64,000 bases of DNA, taken from NCBI GenBank assembly GCA_032718475.1, contig JAUCBJ010008100.1, forward strand, positions 1 through 64,000, in the 5' to 3' direction. The position numbers and the translations under genes were made by a program. The notes under the pieces were generated by a model. The model ran no database searches. It saw only the letters and a program-made list of their open reading frames with translations, and was not told where the DNA came from. The DNA comes from Nemertoderma westbladi (taxonomy: Eukaryota > Animalia > Xenacoelomorpha). This document shows, in pieces, positions 1 to 64,000 of this stretch (positions within the stretch are counted from its first letter, which is position 1; every line of letters starts with the position of its first letter).

Positions 1-477
1 TTATTTGGAATTAAAATTAATATACCTATACAGCTTCTATATACTGTGGTATCGATAAATTACATGAAGTTCAATGTTTCCATTCAATATTAGCAAATTT
101 ATTGGATCAATGGTGCTAATGGGCTCCACATGAAAGAGCATGGAAATTTAATACAAAGATGTATTTTATATATTTTTTTAAGTTATTTGAACTTTCCGTT
201 CCGTTTATATGACAATAACTATTGTAAATGGTTGTGATGCAACATAATATCAATTTGGGTAAAATATATGCTATGCAAATTTTGTTCAGTTATGATTGCA
301 CAATGCACAGCCAAGCCACTTGTTTATCAAAAGTTGGCCAAAAAAAGTAGCTTTGTTCTTTGAGAAAAGAGCTTTCGAATAAGCCAAACATAAACTTCGT
401 AGCACCGCCATAAATTGAGATTCTACATTGTGAAGATATCCGATAAGCATGAAGTCAATTCCGCATACTACCTCACA

Positions 478-1336
478 CCATACTACTACTACCTCCCTAT
501 ACTACTACTTCATCATACTATACTACTACTACCTCATACTATACTACTACTACCTCATACTATACTACTACTACCTCATACTATACTACTACTACCTCAT
601 ACTATACTACTACTACTACCTCATACTATACTACTACTACCTCATACTATACTACTACTACCTCATACTATACTACTACTACCTCATACTATACTACTAC
701 TACCTCATACTATACTACTACTACTACCTCATACTATACTACTACTACCTCATACTATACTACTACTACCTCATACTATACTACTACTACCTCATACTAT
801 ACTACTACTACCTCATACTATACTACTACTACCTCATACTATACTACTACTACTACCTCATACTATACTACTACTACCTCATACTATACTACTACTACCT
901 CATACTATACTACTACTACCTCATACTATACTACTACTACCTCATACTATACTACTACTACTACCTCATACTATACTACTACTACCTCATACTATACTAC
1001 TACTACCTCATACTATACTACTACTACCTCATACTATACTACTACTACCTCACACCATACTACTACTACCTCATACTATACTACTACTACCTCATACTAT
1101 ACTACTACTACCTCATACTATACTACTACTACTTCATACTATACTACTACTACCTCATACTATACTACTACTACCTCATACTATACTACTACTACCTCAT
1201 ACTATACTACTACTACTAGGATCGGCATGCTGCATTGCAGCTGCATTATTAAGAATGCTGTGCCGGCATACTATACTACTACTACCTCATACTATACTAC
1301 TACTACCTCATACTATACTACTACTACCTCATACTA
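478..1336. repeat. Minisatellite, 21-bp unit CTCATACTATACTACTACTAC with 24-bp variants
   Basis: Directly visible tandem array; it produces the spurious (LLLPHTI)n and (YYYYLIL)n ORFs. Interrupted at about 1217-1268 by an RTE 3'-end fragment. Confidence 0.97.
1217..1268 (-). mobile_element. Very short 3'-terminal fragment of an RTE-clade non-LTR retrotransposon
   Basis: TAGGATCGGCATGCTGCATTGCAGCTGCATTATTAAGAATGCTGTGCCGGC is nearly identical to the 3' end of the RTE copy at about 19937-19987. Confidence 0.85.
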
Positions 1337-2915
1337 TTTTTTTTAACTCTTAAGTCTCATTTATTCACATAGATAATAAAACGTTAGGCTAATGTTAAAC
1401 AATACCCACCACCAGCTGATGTTACTAGGCAACCAATGTAGGAGGGAAATTTAAAATGAAATCCTTTGCAGGCCCCCAACACAGTAACAGTCTCTACAGT
1501 GTATGGAGCATACTACTGTATTTACCCCACCCTACCGAACTGCGCCAACACCACAGGGTCTGAGTCTGCGTTAGCCAACCGGATCGATGAGTCGGTGACT
1601 GCCTCCCGCACCAGGTCGCCTAGCAGCCGAACGGTACCCGCGTAAAAACATTAAGGACGACCTGAGGAGGGAGAAACTGATTCGCCGACGTCAGGACGTA
1701 CCCATGAGACGCACTCCGGACAGGGAACCTGCCGTTTGTAGGACGACCTCACCGCCAGTCGTTTGACAAACTGATGGGCAGCTGGTGCCATTCCGCCGAA
1801 AGCTGAGACAATTAAGGGAGTGAAGGTGGAGTGTTCCACCTCGCGTAATCTATCCTTGTATTTCCGGCACTTCCTCGCCTCGTGGTGGAGATGAGCAGCA
1901 TCAATCGACATTGCCGCATTGGTGTCCGCCAGCGTGTTGAACACCAACACGTCGATAAACATTTTCTGGCAGCGATTGCCCCAGAATCCGATCAACGACA
2001 CGTCGAGCCGCGCCAGCTGGACTCTCCCGTTAGTGGTTGGAGCATCGGTTCGACTGCCACATTGTGGGCCACCTCGGTTAGGGTGTCGGCAACGAAATCG
2101 CGGATCTCGTTGTGTCTGATGGAGGGAAAACCTCCAGTGGGACATGACAGAACGTGGGTTGCAGAAAATCGGGACCCACAAACACAACGAGATGGCAGGT
2201 TCTTCGCCGACCAACCGTAGTGGAGACAAACAGCATCCCTAAACTCTCCTTTGGACAGGTGAGTGTCTTGCAGGGTGAGTGGTTTGGTGTTTAACCACGC
2301 AGACGCAACTTTTTCGGTAGTTAGTATAACCAAATTATGTTGGTCAGAACTTAATTGGTCATAAACCTCCTCCTTTTTAGCTTTTGCTACAACTGATGAA
2401 GAGATGGCTACTAACTTGGCTATGTGTGTCTGCTCCTCTCTCACCACTGCCATAGACTCACCTTCCAAGGAGGCAACCGGTTCGCAAATCCTCCGGGAAT
2501 ATTCGTACTGGGGCTGAAGATCAGCTGGTACAGGAATCCCTAGCCCACCATCGCGAACCGGGAGCGACATCAGTTGCCGTTCTACCGGTGTTATTGCTGG
2601 GCGGTCAAATATCCAAATATCCAGCACAGACACCTCCCTACGGACTCCAAATCAACCACCAAATCTGTCCATGGCTCCAGGGACAACACGCGCCAGAAAC
2701 CGCCACCGACAGGACAGACCGAATGCCAGTCTGGCGTATGCGCAATGTGGATCAACAGCGGCGATGGTAGCGAGTCGTTCCACGTCTGCGACAAACTCCT
2801 CGACTTTTTTGTTCGATGAAGTTGTTACGGAACTCCTCGGTGCCGATAACACCTCCCAGGAGTTTCTTACCAACCGAGTCGACTGTAAAATTGGTGTCCA
2901 CGAACATTACCTTTG
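1337..2915 (-). mobile_element. 5'-truncated CRE-like non-LTR retrotransposon (RT C-terminus, zinc finger, restriction-like endonuclease), frameshifted
   Basis: Minus-strand peptides SLPVRDGGLGI, SAWLNTKPL, CVCG...HVLSCPTGGFPSIRHNEIRD, VEPMLQPLTGE, ARLDV...FIDV, HEARKCRKY, FTPLI...GGM. The T8 run at 1337-1344 is the poly(A) tail. Flanked on both sides by the 21-bp minisatellite. Confidence 0.85.
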
Positions 2916-2924
2916 CTTCCTTTC

Positions 2925-3128
2925 CTACCTCATACTATACTACTACTACCTCATACTATACTACTACTACCTCATACTATACTACTACTACCTCATACTA
3001 TACTACTACTACCTCATACTATACTACTACTACCTCATACTATACTACTACTACCTCATACTATACAACTACTACCTCATACTATACTACTACTACCTCA
3101 TACTATACTACTACTACTACTACTACTA
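2925..3128. repeat. Continuation of the 21-bp minisatellite, ending in (CTA)n
   Basis: Same unit as 478-1336, about 9 copies, followed by a diverged RTE-tail-like sequence ATCGGCCAGCTGCATTGAAGCT. Confidence 0.95.
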
Positions 3129-3439
3129 TAATCGGCCAGCTGCATTGAAGCTCCACCTCACCTGCTACATAGAAAGGTGGCTTACAGTCTGAAATATAAT
3201 TCCGAGAAAAACGCAATTAAAAATAGTGTACATTTTTTTGAATTTATTTAGGATTAATCGCTGTTTCAGTCCAGATACAATTGCTATGTTAAAAGGTGGT
3301 TTACAGTCTACCATACAGATATATTTGGCGGGAAATTTAAAACTTTTTTGAGCTGTTTACAGTTTATTGTACACATTTTATTCAGTCTGACAGTGTGCAG
3401 TGTGCAGTGTGCATTGTTATTTAGTTATCACGTAATTGA

Positions 3440-4500
3440 ATGATGGATCTGTACCAGTCAGAATTAGATGATTTAGACGTGTTGTATGCTATTAATACTG
3501 ATGTTGTTAATGCTACAGATCCAGATGAAATTATTGACGATACAATTATCAACGGTGTCATTACCTTAAGCGATGTTACTATAAATAATGTGAACAATAT
3601 AGTGAGATTTAATGATTGCGAGGATCTGGAACCCATTGTTAGCTTTGATAGAAGTGTTTTTGATGAAAATGAAGATCAAACAGTTAATACATTTTTAGAA
3701 AATGGATGTATCCCCAACTGTTCACTTGGGGTGGATGGTAAACAATGTAGTTCAATGTTTTCTAAAGATCGTTTTCTATCGCTAAGGAATAATTATCCTG
3801 AACTGACTTTGGAACAGCTAGATATTGTTATGCTGTCACATTTAGAGTCATCACGTCAGCAGCACGAATTTAACCATGAATATTCTAAACTGCTCTATGC
3901 AGAAGGAAAAGTGAGGGGCACTGAGCGACATTGGAATAAATTCCGATATGCTGGATTGGCAATTTGTAAAGAAACTTTCAAATTTATACATGGCATCGGG
4001 AAAAAACGATTTGAATTGTTGGTAAAACACTTTGATGAGTTTGGTGTTCAAATACGTGTGCATGGATTAATTGGAAAGTCCGGCAATAGATCAAAGAACA
4101 GTGAATTTAATCAAGTTGATCTTGTCGTGAGTGCTAAACGGTATGTCGAAAATATTGCAGACAATACTGCAATACCATTACCAGGTCGGCTCCCTGGAGT
4201 TAAAGATTTTTCATTGGTCCAGTTACCCAGTGCTTTAACTAAAAAAGAGGTCTATCGCAGATACATTGTTAGTTGCATTGAATCATATAAACCATCAGTA
4301 AACCAAGATCTTTTACCAAGATTTGGCGAACATATACACCACACATTTGTACTATGAAGCAAATGTCAGACCTCTGTGAGATCTGCAAGAGGAATGGTCT
4401 ACTGATCATACGAAGTGTGGCTTTCCCAGAAGAAGTTCGTGTTGAAAAACTGAACATTGCAAAGGAACACATCGAAACGGCTAACCATCAACGGGAGTTT
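3440..4500 (+). pseudogene. N-terminal part of a DNA transposase, probably Sola-like; frameshifted and truncated
   Basis: 305-aa ORF with CKETFKFIHGIGKKRF, HGLIGK, AIPLPGRLPG and LPSALTKKEVY; the next frame gives KIWRTYTPHICTMKQMSDLCEIC. These resemble Sola-type transposases from memory; no catalytic core is seen. Confidence 0.55.
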
Positions 4501-4614
4501 TAGAGTCGGTTTTAGTCAACAGTTTAGTAACAAACCCCATAGGTTCTCGAGGTCCTCGAGATGCTATGTTGAGTTTATAAAAAAATATTTGTGCCACCAC
4601 TATGCAATCCACAA

Positions 4615-4860
4615 ATGACATGCTCTAATACAGCATGTATTAAGAATGCTGTGCAGTCTTATCGACAAAATTGCACCGCCACAACTCCCTATCTACCATG
4701 ACTTCTGCGAGATTATCCACATCTTCAAGGCCAGTGTTCTTTAAGAGGCGTCTCAAGAAGAATGTCATGGGCTATCCACCATGCTTATTTTCTCCATGGG
4801 GCTGCCAAAGCACAAGATTGTGCACAGGCTGGTCCTCACGGCGAAAATATGCGCACACTG
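4615..4860 (-). mobile_element. Diverged RTE 3' fragment
   Basis: Alignable with 19950-20180 (TTAAGAATGCTGTG...ATCGACAAAATTGCACCGCCACAACTCCCTATC). Confidence 0.85.
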
Positions 4861-4989
4861 TGATCTGTATGATTGACTTTTGTTTATTGTTTTGGTTAGA
4901 ATGACGTGACTCCTTTCCATTAATTAATCATTTACCATTGAGATGAGATATTAATTCGCCAAGAAGGAATTTGCTCAAAATGTCTTCCT

Positions 4990-6080
4990 CTGCAATTTGT
5001 CATATCTCATTATGAGTGAGGGCTAAATGGGTTCAGAGTTAAGCCGCTCTCGTCTGGTATTATATATAATAATGAAACTTCAGACGAATTAGTCTGAGAA
5101 TCATAATGCAATGGTAGGAGATTGATTACATTGCATTAGATATGAATCATATTTTATTTACACTAGTTCTAATTTCGTGGACTGTTGTTGTATATCTGGG
5201 CAAATATTTATTATGTTATGTAATATAGGGATGTATTTTATAGATAGAACAGAAGTTTGAATAAAAATTAATATACTTATTTAAATATTTTTTAAAATAC
5301 TGAGACAGATTGCTGTTTAAGTGAGGTTAGTCTATCCTTGTCCGTTCTAGAGTGTAAACAACAGTTTGTTGAGCTAGAAAACCAAACTGAATGCTGTTTA
5401 TCTGACGGAATGGGTATTGTTTACAAATGCGGTGAGCAGATAGAGAGAGAATGGATCCTTGAACTGTATATATGAACTGTATATATTGTGTATTTTTATT
5501 GATTTTATTATAGCATATATAGTTATCAAGGTTTTTGACACCACCTTTGTTCTTGTATAGTATTTTTATAGTACTTTCTTTCAAGAGTGATGGTATTTTG
5601 CCTGGTTGTTTGTGATTTAAGGAGAATGGAAGTAAGTGGTAGATTTATTAATTAATGGAATCGGATGTTTTAGATGTTCATAGAATAAGGATTTGGTCGA
5701 TATGTTTTGCTGTTCTTTGAGTTTCATGCCGATTGTAAACTTTCTTTGGGATTAAAAATGTCTCATTGTGCCAATCGGGAAGTTTCTTTCAGAATCTCAG
5801 AAGAAACACAATTTTGGGCAATCCAGAGACACGGCACATTTGCATTTGCACATTTGTATGTAATTTAAGTGACACTGCTTCTATTGGAGTCTTCTATATG
5901 GAGACTTTGTATTCGGTTTCTCTAGTAGTGAGTATTCCTCACGTTTTGCTTTTATTATTTGCTTATATTGTTTTCAGAGGTCCTAGTATTATTTTTATTG
6001 GAAGTAGATAGTTCGCGATTGCTGACATTAGAGTTTGTTTGGTCTGTCAACACTCAGCATCATACAATTGTTTTCCGACA
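4990..6080. repeat. Block homologous to 57965-59215 (upstream part of the ACSBG duplication unit, or an unclassified interspersed repeat)
   Basis: Shared segments such as GTCTGGTATTATA...TAATGAAAC-TCAGACGAATTAGT (5052 vs 58027) and GTGAGTATTCCTC...GACATTAGAGTTTGTTTGGTCTGT (5928 vs 59046), same orientation. Confidence 0.75.
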
Positions 6081-7329
6081 TGCAGGATGGATTTCTTAAG
6101 AGAGATCGAGTCAATTATAGTTTCTAACAGTTAATGTCATTGGGTCTAAGTGTATCCTATCCCTAATTTTTCCAGTGAAGATGTTCGGATGGGCATGAAG
6201 TTAGCCAGTGTTGATATTTCGACCGAATAGTGGAGGTCAACTGCGATTAATGGTTCACCCGATATCTGTTGTCACAGTTACTCCATAGTGTTTCCATATG
6301 GGATTGTTCACAATCGATTATTATATCAACTTATTAAGGTTAAGTCTATACAATACAGCATTCCACTAGTGTAAATATGTCGGTTATGTTCGATTGTTCA
6401 GCAAGATGCAGCCCAGATTACTTGGATGGTCAGTCTATTTTGAGTCGTGGTCGCCGGAGTCAAGGCAGCAATAATTATTGACGCTGTCGGTTATGAGATG
6501 TGCAAAAGTTGCCAAATGGGAAAAAATTGAGGTAAACAAAATTATCTCAATTTCGTCTATATCTTGATAGATCCAAAAGAGGTTGAAATTTTGAGCCTTC
6601 GTGATTCACACAATGAAATTGATAACAATATAACACATTAATGAAAGATCAATGACTCAAGAAAGAACTTCCTGCATGCATCAAATGTCATCAACTGTGG
6701 GATCAAGGGAACAACTGCCACAGGCACATGGCCAGAACCTACCCTTTGGTGCACCTACCCTTATTCTCAATTTTTGTCATGGACAACTTCTAGTTCTCCC
6801 AGTGCTCATTAGAACTGCGATGATCGCTTTAGTAGGGATAGACACGTGTAGAGCAAATAGTTCTTGAGATATTGCAGAAAACATGAAGTCTGGCATAAGT
6901 CAACATTACCACCTTGATGCGATATAGACAAATACACTAAAACTGAAACATCTCAAGGCATCAAGAATAGACACATCACAGAAATTATCGATATAGTGGG
7001 TGTAGACACCTTCAAAACAAGAGTAGAGTGATTAGTTCTTGATTTATTGAGTTATTCTATTTTTTTTATTTCAATAATTATAAATTCTGTTTCTTTTCTT
7101 ATTAGAATTGGAACGAGTTTTGGGTTTCAGAGGATGACAAGCCCTGATAATGTGCAACCCCTTTTGCTGGTTTACTTGCTGGTTGTATATAGGTGTAATA
7201 ATTGAATATTGCATGCATTGTAGGTTTAATGTAGTGTTTCTGTTAGCAGTAACCAATTAAATTAAGTTAAACTGCAGTGCCGGGTGTGGCAGTGCTGATT
7301 GACTATTTGTAGACAAACCGTTATCTAGC

Positions 7330-7530
7330 GGGGCCTCATGGAGTGAATAAGCATGGTGGACAGCCGATGACTTTCTTGAGACGCATCTTGAAGGACACAG
7401 GTCTTGAAGATTCTATTGATCTAGCAAATGTCATGGGTGATATGGAGTTGTGCCAGTGCAATTTTGTTGACAAGCCGGCACAGCATTCTTAATATTTATG
7501 CAATATATGTAATGCAGATGCAATACAGCA
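7330..7530 (+). mobile_element. Diverged RTE 3' fragment
   Basis: Reverse-complement match to 19940-20130 (CCTCATGGAGTGAATAAGCATGGTGGACAGCC...GACAAGCCGGCACAGCATTCTTAA). Confidence 0.85.
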
Positions 7531-7984
7531 TGCCAATAGTCGTAGAAATAGTCTTCAATTCAATTCAAATAACTTTATTTTCCTTCACTTATGACAATAG
7601 CATATATAACGGCACCGGCAATAGCATAGCTAGTAAAGCCAAGACCATTACAAATGATATAACATGTCATTCTTAACGAACTCATGGCCTGTTGTCCACC
7701 TTGCTTTTCTCCATGAGGTTGCCAAAGCACAGGATGGTGTCATTGCAGGATTTTGTTCTACCTCATGGTGAAAGCAATGTCCTGGAAAGGAGGTGAGGCT
7801 GATAAGAGAGGAAGGAGGTGAGGCTGATAACAAAGTAGAAATAGTATGGGAGGGACATCCAGCTTATAGCATAGGCAATAATATAGAATAGGCAAACATA
7901 GGCTATAATGTAGTGAGGGTGGATTGTGGGGGGGGGGGGGGTGGGATGGAGATAGCTACTAATAACACGTTTTAACAACCACTA

Positions 7985-9750
7985 GGTTCACATTACGTCC
8001 AATGCTACGCTTATTACTTTACAACTACCCACCCCTCTACAATATCGCCTTCCTCTCTTATGCAGAACCCTCTTTCCTCTTCTTCAGTAAAGACATTATC
8101 CTTTCAGAAAATGGAAGCCAACAGGGTGACCTGCTCTCCTTTCTCTTTTTCAGCAGTGACATACATGGGATTGTGGAAATGATCGACATAACCCTGAACA
8201 TCTTTTTTCCTTGATTACAGTTCCCTGGGTGGTCCAGTCAACTCTGTTATCAACAACTTAAGGACAGTCATCTGGGAGACAGCTAAACTGGGCCTTAGTA
8301 TCAAGCCAACTAAATGCGAGCTCATCTTTTCAAAACATTTCCCCAAAGACCTCAAGAATTCCACCCTAGCCTCCTTCGAAACAGTCACACCCAGGATCAG
8401 GTGCTTCAATCATGACGAAGCTATCCTTCTATGCCCACCCCTTGGGAGCAAGGCTATTGAATCTGCCCGACATCAAAAACAATCAGAACTCATTACCTTC
8501 TCCAAACGTATGCTCTCTATCTCCCGAGGCAATGCTTTTCCATTCCTAAACTTATGTACACACTTTGCTGTGCACTGTGCTTCACTTCACCTCCCCATAC
8601 ATCCCTTGAAATTGCGCTCAATGTCCAGTTAGAGTACCATACTTGGAGCCAAGCATCTCTCCCTATAGCTCTCGGTGGCCTCAGGGTCAGGTGTATGAGG
8701 GACATTTCTATACCGGCCTTCATGGCCTCATTCTCAGGATGCATGCCCTACTCCAAGCCCTTCTCCAGTCAACAATCTCTGAGACTCCTAACCCCTGGAC
8801 TAGCCTACCTCTTGGAGCCCTTCCACCCGGCTTTGAACCACCCACCAACATGTCACTCCAAAAAGACTGGTGCAACCCACTAGATGTTGCAACCTCTCAG
8901 AAGATTTTAAATAATGCCACTTACACATCTGACTAGGCTCCCCTCCTAGCCTTAGTTGCTGACCAAACAAGCAATTGGCTTTATGCCCTCCCTGTATCCT
9001 CATTAAGTCTCCACCTCAACAATGATCAACTCTGTGTTGGGTTAGCCCTGCGCCTTCGAGCTCCAATATGTGTCAAACACAACTGTAGAGGCTGTGGTAT
9101 CTGAGTAGACAGTAAGGCCACCCATGGCTTCTCCTGCATCCACAACTATGGCAAGTTCACTCATTCGGAGACTAATGACATCATTATCGGGGCACTTGCC
9201 TTTGCAGGAGTGGTCTCCACCCTTGTACCTCAGGGTTTAATGAGGGATGACAAAAAATCAGATTGCATGACCCTTGTATCTTGGTCGACCAGTAAACCAC
9301 TAGTCTGGGAGTTCACCTGCTGTGACACCCTAGAGCCTTCCCACCTCCCAGCAACTTCAATCTCTGCTGGAGCTGCAGCTTCCAATGCCGAAACTCTGAA
9401 AGTAAACAAGTACACCGACCTGCAGCAAACCACCACTTTGCTACCATCGCCTTCAAAACACTCGTCCCCATTGGCTGTGTAGGTATAATGATCCTTAGGG
9501 AGATTGGTGGACAGATCGCCTCAAAGATGGAAGAACCAAGAGCAACATCTTTCCTTTTCCAACATGTCCAACATCACATCTTTCCTAATGATGGCAATTG
9601 TGCATGGCAGTGCCAGTGCTGTCCTCTGGTACCCTCCCTGCTCATACCAACCTCCATGAGTTCCACCTGTTGTAGACCCCTTGTCCTTTTCATCCCTCCT
9701 CCCCCTTTGGTTGTCCATCCATATCCAGCCTTATCCCTTCTGCTTCATAA
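7985..9750 (+). mobile_element. Degraded CRE-like non-LTR retrotransposon (RT plus restriction-like endonuclease), second family
   Basis: Peptides GSQQGDLLSFLFF (QGDPL-like), WSQASLPIALGGL, and MTLVSWSTSKPLVWEFTCCDTLEPSH...AGAAASNAETLKVNKY; many stops and frameshifts. Confidence 0.75.
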
Positions 9751-9989
9751 TTAAATTCCATGCACAGTTTCCAATGCACAGATCCCATCCAATTATGGAG
9801 TTTGCTTTGTCTAGTTGTCTTTTTGTATACTTTACAGTTCTAGAAATTATTGTATTAATTTTTACTGGTAATAATGTCTTGTGATTAACTTATTCCCATG
9901 TCTTGCTACTATTTATATGATTTATAATTCTAATATTTTACGCTTATATTCGTGCAGTGCACTTTTTACTAAACAATCCTGGTCAGACA

Positions 9990-10610
9990 TACCCCTCCGC
10001 CGGGTGAGGTTGCCTTTGAGTACAGTGGAGTCCGCCTTGCCCAATGTGACATTGACTCGCTAAATAGGGAGGCATGGTTGACTGACAACATAGTCCACAC
10101 CGTTCTCTGCTTGCTCACCATCCAAAGAATGTGAAGGTCTTCAGCCACCATTTCTACAACCTCTATGTAACTCCAAAAAGGTGGTTATAAGTTGGTGGAA
10201 TGGTTGACGAGGAGCTGCAACATCCTCAACAGCAATATCATAAAGAGGTCATTGGCCAGTTGTGGAGTTACACCCACCTGGAACCACTTCGGGTCTTTTT
10301 TCGAAGCGATGGGAATTGCATTGATGGGGTGAAAACCATACCATGGAACCGCTTGTAACCCAACAGTCTGGGACTCGCTCGCACCCAGTCACAAGTTAGC
10401 CCAGTGGAGGACAGCGGAAGTGGAAGATGCCAAATCTCATAAATACAAGGAGCTGGTGAAGTGAGGCCACATATTCTGTCCTATAGCCTTTGACACCTTC
10501 GGATGGCACAGCACTGAGACAGTGGTATTCCTGAAGAAGATCAGACTCAAGACTCTAGTGCTACTACCTCAGAACCCAGTTCCCACCATTTTCTCCTTCA
10601 GCGTCTATCC
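9990..10610 (+). mobile_element. Highly degraded CRE-like endonuclease-domain fragment
   Basis: Remnants such as IIKRSLAS...EP, DGVKTIPW, WDSLAPSH and AKSHKYKEL parallel the 9170-9560 region. Confidence 0.5.
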
Positions 10611-11156
10611 TAATTTTTTATTTATTTATTTTATTTATTTATTCCGTTTACATTACCTATTGCAGTTTATATTTTTTCTAACTCAGTATTTAGTGGAACT
10701 CAGAATTCAGTACCTCCATTTACATCGATTTAGTGCACTCCAATTCTAGTATCACCACTTGACACCAGGTCTATGTTAATTACATTCTGGCTTTTTAGAA
10801 AATCTCTCTTCACAATTTTTAATGATTTGTTTACAGTACCGGTACTTCAGTGTTATCAGTTTTAACAACCACTTTTACCTCATTACTTTATTTAGATTGC
10901 TGCAGCTTTATTTAATTATCTGATATAAATAAAAATTAATTATTTAAAGATAAATTAACCATCATCACATTAGGCCATCAATATATTTTGAATATTAATT
11001 ATTGCCTGGTAAAACAAACCAAGAGAATATTTATGAATATTATAAACTAGTGCTATACAGTGGATTACTAGAGTAGAAAAATGGTTTTTGGGTTTGTGAA
11101 ACATGTTTGCAGATACAAACTATTCAAAAGTAGAGCCAGTATTGGTATCCAATATT

Positions 11157-11689
11157 TACGGAGCCCCTAAAGGGATATGGTTTTCCCCTTTTTTTTCCTA
11201 AGTCTACCCTGGAGATACTATCTCAAGCCCGGAGATCTCAAGTCCGGGCTTTAGATACTACTCAGACCCGTATATACTATCTCCAGCTCGGGAATACTAT
11301 CTCAGGCCTGGAGATAATAAGTCAGGCCTAGAGATACTATCGATCTCCTATCTCACAAATTGAAATGTGAAATTCAATGTCCATGTTCCCGCCAAGATGT
11401 CTGTACTTGTAGAACAGCCATTGATCTGAAATTATGAACCCAGTTAGCTTATTGGCTGCAACTTGTTTATGTTGATTGGTGTATCAGTGCTATGAACCTG
11501 TTCTGTATTTTATCTCTGAGCCAGACTTAGTTTCTCCAGGCTGTAGATAGTATCTCAGGGCCTGAGATAGTATCTCTGGGCCAGACTTAGTATCTCTGAG
11601 ATGGAGATAGTATCTCAGGGCCGGACTTAGTATCTCCGGGCCAGACTTAGAAAAAAAGGGGATACATATGTCACTTTAGGGGCTCTGTA
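11157..11689. mobile_element. Non-autonomous TIR element (IS3EU-like MITE)
   Basis: TIRs TACGGAGCCCCTAAAG / CTTTAGGGGCTCTGTA; 6-bp TSD AATATT (11151-11156, 11690-11695); inverted arrays of ~20-bp GAGATACTATCTC-type subterminal repeats. TAY termini with a 6-bp TSD fit IS3EU. Confidence 0.75.
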
Positions 11690-12044
11690 AATATTGGTTA
11701 ATGTAACTGAGATGCTCTGTACTTACATAATAAATATTCAAGAACATTACATTGAATTTAGCAACATCAGGAGTTGAAGAGTATGTAAAAAAATGTTTAT
11801 AGGATTAGCCCTAAAGCGTTACAGCTTATTTCCAAGAAAATTTTTACACAAAATTACTACCCTAACTTAAACTAATATAAATCGTAATTACTCTACATAC
11901 ATCCTTTACCGAGAGTGTGGCAATGCCTGACTCAATGTCAATGATAAAAATGTAACTATGTAACTATGTACAGTACAATTGATAAAACATAATTACAGGA
12001 TACAGAAAATTACGAATAACCTAATAAATTACTGTAGTACTATA

Positions 12045-12285
12045 CTATACTACTACTAGGTCAAGTGAGCTCGGGTAATAGAAATGAGATTCTCCATAGT
12101 TGTCGCAATTTCGTTTCTCTCAAGTTCAGTATCCCTTTCAAGTTGATCTATATATGTTATGGCTGGTCGTCCACGACTACGCTATCCATGAGTTGGTTGC
12201 CAGAAAAGTAGATCTGTTATGACCTCGTGTTTACTTCTCCAGCAGTGCCAAACTGAATGTTAATTTAAGTTCACGGAGGGTGGTT
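12045..12285 (-). mobile_element. RTE 3' fragment of a second family with a (TAG)n-type tail
   Basis: Minus-strand peptide HCWRSKHEVITDLLFWQPTHG*RSRGRPAITYIDQLERDT; tail TATACTACTACTAGG on the plus strand. Confidence 0.7.
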
Positions 12286-13199
12286 GATCACCTATTTAAG
12301 ACGGTTTGAAAAAACAAAGTACAGTAGTAGATGTCTGACTTAATCAAGTATGTGGTACAGTAGCAAGTCCCTTTCCATCAGCTATCATAATCCAATAATC
12401 AGACAATTAGTTTAGTTTAACATTTATTTTATTGAACAACGAAATTCACACAATTGGGCAATAAGCCACAATGCGTATAAGCACCTTTTGGGAGCTTAAT
12501 CAGCACTATTGAGCTATTAGTCCTACCCCTCATCACCCTCATTAACTAAAAATTGGCAAACAAAATCAGAATATTGCTTGTAAGAATGTCGGCAAATCTA
12601 TAATAACATCTCTTGAGGAAATTAAGATGAATATGGCGCTTATACCTAAATAATTGGTCAACTAAATGATCTACCTGCTGAGAAAACAAGTCTGAAACTA
12701 CCGGATTGTGATATATATCAGTGTATTGGTCCATATAATACAATGGGACGATGCAAATCCAAATCCATCACGTGATTATGGTTCAACCCATTTGAGAAAC
12801 CACCCCGGCCCATTCTTGTAAAGTTCTTGGGAAACCGAATCAGAGAATAGTTGCCCGTGCGAATAAGCTAAATATAAAACCTGCGTATCTTACAGAACAT
12901 CTCACGCCAGATTGTTCGGCTATCCTTAACCAGCTGAAAATATTTAAGAAACAAAACCACATTTCTTCCATGCAGTCTATATGAGGAACATATAGAGGAA
13001 TATATATATATATATATATATCAAGATGACCGAACAATCGCAACAATAACTCATTGTTCACAAGATGGCCAATGATGTCATAGGGATAAACACTCCGCCT
13101 AACCTTAATGGTGATATTTTCGAGTTCATTCCCCAACAACAATAGAGCGTATAATTGAATTGAAAAAACCTTGCAGTATGCTAGCCAGGATTGAGAGAA

Positions 13200-13459
13200 C
13201 ACATTTTTACCATCTGGTGAGAGTACCTGAGCTTCTGTCCCACAAAATAACAGTCCAATGCTATCGTCATGACTGATATTTCATAAAGATTTAGGATTTC
13301 CAGCATTTTTCCTCTACGTATAGAGGCGAATGCTTTTTCGATGTCCACAAATGTCCGAACTGCAGGAAGGACTGACAAAATCCCTGACATAATCCTTTCC
13401 TCCATCCTCACTATTGCTAGTATATGAGCTATTATTGATAACTTTGCAATGGTGTCCAT
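13200..13459 (-). pseudogene. Non-LTR reverse transcriptase fragment (RTE-like)
   Basis: FVDIEKAFASIRRGKMLEILNLYEI resembles the FxDFxKAFDS...M..IL..YG motif of LINE RTs. Confidence 0.6.
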
Positions 13460-13751
13460 GATACAGTAGCCATCAATACGTTTTGCACTAACTCATTGAT
13501 GAATAGGCTAATGGTGCTTATTGGACTGCACTACTGGGGTGGCGGAAACAGGTAGTAAACTTCTAAGATAATTCATACATACATAATTCAAACAGGTAGT
13601 ACCACATTACTGCCATTTTTTGTGGCTGCTCTGGGGATTCTAACCTGACTTTGAATGGGTTTTATATATTTTTATTCTAAGTAATAAGTAATTATTTTTA
13701 ATATTAATAAAACTAATATTCTAGAATCAAGTATAATTAAATAATACTAAG

Positions 13752-15854
13752 ATGTCACAACCAAGTCATGATTCAGGCTATGGAACTCACTCAATCGTAG
13801 ATGTTTCTGCAAATAAAGAGACTAATGAATACAATAGTGGAACAGCTACTTCTGCTGTGGATAGCGGTGACCTTCTACCCAATGATGTAGGTGCAGGAGT
13901 CCATCCAAAAATTGCGCCAGCAAATCAACTATGGTCTACAGACCCGCTACAACCAGTGCAACTACATACCAAGGGAGCCAACACCTTAACAATACATGAT
14001 CTTTTCACAAAGATTTTGGAGAAATATGGAAACGAGCTGGCATTACGCGCAACAGGTCTGAACACAAAGATCTGGAGTTACAGTCTGTACTACGATACAT
14101 CCCGTCGAGCAGCCCGTAGTATAATCCATCTCGGAGTAGAGCCAGGAATGGGAGTTGGAATCATTGGATTTAACGCACCTCATTGGCTCTTTGCCAACAT
14201 TGGCGCTATATTTGCAGGGGGTATATCCGTAGGTTTCTACACAACAAACAATGAGGTTACCTGTCAGTTCATAGCCAAAGACAGCCGAACGCGACTCATA
14301 TTCGTAGACAGTGGGGTCCAACTCAAGAAGATACTCGCAATTAGAAACAATTTACCACAGTTAAATGCCATAATCATTTGGGACAAGAGTTATGATGTAT
14401 CCATGGAAACATCAGGGGTTTTCACTTGGGATACATTTATAGGTCTGAGTGAATATGTTGATGATGAGACTTTGAACAAACGAATAGCCAATCTACGTGT
14501 AAATATGTGTTGCTCGATTATCTACACATCTGGCATAACTGGGAATCCCAAAGGGGTCATGTTGAGTCATGATAATATCACATGGACAGTGAATGCTTTT
14601 ATCAGTGAATTTGGCATTCTCAATGATGCACAATATACTGTGGTCAGTTACCTGCCACTCAGCCACATTGCCGCACAGATGTTGGACATCTACATACCAC
14701 TCTCAGTGGCAGGGATTGTAGTCTTTGCGCAGCCAGATGCGCTGAAGCAGTCATTGGAAGAGACACTCCGTGAGGCAAGACCCACTCTATTTATGGGAGT
14801 TCCACATGTTTGGGAGAAAATCATGGGGGTGATGTTAGCAAAGGGTGCACAAGTTTCAGGATTAAAACAACAAGTGGCCAAGCGGGCCAAAACTATTGGT
14901 TTGCATTGCAATAAGGACAAACTAGCCGGGAAACACCCACCAATGAAGTTCAGAGTTGTTGAGAAACTGATTTTCCACAAAAACCGATATAATATGGGGC
15001 TGGATCGGTGCCGCTTGTTCATGTCAGGAGCAGCACCAATCTCACGTGATGTTATGGAGTACTTCCTCAGTATCAACATCCCAATCAATGAGATTTATGG
15101 TATGAGTGAGAGCACTGGGCCGCACTTCAAGTCCCAGTTTCCAGACACGCCACTAGGGAGTTGTGGACAGACATTCCAGGGTGCTGACACTACTCTACAT
15201 GTTGGGCCTGAAGGCAATGAACTCTGGCTCAAGGGGCGCAATATATTTATGGGCTACATAGGCCAGTCGGAGAAGACAAAAGAGGTACTTGATGAAGAGG
15301 GGTGGCTGCACACTGGGGATCTCGGAAGAGTCGATGAAAATCGATTCTACTACATAACTGGGAGAATCAAAGAGTTGATAATAACAGCTGGAGGGGAGAA
15401 CATCCCGCCGGTAATCATTGAGGAAAACATTAAGGATCAGCTCCCTTGCATATCCAATGTGTGTCTTATTGGAGACCAACGTAAATACTTAACTTGTTTA
15501 TTAACCCTTAAAGTGGAGGTTGATGAAGAAGGGGGACCTTCAGATGTTCTAACAATGCAGGTTAAACGCTGGTGTCAGGAGTTGGGAAGCCACGCCAAGA
15601 CTGTTGATGATGTCAGATCCGGTAGAGACATTAAGGTAAACAGGGCCATCGCTAAGGGGTTGTTTATCACCAACAAATGGGCTTCCTCTCAGGCTCAGAA
15701 GGTTCAGAAATACCGTGTTTTGGCTTGTGATTTCTCAGTGGAAGGAGGAGAACTCAGTCCTACTCTGAAACTTAAACGTCACTTCATTCATACTAAGTAT
15801 ATAGCTGTTATTGAATCTATGTACAGTGAAGATGACTTCACAAGTGAAACTTAA
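13752..15854 (+). CDS. ACSBG: Long-chain-fatty-acid--CoA ligase, ACSBG/bubblegum family, intronless (paralog 1)
   Basis: 700-aa ORF with IIYTSGITGNPKG, VSYLPLSHIAAQ, YGMSES, GWLHTGDLG, ITGRIKELIITAGGENIPPV and ELSPTLKLKR. Confidence 0.93.
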   Translation: MSQPSHDSGYGTHSIVDVSANKETNEYNSGTATSAVDSGDLLPNDVGAGVHPKIAPANQLWSTDPLQPVQLHTKGANTLTIHDLFTKILEKYGNELALRATGLNTKIWSYSLYYDTSRRAARSIIHLGVEPGMGVGIIGFNAPHWLFANIGAIFAGGISVGFYTTNNEVTCQFIAKDSRTRLIFVDSGVQLKKILAIRNNLPQLNAIIIWDKSYDVSMETSGVFTWDTFIGLSEYVDDETLNKRIANLRVNMCCSIIYTSGITGNPKGVMLSHDNITWTVNAFISEFGILNDAQYTVVSYLPLSHIAAQMLDIYIPLSVAGIVVFAQPDALKQSLEETLREARPTLFMGVPHVWEKIMGVMLAKGAQVSGLKQQVAKRAKTIGLHCNKDKLAGKHPPMKFRVVEKLIFHKNRYNMGLDRCRLFMSGAAPISRDVMEYFLSINIPINEIYGMSESTGPHFKSQFPDTPLGSCGQTFQGADTTLHVGPEGNELWLKGRNIFMGYIGQSEKTKEVLDEEGWLHTGDLGRVDENRFYYITGRIKELIITAGGENIPPVIIEENIKDQLPCISNVCLIGDQRKYLTCLLTLKVEVDEEGGPSDVLTMQVKRWCQELGSHAKTVDDVRSGRDIKVNRAIAKGLFITNKWASSQAQKVQKYRVLACDFSVEGGELSPTLKLKRHFIHTKYIAVIESMYSEDDFTSET

Positions 15855-16571
15855 ATGCGAGACAATGATTGTTATTGGCGCCAACTAAAGCAAGCAATTA
15901 ATTGGACAGTAAGCTAATTTTATAATTTTAAATAGAAAAAAAGGTACCTTAATTTAGCAAAATAATGATTTTCGAGATTGATACTGTGTGTGATTGGCCA
16001 ACATCTTACTCTGGTGGGATATAAAACATACTCATTGGTTGTTAAATAACAGCCTCAGAATATTTTTGATGGGGTTTGACTGTACTGTACTTTATAAATT
16101 TAATTATCTCGAAAACTAAGCCAGCTAGGCCTTACAGTTACGCTAATCTCTAAAAGTCGGTGAAAAGTGTAGTTGTTTCTTTAAGGTTTTACTCTAAATG
16201 ACTTTTCATCTTAAGGTACCTTTTGCGTTCACTAACTATTTGGATTAAAACGTTTTCTAAAGATAATATAGTTTCATATGCATATTTAATTTATTTATAC
16301 ATTATATATCGAAGTTCACCCAAATGTTGGATGAGACATACAAAATATTAGTAAGTTATTAGTTAGTTTATTTATTAGTTAGGGCTGGTGCAACTGTGGC
16401 TGGTGGATTGGTGGATAGTAGTCCCCCTACCAAGGTGACTCGTCAAAAAAAGAAAGAAACAGATGACTAGTTACAAAAATGGATGACTAAGAGTGATTAG
16501 AAGTGCATTAATTCGAGTAGTAGACTCATTAGAAAGTAGATGTTAATTGTAAATGTTAAGCTCAAGTCCTA

Positions 16572-16990
16572 CTTTTGGGAGCGGTGTTAAAGCTTTTGCA
16601 TCCTAAAATTGGCATCAAATTTTATTGCCGCTAAGCTCTGTCCCCTACCCACACGCCACACCGTATCTGGTCTTGGTATCCATTGAAAGTAATAAACCAA
16701 TAGAATATATTTTTCACTTTCTGAATTCTGAATCTCTTTGTCAAAACGTAAACAGAGCATTTTGCTTTTTAATGTTTGTTGACTGCAACTAACCATGATG
16801 TCATGTTTTTCCAGGAACTGCTAGGTACAGCCTGGCCAGTATCTCATTCTACTGTTTTGCTGACACAGAGAAGACCTTTTGTGTTTTGCCAAATAACATA
16901 ACATGGCAGGACGCCAAAAATTATAGTAAATTACCTTGGTTGGGATACTATACTGATTTATGCTGTACTTGTTATACTCACTGATTTAAT
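16572..16990 (+). mobile_element. Old BEL-lineage remnant: PPT plus start of a 3' LTR
   Basis: TTTTGGGAGCGG|TGTTAAAGCTTTTGC (LTR start 16585) matches TTTTCTGGGAGCGG|TGTAAAAGCTTTTGC at 35633-35661. Right boundary is approximate. Confidence 0.6.
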
Positions 16991-17226
16991 GATTAACCTA
17001 GGTAAATATGGAATTATATCTCTAATAGTTCCAAAAATTTTGAAATATTTAGTTTAAAATTATTAGTTTTATAATAGTTTAATAGGTTTAATATTATAAT
17101 AGGTTTAATTATTAGTTGTTAATTTATTTTCAACGTAAATTGTTCAAATAGTTTATACAGTATTCTGAAGTTATAGTTAAAGTCCTTATTTTCATTGGTA
17201 TAGTTATATTTTCGTTAATTGTTCAA

Positions 17227-17302
17227 GTGGTCCTGTAGCTAAAGACATACACTGTTGGACAGTCATATAATAGGTCCAAAGTTCAAATCCTATTAGATGC
17301 GA
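17227..17302 (+). other. Degenerate tRNA-derived sequence (SINE head or tRNA pseudogene)
   Basis: GGTCCTGTAGCTAAAG (A-box-like) and GTTCAAATCC (B-box-like) at tRNA-like spacing; the cloverleaf is not intact. Confidence 0.35.
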
Positions 17303-19439
17303 ATTATTTTTTGTGATAAACTTAGCTTTATTATATTTCTATCGGTAGTAATTAGCTGGACCAATCCCATCGCAGTTATACCTTATTAGCCAATGTGTAC
17401 TCGTTTGTAAATTGTTGGACCAATGACATTTTTAAGAATATATTAGAACCTATGGAATTGCATAGAAGCTCTAGAAGTTCGGTAGCATCCCTGATTTCCT
17501 ATATAAGGGTGTGTTTGTTCATTATTGGTCAATCGTTGTAGTATCTAATTTAGTAAATAAAGTTCAACTAATCATATTAGTGTTTTACATTATTTAGTTA
17601 TTATTCGTGTTAAATTAGTATTGATATCTTAAAATTCTGTAAATAATATCTCGTTTACTTGTAAAACTCTGCAAATTTTACCATGATTCACTTTGGTGAA
17701 TAACCTTCAAAGGGGATAAAGATGGCAGGCTAGAGTTCCGGGCAGCAGTGATAAAGGGGAACATCGACGAAATGTAACGGAGACCACCCACATCTTTACT
17801 AGATTATCATTGACCGCCGCCCCCACCAAAATGTAAGATCGCGTTCGAGACACTCGCTACTCAAGTCGTAAGACCTCTGAACTTTAGTAGAAATAATGTC
17901 GTGCTGGATGCCAAACAAAATTTAGGGGCAATATTTCTCTGGTTCAGGCAAACCCTGCGATTACCCTTCATACACCTACAGGTACGCCAGGTACGCTATT
18001 GGTTCATTTTGGTGGTAAAACAGTGTCCATTCAATGTACTATAATGTCTGTAGGCCAGTAGAAGGATCAGCTGATTTGCCTGACTTGGAGATATATCACC
18101 CAAGCAGTGGGCATTTCTGCTACTAGGCGCATTATAACTTAGGGCTGCAGGGATACTAACAACTAGCTGTGCCCAACGCCAGCAGTACTGTTAAGATAGT
18201 TTGCCGTGCCTATCTAAGGCAACCAAAGTTCTAGATAATCAAATTAGCAACCAGGCTAGCCATCGGTTCACGTAGGCCTACAGTAGCGGATAACATTCTT
18301 CTTCTTAGTATTAGGGGCCTGGTACGAATGTGTCGAATTGGGCGTGGTATTAACATTTTGTACGCCTGATTGAGTCTTGAAAATATACAGAAGGGGAGCC
18401 CTACCATTGTGAGTATTAGACCTACCTACAGACAGTGACTGAATTTATTCAGCATTTATTTATATTGTACAAAATGACACCAATCGTAGTAAATGTTGTG
18501 AAATGTAGGATCAGCCTGATTATTTTGCCGTTTTTGATCACATACACACGCAAGTTCTAGAAAATTTTGCCCCTCACAAAACACATGATTTAGTCCTTGA
18601 ATCGCGGCCTTTGTATGCTAGTAGGCATTTAGCTAGCATTTATACCCATATAAATCACACCGCGGCAAAGTATACGAACGCATATAGTCCATCAGCACCG
18701 TTAGGCCTAGTTAGGGTTCGCTGCGCGGGATCGTGTTTTGACTAGTTTTGTCCGTTTGTAAACGGTTAGGGAACCAGTGCAGTAGACTTCATATTAGTTA
18801 CGTATGGTTGGATTTATTTCCTGTCAATATTAGTAGGTTTACTGTTTCTTACCAATGGTAGTAGTATGTTGGAATTGCTCTAGCCATCAGTAAATATTTG
18901 TTTGTGATATATATTGATGTTATGCAGACACATTAATATTAGTATGACTGTTGTTAAAGCTTTTGTGACTAAAAATTCACATTTTGTAGCACTGTTCTAC
19001 TCCAAAGCCATAGAACTGATGGGGTATTTAGATAAGAGTTATAAAACTGATGAATTTAGATAAGATTATTCCACAAAACCCATACGCCCTAATGTGTTCA
19101 CTTTTGGTATTCATTTTCGGCATTACCATTCCTCCTCCTTAGTGGTTGGAATGCGGCCAATAAGAGCCTTTTTCAATGGGGGGAGGTTGAGACTGATCTA
19201 TTATCGAATGACCGAGAGAAAAGAGCCTTTTTCATTTTCTTCACACCGTTGAACTCTAGTAAATAAATACTGTAACTAAGCTTCTGATTGGAAGTTGCTA
19301 TATGAATCGCTATGATTGAGGGTTCTAAGAATTCTTTGCTTTCGATTGCTAGTCGTGTTTTATGCCGCATTACAGCTTACTTTGTTCAGTGTATTCTGCT
19401 TTGCTGGTAGCAGAAGGATGTTTGCCGATAACATCTGGC

Positions 19440-20836
19440 TTAAATTTTATGAATTATAGTAAATTACCGCAACATATCGTTGCACATCGCATGAAACACT
19501 GAAATACCTAAACACTGAATTGATTGTACTGGCTTACTGTTGTACCTATTGATTTGTTATTATATTTGGTGGTCTATTTATGTATTTGGTAATGATATGG
19601 AGATTCTGCTACATTAACACCGCATAACTTCGAACTTGTTTATATTTATCGAGGTAAGCTTTTGGGTGGTAAATTAGCAGTTTCGGTTCACAATTCACTG
19701 GTGTGTATGAGAATACATGTTATCAGATAGCCCCAACGTGTGTGAGCCTCTCTCTTCTTATTAATGATAAAATTGTCCCAAGTCAGTAAATCAGGTCCCA
19801 GGTGTATTTCCGTGGGGTCCATAATTCTACATCCCTAAAGGATCTGACAAACTATAATTCTCATTAATAATCTGCTGTACTTACCTTACTTCATAGACCT
19901 GTTTGTTATCTAGAACACAACTACTACTACTACTACTAGGATCGGCATGCTGCATTGCAGCTGCATTTTTAAGAATGCTGTGCCGGCTTATCGACAAAAT
20001 TGCACCGCCACAACTCCCTATCACCCATGACATTTGCTAGATCATCCGCATCTTCAAGGCCAGTGTCCTTTAAGATGCGTCTCAAGAAAGTCATGGGCTG
20101 TCCACCATGCTTATTCACTCCATGAGGCTGCCAAAATACAAGATTATGCACTGGCTGGTCCTCACGGCGAAAGCAATGTCCTGCAAAGCGGAGGCGATTT
20201 TGTTCTAGTGTCAAGCTCGGGGGAGCCAATGAGACACCTCCAATGTTATATATTGTCTGGTTGGAGATGTGTGCATTGTACTTGACACAATGAACCCGGC
20301 GTACCATTCTTGTGAATGTGCCATCCAGAGATTTGGTGTCCTCAGCAGTTAGAGCCCAGCATGGACTCCCATAGAGGAGTACTGGAACTACTGCTGCTCT
20401 AAATAATCGGACCTTAAGTTTCCGATTAATTCTCGGTCACTTCCAAATCCTGGAAAGCCTATTCAAGGCTGCCCATGCCTTTCCCTTACGTATTCGAAGG
20501 TCCTCACGTGACTTCCGGATCCATGATCCCAGGTATCAGAAGTCATCCACATGCTCAAGCATACCATCTTTTGAGAACACAACACCTGAAATGGAATTGT
20601 TAATACTATCCCTTAAGTGAACATAATTGTTAGGAATTATACAGAGAGAATCAATCGAATGATACATAACCAGCCCAATTCTAGTAAGCAGATATATTTC
20701 AGGCTCCCTTACGGGACATTCACCGCGCTAGCTGATTTATTTCTGATGTTATCTCGTTTGGCAAACTTAAGCAAGATTGCTGTGATAATAAAAATTGTAC
20801 GGTGAAAATTATAGAACTCTTCTAAAAGCTCGAACA
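19440..20836 (+). mobile_element. Old LTR of a related BEL family, interrupted by an RTE copy
   Basis: Ends AAAAGCTCGAACA (compare AAAGCGCGAACA); GGAATTGTTAATACTATCCC parallels the LTR motif GGAACTGTTAATATTTCCC. Left boundary is approximate. Confidence 0.65.
19922..20573 (-). mobile_element. 5'-truncated RTE non-LTR retrotransposon with (TAG)n tail
   Basis: Peptides RLRFAGHCFRREDQPVHNLVFWQP and LFRAAVVPVLLYGES; (CTA)n tail at about 19921-19938; 10-bp TSD AGAACACAAC at 19912-19921 and 20574-20583. Confidence 0.92.
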
Positions 20837-20899
20837 GTATGGTTGCTCACTATGGTAACAGTATGGAACAATGACCGAATTAATTGTCATTTGCATCAA

Positions 20900-21490
20900 T
20901 TGCGGTGAGTAGCTGTGGGCTAAGTAGCATTTTCTGGTTCATATAAAGTGGCGTGTATGACCTGTATGAGCTGTATGAGCTGTATGAGCTATATGAGCTA
21001 TATGAGCTATATGAGCTATATGAGCTGTATGAGCTGTATATATTCTAGCTCCAATGCGTGTGAGCCAGGAATCTTCATTATTCATGAACAAATTCCCTCA
21101 AGTCAGCTTTTTATGTCCCTCAGTTTATTTAATCCAGAGTTAATATTCCATGTCCCTAAAGGGCATGCAGACTATAATAATCTCATGTTGTAATCACTGT
21201 CAGACATTGACCTGTTTGATATCTGGAGCACGACATCCCAAATGGAACTGTTAATACAATCCCTGTACGTCCATATTGCTGTTAGGAATTATATTGCGAG
21301 AATCACTCGACTGATGCACAATGCGGCCTATTTTATCCTGCCACTATTTATCAGACACCCTTTGGGTCTCACGCCGCGCTAGTTTGATTTATATTTTTGA
21401 TGTTATTCGACTGGCAAAATTTAGGTGAGAATTCCGCGATCATTAAAATTGTTTCTTAGTGAAATTGTGGAAGTTGCAAAAGCGCCAACA
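20900..21490 (+). mobile_element. Second old LTR fragment of the related BEL family
   Basis: Colinear with 19650-19921 plus 20584-20836; ends AAAAGCGCCAACA; contains a 9-bp (T(A/G)TATGAGC)n array at about 20955-21035. Confidence 0.65.
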
Positions 21491-21616
21491 GTGTGTTCTA
21501 ATTGCACCTAACACTTTAACATTCCCGGTGTGTTGATGTAATATACCTAACGCTTTGACATTCCTTTTTTGGTTATATTTTAGTTTATAGTTTATTAGTC
21601 TTTTTTACTTTTTTAG

Positions 21617-22704
21617 TTTATTGGTAAGCAAGGTCTTCCATCTAGATCACACAGGGGGGAAGGTTTACATTCATTGAATAATGATATTAACCATGGCAAC
21701 TTTCTTGAATTCATAAAAGAGTTGGCTAAACACAACGATATTCTAAAGCGCCATGTTGACAAGTGTGTCAAGTATTCGACTCACAAAGCAAGAAAGGGTG
21801 GCTCTGAACATACAGTAAAAGGGCGGGGTCATTTCTTTCGTTTCTCAGTTCAGATACGTTTACAGCCATAGTCAATATCATAGATGTTCTTTTACGGCAG
21901 AAAATTGTTACTGATATCAAGGAGGCTGGTATATATGGATTGATGAGAGACAGTACTCAGGACATTACAACTAAAGATCAGTGCTGTATTGCAATAAGGT
22001 ATGTGGTATGTTCTACTGTTTATGAGAAAATGTTGGCTCTGGTTAATACGAGCTCTGACACCTCTTCACAAGGCCTCTTTAATGCACTTAATCAGGTTTG
22101 TGAGAAGTTTCAAATTCTCTTGAGCCAATGCATTGCAGATGCTTTTGATGGTGCCTCCAATATGAGTGCCGAGTACAATGGGCTACAAGCTAAACTGAAA
22201 GATGTATCTCCAAACCACATCCACACATGGTGCTATTCACATGTGTTGAACCTCGTGATCACCGACAGCTGTTCTTCTCTGGAATGTGTTTCATTCTTTG
22301 GGTTGTTGCAAGCAGTCTATGTGTTCTTCGCTGATAGTTACAAGCGTATGGCAGTTTGGGAGAAAACCTTGGAGCAACAGTTGGGAGAAGGATGCATGCA
22401 ACGATTAAAAAATCTTGGAAAAACCCACTGGCGAGCCAAAAACAATGCCACAGTGAAGATTTTTGGTACTTATCACTCTGCTGGTGATCAAAGTAGTACA
22501 AGCTTGTATCCTGCACTAGTATTATGTTTAGACGAAATTTCAAAATCTGATCATGTTAAAGCCATTCACCGATCAGAAGCGAAATCTTTGTGTGAAAACT
22601 TACTTAAATATGAGACTGTTATGGTGGCGTTTCTCTTTCTCAGGATTTTCATGTTCACGACACCATTATCTGATTACCTTCAATCGAGTGGTATGGATTA
22701 TGCC
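21617..22704 (+). pseudogene. hAT transposase (ZMYM1/DUF4371-like), part left of the LTR element insertion
   Basis: After a pyrimidine-AG acceptor: IGKQGLPSRSH...NHGNFLEF, DSTQDIT, FDGASNM, HTWCYSHVLNLV, THW, PLSDYLQSSGMDYA; frameshift near 21830. Confidence 0.9.
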
Positions 22705-23853
22705 TGTTCGCGCTTTTAGACCTTTAGCAGTTTAACCTGCCAATTTTAGGTGTCCTCTTGTTTATAAATCGACTTTAGCCTATAACAATTATTTAATGCA
22801 TATGAAGTAACATTAGCCGAAGCCAGTCTGTGCGCGATCATTCACCCACAGTTAAGGGAGACTGGATTCGGATGCTTTGAAGGGATTGCGGTGCAGACCT
22901 ACGGTATTATTCGATTGATCGTTACTATATAATCTCTGACAATATTATTCACTTTCGGGGAAATATTAACAGTTCCTTTAGGACGTGGCGCTTTAAGTAT
23001 AAAACAGAGTTATGACTTATACTAAACACAACGAGATGGCTACTGATTTTCGTAAATGGCGCATTCTTTAGGAGATGCTTTATTATCTGTCACACTGCTG
23101 CATACGACTTCACACTGCTGCACACTGATCTGCCGACCGTCACTGAATTTGATCATATATAATGAGGATAGCAACTGACACATGTAGGGATTATGAAATA
23201 GCATTTAATGCACACTAAAACCACTGTAATGTAAGTCGCAATTGCTACCGGTAACAGGTCCCTCTTACCTTCAGTAATCAAGAAGATTGGGGTTTTATGA
23301 TTATTTATCGATATTCTCCAAATATAACAACATATCCAACAACATATAACAATTAATAACCGACAGTAAACAGAAGTAAAATAATGCGGTGAAATCAGTT
23401 CAGCAGTTTGAGTTGGGTTGTGACCATTGCAATATGGACTGTTAATAGATTTACGTTCCTATAATCAAAGCCGTCTAATGTTTGGCTAAAGTCTGAAACT
23501 TACAGAAATTTCCAAGCCGATGTTCTGAGGCTCAGGAAAAGGTAAACAAAGACCGTAATGCATTGCGCGGTCTTCCGTAGGCTTCTGTCCAAGATAAAAT
23601 GAAAATCGCTCTGATTGGCTGAGCGAGCTGAATAAAGAGGTTCCACATCGACAGGAAATCAGCTGACAGATTTCGTCATCTGAACTACCATCCTTTAGAG
23701 TATTTGGCGTATTGCGGCATAAAATGGCTTGTTATGTCCGCTAAAACACCTACAGGGTACATTGCGGAGAAAATGGCTTGTTATGTCCGCTAAAACAACT
23801 AAACAGTTCATTGCGGAGAAAAATGACTGGTTATATCCGCAAAAGCTTTTACA
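22705..23853 (-). repeat. 3' LTR of the outer BEL element
   Basis: Direct repeat of 53215-55203 minus the MITE, about 8 substitutions by eye; preceded on the minus strand by PPT-like CTGGGAGCGG (23854-23863); three ~50-bp repeats at 23711-23843. Confidence 0.97.
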
Positions 23854-23960
23854 CCGCTCCCAGAAAATGGGATTTAATTCTATAAAATATAAAAAATCAC
23901 AGTTTCTAAAATATAAAAATACTCTAAACAGTTAGTCTTTCTTACGCGGACGGCGTTTAC

Positions 23961-25523
23961 TCAGTTTTTTGAGGCTAGCAAGAGTCCTTTTCTCTTTGGG
24001 GCAAGCCACTTTACTAGGAAACTATAACTCCTGGGTGAAGGGTGCAATACAATTGCATCGGAAGGTTTAGGATTACGGTCGGTGTATCCGCTGGTCGAGG
24101 TACCCGGTTGATCGATATCAATCTCAGTGGAGCGAGGTCGAACAACCTTCAGAGCGCGTTTCAGTACAGCAGCTCTTACTGGTCCCTGACGAGTCGTTTG
24201 CACAAGAGCGGTAGGTGGACCGTGAGTAGTGAGAAATTTCCTCGGTTTGATGGTTCTTTCTAACTCGCGTTCTCGGGCTCTATATTCATAGGGTCGTCTA
24301 TGAACTTCCTGTAGCTCTGGATGCGAGTTGATGAACAAATTGCCATATTCCGGATCTTGACGAATGAAGTTGATCAAGTTATAGGAATTAAGATCGTTGG
24401 GATTAATGTTCCTGAGATATTTACGAACAAATTTGGTTGAAATACTCTCGCCAACACGCTTCATTAGTTCGTAACTCGGTGTGCGAGATTTTTGTTCAAC
24501 AGACGCGAATAGATAAGGGTGGAATGCATAAACTCCTTCATAGGCACGTCCAGGGTAATAGCGATGACGTGACTCACAATGTAAATCCGCATTCGCTTCC
24601 CAGGCTCTGATGTAGCGTAGGGTAATCATTTCATCTACGCTTTCCAGATCGCGGTTGAAAGGGCAATCAAAACTTCATGTCCTTTAAACTGACAATGATG
24701 GCATTGAGTCATAAATTGGGGGCAGACTGCGAAAATGTGCAAGTTATTGAGTCTACAATACGCACAATAGATCTCCATCGTAGGCTGTTCATGGAAGTAG
24801 GAGCAGGGTACGTTGGAGTCTACAGGGGTGAAATGGTCTCGAGATGCGCATAATCGGCAACGTTTCCTAGAGACATAATTGGCATGCCGATAATCGTACA
24901 CAGTGAGACATTGTGGACCCTGATACCATTCTAGGACGTAGTCGTTGTCACTGCTCCGAGGTGCGGTGGGCTGAATCTCCTCGGATTCTAAGCATATTGG
25001 TTCGTCTTCCAATTGCATAGCTGAGGTAGGTGTGGCTGTCTCCTCAAGCGAACCCAGTGTCTGAACTTCCACGATAGAATAACCCATGGGGATTCGAGGT
25101 CTTTGTATAACAGAGGAATGTAAGTTCTGTATACAAACGTCTTTGAAAATGGCGAATCCAGCGCTGTCTAACTTCTCAGCTGCTGAGTCTCTTAGGCTGA
25201 GCTTGGTCAGAGTGCGGTCCTTGAACTGACTATCAACGTTACGGAACGGAGTCAGAAAGCGGCTGAAGCATTCGAAGCGAATGAATTTATTGTGTTCATC
25301 TGGCTTGGCGAGTTTGGTTCCAAGTATTAAGGGAAGGGCGCGTATAGTACGACTGCACACATCGGCTAGCCAACCAGCAAGTGCGGCGTTTTCAAAGATC
25401 GTGTATATAGCTAAGGAGGGACGAAGTGGAACACTCATGAAGCTATACACGACGCCAGGTGCGGTCAATGGTCCGTCAAAGTATAATCGAGAATAATGAT
25501 CTCCATATACTTGTTGATAGTTG
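23961..25523 (-). pseudogene. Outer element ORF3, C-terminal part (ExoIII-like motif, three CCHC-type knuckles)
   Basis: PLRPSLAIYTIFEN; CRLCASRDH...C, CAYCRLNNLHIFAVC, and CHHCQFKGHEVxDC across a frameshift; ends about 105 nt before the 3' LTR. Confidence 0.75.
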
Positions 25524-25528
25524 ATAGG

Positions 25529-26728
25529 TGTAAAAGCTTTTGCTGAATTGTCCGGTTATTTTTCCTTATTTTTCCCGTAAAATACTCTGTAGTTGGTTTA
25601 CCAGGCATAAAAAGGCCGTGTCCTTGCTGTACTGGTGTTTTAGCGGACATAAAAGCTATTTCTTCTGTATTTGTACTTTAGAGGACATAATCCGTAATTC
25701 CGTGACGTAAAAGCTCGATACTCTTGAAAACAGTGTCGCTACCATGACGACGGCTAGCAGCTGATATTGCCACGTCGACGTTTCTTTGTTTCTTTGTTCT
25801 CTCGTTGTTCAGGTTGACCAATCAGAGCGTTTGTTGTCTCTGTGTTGGAGGTGTATACAGAAACTCAGTAGTTCAGTGTTATGTTTTTGCCCAGAGCCTA
25901 AGAACCGGCTTTTGGCACCTCCGTGTTTTCAGTTTTTAGTCTTACACTAGTAGGCTTAATTATAAGGACATATATCCGTTATCAAACTGATGTCTGATGT
26001 CTGATGTCTGCATACTGCAGTACTGCATACTGTGTAACACTGTGCATACTTTTATATTGTTATACTGCTATTTACTGTCAGTTCTTCATAATATGGTTGA
26101 TGAATTATTATATTTGGAATAACGACAAATAACCCCGAAAACCCAATATTCTTGATATACCGAAGGTAAGAGAGAAAGGTTACAGATAAATGATTGCGAC
26201 CTATGTTGAGTGGTTTGAAGTGAATCTAATGTTATTTGATAGACCCTACATGATTCGGTCCGTGTTCCTTTTATATGTGACTAAAATCAGTGAAGATCGG
26301 CAGATCAGTGTGCAGTATTGTGCAGCATTGTGTATGAGTGAGACTGATAACGAAGCATTTCCTAAAGAATGCGCCATATATGTGAATTCTAACTAAGCCA
26401 TATCGTTGTGAGTAGTTTAAGTCATAACTCTGTTTATATAGATAGAGCGCCACGTCCTAAAGGAACTGTTAATATTTCCCGAAGGTGAATAATATTGTCA
26501 GAGATTATATAATACTGTCAGTCGAATAATACATTAGGCTTACATAGCAATAAAATTAAGCCGTCGAACCCAATCTCCCGGGTATATCCAGCGGGTGAAT
26601 GATCGCGCACAGATTGGTTTCGACTAGTGTAGTGAATTAAATACTTGTCATAGACTAAAGGTGATTTATTATCTAGAAGACATCCTAATTTGGCGGGTTA
26701 AACTGCCAAAGGTCTGAAAGCGCGAACA
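25529..26728 (+). repeat. 5' LTR of the inner element (1200 bp)
   Basis: TGTAAAAGC...GCGCGAACA; differs from the 3' LTR by about 2 substitutions and one 7-bp CATACTG indel. Confidence 0.97.
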
Positions 26729-26739
26729 ATAACGGATAT
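26729..26739 (+). promoter_or_regulatory. Non-tRNA primer-binding site, complementary to LTR 25972-25982 (putative self-priming)
   Basis: ATAACGGATAT immediately after the LTR-terminal CA is the exact reverse complement of ATATCCGTTAT in the LTR; no TGG is present. Confidence 0.7.
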
Positions 26740-27089
26740 TTAGTCTGTATTGCAGTGTAGGCATTAAATACAGTTTAATATTGTTCTGGTAAGAACAATA
26801 ACGGATATTGCTTCTTTATTGCAGTAAGCAATAAAGTTGAAAGTACCGGTCAACCGGTAAACCTGAACAGTCCATCTGTAGGTCAGTAGGACCAACTGCC
26901 AGAACCGGTACTGCCGTATAAGTACATTAGTATTATTCGACTTGATTGTTGTATACCGGTAGGCTGTTTAAGAGATTAGGGACTGTACACCCCTTGTTTC
27001 TTTTGGAGCTTACTTATTTCTGTCAGTTTTATTTGTTAGTAGGCCAGTATTGAACAGAAGGCGTGTAAACCTGATCAGATTGTACAGAC

Positions 27090-27650
27090 GATTGTAGGCT
27101 GAGCTGTTGTCTGATTGCTGTTAAGTCTGAACGAATTGCAGTGTGTGTAGATCATCTGTCCGATTAAGTACGGTTAGGAAGTAGGGGCAGCGAATGCTGT
27201 AAGGTAAACCCCCAACTAAAGAATAAGTCGTACTACTGGGTTAGAACGCATACTCCCTAATCATTTCGGAGTCTGCATGTCCTGTAGTTTATTTAGGCTT
27301 GAGAGTAGTCTGCCATCGTTTAGTCTGTACTTTGTTTGTGTAAGTCTGTACGGGTAGCGTATAATTTTATTTAGATAATTTGTAGGCTGGATAATTGTCT
27401 GGCTGTTATTAGGTCTGAACGGATTGCAGTGTGTGTAGATCACTTGTCCGATTAAGTACGGTTAGGAAGTAGGGGCAGCGAACGCTGTAAGGTAAACCCC
27501 TAACTAAAGAATAAGTCGCACTACTGGGTTAGAGCGCATACTCCCTAATCATTTCGGAGTCTGCATGTCCTGTAGTTTGTTTAGGCTTGATAGTAGTCTG
27601 TCAGTGTTCGGTCTGCATTTTGTTTGAGTAGTTTGTACGCGTAGCGTAAT
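27090..27650 (+). repeat. Tandem duplication of about 288 bp in the inner element 5' leader
   Basis: TTGCAGTGTGTGTAGATCA...GATTAAGTACGGTTAGGAAGTAGGGGCAGCGAA at about 27135 and 27424; single copy in the outer element (about 52650-52930). Confidence 0.9.
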
Positions 27651-28970
27651 ATTTATTATTCAGAGTTTATGCGATTATTCGCAACATTCATATTCCCCAA
27701 GTTTGTTCCTACAGTAATTGTGTTTGTTATACATACCGTTATAGTTAAATTAACCCCGGTACTACACGGGCTGCTTGGCGTAGGTAAAGACTGGTGATTT
27801 TGTGCACCGGTCACTCCAGCAGATGCCATGGTTCTTTTAGCTGTTCAAGTATAGGTAACTACTGATTATCTGTTGTACAAGTACTCGTACCTAATTTAGG
27901 GTTTAGTGTACAGTGCTTTCCGAAAGTAATTATTGTAGGCATTATATTTGTGTTGTAAAGTGGTTGATAGGCACCTTCGATTAGCTCTATTAACTTCTAG
28001 GTAGGAACACTCCGTGATACATAACGTAGAACCTATAGCGATATGGCCATAGGTCGTCAGGCGGTGGTATTTTCCTATCTAGACAGCGCAGTGTATTTAA
28101 TACTACGTATTATTTCAAATACCGCAGTACCCTGTCCGTTGTAATAACCAGATTTCTAACCCTTTGTTAGGCTGGTTTGTAGACTTCTTGTAAAATTACC
28201 CTAAAAATTCGTATTTTGTGTTTTTGTAAATTTTTATGTTTATTTAGAGATTGTAATCCCAACCCGAATTGTACGTAATTTGTAGTATTAAGTAACTTAG
28301 GTAAATTAGAATTATTTGTTTTAGTGTCCTATAAGTAACACTTCACTGAAAGCGCACCGCTTTGTGTAGTGATTACTCCCCAGAAATAATAACATTTATT
28401 TCAACATTGACAAAACCCGTTAAACGGGTATATATATATTATAAATCAACTCAAACGATTTATAAATAGTAGGCCTGCCATAAAACCATTAGGTCTCAAT
28501 ATCAGTTGGACTACTGTTCAAATAACGGTAATAAAGTAAGTAAAGTAACAAAGTAACCCTAAAGTTCAGAAATTCAATTATTTAAAATAATTGATATACC
28601 GGTATTTACGATAGGCCTATTATCTTTATTTCTGTAAATTTAGGCTGAAATTATACCGGTACTTGTAATTAATTCTAGTCCAGAATTATATATACTACAA
28701 ATTGTAAGCTGTATACCGGTATTCCCGATAGGCCTATTATATATTTATATATATTTGTGCTAAAATTATACCGGTATTCTGAGATAAACCTAGTCTGTAA
28801 TAATACTTATATATACTATAAGCATACCGGTATTCTAATATATTATATATATATCACGCTACACTGAGTAGCAGTATCGGTAATTAATTACTAGGCTAGC
28901 AGTTAATACTGAATTACTAGACTTGCTTAGACTGTAATATAGCAGTAGGCATTCAACTGTACAAACAAAA

Positions 28971-31900
28971 ATGTCTGACACAAAACGGGCACTGTCAGAT
29001 AGTCTTTTGGAAGGTGTTAGAATCAGCCTTAGACTTGGACAGGGTCTTGAAAGGAAGATGGCAGAGGCAATGGCAACAGCAGAAGCGAAAAGAAAGGCGG
29101 CAGAGGCAATGGCAACAGTAGAAGCGGAAAGAAAGATAGAGACACCTGTACTCCCAGAACCTGCCTATAAATTCCCTTTGTACAGTACTAAACTACCTGT
29201 GCCCAGTAGGACTGTTCCCGAGTCCGAACCCATCCTGGACGCCGAGCGAGATATTAAGAATTTATCGCCCGTCGTCTCTCGCTCGCCCGCTACAACGTTG
29301 GCGACTCCCGCTTCGGCGGTTGAGTGGGTAGCTGAGGGACGACGGGAGATGCGTCTCCTGCTCGAGCAGCTGAGGGAACACTGTTTGTGCTCCTCTCAGC
29401 AGGTCCGGGAAATGGAAGAGACTGTTCAGCAGCTCAAGGGAACAGTAAGGGAAAGTAGGTTAGAGTTGCAAAAGGTGCAGCAAAGTATCGCGTTAGAATG
29501 CGATAAATTAGTGAACATACAAAGGGGTATAACACCACCCCCTGTAACAATGTGTCAACCCGTTAGGTCTGAAGTATTTCATGCGCAAGGTGTGGAGCCT
29601 ACACGCATCTATACTGCTAGTGAAGTAGAAACTCCTATAGTAAACCCTATTCAGGGTAATTATAAACCTGTTGATAATAATATTCCATATAGACCTGATC
29701 ATAATCCGAGAAATTTATATACCGATAATTCTATATTCAATTATACGATGGCTCAAGAAAGTTTTACGCGTCAAATGGCTAGAACCGAAGCCCGGCAAGC
29801 GGTAAAGGTGGGAGAGATCGTCAAGTTCAATGGAGATGAGATGAAATGGTTACCTTTTAATGAATATTATAAAGATAACATACAGAACTCTGTACTATCT
29901 AACGGAGAGAAACTTAGATTCCTCATCGAATGTTTGGAAGGACCTCCCAAGTCAATGGCGTTAAAATTTATTGGACATCCAGATGGATTAAGACAAGTTT
30001 GGGATACACTAAACATCAGGTATGGTAATAGGACTAACATAGCTAGGTATTTATATGCGAAATTAATGGCGCCCCGAAAGTTTCTTAGCAGCGGGATTAT
30101 AGAGTTTTCCGATGAGATTCAGGAGATCTGTAGACAACTAGATTGGTTAGGTAAGTCTCATGAATACCAGAATTCTATGGTTGTAGGAGCCTTAGCATCT
30201 ACTTTGCCCAAGGGTGGAGTAGGTACACGCTGGGACAAGAAGGTGTTATATATGATGGAACAACAACAACGAGACCCTACCATGGCTGATCTCATGTCAT
30301 TCCTGGATAGCGAGGTGAAATTACAGCTCATAAAGCAGTCCAGAGAGAAGACAGCGGAAAGTAAGGTAAGTGAGAAACCCGTTTCTAGGAGAAGGGTAAC
30401 ACCAGTATGTTATACCGACGACGGTGAAAGCCAAACTTCTCAAGGAGAGGACAGCGGGAAAGACACTGACAGATCTTATTATGTCAATAAAATGCCTAAA
30501 GATCAGGTAAGTAAATCCGAGTCTCGACCCAATGACAGAAGGGAACCGGTACAAAAAACCCTTCCTACGTCTCCTAAAAGAATTCAGGTGAGAAAGCCCG
30601 AGGAAAGAACAAGTGTGCACCACATAGCACAGGTTAAAGTAAGTAACATCAAGCCGAAATGTGTGCTGTGCTACGGGCCCCACCGTTTAAATGTGTGTGA
30701 TAAATTCCTGAGGAAATCACTTGAGGATAGACGTGAAGTCATGTGGGATAAGCGGTTGTGTTATATTTGCCTCAGACGAGGACACCAACGGCGAACCTGT
30801 AACTCCGACGCAAGGTGTGCAAAGTGCGGCGCAAAACATCATATCTTGTTGCACATGGAATTCGAACGAAACAGCCCGAGTCAGGTAAGTGAGTCCGAAC
30901 TACATGTCCAATTCAGTGATGTGAACGACACTGATCAATCTGAGATGGAAGGATTCTATACGGACGAGTTCTCCGACCAAAACGAATCCTGTTACCTAAT
31001 AAACACCACCGCAGTGTATCGAGCACTCGTGTATGAGAAAGACACAGACAGCGACCTTACCTTAACTACTTCCGATCAACAACCATCTTGGAAAGCGCCA
31101 ACTTCCAATATAGGAATCCGAGAATTTCCTGTAGTCCAGTTACGGGTCCACGGACCTCAGAAGAGCTATATAGTGAACGCCCTCCTGGACTCCGGTAGCA
31201 CAGGAACATTCATCGATAGGGAACTAGCCGAAGTCATCTTTGCTGGACAACCCAAGTTCCGAACCAAGCTAAACCTGTCAGGGATCATGCAGGTTTGGAA
31301 TTCTACTGTAGCTGCCGACTATTATATATGTGAGTTGTCCACCCCCCAAGACGAACTAGGAGAACATAGCATAAGGTCAGTGAAAATGGTGGCTATAAAG
31401 AACTTCGCTACTACTCAAGCAGACCTTTATAATTGGGACGAGGATGAGAGCATCCAACATCTTAACATACCTCGATTCCAGACTGATTATCCTGGAGTGC
31501 AAATACTCATCGGCCAAAACGCGCATGAGGCGCTGGAGACATTAGAGAAACGGCCTGCTCAACCGCAGCCACTACAGACCTATGCGGTAAGAACTAGAGT
31601 AGGTTGGTACCTTACTGGACCTTCCCGTAGAACGCTCAGGGAAAGAATGCTTCAAGATCGCGTCTGCCAGGTGAGTGAATGGGAAGATGATACTAGTGAG
31701 GGAGACGACCCAACTGAGGGAACACCACACTCCTCAGATAATGACAATCTTAGCTCCAATGTAGATCAATGGAAATATTGCCCCAAGAAGTTTAATCCAA
31801 CGGACATCGCTTCCAGAGGAGCAACTCCTCAAGAACTGACAGATACTACAGACCGATTAGGTGAACCCGACTTCCTGAGTAAGGAGAATGAATGGCCTCC

Positions 31901-32399
31901 CCATCTTACTCCGACTGAGATTATACCAGCCAAGGGAGCGGAGAAAGTCGAACCTGAAACCCGGACGTGTGGATCGGAGTTATTTGAACCCGGGATAGAT
32001 CTGTCGGTATTACATGTTGCCAGGGACGACGCTGTGGATCTGGGCCTCCCCACCGCGAGTGGATCCTTCATGAAGATCAGAGAGAGCGATTGGAGCTCTG
32101 GAACATCAGACGTCTCGCAGGGACTCTCACCTCTCCTGCAGAGAGCGACGGACCACTATAGCTCCTGGAATCGGCTTTGTGACGCCGTCATATACTTTGA
32201 GCGATGTTTCTATCGTCACTATTCCAGGACGAAGAGGAAACCTGGAATTGTATTCAGGATGCAGCGACTCAATCACCCAGTCGGTCGTTTGTGTTTATCG
32301 GAAGGGAATGGAGGACTCTCCGGAAACTGTGGAAGGCAAGATTCTCTTCCCACGACCACCTCCCTAATCCTTCAAACATCTAGGGACTCCATAACGTAA
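28971..32399 (+). CDS. Gag-protease polyprotein of the non-autonomous BEL element, fused in frame to RNase H-region and integrase C-terminal remnants
   Basis: Uninterrupted 1142 aa: FNGDEMKWLPF (DUF1759-like), CVLCYGPHRLNVC/CYICLRRGHQRRTC/CAKCGAKHHILLH, ALLDSGSTGTF, QWKYCPKKFNPTDIASRG, HPVGRLCL; no YxDD and no integrase core. Confidence 0.9.
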   Translation: MSDTKRALSDSLLEGVRISLRLGQGLERKMAEAMATAEAKRKAAEAMATVEAERKIETPVLPEPAYKFPLYSTKLPVPSRTVPESEPILDAERDIKNLSPVVSRSPATTLATPASAVEWVAEGRREMRLLLEQLREHCLCSSQQVREMEETVQQLKGTVRESRLELQKVQQSIALECDKLVNIQRGITPPPVTMCQPVRSEVFHAQGVEPTRIYTASEVETPIVNPIQGNYKPVDNNIPYRPDHNPRNLYTDNSIFNYTMAQESFTRQMARTEARQAVKVGEIVKFNGDEMKWLPFNEYYKDNIQNSVLSNGEKLRFLIECLEGPPKSMALKFIGHPDGLRQVWDTLNIRYGNRTNIARYLYAKLMAPRKFLSSGIIEFSDEIQEICRQLDWLGKSHEYQNSMVVGALASTLPKGGVGTRWDKKVLYMMEQQQRDPTMADLMSFLDSEVKLQLIKQSREKTAESKVSEKPVSRRRVTPVCYTDDGESQTSQGEDSGKDTDRSYYVNKMPKDQVSKSESRPNDRREPVQKTLPTSPKRIQVRKPEERTSVHHIAQVKVSNIKPKCVLCYGPHRLNVCDKFLRKSLEDRREVMWDKRLCYICLRRGHQRRTCNSDARCAKCGAKHHILLHMEFERNSPSQVSESELHVQFSDVNDTDQSEMEGFYTDEFSDQNESCYLINTTAVYRALVYEKDTDSDLTLTTSDQQPSWKAPTSNIGIREFPVVQLRVHGPQKSYIVNALLDSGSTGTFIDRELAEVIFAGQPKFRTKLNLSGIMQVWNSTVAADYYICELSTPQDELGEHSIRSVKMVAIKNFATTQADLYNWDEDESIQHLNIPRFQTDYPGVQILIGQNAHEALETLEKRPAQPQPLQTYAVRTRVGWYLTGPSRRTLRERMLQDRVCQVSEWEDDTSEGDDPTEGTPHSSDNDNLSSNVDQWKYCPKKFNPTDIASRGATPQELTDTTDRLGEPDFLSKENEWPPHLTPTEIIPAKGAEKVEPETRTCGSELFEPGIDLSVLHVARDDAVDLGLPTASGSFMKIRESDWSSGTSDVSQGLSPLLQRATDHYSSWNRLCDAVIYFERCFYRHYSRTKRKPGIVFRMQRLNHPVGRLCLSEGNGGLSGNCGRQDSLPTTTSLILQTSRDSIT

Positions 32400-34052
32400 C
32401 AACATATGGAGTGGGTGTGTGACTCTATTATTTTATATTATTTTATTATTTTTATATTTCTGTATGTATTACTATGTAATTTTATTATAATCGTTTTCTT
32501 TAATTTTATTCAGTAGAATGTTATTTTAGCGATTATTTAGTAGATTAGTGCAATATATATTCGCGTTTATTACTTAATTACGTATATATTATATTTAATG
32601 CGACGGCAAGAAATAATTCTTTTCCTCTTTCCTTACTGCCCGTATCATATTATAAATACGTGACTACAGTAAGATGAAATGTCCGTACTTATTAAAGTAC
32701 AATAAAGCCACTACTATATTCAAGTATTATTGGTAGGCAGAGTATTAGGAATGCAAAGTTCAGATCCTCGTGTCTCGGCTAAACCAAGCTCTGGGTAGAC
32801 CTTGGAAACGACTTGCCTCTTCACACTGACATTGCTTCGTGCGATATTGCTCTCATACCGTATATTAAATAATACATATAGTAGCGTGATGTCCCTTTAA
32901 CAGTAGCGTATAACGCAAAATAAATCTGTTAAACCCTTTGACCATCTGTAATTCTAGTCGATTAAGATATCGTGGCACCCACCGATATACTTGAAAGACA
33001 AATTATAGAATCAGTGGTTAACGTCCCCAGACAAGTTCTGGAATAAATCGGTGCCCATCTCAAATATTAATTATTTAATATTTGCAAATCTAATAAGTCA
33101 AAATCTGTAAAATTCAGATCCTTCAACAATTCTAGTCAATTAAGATATCGTAGCATTTACCGATATTCTTAAAAAAGACAATTGTCATAGAATTAAGGAT
33201 CTTGTGTCCCTAGACATGTTCTAGAATCAAAATATGTCCATTTAATTATCAAATAATAAAATTTCAGGGAATAAATTTAAATTCATGCCTTTTAATGAAT
33301 TTAATAAATTGCCATTTTTACGCAATTTATAAAGTTCCCAAAATTCCATTAATTAATAGATCAAGGGAGCGGAGATTTATCTTATTATGCATATGAGTGT
33401 GCGAAAGTCTCCCAAACATAGTCAATAGCCGATAAAATTCATAAAGTCATGTATAAAACAGAACATTGACTATTAAAGAATACTATTAAATAACATCCCA
33501 GATCTGTATGCATTGGAATCACCCTAATTCTACCGCTAGCTTTGCATAATGTCACCATAGCAACAACCACGCTAGAATTAGAATTGAGTTAAAAGAACAA
33601 TAGAAAGCTTGTCCCATTGAATAGCATAGGGAATAAATAGCGCACTGCTAGTATCCAAGGATACATAATAATACAGTGACATTCTGGAAGGCATTGACTA
33701 ACGGACAAATGGCCCGAATGTGTGTAGTTGTGACCAGTTGTGTGGTATTTGTGAGTTTATAGGTGAATGTTACTGCTAAAGTGTGTTTACAGTAGCTAGT
33801 CGCAATCGTAAAAGTAACCTAACTCTCCAAGGAAAACCTGAAGTACATCTAAGCCTTTGGGACGGACAGTTGAGTGACTTGTGCCGGTTGTCGTTGTCAT
33901 TGTGCGGCTACGTCGTTGGCGAAAGTGCAGCGGCGACGACACATCGGCGCTGAGGATCTCGTACTGTCCGGGGGTTGATTGGGGTAGGCAGCGACGCCCG
34001 CTCGCCTAAATGTGGACTCATTATAATATGGATAAACTCATATATAGCAGAT

Positions 34053-35543
34053 ATGACGGAGTTGATAGAAGATGGTCTTGGTATCGGGGAGCGATATACT
34101 CTACTTTTACAAGCGTTTGTTGATAGCTTAATATGCGGCGACGTTAGTCCAACTGCTGCGGATGACGATGGTCGTTATATCGAACCGCCAATGTCCCAAG
34201 AGCAGCTCACGCGTGAGTTGGACTATAGAAAATTCGCTGCTTGATATACGCAGCGTAATGGTACGTATATGGACTTCTTAACTACTGGTCATCCTATCGA
34301 CCTACACGATACGAACGATATAGACACCAAAGGGAAATGGTTTATTTAAATATCATACCCAGCGGAAGCGGAACGATAAATTGAGACTCGAACACGAAAA
34401 TTCTATTCGAAACCGACTTGAAAGTGCAGATGTCGAAATGCCGGATAAACGCAGCGACTCCACCAAATACCTGGAATTCTTGAGAGAAACCTATCTCGAT
34501 ATTACCAGTCAACAGAATCTAGAAACTCGATATCCTCAAGGTATACATCATGACCGCATGGTAGAACTCAAACGGCTCTATTCCACTATGATGTATCTTA
34601 CCGCTGATCGATCGCTACCTGTTGTACCGGATAGCTTCGAACGGATGGAGGAATATTGTAAGCTGGAGAAAGATCACTCGCGTTTCCCCTACAAGACGTA
34701 CGTTTTTGGGTATTATTACGGTAAATGCCCTAGACCCAGCCAATAAACGGAAAGACATAAACATCCACGGAAACGTTGTGTTAAACACAGTTGTGTTCGT
34801 TATATTTACTGGAGTTTCGAGCGAAACTTGTTTGACGTATCACCTATGCTCACTCGGCTCTAACGATCCTAGAGTAAACCTACGATCAGAGTCCCGGAAT
34901 ACTCGGTCAAACCTCCTCATTCCTTAGTTGGACCTCAGACCTGCGATCCTGGTGGTGTCGCGGATCCTCGCGGACTGTATTCACTGTTCAAAGATCTAGT
35001 GCTACCCTAACAATTAATCGGTAACACTCCGACAGTGATTTCTAGCTAGCCGCCCATCTTACCTAGCCGGATTGTGACGCGGACACCTAATATCACTATC
35101 CAACCGTATGGTCGTTCCTGTTTAACGCGATACAACCCCTCATCAAGGTGAAGGAGAGCGTTGTACGAAACGAGTTAAACGCTATTCTATAAAGATCAAA
35201 AAGAAACCTGCGTTTGTTCAGATAAACGTAAGTTATAACAGTAAGTCCAATCGATAAACGAATTGGCCTTATCTCAATTCGATTGGGAAATCCAGAATCT
35301 CTAAGAAGTTATCGAACTTGGACGATCCTATTCTCTGCGAGAGTTTTTGGATGAACGTATCCAGCTACGAGCGGAGGAAAATCAGCTCGAGGAGAAGCAT
35401 ATCGAAACGGCGGATACCCCGACCATAATCCTACACCTTCTGATGCAATCATATTGCACCCTTCACCCAGGATTTATAGCCCTCCTAGTAAAGTGGCTCC
35501 CCCAAAGAGAAAAGGACTCTTGCTAGCCTCAAGAAACTGCGTA
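34053..35543 (+). pseudogene. Deleted and decayed ORF3 of the inner element
   Basis: Homologous to outer 39698-38150, then jumps near 35405 to the last ~45 codons (PSDAI.LHPSPR); many stops; exonuclease and knuckles absent. Confidence 0.85.
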
Positions 35544-35646
35544 AACACCGTCCGCGCAAAGAAACTAACTGTTTAGAGTATCTTTATGTTTTAGAAACTG
35601 TGATTTTTATATTTTATAGACTGAAAATCCCATTTTCTGGGAGCGG

Positions 35647-36853
35647 TGTAAAAGCTTTTGCTGAATTGTCCGGTTATTTTTCCTTATTTTTCCCGTAAAA
35701 TACTCTGTAGTTGGTTTACCAGGCATAAAAAGGCCGTGTCCTTGCTGTACTGGTGTTTTAGCAGACATAAAAGCTATTTCTTCTGTATTTGTACTTTAGA
35801 GGACATAATCCGTAATTCCGTGACGTAAAAGCTCGATACTCTTGAAAACAGTGTCGCTACCATGATGACGGCTAGCAGCTGATATTGCCACGTCGACGTT
35901 TCTTTGTTTCTTTGTTCTCTCGTTGTTCAGGTTGACCAATCAGAGCGTTTGTTGTCTCTGTGTTGGAGGTGTATACAGAAACTCAGTAGTTCAGTGTTAT
36001 GTTTTTGCCCAGAGCCTAAGAACCGGCTTTTGGCACCTCCGTGTTTTCAGTTTTTAGTCTTACACTAGTAGGCTTAATTATAAGGACATATATCCGTTAT
36101 CAAACTGATGTCTGATGTCTGATGTCTGCATACTGCATACTGCAGTACTGCATACTGTGTAACACTGTGCATACTTTTATATTGTTATACTGCTATTTAC
36201 TGTCAGTTCTTCATAATATGGTTGATGAATTATTATATTTGGAATAACGACAAATAACCCCGAAAACCCAATATTCTTGATATACCGAAGGTAAGAGAGA
36301 AAGGTTACAGATAAATGATTGCGACCTATGTTGAGTGGTTTGAAGTGAATCTAATGTTATTTGATAGACCCTACATGATTCGGTCCGTGTTCCTTTTATA
36401 TGTGACTAAAATCAGTGAAGATCGGCAGATCAGTGTGCAGTATTGTGCAGCATTGTGTATGAGTGAGACTGATAACGAAGCATTTCCTAAAGAATGCGCC
36501 ATATATGTGAATTCTAACTAAGCCATATCGTTGTGAGTAGTTTAAGTCATAACTCTGTTTATATAGATAGAGCGCCACGTCCTAAAGGAACTGTTAATAT
36601 TTCCCGAAGGTGAATAATATTGTCAGAGATTATATAATACTGTCAGTCGAATAATACATTAGGCTTACATAGCAATAAAATTAAGCCGTCGAACCCAATC
36701 TCCCGGGTATATCCAGCGGGTGAATGATCGCGCACAGATTGGTTTCGACTAGTGTAGTGAATTAAATACTTGTCATAGACTAAAGGTGATTTATTATCTA
36801 GAAGACATCCTAATTTGGCGGGTTAAACTGCCAAAGGTCTGAAAGCGCGAACA
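35647..36853 (+). repeat. 3' LTR of the inner element (1207 bp)
   Basis: Near-identical to 25529-26728; preceded by PPT-like CTGGGAGCGG. Confidence 0.97.
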
Positions 36854-36858
36854 ATAGG

Positions 36859-39698
36859 GTTTCCAACTTTGAAATTCTATCCGTATTCTTGAAAGGCAAG
36901 ATGTCCGATGGAAGTTCGTTGTACTTTATTGATGCCGCTGGGTGTATTGGCATACATAGTTCAGTAGAAACCTCGGCCTTCTGCCCAGGGAGTAATCAAC
37001 TGAGTGTCTACAAAAGGATAAGGGATATTCTCCATGTTCCTAAAGTCGTTTTGGAGATCTCCATAAACAGCTGAGCCGATTTTAAGGATTCTTTAGTTAA
37101 ACAACATCTCGAGCACAGGCTGGGGTAACATCGATCCATCGATACCCATGGCCGGTTTGCGCTCGGTGTCAGTGACGTAACGCTGCGCGAGTTCGAATTG
37201 TCCATGTCGGAGTTTCTTTTGTATCTCGGTGAGGGTCTCAAAAGAATAATCAATCACGTCGGAACACGCTCGAGTAAACACGTGGGTAGAACCAGCTAGT
37301 CCTCGTATATGTATCATGCGCGTAGTTCCCAGTTCTCCAACCGGAACGCTACCTTCGTTATCGTAAGTGACAACTCCATACATTTCGATAACGTTAAGAG
37401 TTTCATTCCACTCTTTAGTGGCGTTTTCTAGGGTCATTCCCACTGGATGCCACAAGGTGGCGCATTCGCTAGCGTTAGGTAGATCCCTATACTTCAGATA
37501 CTGTGTAGTATACGTCTCTACATCTCCATATCGTTGTATTCTCTCCTCCTCGAATAACACGTCGAGATTCCAGTGGACTAATCGAGTTTTGATAAATCCA
37601 TCGAGATTATACGGAGGTATTATATCCTTCTCTATTCTGGAAACATTGTAGGGTTTTTGGAATGAGTTTACTTTCACTAACTGATCCAGATGTTTCTGCA
37701 GTTGTTCGAGTTCGACAAGATCGAGAGGATTTATTAGTGGTAGAAACCTTAGACTATGTGTAGGATCTTCCGGTTTTACCATGTAATATTGAGTTAGATT
37801 GACATAATAAGGGTGATCTTTGATCCCATAAAACGAGTTCGGTAAAGGTCTAGTGCGTATGTTTACCTCATGTACCATACGACGGACAAGATCCGCTCGA
37901 TTGTCCGGAGGTTCAACGAGTATACCATCGACACGAGCGGCCTCGATTGGCAGACGCTGTAACATTGGAGCGTCGGCGATAAGATCTCGAGATCTTAGGT
38001 TGATATCAACCGGTTGGGGTTGTACCATTGCGAAGAGTTTGTCTCTGAAATGGGGAACCATCGATGGATGAATGATGGTTTTGGAGTAGAGATCCATCAT
38101 AAGGATTTGAGCTTCGGGTTGGGCTAAAGCTCTTTCTTCTCTTTCATCCATTTCGATGTGTTTCTCCTCGAGCTGATTTTCCTCTGCTTGTCGTTGTAAG
38201 CGTTTGTCTAAAAACTCTTGTAGAGAATAGGTTCGTCTAAGTTCGATCGATACTTCCTCGAGGTTCTGGATTTCTCGATCGAACTGGGGTAAGGCCAACT
38301 CCTTCACCGCTTGGACTTGTTGCTGCAATTTGCGTTTCTCTAAACAATCATAAATTCCTTTTCCTATCTTCTGTCGATTACCCACGAGTTGAGTAAAGGG
38401 CAACTTTGTGCCTGGTTGGCGACAGTATACAAGGTAACATCAACCTTCAACTCATTGTGCACTGGCCGCATTCTTAATTATCACTGAAAAACTGGAAAAC
38501 TGATAAACTGGATACTTATTGAGTTGCTGCAATTTGCGTTTCTCTAAACAATCATAAGTTCCTTTTCCTATCTTCTGTCGAATAGCGTCTAACGCGTTTC
38601 GTACAACGCTCTCCTCGACTTCGGTGACGGGTTGTATCGGGGTTAACCCAGGACGATTGTATGGGTTGAACGGCGATATTAGATGTCCGCGTCCCAATCC
38701 GGATAAGTAGGATGGGCGAATATCTAGCGAGCCCACTACCGGAGTGCCACTGATTAATTGTTCGGGTAACACAAGATCTTTGAACAGTGAATACAGTTCA
38801 GGAGGATCCGTTATACTATTAGGATCAAGAGTTTGAGGTCTCACTAGGGAATGAGGAGGTCTGACCGAGTATTCCGGAACTCTGATCATGGGTTTATTTA
38901 AAGATCGTTTGAGTCGAGCGATCGTAGGTGACACGTCGAACAAGTTTCGCTCGAAACTCCCGTAAGTATAGCGAGTAAAACTGTGTTTAGCGCAACGTCT
39001 CCGCGGATGTTTATGTCTTTCCGTTTGTTGGTTGGGTCTAGGGCATTCATCACAATAATACCAAAGACGCACATCCTGTAGAGGAAACGCGGGTGACCAT
39101 TCTCCAGTTTAACAATATTCCTCCATCTGTTCGAAGCTATCCGGGACAACAGGTAGCGGTCGATCGGCGGTAAGATACATCATAGTGAAATAGAGCCGTT
39201 TGAGTTCTATCATAGGATCATGATGTATACCTTGAGGATATCGAGTTTCTAGATTTTGTAGGCTGGCAATATTGAGATATGTTTCTCTCAATAATTCCAG
39301 ATATTCGTTGAAGTCGCTGCGTTTATCCGGCTCTTCAACGTCTTCTCTTTCGAGTCGGTTTCGAATAGAATTCTCGTGTTCGATTATCAGTTTATCGTTC
39401 TGACTCCGCTGGGTATGATATTTAAAGAGAACCATTTCCCTTTCGGTGTCTACATCGTCCGTATCATGTAAATTGATAGGATGGCCAGTAGTTAAGAAGT
39501 CCATATACGTACCATTACGATGCGTATAGTGAGCGGTGAATTTTCTATAGTCCAATTCACGCGTGAGTTGTTCCTTGGACATTGGCGGTTCGATATAACG
39601 GCCATCGTCCTCCGTAGTATTAAACTATCAACAAATGCTTGCAATGGTAGGGTATATCGCTCCCTGATACCAAGATCATCTTCTATCAACTCAGTCAT
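36859..39698 (-). pseudogene. Outer element ORF3, N-terminal part (Cys/His motif, coiled coil, DEDDy exonuclease ExoI/ExoII)
   Basis: VVTYDNEG (ExoI DxE), RMIHIRGLAGSTHVF, LPQPVLEMLFN*RILKIGSAVYGDL...FVDTQ (ExoII), read through the stop at 37093. Confidence 0.75.
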
Positions 39699-41514
39699 AG
39701 CTGCTATATGAGTTTATCAAGATTATAATTAATTATAATTAGGCTAGCGGGCGTCGCTGCCTACCCCTCACTGCCCCTGGACAGCGCAAGATCCTCAGCG
39801 CCGATGTACTGTTGTCACGGTGCTTATCGCCAATGTAGTAGCTACACAACGACAACAATAACCAGTGCGAGTCACTCCACTGTCCGTCCCAAGGGCTTAG
39901 ATTTACTTCAGGTTCTCACTGCAGAGGTAGGGCTACTTTCACAACTGCGACTGGCTACTCTGTAAACACACTTTAGAAGCAACATTCACCTATAAACGCA
40001 CAAATTCCACACAACTGTCACAAATTGTACACATTCGGGCCATTTGTCCGTTAGTCAAGTGCCTTCCAGAATGCCACGTTATTATTATGTATCCTTGGAT
40101 ACTAGCAGTGCACTATTTATTCCTTATGCTATTCAATGGGGCAAGCTTTCTATTGTTCTTTTAACTCGCTTCTAATTCTAGCGTGGTTGTTGCTATGGTG
40201 AGATTATGGAAAGCTAGCAGTAGAATTAGGGTAATTCTCATGCATACAGATCTGGGATGCTATTTAATAGTAATTCTTTAATTGTCAATATTCCCCCTTA
40301 TACATGATGTTATGAATTTTATCGGCTATTAGAGATTCTCGCACACTAATATACTTAATAGGGTGAATCTCCGCTCCCATGATCTATTAATTAATGGAAT
40401 TTTGGGAATGTTATAAATTGTATAAAATAAGAATTTATCAAATTCATGAGAGGATATGAATTTAAAATTATTCCCATAAATTTTATTATTTAATATTAAA
40501 TAGGCACAATTTTATTCCAGAGCATGTCTGGGAACTAGGATCCTTGATTCTAGGAAATTTGTCCTTTTAAGAGTATCGGTAAGTGCTACGATATCTTAAT
40601 CGACTAGAATTTTAAAGGATCTAAATTTTAACAGATTTTGATTTATAGATTTTCTCGGTTTACAAACTCCTTAGAATTTATTTGTATGCATTTACTCTAT
40701 TATAACATTTGTTTTAATATATTTTTATAAATATTAACTATGTAATATTTATGATGGGCACCGGTTTATTCCAGAACATGTCTGGGGACGTTAACCATTG
40801 ATTCTAGAATTTTGTCTTTCAAGTATATCGGTAGGTGCCACGATATCTTAATCGACTAGAATTACAGATGGTCAAAGGGTTTAACAGATTTATTTTGCGT
40901 TTTACGCTACTGTTAAAGGGACATCACGCTACTATATGTATTATTTAATATACGGTATGAGAGCAATATTGCAAGAAGCAATGTCAGTGAGAAGAGGCAA
41001 GTCGTTTCCAAGGTCTACCCAGAGCTTGGTTTAGCCGAGACACGAGGATCTGAACTTTGCATTCCTTATACTCTACTTACCAATGATACTTGAGTATAGT
41101 AGGAGCTTTATTGTACTTTAATAAGTATGGATATTTCATCTTACTGTAGTCACGCATTTATAATATGATACGGACAGTAAGGAAAGAGAAAATAATTATT
41201 TCTCGCCGTTATGCTAAATACATATAATATAAGTAGTTAAATAATAAACGCGAATATATATTGCTCTAATTCTACTAAATAATCGCTAAAATAACATTCT
41301 ACTAAATAAAATTAAAGAAAACGATTATAATAAAATTATATAATAATACATACATAAATATAAAAATAATAACCAGCTAAAGACCCTCAATACTTTATTT
41401 TTTTATCATCTTTACACTATGCTGCCGCTGGTGAATGCCTACCACTTCATCCGTTCGAAAAATAATAAAAAACGAATATAAAATAATATAGTCATACACC
41501 CACTCCAGACGCTG

Positions 41515-43035
41515 TTACGTTGGGGAGTCCCTAGATGTTTGTTGGATTAGGGAGGTGGTCGTGGGAAGAGTATCTTGCCTTCCATAGTTTCCGGACAGTT
41601 CTCTGTCTCTTTCCAGTAAACATAAACGACCAACTGGGCGATTGAGCTGCTGTGTTTCGAACACAATTCCAGGTTTCTTAAAGTTACGTCGCATGACGAC
41701 GAGTTCTACCGATCGCACCAAACCATCATCTGAGATATGAGTCTCGATGATACGACCTGTCTGCCACCGCTTACGTGGAAGATCTGATTCCACAATAAGG
41801 ACCATGTCTCCGGCGCTGACGTTTTCTTGCTGCGCAAACCACTTGGTTCGAAGTTGTAGCGTAGGCAGATAATGTTTTTCGAAATGGTCAGCGAAACGAC
41901 GGGATAATAACTGCATAAGTTGCCAAGTTTGTCGGCAGTATTCGTCTCCGTCCGTGATTTCCGATCGTGGGAGCATGGCTATAGGTTTCTTCAGTAGGAA
42001 ATGCGCGGGTGTTAGCGCTTCCAGGGAGTCGGGACTCGATGAGACTGGCATAAGCGGTCTTTCGTTAAGATCGGCGGCGATTTCTTCCATTAACGTCCGC
42101 AAAAGTTCGTCGGTGAGATACGCGCGGCATGGCACTATAAAGTGAAATGCGGTCTTCACGCTTCTTATTATTCTCTCCCAACTTCCTCCCCACCAAGGGG
42201 CATCGGCGGCATTGAATGTCCAGCTAGATGCTGTTACCCTTAGCTGATCGTCCACCTGTCTTTGGTTCCAATCTCTAACATAAGCCTTGATCTCATTATT
42301 GGCGCCAATGAAGTTCGTCCCCTTATCAGATCTCATCGTGTTGATAGTTTCAAAGCGAGCGATCTGTCGGCATAGACTCAGTATGAAGCTGTTGGTAGAT
42401 AGATCGTTCACCATATCTAAATGGATCGCTCTAAAAGTCATACAGACAAAGATGACACACCATCGCTTGACTATAGTCCTGGCACGATATACTTCAATAG
42501 GGCCAAATAAATCCACACCGGTATTAGTAAAGGGTGGTTCATAGAAGCTTACTCGTTCCCTAGGTAATTCTGCCTCTCGCTGTGTTAAAGGCCTACTGAA
42601 TGCTTTCCTACAGGGTATACAGTTCCTAAGAACTTGGTTCAGAGCTCTACGGGGTTTATGAAAATAATAGCGAGTTCGAATTTCGCTAAGAACTCGTTCT
42701 CTACCAGCATGGTAAAGCTTACTGTGAACATCTACCATCATCTTGATTTGTATTTCAAGATTTCTAATGAGTATGGGAAACTTAGTGTCAAAGGATAATG
42801 GAGCATTAGTTAGTCTCCCTCCAACGCGTATTAACCCATCTATCATTGTGCTAGAGAAACGATCCCTTAAGCGCATCTGTGGATTTCTCAAAAACAGGAA
42901 ATACTTATCGGAATCTTCATAGCATTGCAGGAGTCTCAGTATCTGCTTATTGGTTTCTTCATGCTCCTGGTAACTGATCTTCTCCATCAGAAAACCTATC
43001 TGATATTTTATATTTGGGAAGATCTTTAATAGCAT
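41515..43035 (-). pseudogene. Integrase region of outer BEL pol
   Basis: RVGGRL, H-x4-H...CIPC zinc finger, TGVDLFGP, RAIHLD, SDKGTNF, APWWGGSWERIIRSVK, LNERPL, LTPAHFL. Confidence 0.95.
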
Positions 43036-45061
43036 GGACCTGCGCAGATGTCAGTGGAGCGGTATCACTAGCGATCTTCGTCCTGGAGTAGTGATGATGA
43101 AAACATCGCTTTAAATACACGACGACCTTACAAAGCCGATTCCAGGAGCTATAGTGGTTTATCACTCTCTGCAAGAGAGGTGAGAGTCCCTGCGAGACGT
43201 CTGGTGTTCCAGATTTCCAGTCTCTCTCTCTGATTTCCACAACAGACTTATTTGTGGCGGGGGAGTTTGGATCCAAAGCGTCGTCTCCGGAAATGTGTAA
43301 TACAGACAGATCTATCACGGGTTTAAATAACTTCGATTTACTCGTCCGGGTTTTAGGTTTGACTTTCTCCGCTCCCTTGGCTTGTCTAATCTCAGCCGTG
43401 GTAAGATGAGGAGGCCATTCATCTTCTTCTTTACTTAGGAAGTCGGGTCCACCTAACCAGTCCAGAGTATCTATCAGTTCTTGAGGAGTTGCTCCTCTGG
43501 AGGTGATGTCGGCTGGATTAATCGTCCCAGGGCAATGTCTCCATTGATCTACACTAGTGCGACTAAGTATAATGGCTACTCTGTTGGTAACGAAGACGCT
43601 GAACTGACAGACTTCATTGGTTATATACTCCAAAACAAGTAAAGCATCAGTCCAATAGACAGTTTTCTCCAGTGGATAGTCGATCTGTTCTATTACATTC
43701 CGGCCGATGGCTGTAGCGTATAGAGCCGCATTTAACTCCGCTCGAGGAACTCGTAGTTTGTTGTTTATCAAGGCCTTAGAGGTAACCAAGGCAACCTTAA
43801 TTCCATCCGGAGTTTCAACCCTCAGGTAGGCTACTATACCTATTCCCATGTCACTGGCGTCTCCAAACACATGGAGTTGATAGGAATACGTGGGGAGAAT
43901 GTGACCAAAATAAGAACGGGAAATCGTAAAGTTCTCGATGGATGGCAGAGAATCTTCCCATTTCATCCACTTCTTTAGAAGTTCTCCCTTAAGTGGATCG
44001 TCCCACGAGTGGTTTTCAAGCCATATTTGTTAAACTAAACTCTGAGCAACCAATATAACTGGGCTAATAAATCCCAATGGATCGAAATAAGTGCTCAGGA
44101 TACTTAGACAAATCCGTTTTGTTCGAACTGGATTATCTCGCTGCTTTAGCTGGAAAAACAGGATATCTCTCTCCGTGTCCCATTTCAAACCAAGTGTCTT
44201 GGTTTCTGGAAAATCGTCCTTGATTAGGTCTAGATCTTTAACTCCTCGGTCTTCTACCGGGATCGATTCCAGAAACTCACGGGAGTTACTTGTGAATTTA
44301 GTTAGTCGAAAACCACCGCGTTTCAAGCACTCTACCGTTCCCTTGGTAACATCAATGGCTTCTTCCACCGATGGGAGGGACTTTAAATTATCGTCCATGT
44401 ATATATCCCGTTTGATGTTGTCGATAACCGCTTTAGAGAAGGCGTCTCGGTTGTCATCAGCAGTGGTGCGCACTACTGAACAGGCGTTCGAGGGGCTCGA
44501 GATGATCCCGAAAGCCTGGATGGTCATCCAGTACTCCACAGGTTTTTGGTTGAGGTCTCCTTCAGGCCACCACAGAAATTGTAGGCTGTCTCGATCCCTA
44601 TCCAGCGCCTTAACTTGTAAGAACATGCCTTCTATATCCGAGGTGAAGGCGATCGAATATTGCTGTAATCTTAAGAGTATTCCCAACAAGGATTGGAGTA
44701 AGTTGGGTCCCGGCAACAACTTGGAGTTAAGGGATTGGCCCATGTAAAGGGCAGAGCCGTCAAATACTACCTGAACTTCGTTGGGTTTACCGGGTTTGGG
44801 AACGTAATGATGAGTTAGATAATACGTTCTCTCAGTTATGGGTGTTTCTTCCGGTACTCGCTCCGCGTATCCCCTATCGATGAATTTCTTCAGCTGGGTC
44901 TTGTACATCTCTTTAGCTGAAGCATTTGCCGTGAGGCGTCGATGTAGTTGCGCGATTCTCTTCTCCGCCAAGGGTCGGTTATTTATAAAGTTGGGTTGTC
45001 GCTTTCGGAATGGCAGACCAATCTCATACCTCCCTTGATTTTTAAGGAAACGTGTAGTCAT
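42959..45061 (-). pseudogene. RT and Pao-type RNase H region of outer BEL pol
   Basis: VVFDGSA, GPNLL, DIEGMFLQV, FGIISSP, YMDD, KTLGLKW, FDPLG, LHVFGDAS, PRAEL, YWTD, NPADITSRG; stop at 44030. Confidence 0.95.
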
Positions 45062-45130
45062 TTCCTGGATCTGCTTGGCTCTTTCCTCTTCGACCGATAC
45101 TGCTTTGTCGTAGGAATTAGGCTCTACAGC

Positions 45131-48100
45131 TTATTGAGTAAAGAATCGTACGGCGTGTTCGTCGCGAATCTTAGCATTATGTCGATCTATCACCTCATTT
45201 AGCTCATCGTTGTAGTTGAGTTGTCCGCCATGATGGATGAGATGGCAAAGGTGCACTTGGTTTCTCCAAGCTTCACTTTCAGTGAGGAGGTCTATTGTAT
45301 TTTCCTCGTCAAATAGTTGGGTAATATCGTCGTTATCTGAGGAGTATGGTGTTCCCTCAGGTGTGATTTCTCCCTCACTGATTTCTTCTTCCCATTCACT
45401 CACCTGATGGATTTGTTCAGTGGGTAATCTTTCCATGAGCGTTCTACGGGAAGGTCCAGTGAAGTACCAACCTACTCTAGTTCTTCCCGCATAGGTTTGC
45501 AATGGTTGCGGTCGAGCAGGTCTTTTCTCTAATGTCTCAAGCGCCTCATGCGCATTTTGGCCGATTAATATTTGCACCCCTGGGTAGTCGGTGTTGAATC
45601 TAGGTATTTCATGCTGCTGGGTGAAATCATCTTCATCCCAGTTATAAGGTTCCACTTGGCTGGTAGCAAAGTTCTTTATCGCCACCATTTTGACTGACCT
45701 TATGCTGTGTTCTCCTAGTTTGTCTTGGGGAGTGGACAACGCACCTACATAGTAGTCTGTAGCTACTGTAGATTTCCAAACCTGCATAATTCCTGAAAGG
45801 TTTAATTTAGTTCGGAACTTGGATTATCCTGCAAAGATGTCTTCGGCTAGTTCTTTATCGATGAATGTTCCTGTGCTGCCGGAGTCCAGGAGTGCATTGA
45901 CTATAAAACTCTTACTTAATCCATGGACTCTTAGCTGAACTACGGGGAATTCCCGGATTCCGATGTTGGAAGTTGGCGCTTTCCAAGATGGTTGTCGGTC
46001 AGGAATAACCGGGTGTGCTTCATTATCGGTTTCAGTCTCATACGTAAGCGCTCGATATACCGCGGTGTTTATCAGATAACAGGATTCGTTTTCATCGGAG
46101 AATTCGTCCGTGTAAAATCCTTCCATCTCAGTGTCGTTCACATCACTGAATTGGACATGTAGTTCGGACTCACTTACCTGACTCGGGCTGTTTCTTTCAA
46201 ATTCTGTGTGCAGCAAGATATGATGTTTCGCGCCGCACTTAGCACACCTCGCATCGGAGTAACAGGTTCGCCGTTGGTGTCCTTGTCTGAGACAATTATA
46301 GCACAACCGCTTATCCCACATGACATCACGTCTATCTTTTAGGGATTTCTTTAATAATTCATCACACACACTTAAACGATGGGGCCCATCGCACAATGCA
46401 CATTTTGGTTTGATGTTACTTACTTTACCTTGGGTAGTGTTGTGCACACTCGTTCTTTCCTCGGGCTTTCTTCCATGAACTCTCTTAGGAGACGTAGGAG
46501 GAGTTTTTGTTACCTGTTCTCTCCTGTCACTGGTTCGAGACTTAAATTTACTTACATCTTTAGGTGCTTTGTTGACATAGTAAGATCTTTCGGTGTCTTT
46601 CCCGCTGTTCTCCTCTTGAGAGGTCTGGCTTTCGCCGTCGTCTCTATAACATACTGGTGTTACCTTTCTCATAGAAACGGGTTTTTCACTTACCTTATTT
46701 TCCGGTGTCTTCTCTCGGGACTGCTTTAGGAGCTGTAATTTTACCTCTCCATCTAAGAATGACATGAGATCAGCCATGGTAGGGTCTCTTTGTTGTTGTT
46801 CCATCATATATAGAACTCTTTTGTCCCAACGAGTACCTACTCCACCCTTTGGCAAGGTAGATGCTACAGCTCCAATAACCATAGAACTCTGATATTCATG
46901 AGACTTACCTAGCCAATCTAATTGTCTACAGATCTCCTGTATCTCATTGGAAAATTCTATACTCCTGCTGCTAAGAAACTTTCGGGGCGCTACCAATTTC
47001 GCATACAAATACCTAGCTATGTTATTCCTATTACCATACCTGATGTTTAGTGTATCCCAAACTTGTCTTAATCCATCTGGATGTCCAATAAACTTTAACG
47101 CCATTAACTTGGGAGATCCTTCCAAGCACTCGATGTGGAATCTAAGCTTCTCTCCATTAGATAGCCAGAGTTCTGTTTGTTATCTTTATAATATTCATTA
47201 AAAGGTAACCATTTCATCTCATCTCCGTTGAACTTGACGATCTCTCCCACCTTTACCGCTTGACGGGCTTCGGTTCTAGCCATTTGACGCGTAAAACTTT
47301 CTTGGGCCATCGTATTATTTAATATCGAGTTTTCGGTATATAAATTTCTCGGATTATGATCAGTTCTATATGGAATATCATTATCAACAGGTTTATAATT
47401 ACCCTTAATAGGGTTTACTATAGGAGTTTCTACTTCACTAGCAGTATAGATGCGTGTAGGCTCCGCACCTTGCGCATGAAATACTTCAGACCTAACAGGT
47501 TGACACATTGTTACAGGGGGTGGTGGTATACCCCTTTGTATATTTACTAATTTATCGCGTTCTAATGCGATACTCTGCTGCACTTCTTGCAACTCTAACC
47601 TACCTTCTCTTACTGTTCCCTTTAACTGTTGAACAGTCCCTTCCATCTCTCGGACCTGCTGGGAGAAATGCAAGCGCTGTTCCTCCAATTGTCCGAGCAG
47701 GAGATCCATCCCCCGCCGTCCCTCATCCACCCACTCGACCGCCGAAGCGGGAGCCGCCAACATAGTAGCGGGTAGACGAGGGACGACGGGCGATAAATCG
47801 TTGATGTCTCGCTCGGCGTCCAAGACTGGGACTGATTCTAAGGCTATTCTACTGGGGACAGGTAGTTTAGTACTGTGCAAAGGGAATTTAGAGTTAGGTT
47901 CTGGAAGTACAGGTGTCTCTATCACAGAAGGGGTGGCTTCGAGAACAGGCCTAATTATTTCAGGCTCATCTACTATAGTAGGGAGTCTTTCTACTCTAAT
48001 AATTTGGTCTAATTTGGTAATAATTTGTGGGTTCTGTACTACCTAAATCTGCACTAGCTAGTTGCCTTCTCACAGCTGGGGGCAAATTAGGTAATTTCTG

Positions 48101-49716
48101 ATGGTGAGGCGTTCTTCTACATCTGTTGGAACGAGATCTATTTCCTCCACCTTCAGGATCTGTTGTATCGCCTTCATCAGATGATGTAAATCCCTGTCTC
48201 TTGGGAGTAGATCGACTTATCATCTGCATCTGCTTAGCTGTTCTTTGTTTATTGAAGTAGTCTTGCTTCTCTTGAAGATTTTCCAACTCTAGTTGGACTG
48301 TCTCTTCAGATGCCCTCCATTCTGCTGCTGCCACCGCCTCTGCTGCTTTTCTTTCCGCTTCTACTGCTGCCTCTGCCACTTTTCTTTCCGCTTCTACCGG
48401 TGCCTCTGCCGCCTTTCTTTCCGCTTCTACCGCTGCCTCTGCCGCCTTTCTTTCCGCTTCTGCCGCTGCCGCTGCCGTTGCCGCTGCCGCTGCCGTTGCT
48501 GCTTTTCTTTCAACTTCTGCCGCCGCCGCCGCTGCTGTCTTTCTGTCTTCTATCCGTTTTTTCTTTAATTGTTCTTCCTGTTCCCTAGCGATGAGGATGC
48601 TTTCATCAAATTTAGCCTGCTCTACGGCCAACATTTCCGCATCTAACGAGTCTAACACAAATTTGGCTCCCTCACTAGTAGGATGAAGTCCAGCTAGCCG
48701 TCTCCTTAGCTCTTTGTCGCCTATAAATCGTTGATAGTCCGACAGATAGATGTCAATGGCGTCCTTCTTCTGAGGTTTCTCTGATGTAACCTCGCTTTCC
48801 ACCTGAGAAAAGTTAGCGTCTGTTGATTCTCCGTGGGTCGAGCGCTCAGTTAGCTGAATTTTCCATTGGGTCGTTCCTTGAACTTTAAGACTCACCCGTT
48901 GGAACCAAGTCTTTACGGCAACTTGCAACGACGTGTCTTGGCTTCTCTTCGAGGCTTCCTCAAAGGCCGATAGTATTAGTCTGATTCTTAGGATACGTTC
49001 TCGAACTTGATAAAGCAGCTCTCCCTGCTCTTGAGTTCCTTGGGATTGTTGAAACAGTTGTTCCTCTAATCGTTCCAAAGAGCTGAAGAATCCCTGTAAT
49101 ATCCTGCTGCCGACCTCTTCCACACAGCTGGATCTCTTGTGTCCTTTGTCACTCCCATCCTGTACAAGTCCTCCCAGGCAGCTTCTGATAAGTTAAACGG
49201 GAGTCCGGGTCCGGGGAAGTTCCATTGCGTCTCGACAATAGACTTCAGTTCCTCCCTTGTGTATCCCGCATAACTGTCCTTGGTCGATCACTTACTTCTC
49301 GCCCAATCGATTTGATGTTCTTCCACCGCAATCAATACCCTAGTGAGTACGGCTTCAGGAAGAATGAGAAGTGGATCCGAATAAACTGCTTCTGCCATCT
49401 TTGCTCCGTGCTCGGGTGTCAACTCTACAGTATCTGAACTACTGGAGCTATCGGGCCGCTGAGAAATAAGTTCTCGGTTCGGGGGTTGCTGCTGTTTAAC
49501 AGCTGCCTCTTGGTCCCTCTTGACTTGAGCCCGAGTGCCTATGATAGACCTACGGTGCTTGATTAGCCTAGGGTCTGATACTACTACTGGAGGGATGACC
49601 TTTCTTACAGTAGGAGGGGACTTGAACTTCGGTCTCAAATGTTCCGCACTCCTATCTGAATCGCAGACTGTTGTTTCTAGAAGACTATCTGACAGAGTTT
49701 GCTTTGTGTCAGCCAT
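45131..49716 (-). pseudogene. gag-protease region of the outer BEL element with long Ala/Glu-rich coiled-coil N-terminus; several frameshifts and stops
   Basis: Fragments 49288-49716, 47996-49123, 47104-47925, 45824-47125 and 45131-45787 match the inner ORF; triple knuckle and LDSGS present. Confidence 0.92.
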
Positions 49717-50205
49717 GTTTGATTGTACAGTTGAATGCCTACTACTATAACTACAGTTAAAGCAAGTCTAGTAATTCAGTATCAACTATAAGCCTCGTAA
49801 TTAATTACCGATACTGTTACTCAGTGTAACGTGATATATATAGAATATATTAGAATACCGGTATACACCTATAGTATATATATAAGTATTATTACAGACT
49901 AGGGTTTGTCACAGAATACCGGTATATAATTTCAGCATAAATTTATAGAAATAAATACAATAAGCCTATCGCAAATACCGGTATACAGCATACACTTATA
50001 GTATGTATATAAGTACGATTATAGACTAGGATTAATTACAAAATACCGGTATATATTTTTATCTTAAATTTATAGAAATAAATATAATAAGCCTATTATA
50101 AATACCGGTAATGTCAATTATTTTAGAATAACTGAATTTCTGAATTTTAGGGTTACTTTTCTTTACTTTATTACTGTTATTAAGCAGTAGTCCAACCGAT
50201 ATTAA

Positions 50206-51779
50206 CCCTATTAGTACCGGGCTATAAAATGTTGTACAAATACCGGGGGGGGGGGGGGGGGGGGTCATATTGACCCCCCCCTCTAAATATCTACAAATAT
50301 CTACAAATATTTACGAAAACGTCTGATTTTTTGTTTGTACGTAGGTATCACTTGTCTGGATCCGACCGAAAAAAAAAATTTTCGAAAAAATGTACTGGGG
50401 TGGTTATATTGCAGCACCAAAATTACAAGTAGTGCACAATTTTCACAAAATTTGAAAGTTACATTTTCGGCTAATTATTTTTCAATACAGGTTTTCTGGG
50501 GTGCAAAATACATTGGAAAATATTTAAAAATGATATGATTGCTCTAAATGGCTGTTTAGTCCTCTCTGCGTAGGAAAAAAATGAAAAAAACAAGTAACCA
50601 GCACTTTTCAGTTAGAACACAACATTTTTAATTCACTTATACGATGCTATAAATTCACGTTTTCAGGTTTTCGAGGGCGCTGATTCTAATGGAATACATT
50701 TCTAATATGCCAGATCATTGCTACTTGTATTTTTCGGCGTAATTTGGCAAATTTTGGTGGTAAGCACAAAATTTCGTACCCATCACCAAAAAGTACAAGT
50801 TATGCGATGTCCAGTGCTGTTTTTATTGATTCCATCGGATTCAGGACCCTCATAAACCCGTATAACGCAAGAAACAAGTTGATACTATCTACTGATCAAT
50901 TTGCATATTTTCCAAAATTTGGTGCTGGCACAACAATTTTCACCCACCGGCGAAAAATACAAGTTTGAGAACTCTTATGAAATTTTTACTGATCCCATTG
51001 AATTCAGAACCATCACAAACCCTTATAACGCAAGAAACAAGGTGACACAATCAATTGATATATTTGATGGTTTTCAAAATTTGGTGCTAGCACCACATTT
51101 TGCACCCACATCCGAAAAATACAAGTTTGAGATGTCTAGTTCGATAATTATATATTCCATTGAATTCAGAACAGCCATAAACCTCTAAAACGCAAGAAAT
51201 AAATTGTCACAAGCAATTTTATCTATTGAATGGATTTTCAAAATTTCATGCTAGTACCAAAATTTGCACACAGCACCGAAAAATACAAGTTTGATACGCT
51301 TGGTGCAACTCGTATATATTTCATCGAATCCAGAACCCCAAAAAACCCCAATTGCGTAAAAAACAAGTTTCAAACAATCAATTTACAAAATTGACATATT
51401 TCAAAATTTGGTGCTGGCACCAAAATTTGGCACCCACCGAAAAAAACAAGTTTGAAATTTCTAAATCAATTTATATGAATTCCATCTAATTTCTAACACC
51501 AAAAAACCGGTGTAAATCAAAAATAGAGATGTTACAATTCATATTTAATGAAATGTAATTTTCAAAAAACGTCTCAAAAAAAGTGCCAAAAGTAGGGTTA
51601 AAAAATGGTGCTATAACTCGAAAAGTACCCAATATTTTTGAAAACGGTTTTCACTACTAGGAAGACAATAGATTTTTAGGAAAAGTCATAAAATTTCAGA
51701 TTCCCAACTGCGTTTGTTTCAGAATTATAATAAAAAAACCACGGGGGGGTCATATTGACCCCCCCCGGGTTTAATAGGG
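50206..51779. mobile_element. Non-autonomous piggyBac-type element in the outer element leader
   Basis: TTAA TSD (50202-50205, 51780-51783); CCCTATTA...TAATAGGG termini; subterminal palindrome GGGGGGTCATATTGACCCCCC at both ends; the empty site is seen in the inner element at about 28490-28515. Confidence 0.9.
50745..51540. repeat. About 5 diverged copies of a ~162-bp unit inside the piggyBac-type element
   Basis: CAAAATTTGGTGCT-GCAC...AAAATACAAGTTTGA recurs near 50750, 50913, 51075, 51240 and 51402. Confidence 0.8.
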
Positions 51780-53203
51780 TTAAGACCTAATTGATGGATA
51801 ACAGGCCTACTATTTTATAAATCGGTTTGAGTTGATTTATAATATATATATACCCGTATAATCGGTTTTTGTCAGTGTTTGAAATAAATGTTATTATTTC
51901 TGGGTAAGGAGTCACTACACAGAAGCTGGATGCTCTCAGTGGAGTGCTACTTGTTGGACACTAAAACAAATAATTCTACTTTACTAAGTTACTTATTACT
52001 ACAAATTACGTACAATTACTATATGAGATTACAATCTCTAAATAAACACCAAAATAATTACACATACAAATTTTAGGGTAATTTTACAGGAATATCTATA
52101 AACCAGACTAACAAGGAGTTAGAATTTCTGGTTATTACAAGCGGACAGGATACTATGGTATTTGAAAATAATAAAGCAGTAGAAAATAAATTGCGTTGTC
52201 TAGATAAGAAAATACCACCGTCTGACGACTTATAGTCTTTAGCTCTACAGCTCTATAAGTACTACGTTATGTACCCGGAGTGTCCTTACCTAGAAGTTAA
52301 TTACCGCAGCCAACCAGAGCTAACGTGCCTATTAACCACTTTACAACACAAATATACTGCCTACACACTAATTACTTTCGGAAAGCACTGTACACTAAAC
52401 CCTAAATTAGGTACAAGTACTTATATAACAAATAACCAGCAGTTAAACATACTTGTACAGCTAAAAGAACCACGGTATCTGCTGGAGTGACTAGAGCATA
52501 AAATCACCAGTCTTTACCTACGCCAAGCAGCCCTGATGTAGTACCGGGGTTAATTTAACTATAACGTTATGTATAACAAGCACAATTACTGTAGGAATAA
52601 ACTTGGGGAGTTTTGTAGGTTGCGAATAATCGCATAAACTCTGAATAATAAATATTACGCTACCCGTGCAGACTGCACAAACAAAATACAGACCAAATGC
52701 TGGCAGACTACTGGCAAGCCTAAATAAACTACAGTATATGCAGACTCCGAAATGGTTAGTTAGTATGCGTTCTAACCGAGTAGTACGACTTATTCTTTCG
52801 GGGGGGATTTACCTTACAGCACTGGATGCCCCCACATTCCTAACTAGTACTTTATCGGACATACACTCTACACACACTGCAATCTCTTCAGACCTGACAA
52901 CAGCCAGACAACAATCCAGCCTACAAATTATTTGTACAATTTGAGCGGGCTTACACGCCTTCTGCTCAATATTACACTTACAGATAAATATAACTGACAG
53001 AAATAAATAAGCTCCAAAAGAAACAAGGGGTGTACAGTCCCTAATCTCTTAAACAGCCTACCAATATACAATATCACAATCGAAATAATACTAGTACCTG
53101 TACTGCTGTAAGTACCGGTTCGGGTGATTAGGTAGTTAGGCCTACAGGTTACCGTCCGACCAGTACACTAGACTTTATTGCCTACGTCGCAATAAAGAAA
53201 CTA

Positions 53204-53213
53204 AAATCTATTA
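53204..53213 (-). promoter_or_regulatory. Non-tRNA primer-binding site of the outer element, complementary to LTR 54793-54802
   Basis: Element-sense TAATAGATTT, 1 nt after the LTR end, pairs with element-sense AAATCTATTA in the LTR. Confidence 0.7.
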
Positions 53214-53214
53214 T

Positions 53215-55203
53215 TGTTCGCGCTTTTAGACCTTTAGCAGTTTAACCTGCCAATTTTAGGTGTCCTCTTGTTTATAAATCGACTTTAGCCTATAACAATT
53301 GTGGCTGGCCACGAGAAAAGGGACCTTATGTCACTGGAGGTCGATTTTGAGTTATTAGGCCTATGAGATGCAGAATTTTCCAGAAATTCTAACAAAAAAA
53401 ACGGTGTCTCAATATCTATTTCCAAAAAAAAGTTATAGCGATTTATGTGAAGGTGAATCGGGTAGTTTTAATTTTATTAATAGCAGTTATAATAAGCGAT
53501 TATTAAAAAAAATGGAAAAGATTAATAATATCATAGCATTCTAACTATATAGTTAGGCAGCTCAATGTTATTCGGCGTTTTATACAACTTTTAACACTTT
53601 GAAACTATTAATATTGTTCATGAACTATTTTAAAAAAATTTTTGCAAAATTTTCAAAAAAACATGTAACCAAAAAAATTTTTTTTTTAATTTAAAATTTT
53701 TCCAAAAAGATAAATATTTTTAACAAAATTTAAAATTATTTGTATTTTGAATTCTTTATTGGGATTACAAAATTTAAAAACTAACGAAGATAAATTAAGA
53801 AAATGACAGCCATATTGCATTTAAAAAATAACTGTAGGCCTACAGTACCTACATATTACAGTAGTACAATTACAATTTTATTACAGTCCTAAATTCAGAC
53901 ATGAAAACCCTAAGACAGTGTTATATACAACACTGCAACATCTTATATTGCTTCCTGTAATTAGTTATTTCCTAGGTATATTGAATATCAGAACCAATTT
54001 GAATTTCCCTCATCGTTTTATACATTTTAAATTGATAATCCAATTAAATTTGTTCAAAAATAGAGGGAAACTTTAAACGCGATTATCTCAGAATCAGGTT
54101 TTGCGACATAAGGTCCCTTTTCTCGTGGCCAGCCACAATTATTTAATGCACATGAAGTAACATTAGCCGAAGCCAGTCTGTGCGCGATCATTCACCCACA
54201 GTTAAGGGAGACTGGATTCGGATGCTTTGAAGGGATTGTGGTGCAGACCTACGGTATTATTCGATTGATCGTTACTATATAATCTCTGACAATATTATTC
54301 ACTTTCGGGGAAATATTAACAGTTCCTTTAGGACGTGGCGCTTTAAGTATAAAACAGAGTTATGACTTATACTAAACACAATGAGATGGCTACTGATTTT
54401 CGTAAATGGCGCATTCTTTAGGAGATGCTTTATTATCTGTCACACTGCTGCATACGACTTTACACTGCTGCACACTGATCTGCCGACCGTCACTGAATTT
54501 GATCATATATAATGAGGATAGCAACTGACACATGTAGGGATTATGAAATAGCATTTAATGCACACTAAAACCACTGTAATGTAAGTCGCAATTGCTACCG
54601 GTAACAGGTCCCTCTTACCTTCAGTAATCAAGAAGATTGGGGTTTTATGATTATTTATCGATATTCTCCAAATATAACAACATATCCAACAACATATAAC
54701 AATTAATAACCGACAGTAAACAGAAGTAAAATAATGCGGTGAAATCAGTTCAGCAGTTTGAGTTGGGTTGTGACCGTTGCAATATGGACTGTTAATAGAT
54801 TTACGTTCCTATAATCAAAGCCGTCTAATGTTTGGCTAAAGTCTGAAACTTACAGAAATTTCCAAGCCGATGTTCTGAGGCTCAGGAAAAGGTAAACAAA
54901 GACCGTAATGCATAGCGCGGTCTTCCGTAGGCTTCTGTCCAAGATAAAATGAAAATCGCTCTGATTGGCTGAGCGAGCTGAACAAAGAGGTTCCACATCG
55001 ACAGGAAATCAGCTGACAGATTTCGTCATCTGAACTACCATCCTTTAGAGTATTTGGCGTATTGCGGCATAAAATGGCTTGTTATGTCCGCTAAAACACC
55101 TACAGGGTACATTGCGGAGAAAATGGCTTGTTATGTCTGCTAAAACAACTAAACAGTTCATTGCGGAGAAAAATGACTGGTTATATCCGCAAAAGCTTTT
55201 ACA
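53215..55203 (-). repeat. 5' LTR of the outer element (1149 bp plus MITE insertion)
   Basis: Direct repeat of 22705-23853 once 840 bp of insertion plus TSD is removed. Confidence 0.97.
53301..54136. mobile_element. MITE with perfect 32-bp TIRs and AATT TSD (Sola1-like)
   Basis: GTGGCTGGCCACGAGAAAAGGGACCTTATGTC inverted at both ends; AATT at 53297-53300 and 54137-54140; the other LTR shows the empty site. The superfamily call rests only on the AWWT TSD. Confidence 0.88.
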
Positions 55204-55208
55204 ATGCC

Positions 55209-56310
55209 CAAGCCTGGCGCCAAGTTTCAACTGTAAAGAATCAATTACAGTCAATTTCAAGAGATTTCGTGACACTTGAGGACACTGCCAATCAATTTGT
55301 CTCACAGATAAACTCGAAACTAGAAGATTTGAACTCTGATGTTATCGTTAGCAGTACTTTTCTAGAGAAACGTTGCCGAAAAAAAGAAAAAAATGCCTGG
55401 CGAAATGGCAAGCGATGAACCAAAAGATCCAAAGGATGAGTTCAAAGCAAGGGTCTACAATGTTGTTATAGATACGGCTATTAATCAAATTGTTAACCGC
55501 TTTTCCGAACATGGAAAATTGTATCAGAGCTTAGAACTCTTAGATCCAAAGAACTTTGGAAAAATATCTTCAAATAATGAACTATTGAGAGTAGAACACT
55601 TAGAAGGATTTCTCACCATCCTTCCTGATCTTGATTTGAACAGATTTAGAAGTGAACTTTCCCAATTTGCCAATGAATGGTCCCTACTCAAACAACCTAC
55701 GATTCCATACAAACCAATAACTGATGTCGATGAATGTGATGACGATATATGTGTGGAACATCCTGGGAAATGCCTTGGCGACTGCCTCGTCGGTTGTTTA
55801 AAGGTTATGGTCGAATATAATTTTTTCTCCTCGGCATATGAGACTCTCTGCATGCTTTACAGAACAGTTCTAACTCTACCCATGACCCAGGTAATTTGAG
55901 ACAGATAAATATATACATCATTTGTCTTAATATAATTCACCAATAATAATAATATAAATACATTATGTAAAATTTACAAATAGAATTATAGAAAAATAGA
56001 GTTTGTTATAAAATATTGAAACTGAAACTAATTACTGAAGCTAAGTTGAGTAGCCTACATAATTATTACCTGTATTCTTTTGTAGGTAATTTTATTAATT
56101 GTAATAACTAAATTTTATTTTATCAGGTTTGCTGTGAACGAGGCTTCTCTCAGTTGAAACTTATTTTAACTCGTCTACGCAGTACGTTGACTCAGAACAT
56201 TTGGAGGCATTTCTCCTGATGAAATTAAACAGGTGTTGGACTGAGGAAATTGAATCATCGGTTATAATTGAAAAACTTTGCGAAGGAAGATTAAAGCCTT
56301 GCTACAATTA
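55209..56310 (+). pseudogene. hAT transposase, C-terminal part with dimerization domain and one intron (55891-56126)
   Basis: QAWRQV...; FKARVYNVVID...RF; LTLPMTQ|GT...AG|VCCERGFSQLKLILTRLRSTLTQ. Confidence 0.9.
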
Positions 56311-56351
56311 TAACTAAATCGAAACTCCGCGTTAAAAAGTGTAAATAATAT

Positions 56352-57761
56352 TGTAACACGACGTTTACAAAGCTGCATATACTCTTGTAACACGTGGCTT
56401 TTTACTAAGCTGCAAATAATCTTTAACATGAGACGTTTACCTAGCTGAATATAATCTTGTAACACGTGTTGTTTATTAAGCTGCATATTATCTTGTAACA
56501 CGTGTTTTTTACTAAGCTGCATATAATCTTTAACACGAGACGTTTACCTAGCTGCATATAATCTTGTAACACGTAGTGTTTACTAAGGTGCATATAATCT
56601 TGTAACACGTATTGTTTACTAAGGTGCATATAATCTTGTAACACGTATTGTTTACTAAGCTGCATATAATCTTGTAACACGTGGCTTTTTACTAAGCTGC
56701 ATATAATCTTTAACACGAGACGTTTACCTAGCTGCATATAATCTTGCAACACGTATTGTTTACTAAGCTGCATATAATCTTGTAACACGTATTGTTTACT
56801 AAGCTGCATATAATCTTGTAATACGTAGTGTTTACTAAGGTGCATATAATCTTGTACCACGTATTGTTTACTAAGCTGCATATAATCTTTAACACGTGAC
56901 GTTTACCTAGCTGCATATAATATTGTAACACGTGTTGTTTACTAAGCTGCATATAATCTTGTAACACGTATTGTTTACTAAGGTGCATATAATCTTGTAA
57001 CACGTATTGTTTACTAAGCTGCATATAAATTTTAACACGTGACGTTTACCTAGCTGCATATAATATTGTAACACGTGTTGTTTACTAAGCTGCATATAAT
57101 CTTGTAACACGTGTTGTTTACTAAGCTGCATATAATCTTGTAACACGTGTTGTTTACTAAGGTGCATATTATCTTGTAACACTCTATTGTTTACTAAGCT
57201 GCATATAATCTTTAACACGTGACGTTTACCTAGCTGCATATAATATTGTAACACGTGTTGTTTACAAAGGTGCATATGATCTTGTAACACTCTATTGTTT
57301 ACTAAGCTGCATATAGTCTTTAACACGTGACGTTTACCTAGCTGCATATAATCTTGTAACACGTGTTGTTTATTAAGCTGCATATTATCTTGTAACACGT
57401 GTTTTTTACTATGCTGCATATAATCTTTAACACGAGACGTTTACCTAGCTGCATATAATCTTGTAACACGTATTGTTTACTAAGGTGCATATAATATTGT
57501 ACCACGTATTGTTTACTATGCTGCATATAATATTGTAACACGTATTGTTTACTAAGGTACATATAATCTCGTACCACGTATTGTTTACTAAGCTGCATAT
57601 AATATTGTAACACGTATTGCTTACTAAGGTGCATATAATCTTGTAACACGTATTGTTTACTAAGCTGCATATAATCCTGTAACTCGTATTGTTTACTAAG
57701 CTGCATATAATCTTGCAACACGTATTGTTTACTAAGCTGCATATAATAGCTGCATATAATC
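56352..57761. repeat. Tandem array, 36-bp unit GTAACACGTATTGTTTACTAAGCTGCATATAATCTT with 35-bp variants, about 39 copies
   Basis: Directly visible; no unique spacers; lies in the hAT 3' subterminal region. Confidence 0.97.
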
Positions 57762-57885
57762 ATTATTCAAGAAATATTTTTTACATGATGATGGGGGGGG
57801 GGGGGGGGCGTGGGTGGTCAAAATTATAGGTGATCTGGCATTTATAAATGGGCCCTTATTTTGGGATTTCCCGGGCCCCTCACTT

Positions 57886-57903
57886 GTTCCCACCACGCCA
57901 CTG
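57886..57903 (-). mobile_element. Probable right terminal inverted repeat of the hAT element
   Basis: Reverse complement reads CAGTGGCGTGGTGGGAAC, a typical hAT CAGTGGCG terminus; no matching left TIR was found. Confidence 0.5.
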
Positions 57904-57964
57904 CCACCCCCCCCCCCCCCCCCCCCCCCCTGAGAGACGGGGAGTCGGGTTTTGCGTATAATTT

Positions 57965-59215
57965 ACCTGCTTTTTGTCATATCATATTATCAGTGAGGTT
58001 GAAGGGGTTCAGTACTAATCCGTCTGGTCTGGTATTATATAATAATGAAACCTCAGACGAATTAGTAAATAGAAAGTATAGTGCAGAAGGAGAAGATTTA
58101 CATTTGGTTAGATTAAAAGACTAGAGGAATACTGATAAAGGTGACAGTAATGTATCATTTTATTTACCTTAGTTATTATTCGGCATCTGGGCAAATATTT
58201 ATTATGTTATGTAATATAAGGATTTATTTCATAGAGAGAACAGAAGTTCGAATAATATTTTTATATAATAATTGTAATATGAAGTTAGCTTAGTCTTGTC
58301 CTTTTTTGAGTGTAAAGAACAGTTTGTTAACGTAACTCCAAAATATAAACGACTTTCTTTCTTTCATAATATTTTGCATTATTGTGTCCATTTATATTAT
58401 AAAAACATGCTCAGGGTAGGTGGTTAGTGAGAAAAATCGAAAATTATGTCGCAATAAAATTTGTAAGACAGTAGTATGACACTTTTAGAAAAGATTACAT
58501 TGAATATGTAGGAATAGCGCTCGTAAGTGGTGGTGATGTGGGTGGAGTCACATCACACAGGAAGAATCTACGGTTACGAGAAACAGTTTTAATGGCCAAA
58601 GGGTGTCTGGATAGTGTAGCGCCGATGGGGTCCAGGCTCGAAAATGGTCCCCATATAGTCCCAATTGTGGGAGCGTTGTCCTGGACCATAACAGGATGTG
58701 TTGCAAGAGGTGGGAGGTTGTGGACCACCTTATATTCGGTGATTCTAGAGTGGTGTAGGGGAGGCGTAGTGGTGTACCGTCTGCAGATGCCATATGGTGG
58801 TCAGTGTGGTGCTGGAATTTTGGAACTATGGTACGCTGGAATGTGAGTCCATAGTGGGTGGCCATTAGACGATTTACCCATAGCTCGAAATCTTTTTAGG
58901 ACCTCCCAGAGGGCCGTGATGATCAAGGAGCCAATACAAGCATAAAAGGCTGGCCAGAAGAATTTCCAGGTTGCTATACCAGCAACTGGGCATTGGAGAG
59001 TGGCTGTGTCGCTGCCTGTTTCAATTTGACTGATTTTTTGTAGTTGTGAGTATTCCTCGAATTTCTCTCATTTGGCTTTTATTATTTGCTCATATTGTTT
59101 TCGGAGGTCCCAGTATTATTTTTGTTAGAAATAGATGACATTAGAGTTTGTTTGGTCTGTATCTCACTCTGTGGGACACAGTCGGTCTGTCACTCAGCAT
59201 CATACAATTATTTAC
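57965..59215. repeat. Block homologous to 4990-6080
   Basis: See 4990-6080; also 60515-60720 matches 11798-12040 and 61025-61105 matches 13680-13750. Confidence 0.75.
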
Positions 59216-61106
59216 CAAGGTGGGGTTGATGAGATTATCGACTGGGTTCCTTCGATTGCTGGAGTTGGTGATCAGTGCTCCATAAATATCGGATGGGATT
59301 TCATGGTTATAGACTGTGGTTTGTACACTACATTGTTTGAAGCAGAAATTTCCGAAAAAGAAAATTCCGTATCAATATTTAAACTTCCCGGAGATCCGGG
59401 ATCATTGCTTATTCCCCAGATCAATGGTCACTGTTATGTGGAAGCTTATGGATGTCGAATTATCTCGTGTAGCTATTGGCAACATTCCATCGCTACGCAG
59501 AAAATATTTGATATCAGATGGATTCGCGGCTGGGTTACATCTTTTAATATGGATATGTGCTTTTCTAACTGGTACTAAAGCAATGCGGCACATATACTGT
59601 AGTACCACCTACAGGACTCTTTAAACCTCTAAGTCGTAGGACAAAGAAGCGCACCTAACCGTCTGTATCAAATCTGGTCCCACCCCGTTTGGTCCCAGAC
59701 GGTAACCTGGTGTTTTGCACTGTTTCCAATAGCGCGAAGCTGCACCAAGTTTATTACGACTTTTAACATTGTACATTTTTCAGACTTTGATTTCAACATA
59801 TTTTTGATAGACTTTTTGAGTATATTTTTCAGAGTGTTTTAGCATTACGAAACAATTAAAATACATTATTTTATGACGTACTATTTTTCGGTTACAATTT
59901 TTTGGATTGTATTATTTTTCGAGGCTATACTTTGGATCCTAACGGACCTAAAGCACCCCTCACCCGGTTTCTCTTTTTCCCTCTTCCCAGAAGTTTTTCA
60001 ATGTTGTTACGTATACCCTACCCTATTTTTATACCAAAAGGAAGGAATATAACATCTGGAGAGAACAGAAATGATTAGTACTATCTTGAAAGGGTTGTGG
60101 GTGGATGTCCGTAAATAACAAGTCATTTAAGAACCTTGTATTATTGCAAGGTATATTTCAAGTCAGTCTTGTCACCGAGAAACCAAAACAATAAGGAAAG
60201 TGTATTAGCATTTGGGAACTTTTTTAGAGAAACAAAGCCGTTTTAGGAGCTTATCGTGCCAGAGGTACGATAAGCACGAGAAATCCATTACAAAGAATAG
60301 GTCTACATTAATTGAAATCGCAAAGAATTGTTTTCGAATGACTTCATCTGTTTATATTTAGAAGGACGCGGTGACTCACTGAAAATACATAGTAAATGTA
60401 TGGCGTAGGGAAATATATCGCCCTGGCGATTTGGTTGTGCGAAATTTTTTCCATACAAATAAATATAAACTAATTATTATACACCAAACAATGTATTGGT
60501 GAAGTCCAACATAACATATAGGATTACCCCTAAAGCTTTGAAGCTTATTTCAACACAAAATCACTACAATAACAAAAACTAATATAAAACGTAATTATGC
60601 TATGTACAACTTCACCGAGAGCGTGACAATGCCAGACTCAACGATAAAGGTGTAACTAGTTATAAAACGTAATTAGGGTACATAGTAAATGTTTAATAAC
60701 CGATTAACTTACTGTAGAACTATTGTATTTAGTTTTACACTGCACACGGAAATGAGATTCAACTGTCGATTTAAAACAATGTTGATAATTTAGGTTTATC
60801 ATTTCAACATTCAGTTTAATTTCTTTTGTACCAACACTACTTCATTCTATATTTTATCAAAGTATTAAACAGCAAAAAAGTACCAATCAATTTAAGAATA
60901 AAATTACGTATTACATGCAAAAAACAAAGAAAATTATTTTTCAATATTTCTCGCTACTCTTTATCAAACTCAATGACGCTCGTAAATGAAATACATCGAA
61001 AATATATATAAAAAAGTACATCCCAAGTAATAAATAATTATTTTTACTTTATTATTAATGAAACTAAATTTATAGAATCAATCAAGTTTAATTTAAATAA
61101 CTGCTG

Positions 61107-63203
61107 ATGTCGCTACAAAGTCATGAATCAGGCGGTTCGCCTCACTCAATCACAGATTACTCTGCAAATAAAGAGACTAATGAATACAACAGTGGAACAG
61201 CTACATCTGCTGTGGATAGCGGTGACCTTCTACCCAATGATGTGGGTGCAGGAGTCCATCCAAAAATTGCGCCAGCAAATCAACTATGGTCTACAGACCC
61301 GCTAGAACCAGTGCAACTACGCACCAAGGAAGCCAAAACCTTAACAATACATGATCTATTCACAAAGACTTTGGAGAAAAATGGAAGTGAGCTGGCATTA
61401 CGTACAACAGGTCTGGACACTAAGGTGTGGAGTTACAGTCAGTACTACGATACATCCCGTCGAGCAGCCCGTAGTATGATCCATCTCGGAGTAGAGCCAG
61501 GAATGGGAGTTGGAATCATTGGATTTAACGCACCTCATTGGCTCTTTGCCAACATTGGCGCCATATTCGCAGGGGGTGTATCCGTGGGTTTCTACACAAC
61601 AAACAATGAGGTTACCTGTCAGTTCATAGCCAAAGACAGCCGAACGCGACTGATATTCGTAGACAACGCGGCCCAACTCAAGAAGATACTCGCGATTAGA
61701 AACAATTTGCCACAGTTAAATGCAATAATCATTTGGGACAAGAGTTATGATGTATCCAATGAAACATCTGGGGTTTACACTTGGGATAAATTTATAGGTC
61801 TGGGTGAATATGTTGATGATGAGACTTTGAACAAACGAATAGCCAATCTACGTGTAAATATGTGTTGCTCGATTATCTACACATCTGGCACAACTGGGAA
61901 TCCCAAAGGGGTCATGTTGGCTCATGATAATATCACATGGGCGGCGACTAATACTCCCCGTGAGTTTGGCTTTCTCAATGATGCTCAAGACACTGTTGTG
62001 AGTTACCTGCCACTCAACCACATTGCTGCACAGATGTTGGACATCTACATGACTCTCACAGTGGCAGGGACTGTAGTCTTTGCCCAACCAGATGCATTGA
62101 AGGGGTCACTGGAAGTGACACTCCGTGAGGCTAGACCCACTCTATTTATGGGAGTGCCGCGTGTCTGGGAGAAGATCATGGAAGCAATGTTAGCCAAGGG
62201 CGCACAAGTCTCTGGAATAAAACAACAAGTGGCCAAGCGGGCCAAAACTATTGGTCTGCATGGTAATAGGGACAAACTAGCTGGGAAGCAGCCACCAATG
62301 AAGTTCAGAGTTGCAGAGAAACTGATTTTCAAGAAAATCCGATATAATATGGGGTTGGATCGGTGCCGCTTGTTCCTGACAGGAGCAGCACCAATCTCAC
62401 GAGATGTTGTCGAGTACTTCCTCAGTGTCAACATCCCAATCAATGATGTTTATGGTATGAGTGAGAGCAGTGGGCAGCACTTCAAGTCCCAGTTTCCAGA
62501 CACACCACTAGGGAGCTGTGGACAGACAATGCAGGGAACTGATGCTACTTTACATGTTGGGCCTGAAGGTGATGAACTCTGGCTCAAGGGGCGCAATATA
62601 TTTATGGGTTACATAGGCCAGTCGGAGAAAACAAAAGAGGTACTTGATGAAGATGGGTGGCTGCACACTGGGGATCTCGGAAGAGTCGACGAGAATCAGT
62701 TCTACTACATAACTGGGAGAATCAAAGAGTTAATAATAACAGCTGGGGGGGAGAACATCCCACCGGTAATCATTGAAGAAAACATTAAGGAGCAGCTTCC
62801 TTGCATATCCAATGTGTGTCTTATTGGAGACCAACGTAAATACTTAACGTGTTTATTAACCCTTAAAGTGGAGGTTGATGAAGAAGGGGAACCTTCACAC
62901 GTTCTAACAATGCCAGTTAAGCGCTGGTGTCAGGAGTTGGGAAGCCACGCCAAGACTGTTGATGATGTCAGATCCGGTAGAGACATTAAGGTAAACAGGG
63001 CCATCGACAAGGGGTTGTTAAACGCAAACAAACGGGCTGCCTCTCGGGTTCAGAAGGTTCAGAAATACCGTGTTTTGGCTTGCGATTTCTCAGTGGAAGG
63101 AGGAGAACTCGGTCCTACTCTGAAACTTAAACGTCACTTCATTCATACTAAGTATATAGATGTTATTGAATCCATGTACAGCGAAGATGACACACGATCT
63201 TAA
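61107..63203 (+). CDS. ACSBG: Long-chain-fatty-acid--CoA ligase, ACSBG/bubblegum family, intronless (paralog 2)
   Basis: 698-aa ORF with IIYTSGTTGNPKG, DALKGSL, GVPRVWEK, GWLHTGDLG, ITGRIKELIITAGGENIPPV and ELGPTLKLKR; colinear with paralog 1. Confidence 0.95.
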   Translation: MSLQSHESGGSPHSITDYSANKETNEYNSGTATSAVDSGDLLPNDVGAGVHPKIAPANQLWSTDPLEPVQLRTKEAKTLTIHDLFTKTLEKNGSELALRTTGLDTKVWSYSQYYDTSRRAARSMIHLGVEPGMGVGIIGFNAPHWLFANIGAIFAGGVSVGFYTTNNEVTCQFIAKDSRTRLIFVDNAAQLKKILAIRNNLPQLNAIIIWDKSYDVSNETSGVYTWDKFIGLGEYVDDETLNKRIANLRVNMCCSIIYTSGTTGNPKGVMLAHDNITWAATNTPREFGFLNDAQDTVVSYLPLNHIAAQMLDIYMTLTVAGTVVFAQPDALKGSLEVTLREARPTLFMGVPRVWEKIMEAMLAKGAQVSGIKQQVAKRAKTIGLHGNRDKLAGKQPPMKFRVAEKLIFKKIRYNMGLDRCRLFLTGAAPISRDVVEYFLSVNIPINDVYGMSESSGQHFKSQFPDTPLGSCGQTMQGTDATLHVGPEGDELWLKGRNIFMGYIGQSEKTKEVLDEDGWLHTGDLGRVDENQFYYITGRIKELIITAGGENIPPVIIEENIKEQLPCISNVCLIGDQRKYLTCLLTLKVEVDEEGEPSHVLTMPVKRWCQELGSHAKTVDDVRSGRDIKVNRAIDKGLLNANKRAASRVQKVQKYRVLACDFSVEGGELGPTLKLKRHFIHTKYIDVIESMYSEDDTRS

Positions 63204-64000
63204 ATATATGACTTCACCAGTGAAACTTAAACGAGAGACATAATGGTGATTATCGGAGCCAACAATTAATTGGACAGTAAGCTAATTTTATCATTTTAAA
63301 TGGAAAGTTTTAGAAGGAAAAAAGGTAACTTAAATTGTGATTATCGCGATGTGATTGTCTGAATGGCCAATATATTAGCTCTCGAATGGGCCTTAAATCA
63401 TCATGATTGGACAGCTAGATCCAGAGTTACTATTTATTAGCCAGTTGTAAGACTTGATTACTGTAAGAAAAAAAAGCTTCTGACTACTGACTCGACTACT
63501 ACCTACTATCTACTGACCTAGAGCAAAAAGGCTATAACGATTTTGATGAAATTTTGCATGAACCATTTAAACAGATTTCTAAGGGTACTTGTGAAATCGC
63601 AATTTAAATTAAAACATCTCAACTTGTTTTATTCAACTCAACTTGTCGCTCTATTTTCAGTTGTCTCTATGTTCAGTTGTCTCTATGTTCAAAGTGGAGA
63701 ATTCCTGAGAAATAAGATTTCAAAGATTAGACCGACAGACCGAATGTCGCATACGAGGTAGAGAGAGCTTAGCATATGGGTACCAACCCGTATGCTAAGC
63801 TCGCTTATTCATTTATAAGAATTTATCTTTTATTTATTAACCTATCTCAACTTATACATAGCATAATGAAAAAAAATCATACCCAAAAGAATATAAGTAC
63901 CAATGTAATAAACCAAAATATAACAATATAGAGGGCCATCGATAACTGGATACAAACTAAAACGGTAAGAAAATATCAATAAGAACAAAAAACGGAATAA

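Follow-up and report, generated by a model that had tools for sequence, protein, structure and literature searches.

A broken, non-env third gene with an RNase D-like core and zinc knuckles in a BEL/Pao retrotransposon of Nemertoderma westbladi

The window, a 64,000-nt stretch of the Nemertoderma westbladi assembly (GCA_032718475.1, JAUCBJ010008100.1:1-64000), carries on its minus strand a BEL/Pao retrotransposon, hereafter the outer element, which is ~18.5 kb long once its insertions are subtracted and is flanked by the 5-bp target duplication ATGCC (Table 1). In Pfam searches, its broken gag-pol region returns DUF1759, RVT_1 (weak, E 0.003), Peptidase_A17, Integrase_H2C2, and DUF5641, with DUF1759, Peptidase_A17, Integrase_H2C2, and DUF5641 following one another in the BEL-type order (gag-PR-RT-RNase H-IN). 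All 120 of the integrase relatives listed possess PF05380 or PF03564, plus PF18701, and the closest database relatives of gag-pol reach at most 41% identity. A non-coding spacer that is 88% identical over 1,586 columns to its counterpart in the nested copy described below separates pol from a third gene, ORF3. Putative splice-acceptor-like sites lie within this spacer near 39990 and 39960. No tRNA genes were found in the window with ARAGORN.

Table 1. Features of the outer and nested elements, numbered from the first nucleotide of the window
Feature	Position	Strand	Remarks
5' LTR, outer element	53215..55203	-	TG...CA ends; 8 mismatches in 1,149 nt against the 3' LTR
3' LTR, outer element	22705..23853	-	paired with the 5' LTR
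Inverted-repeat insertion in outer 5' LTR	~53301-54134		834 nt
Non-tRNA primer-binding site, outer	53197..53214	-	no TGG start
LTR segment complementary to outer primer site	54793..54802	-	candidate self-primer; 10 nt exact
BEL/Pao gag-pol, outer element	41515..49716	-	broken: 3 stops and 4 frameshifts
Non-coding spacer, pol to ORF3	39699..41514	-	1.8 kb
ORF3, 5' part	36854..39698	-	ATG at 39698; CxxC motif near 39054; N-terminal and middle portions of the RNase D-like domain
Insertion in ORF3	38377..38580	-	204 nt; foreign DNA carrying two stops, and a ~55-nt duplication; nested copy lacks it
Likely coiled coil, ORF3	near 38340-38130	-	judged by eye
ExoI candidate A (VVTYDNEG)	37354..37377	-	D-x-E at 37362 and 37356
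ExoI candidate B, compact	37222..37253	-	Glu 37227; no Asp two residues earlier
RNase D-like core	36991..37122	-	helix, strand, ExoII Asp codon 37059, PxPxxDTQ strand with Asp 37008
ORF3, 3' part	23961..25528	-	ExoIII candidates, CCHC-like knuckles, C-terminal tail
ExoIII candidate Tyr residues	25507, 25447, 25405	-	none with Asp at +4, one with Glu
Three CCHC-like knuckles, ORF3	about 24655-24859	-	third cut by the frameshift near 24680
Nested, internally deleted relative	25529..36853	+	LTRs 25529-26728 and 35647-36853
Nested LTR segment complementary to own primer site (26729-26739)	25972..25982	+	11 nt exact
Nested ORF3 remnant	about 34053-35560		without nuclease-like domain or knuckles

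ORF3 is interrupted by a relative of the outer element, which has its own 5-bp target duplication and is flanked on both sides by outer ORF3 frames that remain in register; both elements show the paired TG...CA LTRs and 5-bp duplications typical of BEL/Pao. The outer and nested copies represent two subfamilies about 17% apart. Most of pol is gone from the nested copy, and its LTRs differ at only 2 of 1,200 positions. It transposed more recently than the outer element, and without a nuclease domain in cis; a helper element could have supplied that domain in trans.

Joined across the nested element, ORF3 spans ~1,400 codons, as the preliminary description had proposed. Its coding frame, divided into segments of 365, 498, 280, and 228 codons (1,371 in all), has four stops, distributed 1, 3, 0, and 0; each of the five other frames has 10-31 per segment. 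These stops (39111, 37095, 36963, and 36879), all of them outside the 204-nt insertion and three of them in the nuclease-like region, had been overlooked earlier, as had that insertion and a frameshift near 39625; a further frameshift lies near 24680. The zinc knuckles reported at the end of the gene are present: two read as C-x2-C-x4-H-x9-C and C-x2-C-x5-H-x4-C, and the third is interrupted by the frameshift near 24680. No membrane segment was detected in ORF3, the top 19-residue hydropathy being 1.19, and the first 25 codons, checked by eye, are acidic; by these two measures, ORF3 shows neither the signal peptide nor the membrane anchor of an env gene or viral fusogen, in agreement with the preliminary description.

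A comparison of the outer and nested copies, restricted to a part of ORF3 outside the nuclease-like domain, gave dN/dS values of 0.38 (356 codons) and 0.17 (69 codons), against 0.87-1.48 in incorrect reading frames; the values for gag were 0.26 and 0.16 (Fisher P 3e-8 and 4e-6). The N-terminal half of ORF3, which the nested copy shares, was formerly under purifying selection; the dN/dS check suggested earlier is thus borne out for that half only. The third gene is real but now broken, and it is without a membrane segment. An alternative is that the element picked up the ORF3 region passively from its host and never made use of it. Both copies are indeed broken, and none of 79 related metagenome BEL loci (21 of them with at least 1.5 kb beyond the integrase) matches ORF3 or DEDDy profiles, a baseline that is weak because integrase identity is only 33-40%. 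However, purifying selection acted between the two subfamilies, the copies agree in start codon and in 3' end, the spacer is conserved, and no introns were seen. Passive capture is largely refuted for the N-terminal half and is, for the region as a whole, extremely unlikely. The nine longest downstream ORFs in the 79 loci proved to be gag in circularly permuted assemblies. No BEL loci were found in viral contigs.

A 44-residue ungapped stretch of ORF3 around ExoII aligns with bacterial RNase D, matching both the catalytic Asp and the PxPxxDTQ motif; the ExoII helix, strand, and Asp and the following DTQ strand characteristic of DEDDy exonucleases are all present. A local profile of 29 RNase D proteins recovers this core at P 8e-8, a score reached by 0 of 3,000 shuffles, and the only tiles in the window to exceed 4 bits with an RNase D profile (2 of 1,272) are both the ORF3 core. 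An independent 20-sequence RNase D profile gives P 2e-5. All of these RNase D reference profiles are bacterial. Further, the top two matches among the 18,950 NCBIfam models are RNase D (E 0.025 and 0.065), and when 401 bacterial genomes were searched in six frames, 14 of the 15 top-scoring loci retrieved proved to be RNase D, with about 25-39% identity over 44-120 residues. PolA-exonuclease and NrnC-like profiles yielded no match to ORF3 (P 0.08-0.2). Among the RNase D, NrnC-like, and PolA profiles compared, ORF3 matches RNase D alone. Bacterial RNase D (TIGR01388; E. coli 1yt3) is the family that best matches the ExoII helix-strand and the PxPxxDTQ strand, whereas the ExoI and ExoIII regions are without a significant match to it. 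The 20-sequence bacterial profile, which may miss a diverged version, gave no signal for the HRDC domain that follows the nuclease domain in RNase D and Rrp6 proper (1,815 of 3,000 shuffles scored as well).

Could the likeness to RNase D be a chance local match in a real accessory gene whose domain is something else? ORF3 has no match in Pfam, no homologue at E 0.001 in a HMMER search of 1.84 billion representatives, and only six unrelated matches in PDB sequences (E 0.4-1.7). Word-indexed protein searches likewise gave no match among 821 nuclease-region candidates or 1,441 knuckle-part candidates, and the ESM Atlas yielded nothing usable for the knuckle part; no ORF3 relative was found in viral contigs, metagenome contigs, plasmids, or phages, and no eukaryotic homologue in the sequence searches run. 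Unguided, single-sequence folding (pLDDT 30) gave no DEDD match, with neither Foldseek nor VIA-align returning a hit; the hhalign probability is 0.2% with a single-sequence query; and the NCBIfam E value of 0.025 is weak given four queries and several libraries. Against this, the superfamily and the register were predicted ahead of any search, the alignment is ungapped with the catalytic Asp and PxPxxDTQ in place, and RNase D was the top family in two unbiased searches, making a chance resemblance quite unlikely. Two further observations were not taken as evidence, namely, three weak PHROGs matches to ORF3, one of them an exonuclease at E 0.069, and an RNase D-guided model that attains a pLDDT of 75-87 in parts of the core and matches 1yt3 at E 0.004; the latter is rejected because it is circular, with RNase D rows in the alignment.

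The preliminary description had assigned all three DEDDy motifs. All of the quoted motifs are found, in the order claimed; the assignment stands for the ExoII region and is not confirmed for the other two, neither of which outscores shuffled sequence. With two independent profiles, shuffled sequences matched the ExoI-half score 824 and 375 times in 3,000 and the ExoIII-half score 686 and 1,599 times, so the reading of YTIFE as ExoIII is not upheld. For ExoI, candidate A, the version originally proposed, requires an insertion of ~44 residues and has the best block score (7.1 bits). The compact candidate B, 45 residues further on and at the canonical distance from ExoII, scores -1.1 bits. The compact register is nonetheless favored by motif chaining, hhalign, MAFFT, and pairwise phmmer, with four pairwise alignments collinear from near the RNase D N terminus and gapped at the ExoI Asp, and it places Glu 56 residues before the ExoII Asp, against 55 in E. 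coli RNase D. Neither candidate beats shuffles, and both stay putative as ExoI. The independent profile for which 375 shuffles reached the score set its best N-terminal fragment on the D-x-E of candidate A. The strands after candidate B were equaled by 24 of 5,000 shuffles, or 142 of 5,000 once ExoI is included. Strands adjoining ExoII are compatible with candidate A too, given an insertion after the first strand. A third candidate, D-T-E at 37170, was dropped since its 37 residues from ExoII are too short for three strands. The ExoIII signature Y-x3-D is absent from this decayed copy, a state that may not hold across the family; single residues are unreliable because of that decay.

It is possible, albeit doubtful, that ORF3 is an active 3'-5' exonuclease that uses the D-x-E of candidate A, the ExoII Asp, and a Glu at 25393 as the ExoIII acid and trims the 3' ends of element RNA or of small RNAs. 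The three acidic motifs do occur in the right order, the D-x-E ranks 3 of 1,448 in a mixed-family motif scan as well as topping the ExoI block scores, the ExoIII P-L-x6-Y spacing is present (4.2 bits), and the single-sequence model, unreliable at its pLDDT of 30, has three strands after a helix at that place. Rotifer ORF3s, moreover, are described as retaining their acidic residues as a DEED variant in the accessible part of PMC5408684. What weighs against activity is that neither the ExoI nor the ExoIII flank beats shuffles, that four alignment methods prefer the compact register over one requiring two large insertions of about 42-44 residues, and that a second PL-x6-Y, 14 residues earlier and without an acid, scores as well (5.1 bits). 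Catalysis stays putative because of those two insertions and because the compact ExoI has no complete D-x-E.

The preliminary description had also noted a non-tRNA primer site and suggested that it forms a coupled system with ORF3. The site is real: judged by the TGG start, neither copy has the 18-nt tRNA primer site of the ICTV profile, and each pairs with its own LTR. The outer 10-nt complement is reached by 26 of 2,000 shuffled LTRs and the nested 11-nt complement by 4 of 2,000; cross-pairing between the nested and outer copies fails, and three positions have changed on both sides between them, such that primer site and LTR segment co-vary. If ORF3 made or trimmed the RNA primer, these compensated positions would be in keeping with a coupled system, and a self-primer would presumably need a defined 3' end of the kind that a 3'-5' exonuclease could make. 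However, a complete metagenome BEL element of ~7.1 kb (L162), with 163 nt from integrase match to 3' LTR and no ORF3, bears the self-priming signature, a 15-nt primer complement that spans a GT-AG junction and that none of 200 shuffles reaches. All four complete two-LTR metagenome elements examined lack both ORF3 and a TGG start, a clear complement being seen in one of the four. In Tf1, the element's own RNase H releases the primer. An obligate coupling is not supported because L162 shows the signature without a third gene, and we consider the coupled system very unlikely.

Taking these findings together, we tentatively propose, at a little short of even confidence, that ORF3 is an RNA-binding accessory protein in which an RNase D core with a disabled or non-standard active site and three knuckles act on element RNA. 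It would be made from a separate, probably spliced message, like the reported rotifer ORF3s, and its knuckles and nuclease-like fold might jointly grip single-stranded RNA, as in trypanosome RNase D. If its metal-binding set was incomplete, it may shield, chaperone, or sort element RNA without cutting it, protecting it, for example, from host 3' trimming or small-RNA processing, the choice of target RNA being a guess. Action in trans is suggested because both copies here moved while defective: gag-pol and ORF3 carry 7 stops, whereas LTR divergence predicts 1.8 (P 0.003), and the younger nested copy is without the nuclease-like domain. Against this proposal, only 44 residues are significantly matched, and the candidate A block outscores the compact one (7.1 versus -1.1 bits). 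A bolder version, unlikely to hold in full, is that a self-priming 18.5-kb BEL/Pao lineage turned a captured RNase D into a non-cutting zinc-knuckle RNA binder that shields element RNA in trans, an EXD1-like counterpart possibly of bacterial-type RNase D descent.

BEL/Pao elements are described as having gag and pol and no third gene other than an env-like one, and the Belpaoviridae profile sets their size at 4.2-10 kb, treats the env-like gene as optional, and has the primer site match tRNA-Arg or tRNA-Gly (PMC8742986). The outer element agrees with the family in its gag-pol domain set and order, ~1.2-kb LTRs, and third-gene position but differs in its ~18.5-kb size, non-env third gene, and primer site that is not tRNA-type. 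The bdelloid precedent invoked by the preliminary description for a non-env ORF3 with a DEDDy-superfamily domain is supported: DEDDy (RNase D-like) ORF3s occur in Juno1/2 and Vesta2/5 and also in Athena/Terminon elements and, as far as the accessible text of PMC5408684 goes, likewise follow pol as separate non-env genes; they encode an RNase D-type domain with an altered acidic motif, lack a membrane segment, and have a putative function. The same text does not report for the rotifer clades the BEL/Pao markers seen here; its DEDDy ORFs are without coiled-coil domains, whereas ORF3 has ~1,400 residues, a likely coiled coil, and three knuckles; and, compared by description, its DEED motif keeps the invariant residues intact, whereas no register here gives the full set with the ExoIII Asp. 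In the literature searched, with subscription journals and older nematode Cer-element papers thinly covered, that partly accessible paper is the only one found with a DEDDy third gene. The concept is thus already published for rotifers, and the present gene is a variant in BEL/Pao with putative catalysis; if it holds up, another, distinct branch of LTR elements has taken up the same enzyme fold as cargo.

Trypanosoma brucei RNase D (TbRND; PDB 7c42 and 7c45) offers a likeness of layout only: according to the available portion of PMC7797062, its RNase D-type exonuclease domain is followed by four CCHC fingers instead of HRDC domains, but it is an active cellular enzyme of 390 residues with regular fingers directly after the domain, whereas in ORF3 the three knuckles are irregular and lie ~170 residues beyond the domain, 700 residues extend the N terminus, and catalysis is doubtful. 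If true, the nuclease-plus-CCHC layout of trypanosome RNase D would be present inside a retrotransposon. Egalitarian is reportedly a catalytically inactive DEDD protein. EXD1 and Maelstrom are also catalytically dead DEDD proteins, as the accessible part of PMC5408684 describes them. Together, these three provide a model of how a nuclease fold can serve small-RNA and transport pathways by binding RNA; being host genes, they are likened to ORF3 by analogy. If the gene holds up, the uptake of this fold by a further LTR branch would suggest that animal retrotransposons have repeatedly needed to manage the 3' ends of RNA or to counter host silencing by binding RNA.

The window contains a pair of related BEL/Pao elements, one nested within the other. 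The outer gag-pol has its domains in the BEL order (DUF1759, Peptidase_A17, Integrase_H2C2, and DUF5641), and its integrase is at most 41% identical to its closest database relatives among the matches listed, those that are named coming chiefly from fish, echinoderms, and other marine animals. The inner element is a deleted relative, with coding parts ~82-86% identical to those of the outer one. By subtraction of its insertions, the outer element measures ~18.5 kb, nearly twice the range of 4.2-10 kb in the ICTV profile of Belpaoviridae (PMC8742986). Its gag region is unusually long, and the leader upstream of gag is ~1.9 kb once its insertion is subtracted. That insertion, lacking in the nested copy, is presumably piggyBac-like by its signature; the gene into which the outer element is inserted, bearing DUF4371 (E 9e-9), we take to be probably a hAT-type transposase. 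Elsewhere lie two uninterrupted genes for AMP-binding enzymes, whose 5' ends are ~90% similar at the DNA level and which we take to resemble long-chain acyl-CoA ligases, together with three tandem arrays and a Cys/His-rich ORF with no Pfam match.

Coordinates of the BEL/Pao elements, the lesions of ORF3, the primer pairings, and other features of the window
Feature	Position	Strand	Details
Outer element	55203 to 22705	minus	LTRs differ at 8/1,149 positions; 5-bp target duplication
Inner element, interrupting ORF3	25529-36853	plus	LTR differences 2/1,200
ORF3 frameshifts	near 39625; near 24680	minus	
ORF3 stops	39111, 37095, 36963, 36879	minus	
Insertion in ORF3	38377-38580	minus	204 nt
Outer pairing segment	54793-54802		10 nt exact with primer site 53197-53214; 26/2,000 shuffled LTRs
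Nested pairing segment	25972-25982		11 nt exact with primer site 26729-26739; 4/2,000 shuffled LTRs
gag region of outer element	45824-49716		
Repeat in gag	48290-48557		33-nt, Ala/Glu-rich
Insertion in outer leader	50204-51780		1.6 kb; TTAA-flanked inverted ends; internal 163-nt repeats
Element inside 5' LTR	53301-54134		834 nt; terminal inverted repeats ~30 nt; apparent AATT duplication
DUF4371-bearing gene	21808-22719 and from 55204		
AMP-binding enzyme genes	13737-15854; 61101-63203		~700 codons each
Tandem array	368-1350		21-24 nt units
Tandem array	11199-11670		20 nt units
Tandem array	56316-57787		36 nt units
Cys/His-rich ORF	3440-4357		305 codons; ATG start

The third gene of the outer element, ORF3, is real. 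Its coding remnants begin with an ATG at 39698, separated from pol by a 1.8-kb spacer, and extend to the inner element, past which the frame resumes in register and ends at 23961. Across segments of 365, 498, 280, and 228 codons, the stops in the coding frame number 1, 3, 0, and 0, against 10-31 per segment in the other five frames; the joining of the two parts across the insertion, as proposed in the preliminary description, stands. In the inner copy the middle of ORF3 is lost, but its start codon, N-terminal half, and final codons remain. In the parts common to both copies, which lie outside the nuclease-like region, dN/dS in the coding frame is 0.38 (356 codons) and 0.17 (69 codons), with gag giving 0.26 and 0.16 as a comparison. 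The noncoding frames of ORF3 give 0.87-1.48 (Fisher P 3e-8 and 4e-6). As the values are low in the coding frame only, the gene outside the nuclease-like part has been under selection in the lineage; set beside them, the alternative that ORF3 is passive cargo appears very improbable. With a maximum 19-residue hydropathy of only 1.19, its product has no membrane segment and is unlike an envelope protein, as had been supposed.

General searches with ORF3 against Pfam, protein, PDB, viral, metagenome, plasmid, phage, and ESM Atlas sets recovered no homologue. Even so, RNase D supplies the top two NCBIfam matches (E 0.025 and 0.065) to the 201 residues upstream of the nested insertion. Profiles were built from bacterial genomes, with members picked by Pfam PF01612 irrespective of how closely they resembled the query (29 RNase D, 40 short NrnC-like, and 18 PolA). 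Only RNase D matched, over 44 residues without a gap (P 8e-8), and in this alignment the ExoII Asp (37059) and the PxPxxDTQ strand coincide with their RNase D counterparts. A second profile from 20 other RNase D proteins hit the same location (P 2e-5). The two tiles over the match scored 18.1 and 14.6 bits, whereas none of the remaining 1,270 tiles of the window exceeded 4.0 and none of 3,000 shuffles exceeded 6.5. Of 401 bacterial genomes searched in six frames, 88 yielded matches with E no higher than 0.5, and 14 of the 15 best loci retrieved were RNase D, the other being without a family; since the individual matches are weak (E 0.002-0.03 per genome), the evidence is their agreement. These comparisons, made against bacterial sets, support an RNase D-like assignment for the core only; a eukaryotic family such as WRN, Mut-7, EXD, or Rrp6 may be closer. 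Taking the readings together, we regard a nuclease-like domain as highly probable and a chance resemblance to RNase D as unlikely.

The flanking motifs of the DEDDy exonuclease domain that had been proposed fared less well than this ExoII core. The ExoI half was reached by 824 of 3,000 shuffles with the first profile and 375 with the second, and the ExoIII half by 686 and 1,599, respectively. The originally proposed ExoI (D-x-E, 37362/37356) is thus not above shuffles, though it has the top block score (7.1 bits) and the best N-terminal fragment of the second profile sits on it; it lies 101 residues upstream of ExoII, versus 57 in E. coli RNase D. Motif chaining, hhalign, MAFFT, and four pairwise alignments picked a more compact register. 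All four pairwise alignments set SFETLTEI on the ExoI strand and leave the Asp position gapped, so that a Glu (37227) stands 56 residues before ExoII, versus 55 in RNase D; two of them set RMIHIRGL on the RNase D N terminus. No shuffle of 500 reached the motif chain as a whole, the score of which is driven by ExoII. The two strands ahead of the ExoII helix fit at the canonical distance (24/5,000 shuffles; 142/5,000 with ExoI added), and they would also be compatible with the original ExoI, provided that the first strand is followed by an insertion. ExoIII has two candidate PL-x6-Y motifs, spaced by 14 residues and scoring 5.1 and 4.2 bits, with Ser at +4 in the first and Glu (25393), as had been noted, in the second. 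No register supplies all four of the standard acids. A single-sequence structure model of the domain was uninformative, and an alignment-guided one was discarded as circular.

In gag-pol and ORF3 together there are 7 in-frame stops, where LTR divergence predicts ~1.8 (P 0.003, if 4.2% of substitutions are taken to be nonsense); the frameshifts number six or more. Probably the outer copy was already defective when copied, and single ORF3 residues may have drifted. In the inner copy, which is younger, most of pol and the nuclease-like domain are missing, and both copies are best read as mobilized by a helper in trans; ORF3 might likewise act in trans. In sum, ORF3 is a selected gene that encodes an RNase D-like core and C-terminal knuckles and no membrane segment. 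In its observations the preliminary description was largely correct. We tentatively favor a protein that binds RNA and whose active site is disabled or nonstandard, and consider an active exonuclease possible but doubtful.

Neither copy has a TGG start at its primer site. Instead, each site pairs with a segment ~400-450 nt into its own LTR, an acceptor-like AG lying directly upstream of each segment. Cross-pairing between the copies fails, and three positions are altered on both sides of the pairing; together these support self-priming, with a signature like that of Tf1. The coupling of ORF3 to this primer site that had been suggested is not supported by the comparison of BEL loci. Among 79 such loci from metagenomes, none matched ORF3 or a DEDDy profile; 1.5 kb is present after the integrase in only 21, and the nine longest downstream ORFs are gag. 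ORF3 and a TGG start are both absent from all four of the complete two-LTR elements examined. In one of these, L162 (LTR 972-1390, primer site from 1391), the primer site matches 15 nt joined across a GT-AG intron in the LTR (0/200 shuffles); hence self-priming can exist without ORF3. In the other three (L156, L163, and L166), with LTR limits that are approximate, no clear LTR complement was found, the longest in L166 being 8 nt (6/200 shuffles). ORF3 may have a helper role in self-priming in this BEL family, and a dedicated primer-processing enzyme is quite improbable.

For a DEDDy third gene in BEL/Pao elements, the literature searched, which did not extend to the older nematode Cer-element papers, yields a single paper, on rotifers (PMC5408684). 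Word searches found no mention of an exonuclease in the text of PMC3118150 or PMC13524379 and only one, concerning LINE endonucleases, in that of PMC11662393. The rotifer paper, in its passages on these genes, provides the precedent invoked earlier: the Juno and Vesta elements bear DEDDy third genes with a DEED motif, of untested function (PMC5408684), whereas ORF3 has no register with the four standard acids. The same passages state that the rotifer ORF3s are expressed from a separate, probably spliced message (PMC5408684), and the present ORF3 might be made likewise. In Trypanosoma brucei RNase D (TbRND), the finger domain, according to a section heading, enhances binding and cleavage (PMC7797062); ORF3 shares with it the combination of a nuclease-type fold and knuckles or fingers, and by analogy the two parts could jointly bind RNA.

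Follow-up and report, generated by a model that had tools for sequence, protein, structure and literature searches.

The window, by which we mean the whole 64-kb stretch of DNA analysed here, contains two LTR elements of one lineage, nested and in opposite orientations (Table 1). Their LTRs are 78% alike. Both elements have the TG..CA LTR ends and the 5-bp target duplications typical of BEL/Pao elements, the duplication being ATAGG on both flanks of the inner element and GGCAT for the outer one. The small number of differences between the two LTRs of each element indicates that both are young insertions. Once its nested insertions are subtracted, the outer element measures about 18.7 kb. It is inserted in a hAT-type transposase gene (DUF4371), which it splits into 21808-22719 and 55366-55899 (plus strand), and it has itself been a target for other elements. 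The sequence interrupting its 5′ LTR is a non-autonomous DNA element with inverted ends of about 30 nt and an AATT duplication, presumably Sola-like to judge from its target pattern. A further insertion, in the outer leader region (about 50204-51781), is flanked by TTAA, ends in CCC..GGG and contains internal repeats of 163 nt, an end and target pattern that we take to be piggyBac-like.

Apart from these elements, the window holds two uninterrupted frames of about 700 codons each for an ACSBG-like acyl-CoA ligase (13737-15854 and 61101-63203, plus strand). They are 88% alike in DNA and belong to a larger local duplication; one such frame is 41-51% identical to its best 120 protein matches, and those of the matches that are named are all animal. 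Tandem arrays of 21/24-nt and 36-nt units are found at 368-1350 and 56300-57800.

Table 1. Coordinates of the two elements and of their predicted features (positions in the window)
Feature	Position	Strand	Remarks
Inner element	25529-36853	+	11,325 nt
Inner element, 5′ LTR	25529-26728	+	TG..CA; 2 substitutions and 7 gap columns relative to the 3′ LTR
Inner LTR site, candidate self-primer	25972-25982	+	also at 36090-36100 in the 3′ LTR
Predicted hairpin near the LTR end	26689-26711	+	retained in the outer element, with two changes of the G-U type
Inner primer-binding site, putative	26729-26739	+	11/11 complementary to 25972-25982; directly after the 5′ LTR
Inner primer site, second copy	26798-26808	+	69-nt duplication
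Predicted 9-bp hairpin after the second primer site	26814-26836	+	the outer element has the same stem, with another loop
Inner gag-protease frame fused to pol remnants	28938-32399	+	DUF1759
Inner element, 3′ LTR	35647-36853	+	ends at the position preceding the first primer-site copy
Outer element	55203-22705	−	two LTRs and nested insertions
Outer element, 5′ LTR	53215-55203	−	carries an insertion of 840 nt at about 53301-54136
Outer LTR site, candidate self-primer	54793-54802	−	repeated in the 3′ LTR, from 23452 downwards
Outer primer-binding site, putative	53204-53213	−	10/10 complementary to 54802-54793; nt 2-11 after the 5′ LTR
Outer gag-pol	41515-49192	−	in-frame stops and frame breaks; Pfam matches and motifs
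Outer element, 3′ LTR	22705-23853	−	8 substitutions relative to the 5′ LTR

The coding content of the outer element follows the order gag, protease (DSGS), reverse transcriptase (RT; YMDD), RNase H (DAS, E, D, D) and integrase, with Pfam matches to DUF1759, Peptidase_A17, Integrase_H2C2 and DUF5641. This domain set and its order, as predicted from the broken frames, mark the element as BEL/Pao. Moreover, no Pfam match to a chromodomain was obtained in these elements, and their proteins are of the BEL/Pao and not of the Ty3/gypsy type. The closest integrase-region proteins, among the best 120 of 510 matches, are at most 41% identical and come from fish, cnidarians, crustaceans and others; no named reference element of a BEL/Pao clade is among the matches listed. 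The inner element has kept gag and protease, and RT, RNase H and most of the integrase are deleted, so it was presumably copied in trans. Both elements carry long extra frames 3′ of the integrase (39624-37093 and 25555-23961 on the minus strand, 33086-35410 on the plus strand); these gave no Pfam match and no usable match in the Atlas, and one of them bears several Cys/His clusters.

The described BEL/Pao elements (Tas, Sinbad, Suzu, roo and others) share with the two elements the gag-PR-RT-RH-IN arrangement, DUF1759, Peptidase_A17 and DUF5641, the YxDD and DAS motifs, and TG..CA LTRs of up to 1.2 kb. According to the ICTV account of the Belpaoviridae, members measure 4.2-10 kb and are primed by a host tRNA, through a site of 18 nt that pairs with the 3′ end of tRNA-Arg or tRNA-Gly, and their replication is poorly understood (PMC8742986). 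The elements studied here differ from this description in the lack of a tRNA site and in their size of 11.3 kb and about 18.7 kb, the outer one being nearly twice the described maximum.

Indeed, TGG is absent from the 20 nt that follow the 5′ LTR in both elements, as the earlier note on this DNA had claimed, and the tRNA 3′-end site described for BEL/Pao elements is missing. That note had reported, at the same place, perfect complements of 11 nt (inner) and 10 nt (outer) to a site within the element's own LTR, and its coordinates and letters are all right. The two LTR sites occupy homologous columns of the alignment between inner and outer LTRs. They differ at paired positions 2, 6 and 7, and the alignment confirmed for each of these three changes a matching change in the primer site. 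A fourth difference, at position 11 of the LTR site, has no such counterpart, which limits the outer helix to 10 pairs. In the outer element a single unpaired base separates the primer site from the LTR end. The end of the helix thus lies 0-1 nt from the terminal CA of the LTR in both elements, a geometry that agrees with the proposal of a primer whose 3′ end abuts the LTR end. In the inner element, a 69-nt duplication (26729-26868) spans the primer site and the hairpin that follows it, and its two copies have diverged. The duplicated form was found in one high-depth public contig, and other contigs are devoid of the duplication.

Several controls bear on the significance of this pairing. When the LTR was shuffled with its dinucleotides preserved, a perfect complement of the observed length beginning 0-3 nt after the LTR was obtained in 47 of 20,000 shuffles for the inner element and in 276 of 20,000 for the outer one. 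A complement of the same length occurred at 3 of 2,197 internal control positions in the inner element and at 18 of 4,002 in the outer one. When the partners were swapped, each primer site being matched with the LTR of the other element, only 5-6 nt paired; the duplex energies, calculated at −12.0 kcal/mol (inner) and −7.7 kcal/mol (outer) for the cognate pairs, were then −2.4 and −2.6 kcal/mol. The cognate duplex of the outer element is nevertheless a weak one, a point against self-priming. Within each LTR, the LTR site is the best partner of the primer site. Elsewhere inside each element, other stretches pair with the primer site equally well or slightly better when G-U pairs are allowed.

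Furthermore, we compared all helices of at least 7 bp that are common to both elements and join LTR columns to internal columns, in an alignment comprising 1,269 columns of the LTR and 7,819 of the interior, the latter from seven of the 11 homologous blocks (blocks 31760-32235, 32237-32453, 35214-35410 and 35410-35779 being left out). Among the 43 helices recovered, the one formed by the primer site is the longest (10 bp). Ranked by double-sided changes, the top two are this helix taken with each of the two inner copies of the primer site, at 10 bp with three such changes and 8 bp with two, and the remaining 41 helices have none or one. The LTRs show 241 substitutions in 1,080 columns, a background divergence of 22%, and the chance of three exact mirrors together with seven unchanged columns is 1.1e-4, by a crude estimate that treats sites as independent and with a covariation drawn from two elements only. 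We conclude that the predicted fold-back pairing signature at the primer site of this BEL/Pao lineage is real and statistically strong.

The position of the RNA start is less clearly marked. Both LTR sites begin on the A of an initiator-like YANWYY motif, which occurs 7 times in 251 nt and 6 times in 261 nt, and both elements have a CCAAT box some 150-165 nt upstream of the site. No TATAWAWR was present in the 250 nt scanned. Two rival initiator-like motifs are conserved in both elements, about 41 nt upstream and about 12 nt downstream of the site, and the upstream one has the full YYANWYY/TCAG form (25929 and 54846). In addition, a TATA-like sequence, TATA(A/G)G, is conserved 11 nt upstream of the site; if it were a TATA box, the LTR site would fall outside the RNA 5′ end. 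The self-priming reading of the earlier note stands as to the absence of a 3′-end tRNA site, the covarying complementarity and the geometry, but the transcription starts that it placed at 25972 and 54802 have to compete with two other conserved candidates within 55 nt.

In the LTRs of both elements a strong splice donor, AG/GTAAG, lies in conserved form 5′ of the primer site (26164-26170 on the plus strand, 23270-23264 on the minus strand) and could yield a spliced RNA for the 3′ frames, which would lack the primer site. We also considered a primer made by splicing. The best junction-spanning complements are 10 nt in the inner element, mostly made up of the same site, and 11 nt in the outer element (donor 23667, acceptor 22933). 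The inner and outer junctions do not correspond in position, and the site is sufficient without splicing, so this candidate was rejected.

The RNA around the primer site is predicted to be structured. The hairpin near the LTR end has a z-score of −3.4 in both elements, for hand-picked windows in two sequences that differ by one-sided changes only. The 9-bp hairpin after the primer site reaches −3.1 after inner copy 2 and −3.5 in the outer element, again for hand-picked windows, and the hairpin following inner copy 1 is not significant (z −1.2). The predicted hairpins with z-scores of −3.1 to −3.5 were equalled in 1-2 of 200 shuffles. As to the long-range helix between LTR site and primer site, its central pair has a probability of 0.74-1.0 in six of the 12 inner folds and of at most 0.08 in the other six, and with both copies in the RNA the prediction leans towards copy 2 or towards neither of them. 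The inner 3′ LTR ends where copy 1 begins, which suggests that copy 1 was the one used at the last jump. In the outer element, an RNA starting at the site gives the helix with a probability of about 0.9 and in the minimum-energy fold, and an RNA starting 42 nt upstream gives a probability of 0. The modelled folding of this helix is unstable and varies with the ends that are chosen for the RNA. In both elements, folding of the duplex carries the pairing on, with interruptions, past the 5′ side of the LTR site; the leader bases engaged by this extension are also predicted to form a stable local hairpin.

Public sequence data give a view of the variation within the family. Part of the inner LTR and leader is contained in six of the seven public runs listed, none of the six being recorded as RNA. 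The contigs of four runs over 25800-26950 reveal a large and diverse family, and among 40 of the 152 variants of this interval none falls in the LTR site or in the primer site. Over 26680-26845, two studies (1,559 and 500 contigs) gave 10 variants at a frequency of at least 1%, one in the 11-nt primer site and nine in the next 9 nt. Past base 11 the depth drops to about one tenth, as the inner duplication is skipped by many contigs, and these nine variants are thus partly an alignment effect; the sharp variant edge after base 11 of the primer site fits the putative helix. The variant within the site, A to T at position 8, represents 7% and 6% of the summed depth (16 and 9 contigs in the two studies) and, to judge from its letters, mismatches both LTR sites of the window unless the copies concerned mirror it at 25975. 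Among 12 of the 59 loose ends, two single contigs carry more site variants, at positions 6 and 8 in one and at positions 1, 6 and 8 in the other, the change at position 6 being the one carried by the outer element.

Thus at least five primer-site types occur in the lineage, two in the window and three in the public contigs, a diversity that sits badly with a single tRNA primer. None of the primer-site variants listed starts with TGG. The family appears to be abundant and recently mobile. A search for related loci returned nine metagenome loci with a best-segment identity of 36-55%, none of them with an LTR pair, and none in the viral contigs or prokaryote genomes searched; a 19-nt match in one viral contig had no further similarity and was taken as chance.

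Self-priming has been proven only for fission-yeast elements of the Tf1 type, and some Ty3/gypsy and plant Ty1/copia lineages are predicted to use it as well. In Tf1, the RNA's initial 11 bases anneal to the primer site, and the cut made by RNase H falls between bases 11 and 12 (PMC7175516). Self-priming is further proposed for Tj1 of S. japonicus (PMC4600332) and predicted for the plant Tcn1 and TAR (Houba, Osr-1; Ty1/copia) lineages (PMC6317226). Like the elements described here, Tf1/Tf2 of Schizosaccharomyces pombe, Tj1, the Tf1/sushi elements and Tcn1 (Ty3/gypsy) have a primer site of about 11 nt complementary to their own LTR and no tRNA site. A U5 stem-loop is reported to be needed in Tf1, and a hairpin is predicted at a like place in our elements. 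The differences from the Tf1 group are also clear: the proteins are of the BEL/Pao and not of the Ty3/gypsy type, the loop closed by the helix would measure about 750 nt, within an LTR of 1.2 kb, and the start and the cut are here proposals. The elements likely work like Tf1, but their sequences place them outside the Tf1/sushi group. The TAR lineage of plant Ty1/copia elements, for which self-priming is likewise predicted from complementarity alone, offers the same level of evidence as here; it belongs to another superfamily and lives in plant hosts.

Within BEL/Pao, Cer7 of C. elegans uses a self-encoded tRNA-like primer, CerP1, which is a separate RNA. Cer7 and the elements studied here would thus both be BEL/Pao elements with a primer of their own (here a proposed one), although no tRNA gene and no known Rfam family was found in either of our elements. 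The literature search returned no match for the Cer7/CerP1 primer. Nor did it return a self-priming BEL/Pao element, in line with the earlier note, whose author knew of none; subscription papers and Repbase lay outside the scope of this search, and they may hold an earlier mention. The words 'PBS', 'primer' and 'tRNA' are absent from the main text of a survey of BEL/Pao elements in animal genomes (PMC3118150), and no self-priming BEL/Pao element is named in the accessible parts of PMC3601003, PMC554778, PMC5443660, PMC5445492 and PMC9873768.

How, then, are these elements primed? Our preferred explanation, to which we would give a probability of roughly 0.6 on the basis of sequence comparison, is that both BEL/Pao elements prime as Tf1 does, using the 10-11 bases at the start of their own RNA and not a tRNA. 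Self-priming of one sort or another we regard as distinctly probable. The RNA would start at or very near 25972 and 54802, and its 5′ end would fold back over the loop onto the primer site, between the two hairpins. RNase H, whose motifs are present in the outer pol and which would have to be supplied in trans to the inner element, would then cut after base 10 or 11, and RT would extend the new primer 3′ end into the LTR end. In the general scheme given in PMC7175516, plus-strand synthesis ends in a primer-site sequence copied from the primer. Applied to the present elements, plus-strand synthesis would copy the primer into the new primer site, and a change in the LTR site would be passed on without a second mutation. 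A change carried over by replication in this way would explain why as many as three of the 10 pairs are altered on both sides, none of them to G-U, when the background divergence is 22%.

Self-priming might also proceed from a place other than the very 5′ end, if the RNA starts about 40 nt upstream and provides a longer 5′ piece, or if the 3′ copy of the site, or the partner RNA of a dimer, supplies the primer. We hold this to be unlikely. The conserved YYANWYY/TCAG motif and the TATA-like motif upstream of the site speak in its favour, as do the duplex folds that extend 5′ of the site in both elements and the inner folds which, starting upstream, still form the helix. On the other hand, the outer fold starting upstream loses the helix, the leader bases used by the extension have a stable local hairpin as an alternative, and in both elements the perfect complementarity goes no further than the initiator-like A. 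Moreover, neither AATAAA nor ATTAAA is found just before the LTR site, and the sole polyadenylation-type hexamer at matching places in both LTRs is an ATTAAA about 90 nt before the LTR end.

A further explanation would give the helix a structural role, in packaging, as a dimer or translation switch, or as a cover closing the site, with some external RNA priming at or near it. What the covariation shows is indeed pairing and not priming; much structure is predicted in the leader, and the duplex is short and forms in the models according to the ends chosen. Yet a fixed external primer should reset the site at each cycle, which is difficult to reconcile with at least five site types, and a structural helix usually changes slowly through G-U pairs, whereas here both bases have changed in three of 10 pairs and no G-U occurs. 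The helix also stands exactly at the LTR end in both elements, and we consider a purely structural role improbable. That the complementarity is due to chance, to priming by an internal tRNA fragment or to a palindromic DNA motif repeated in the element and read as its complement seems to us very improbable indeed. The inner LTR site is partly palindromic, the inner pair being 8/11 identical in direct orientation, and includes TAACGG, which we take to be a Myb-like motif. This reading fails for the outer element, where the pair is 3/11 identical in direct orientation and 10/11 in inverted orientation and has no Myb-like motif, which removes a repeated palindrome as the cause. Priming by half-tRNAs does exist in Ty1/copia lineages, according to PMC6317226, but a tRNA fragment would not explain the mirrored changes in the LTR, and chance is opposed by the shuffle, position and shared-helix controls.

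Priming of the Tf1 type with the 5′ end of the element's own RNA is thus the reading that we retain. A broader and quite unlikely version of self-priming would be that this abundant and oversized animal BEL/Pao lineage dropped tRNA priming on its own and by a route unlike that of Tf1, with a primer cut inside the RNA or taken from the 3′ repeat copy, a genome closed into a loop, and a primer site evolving freely as a copy of the LTR site. For BEL/Pao elements in general, tRNA priming has been described by assumption. A self-priming BEL/Pao element, if true, would extend tRNA-free priming to a third LTR superfamily and would bear on the question of whether tRNA or fold-back priming came first. 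It may also free these elements from control by tRNA fragments, and it would explain why annotation that requires a tRNA site misses elements of this kind.
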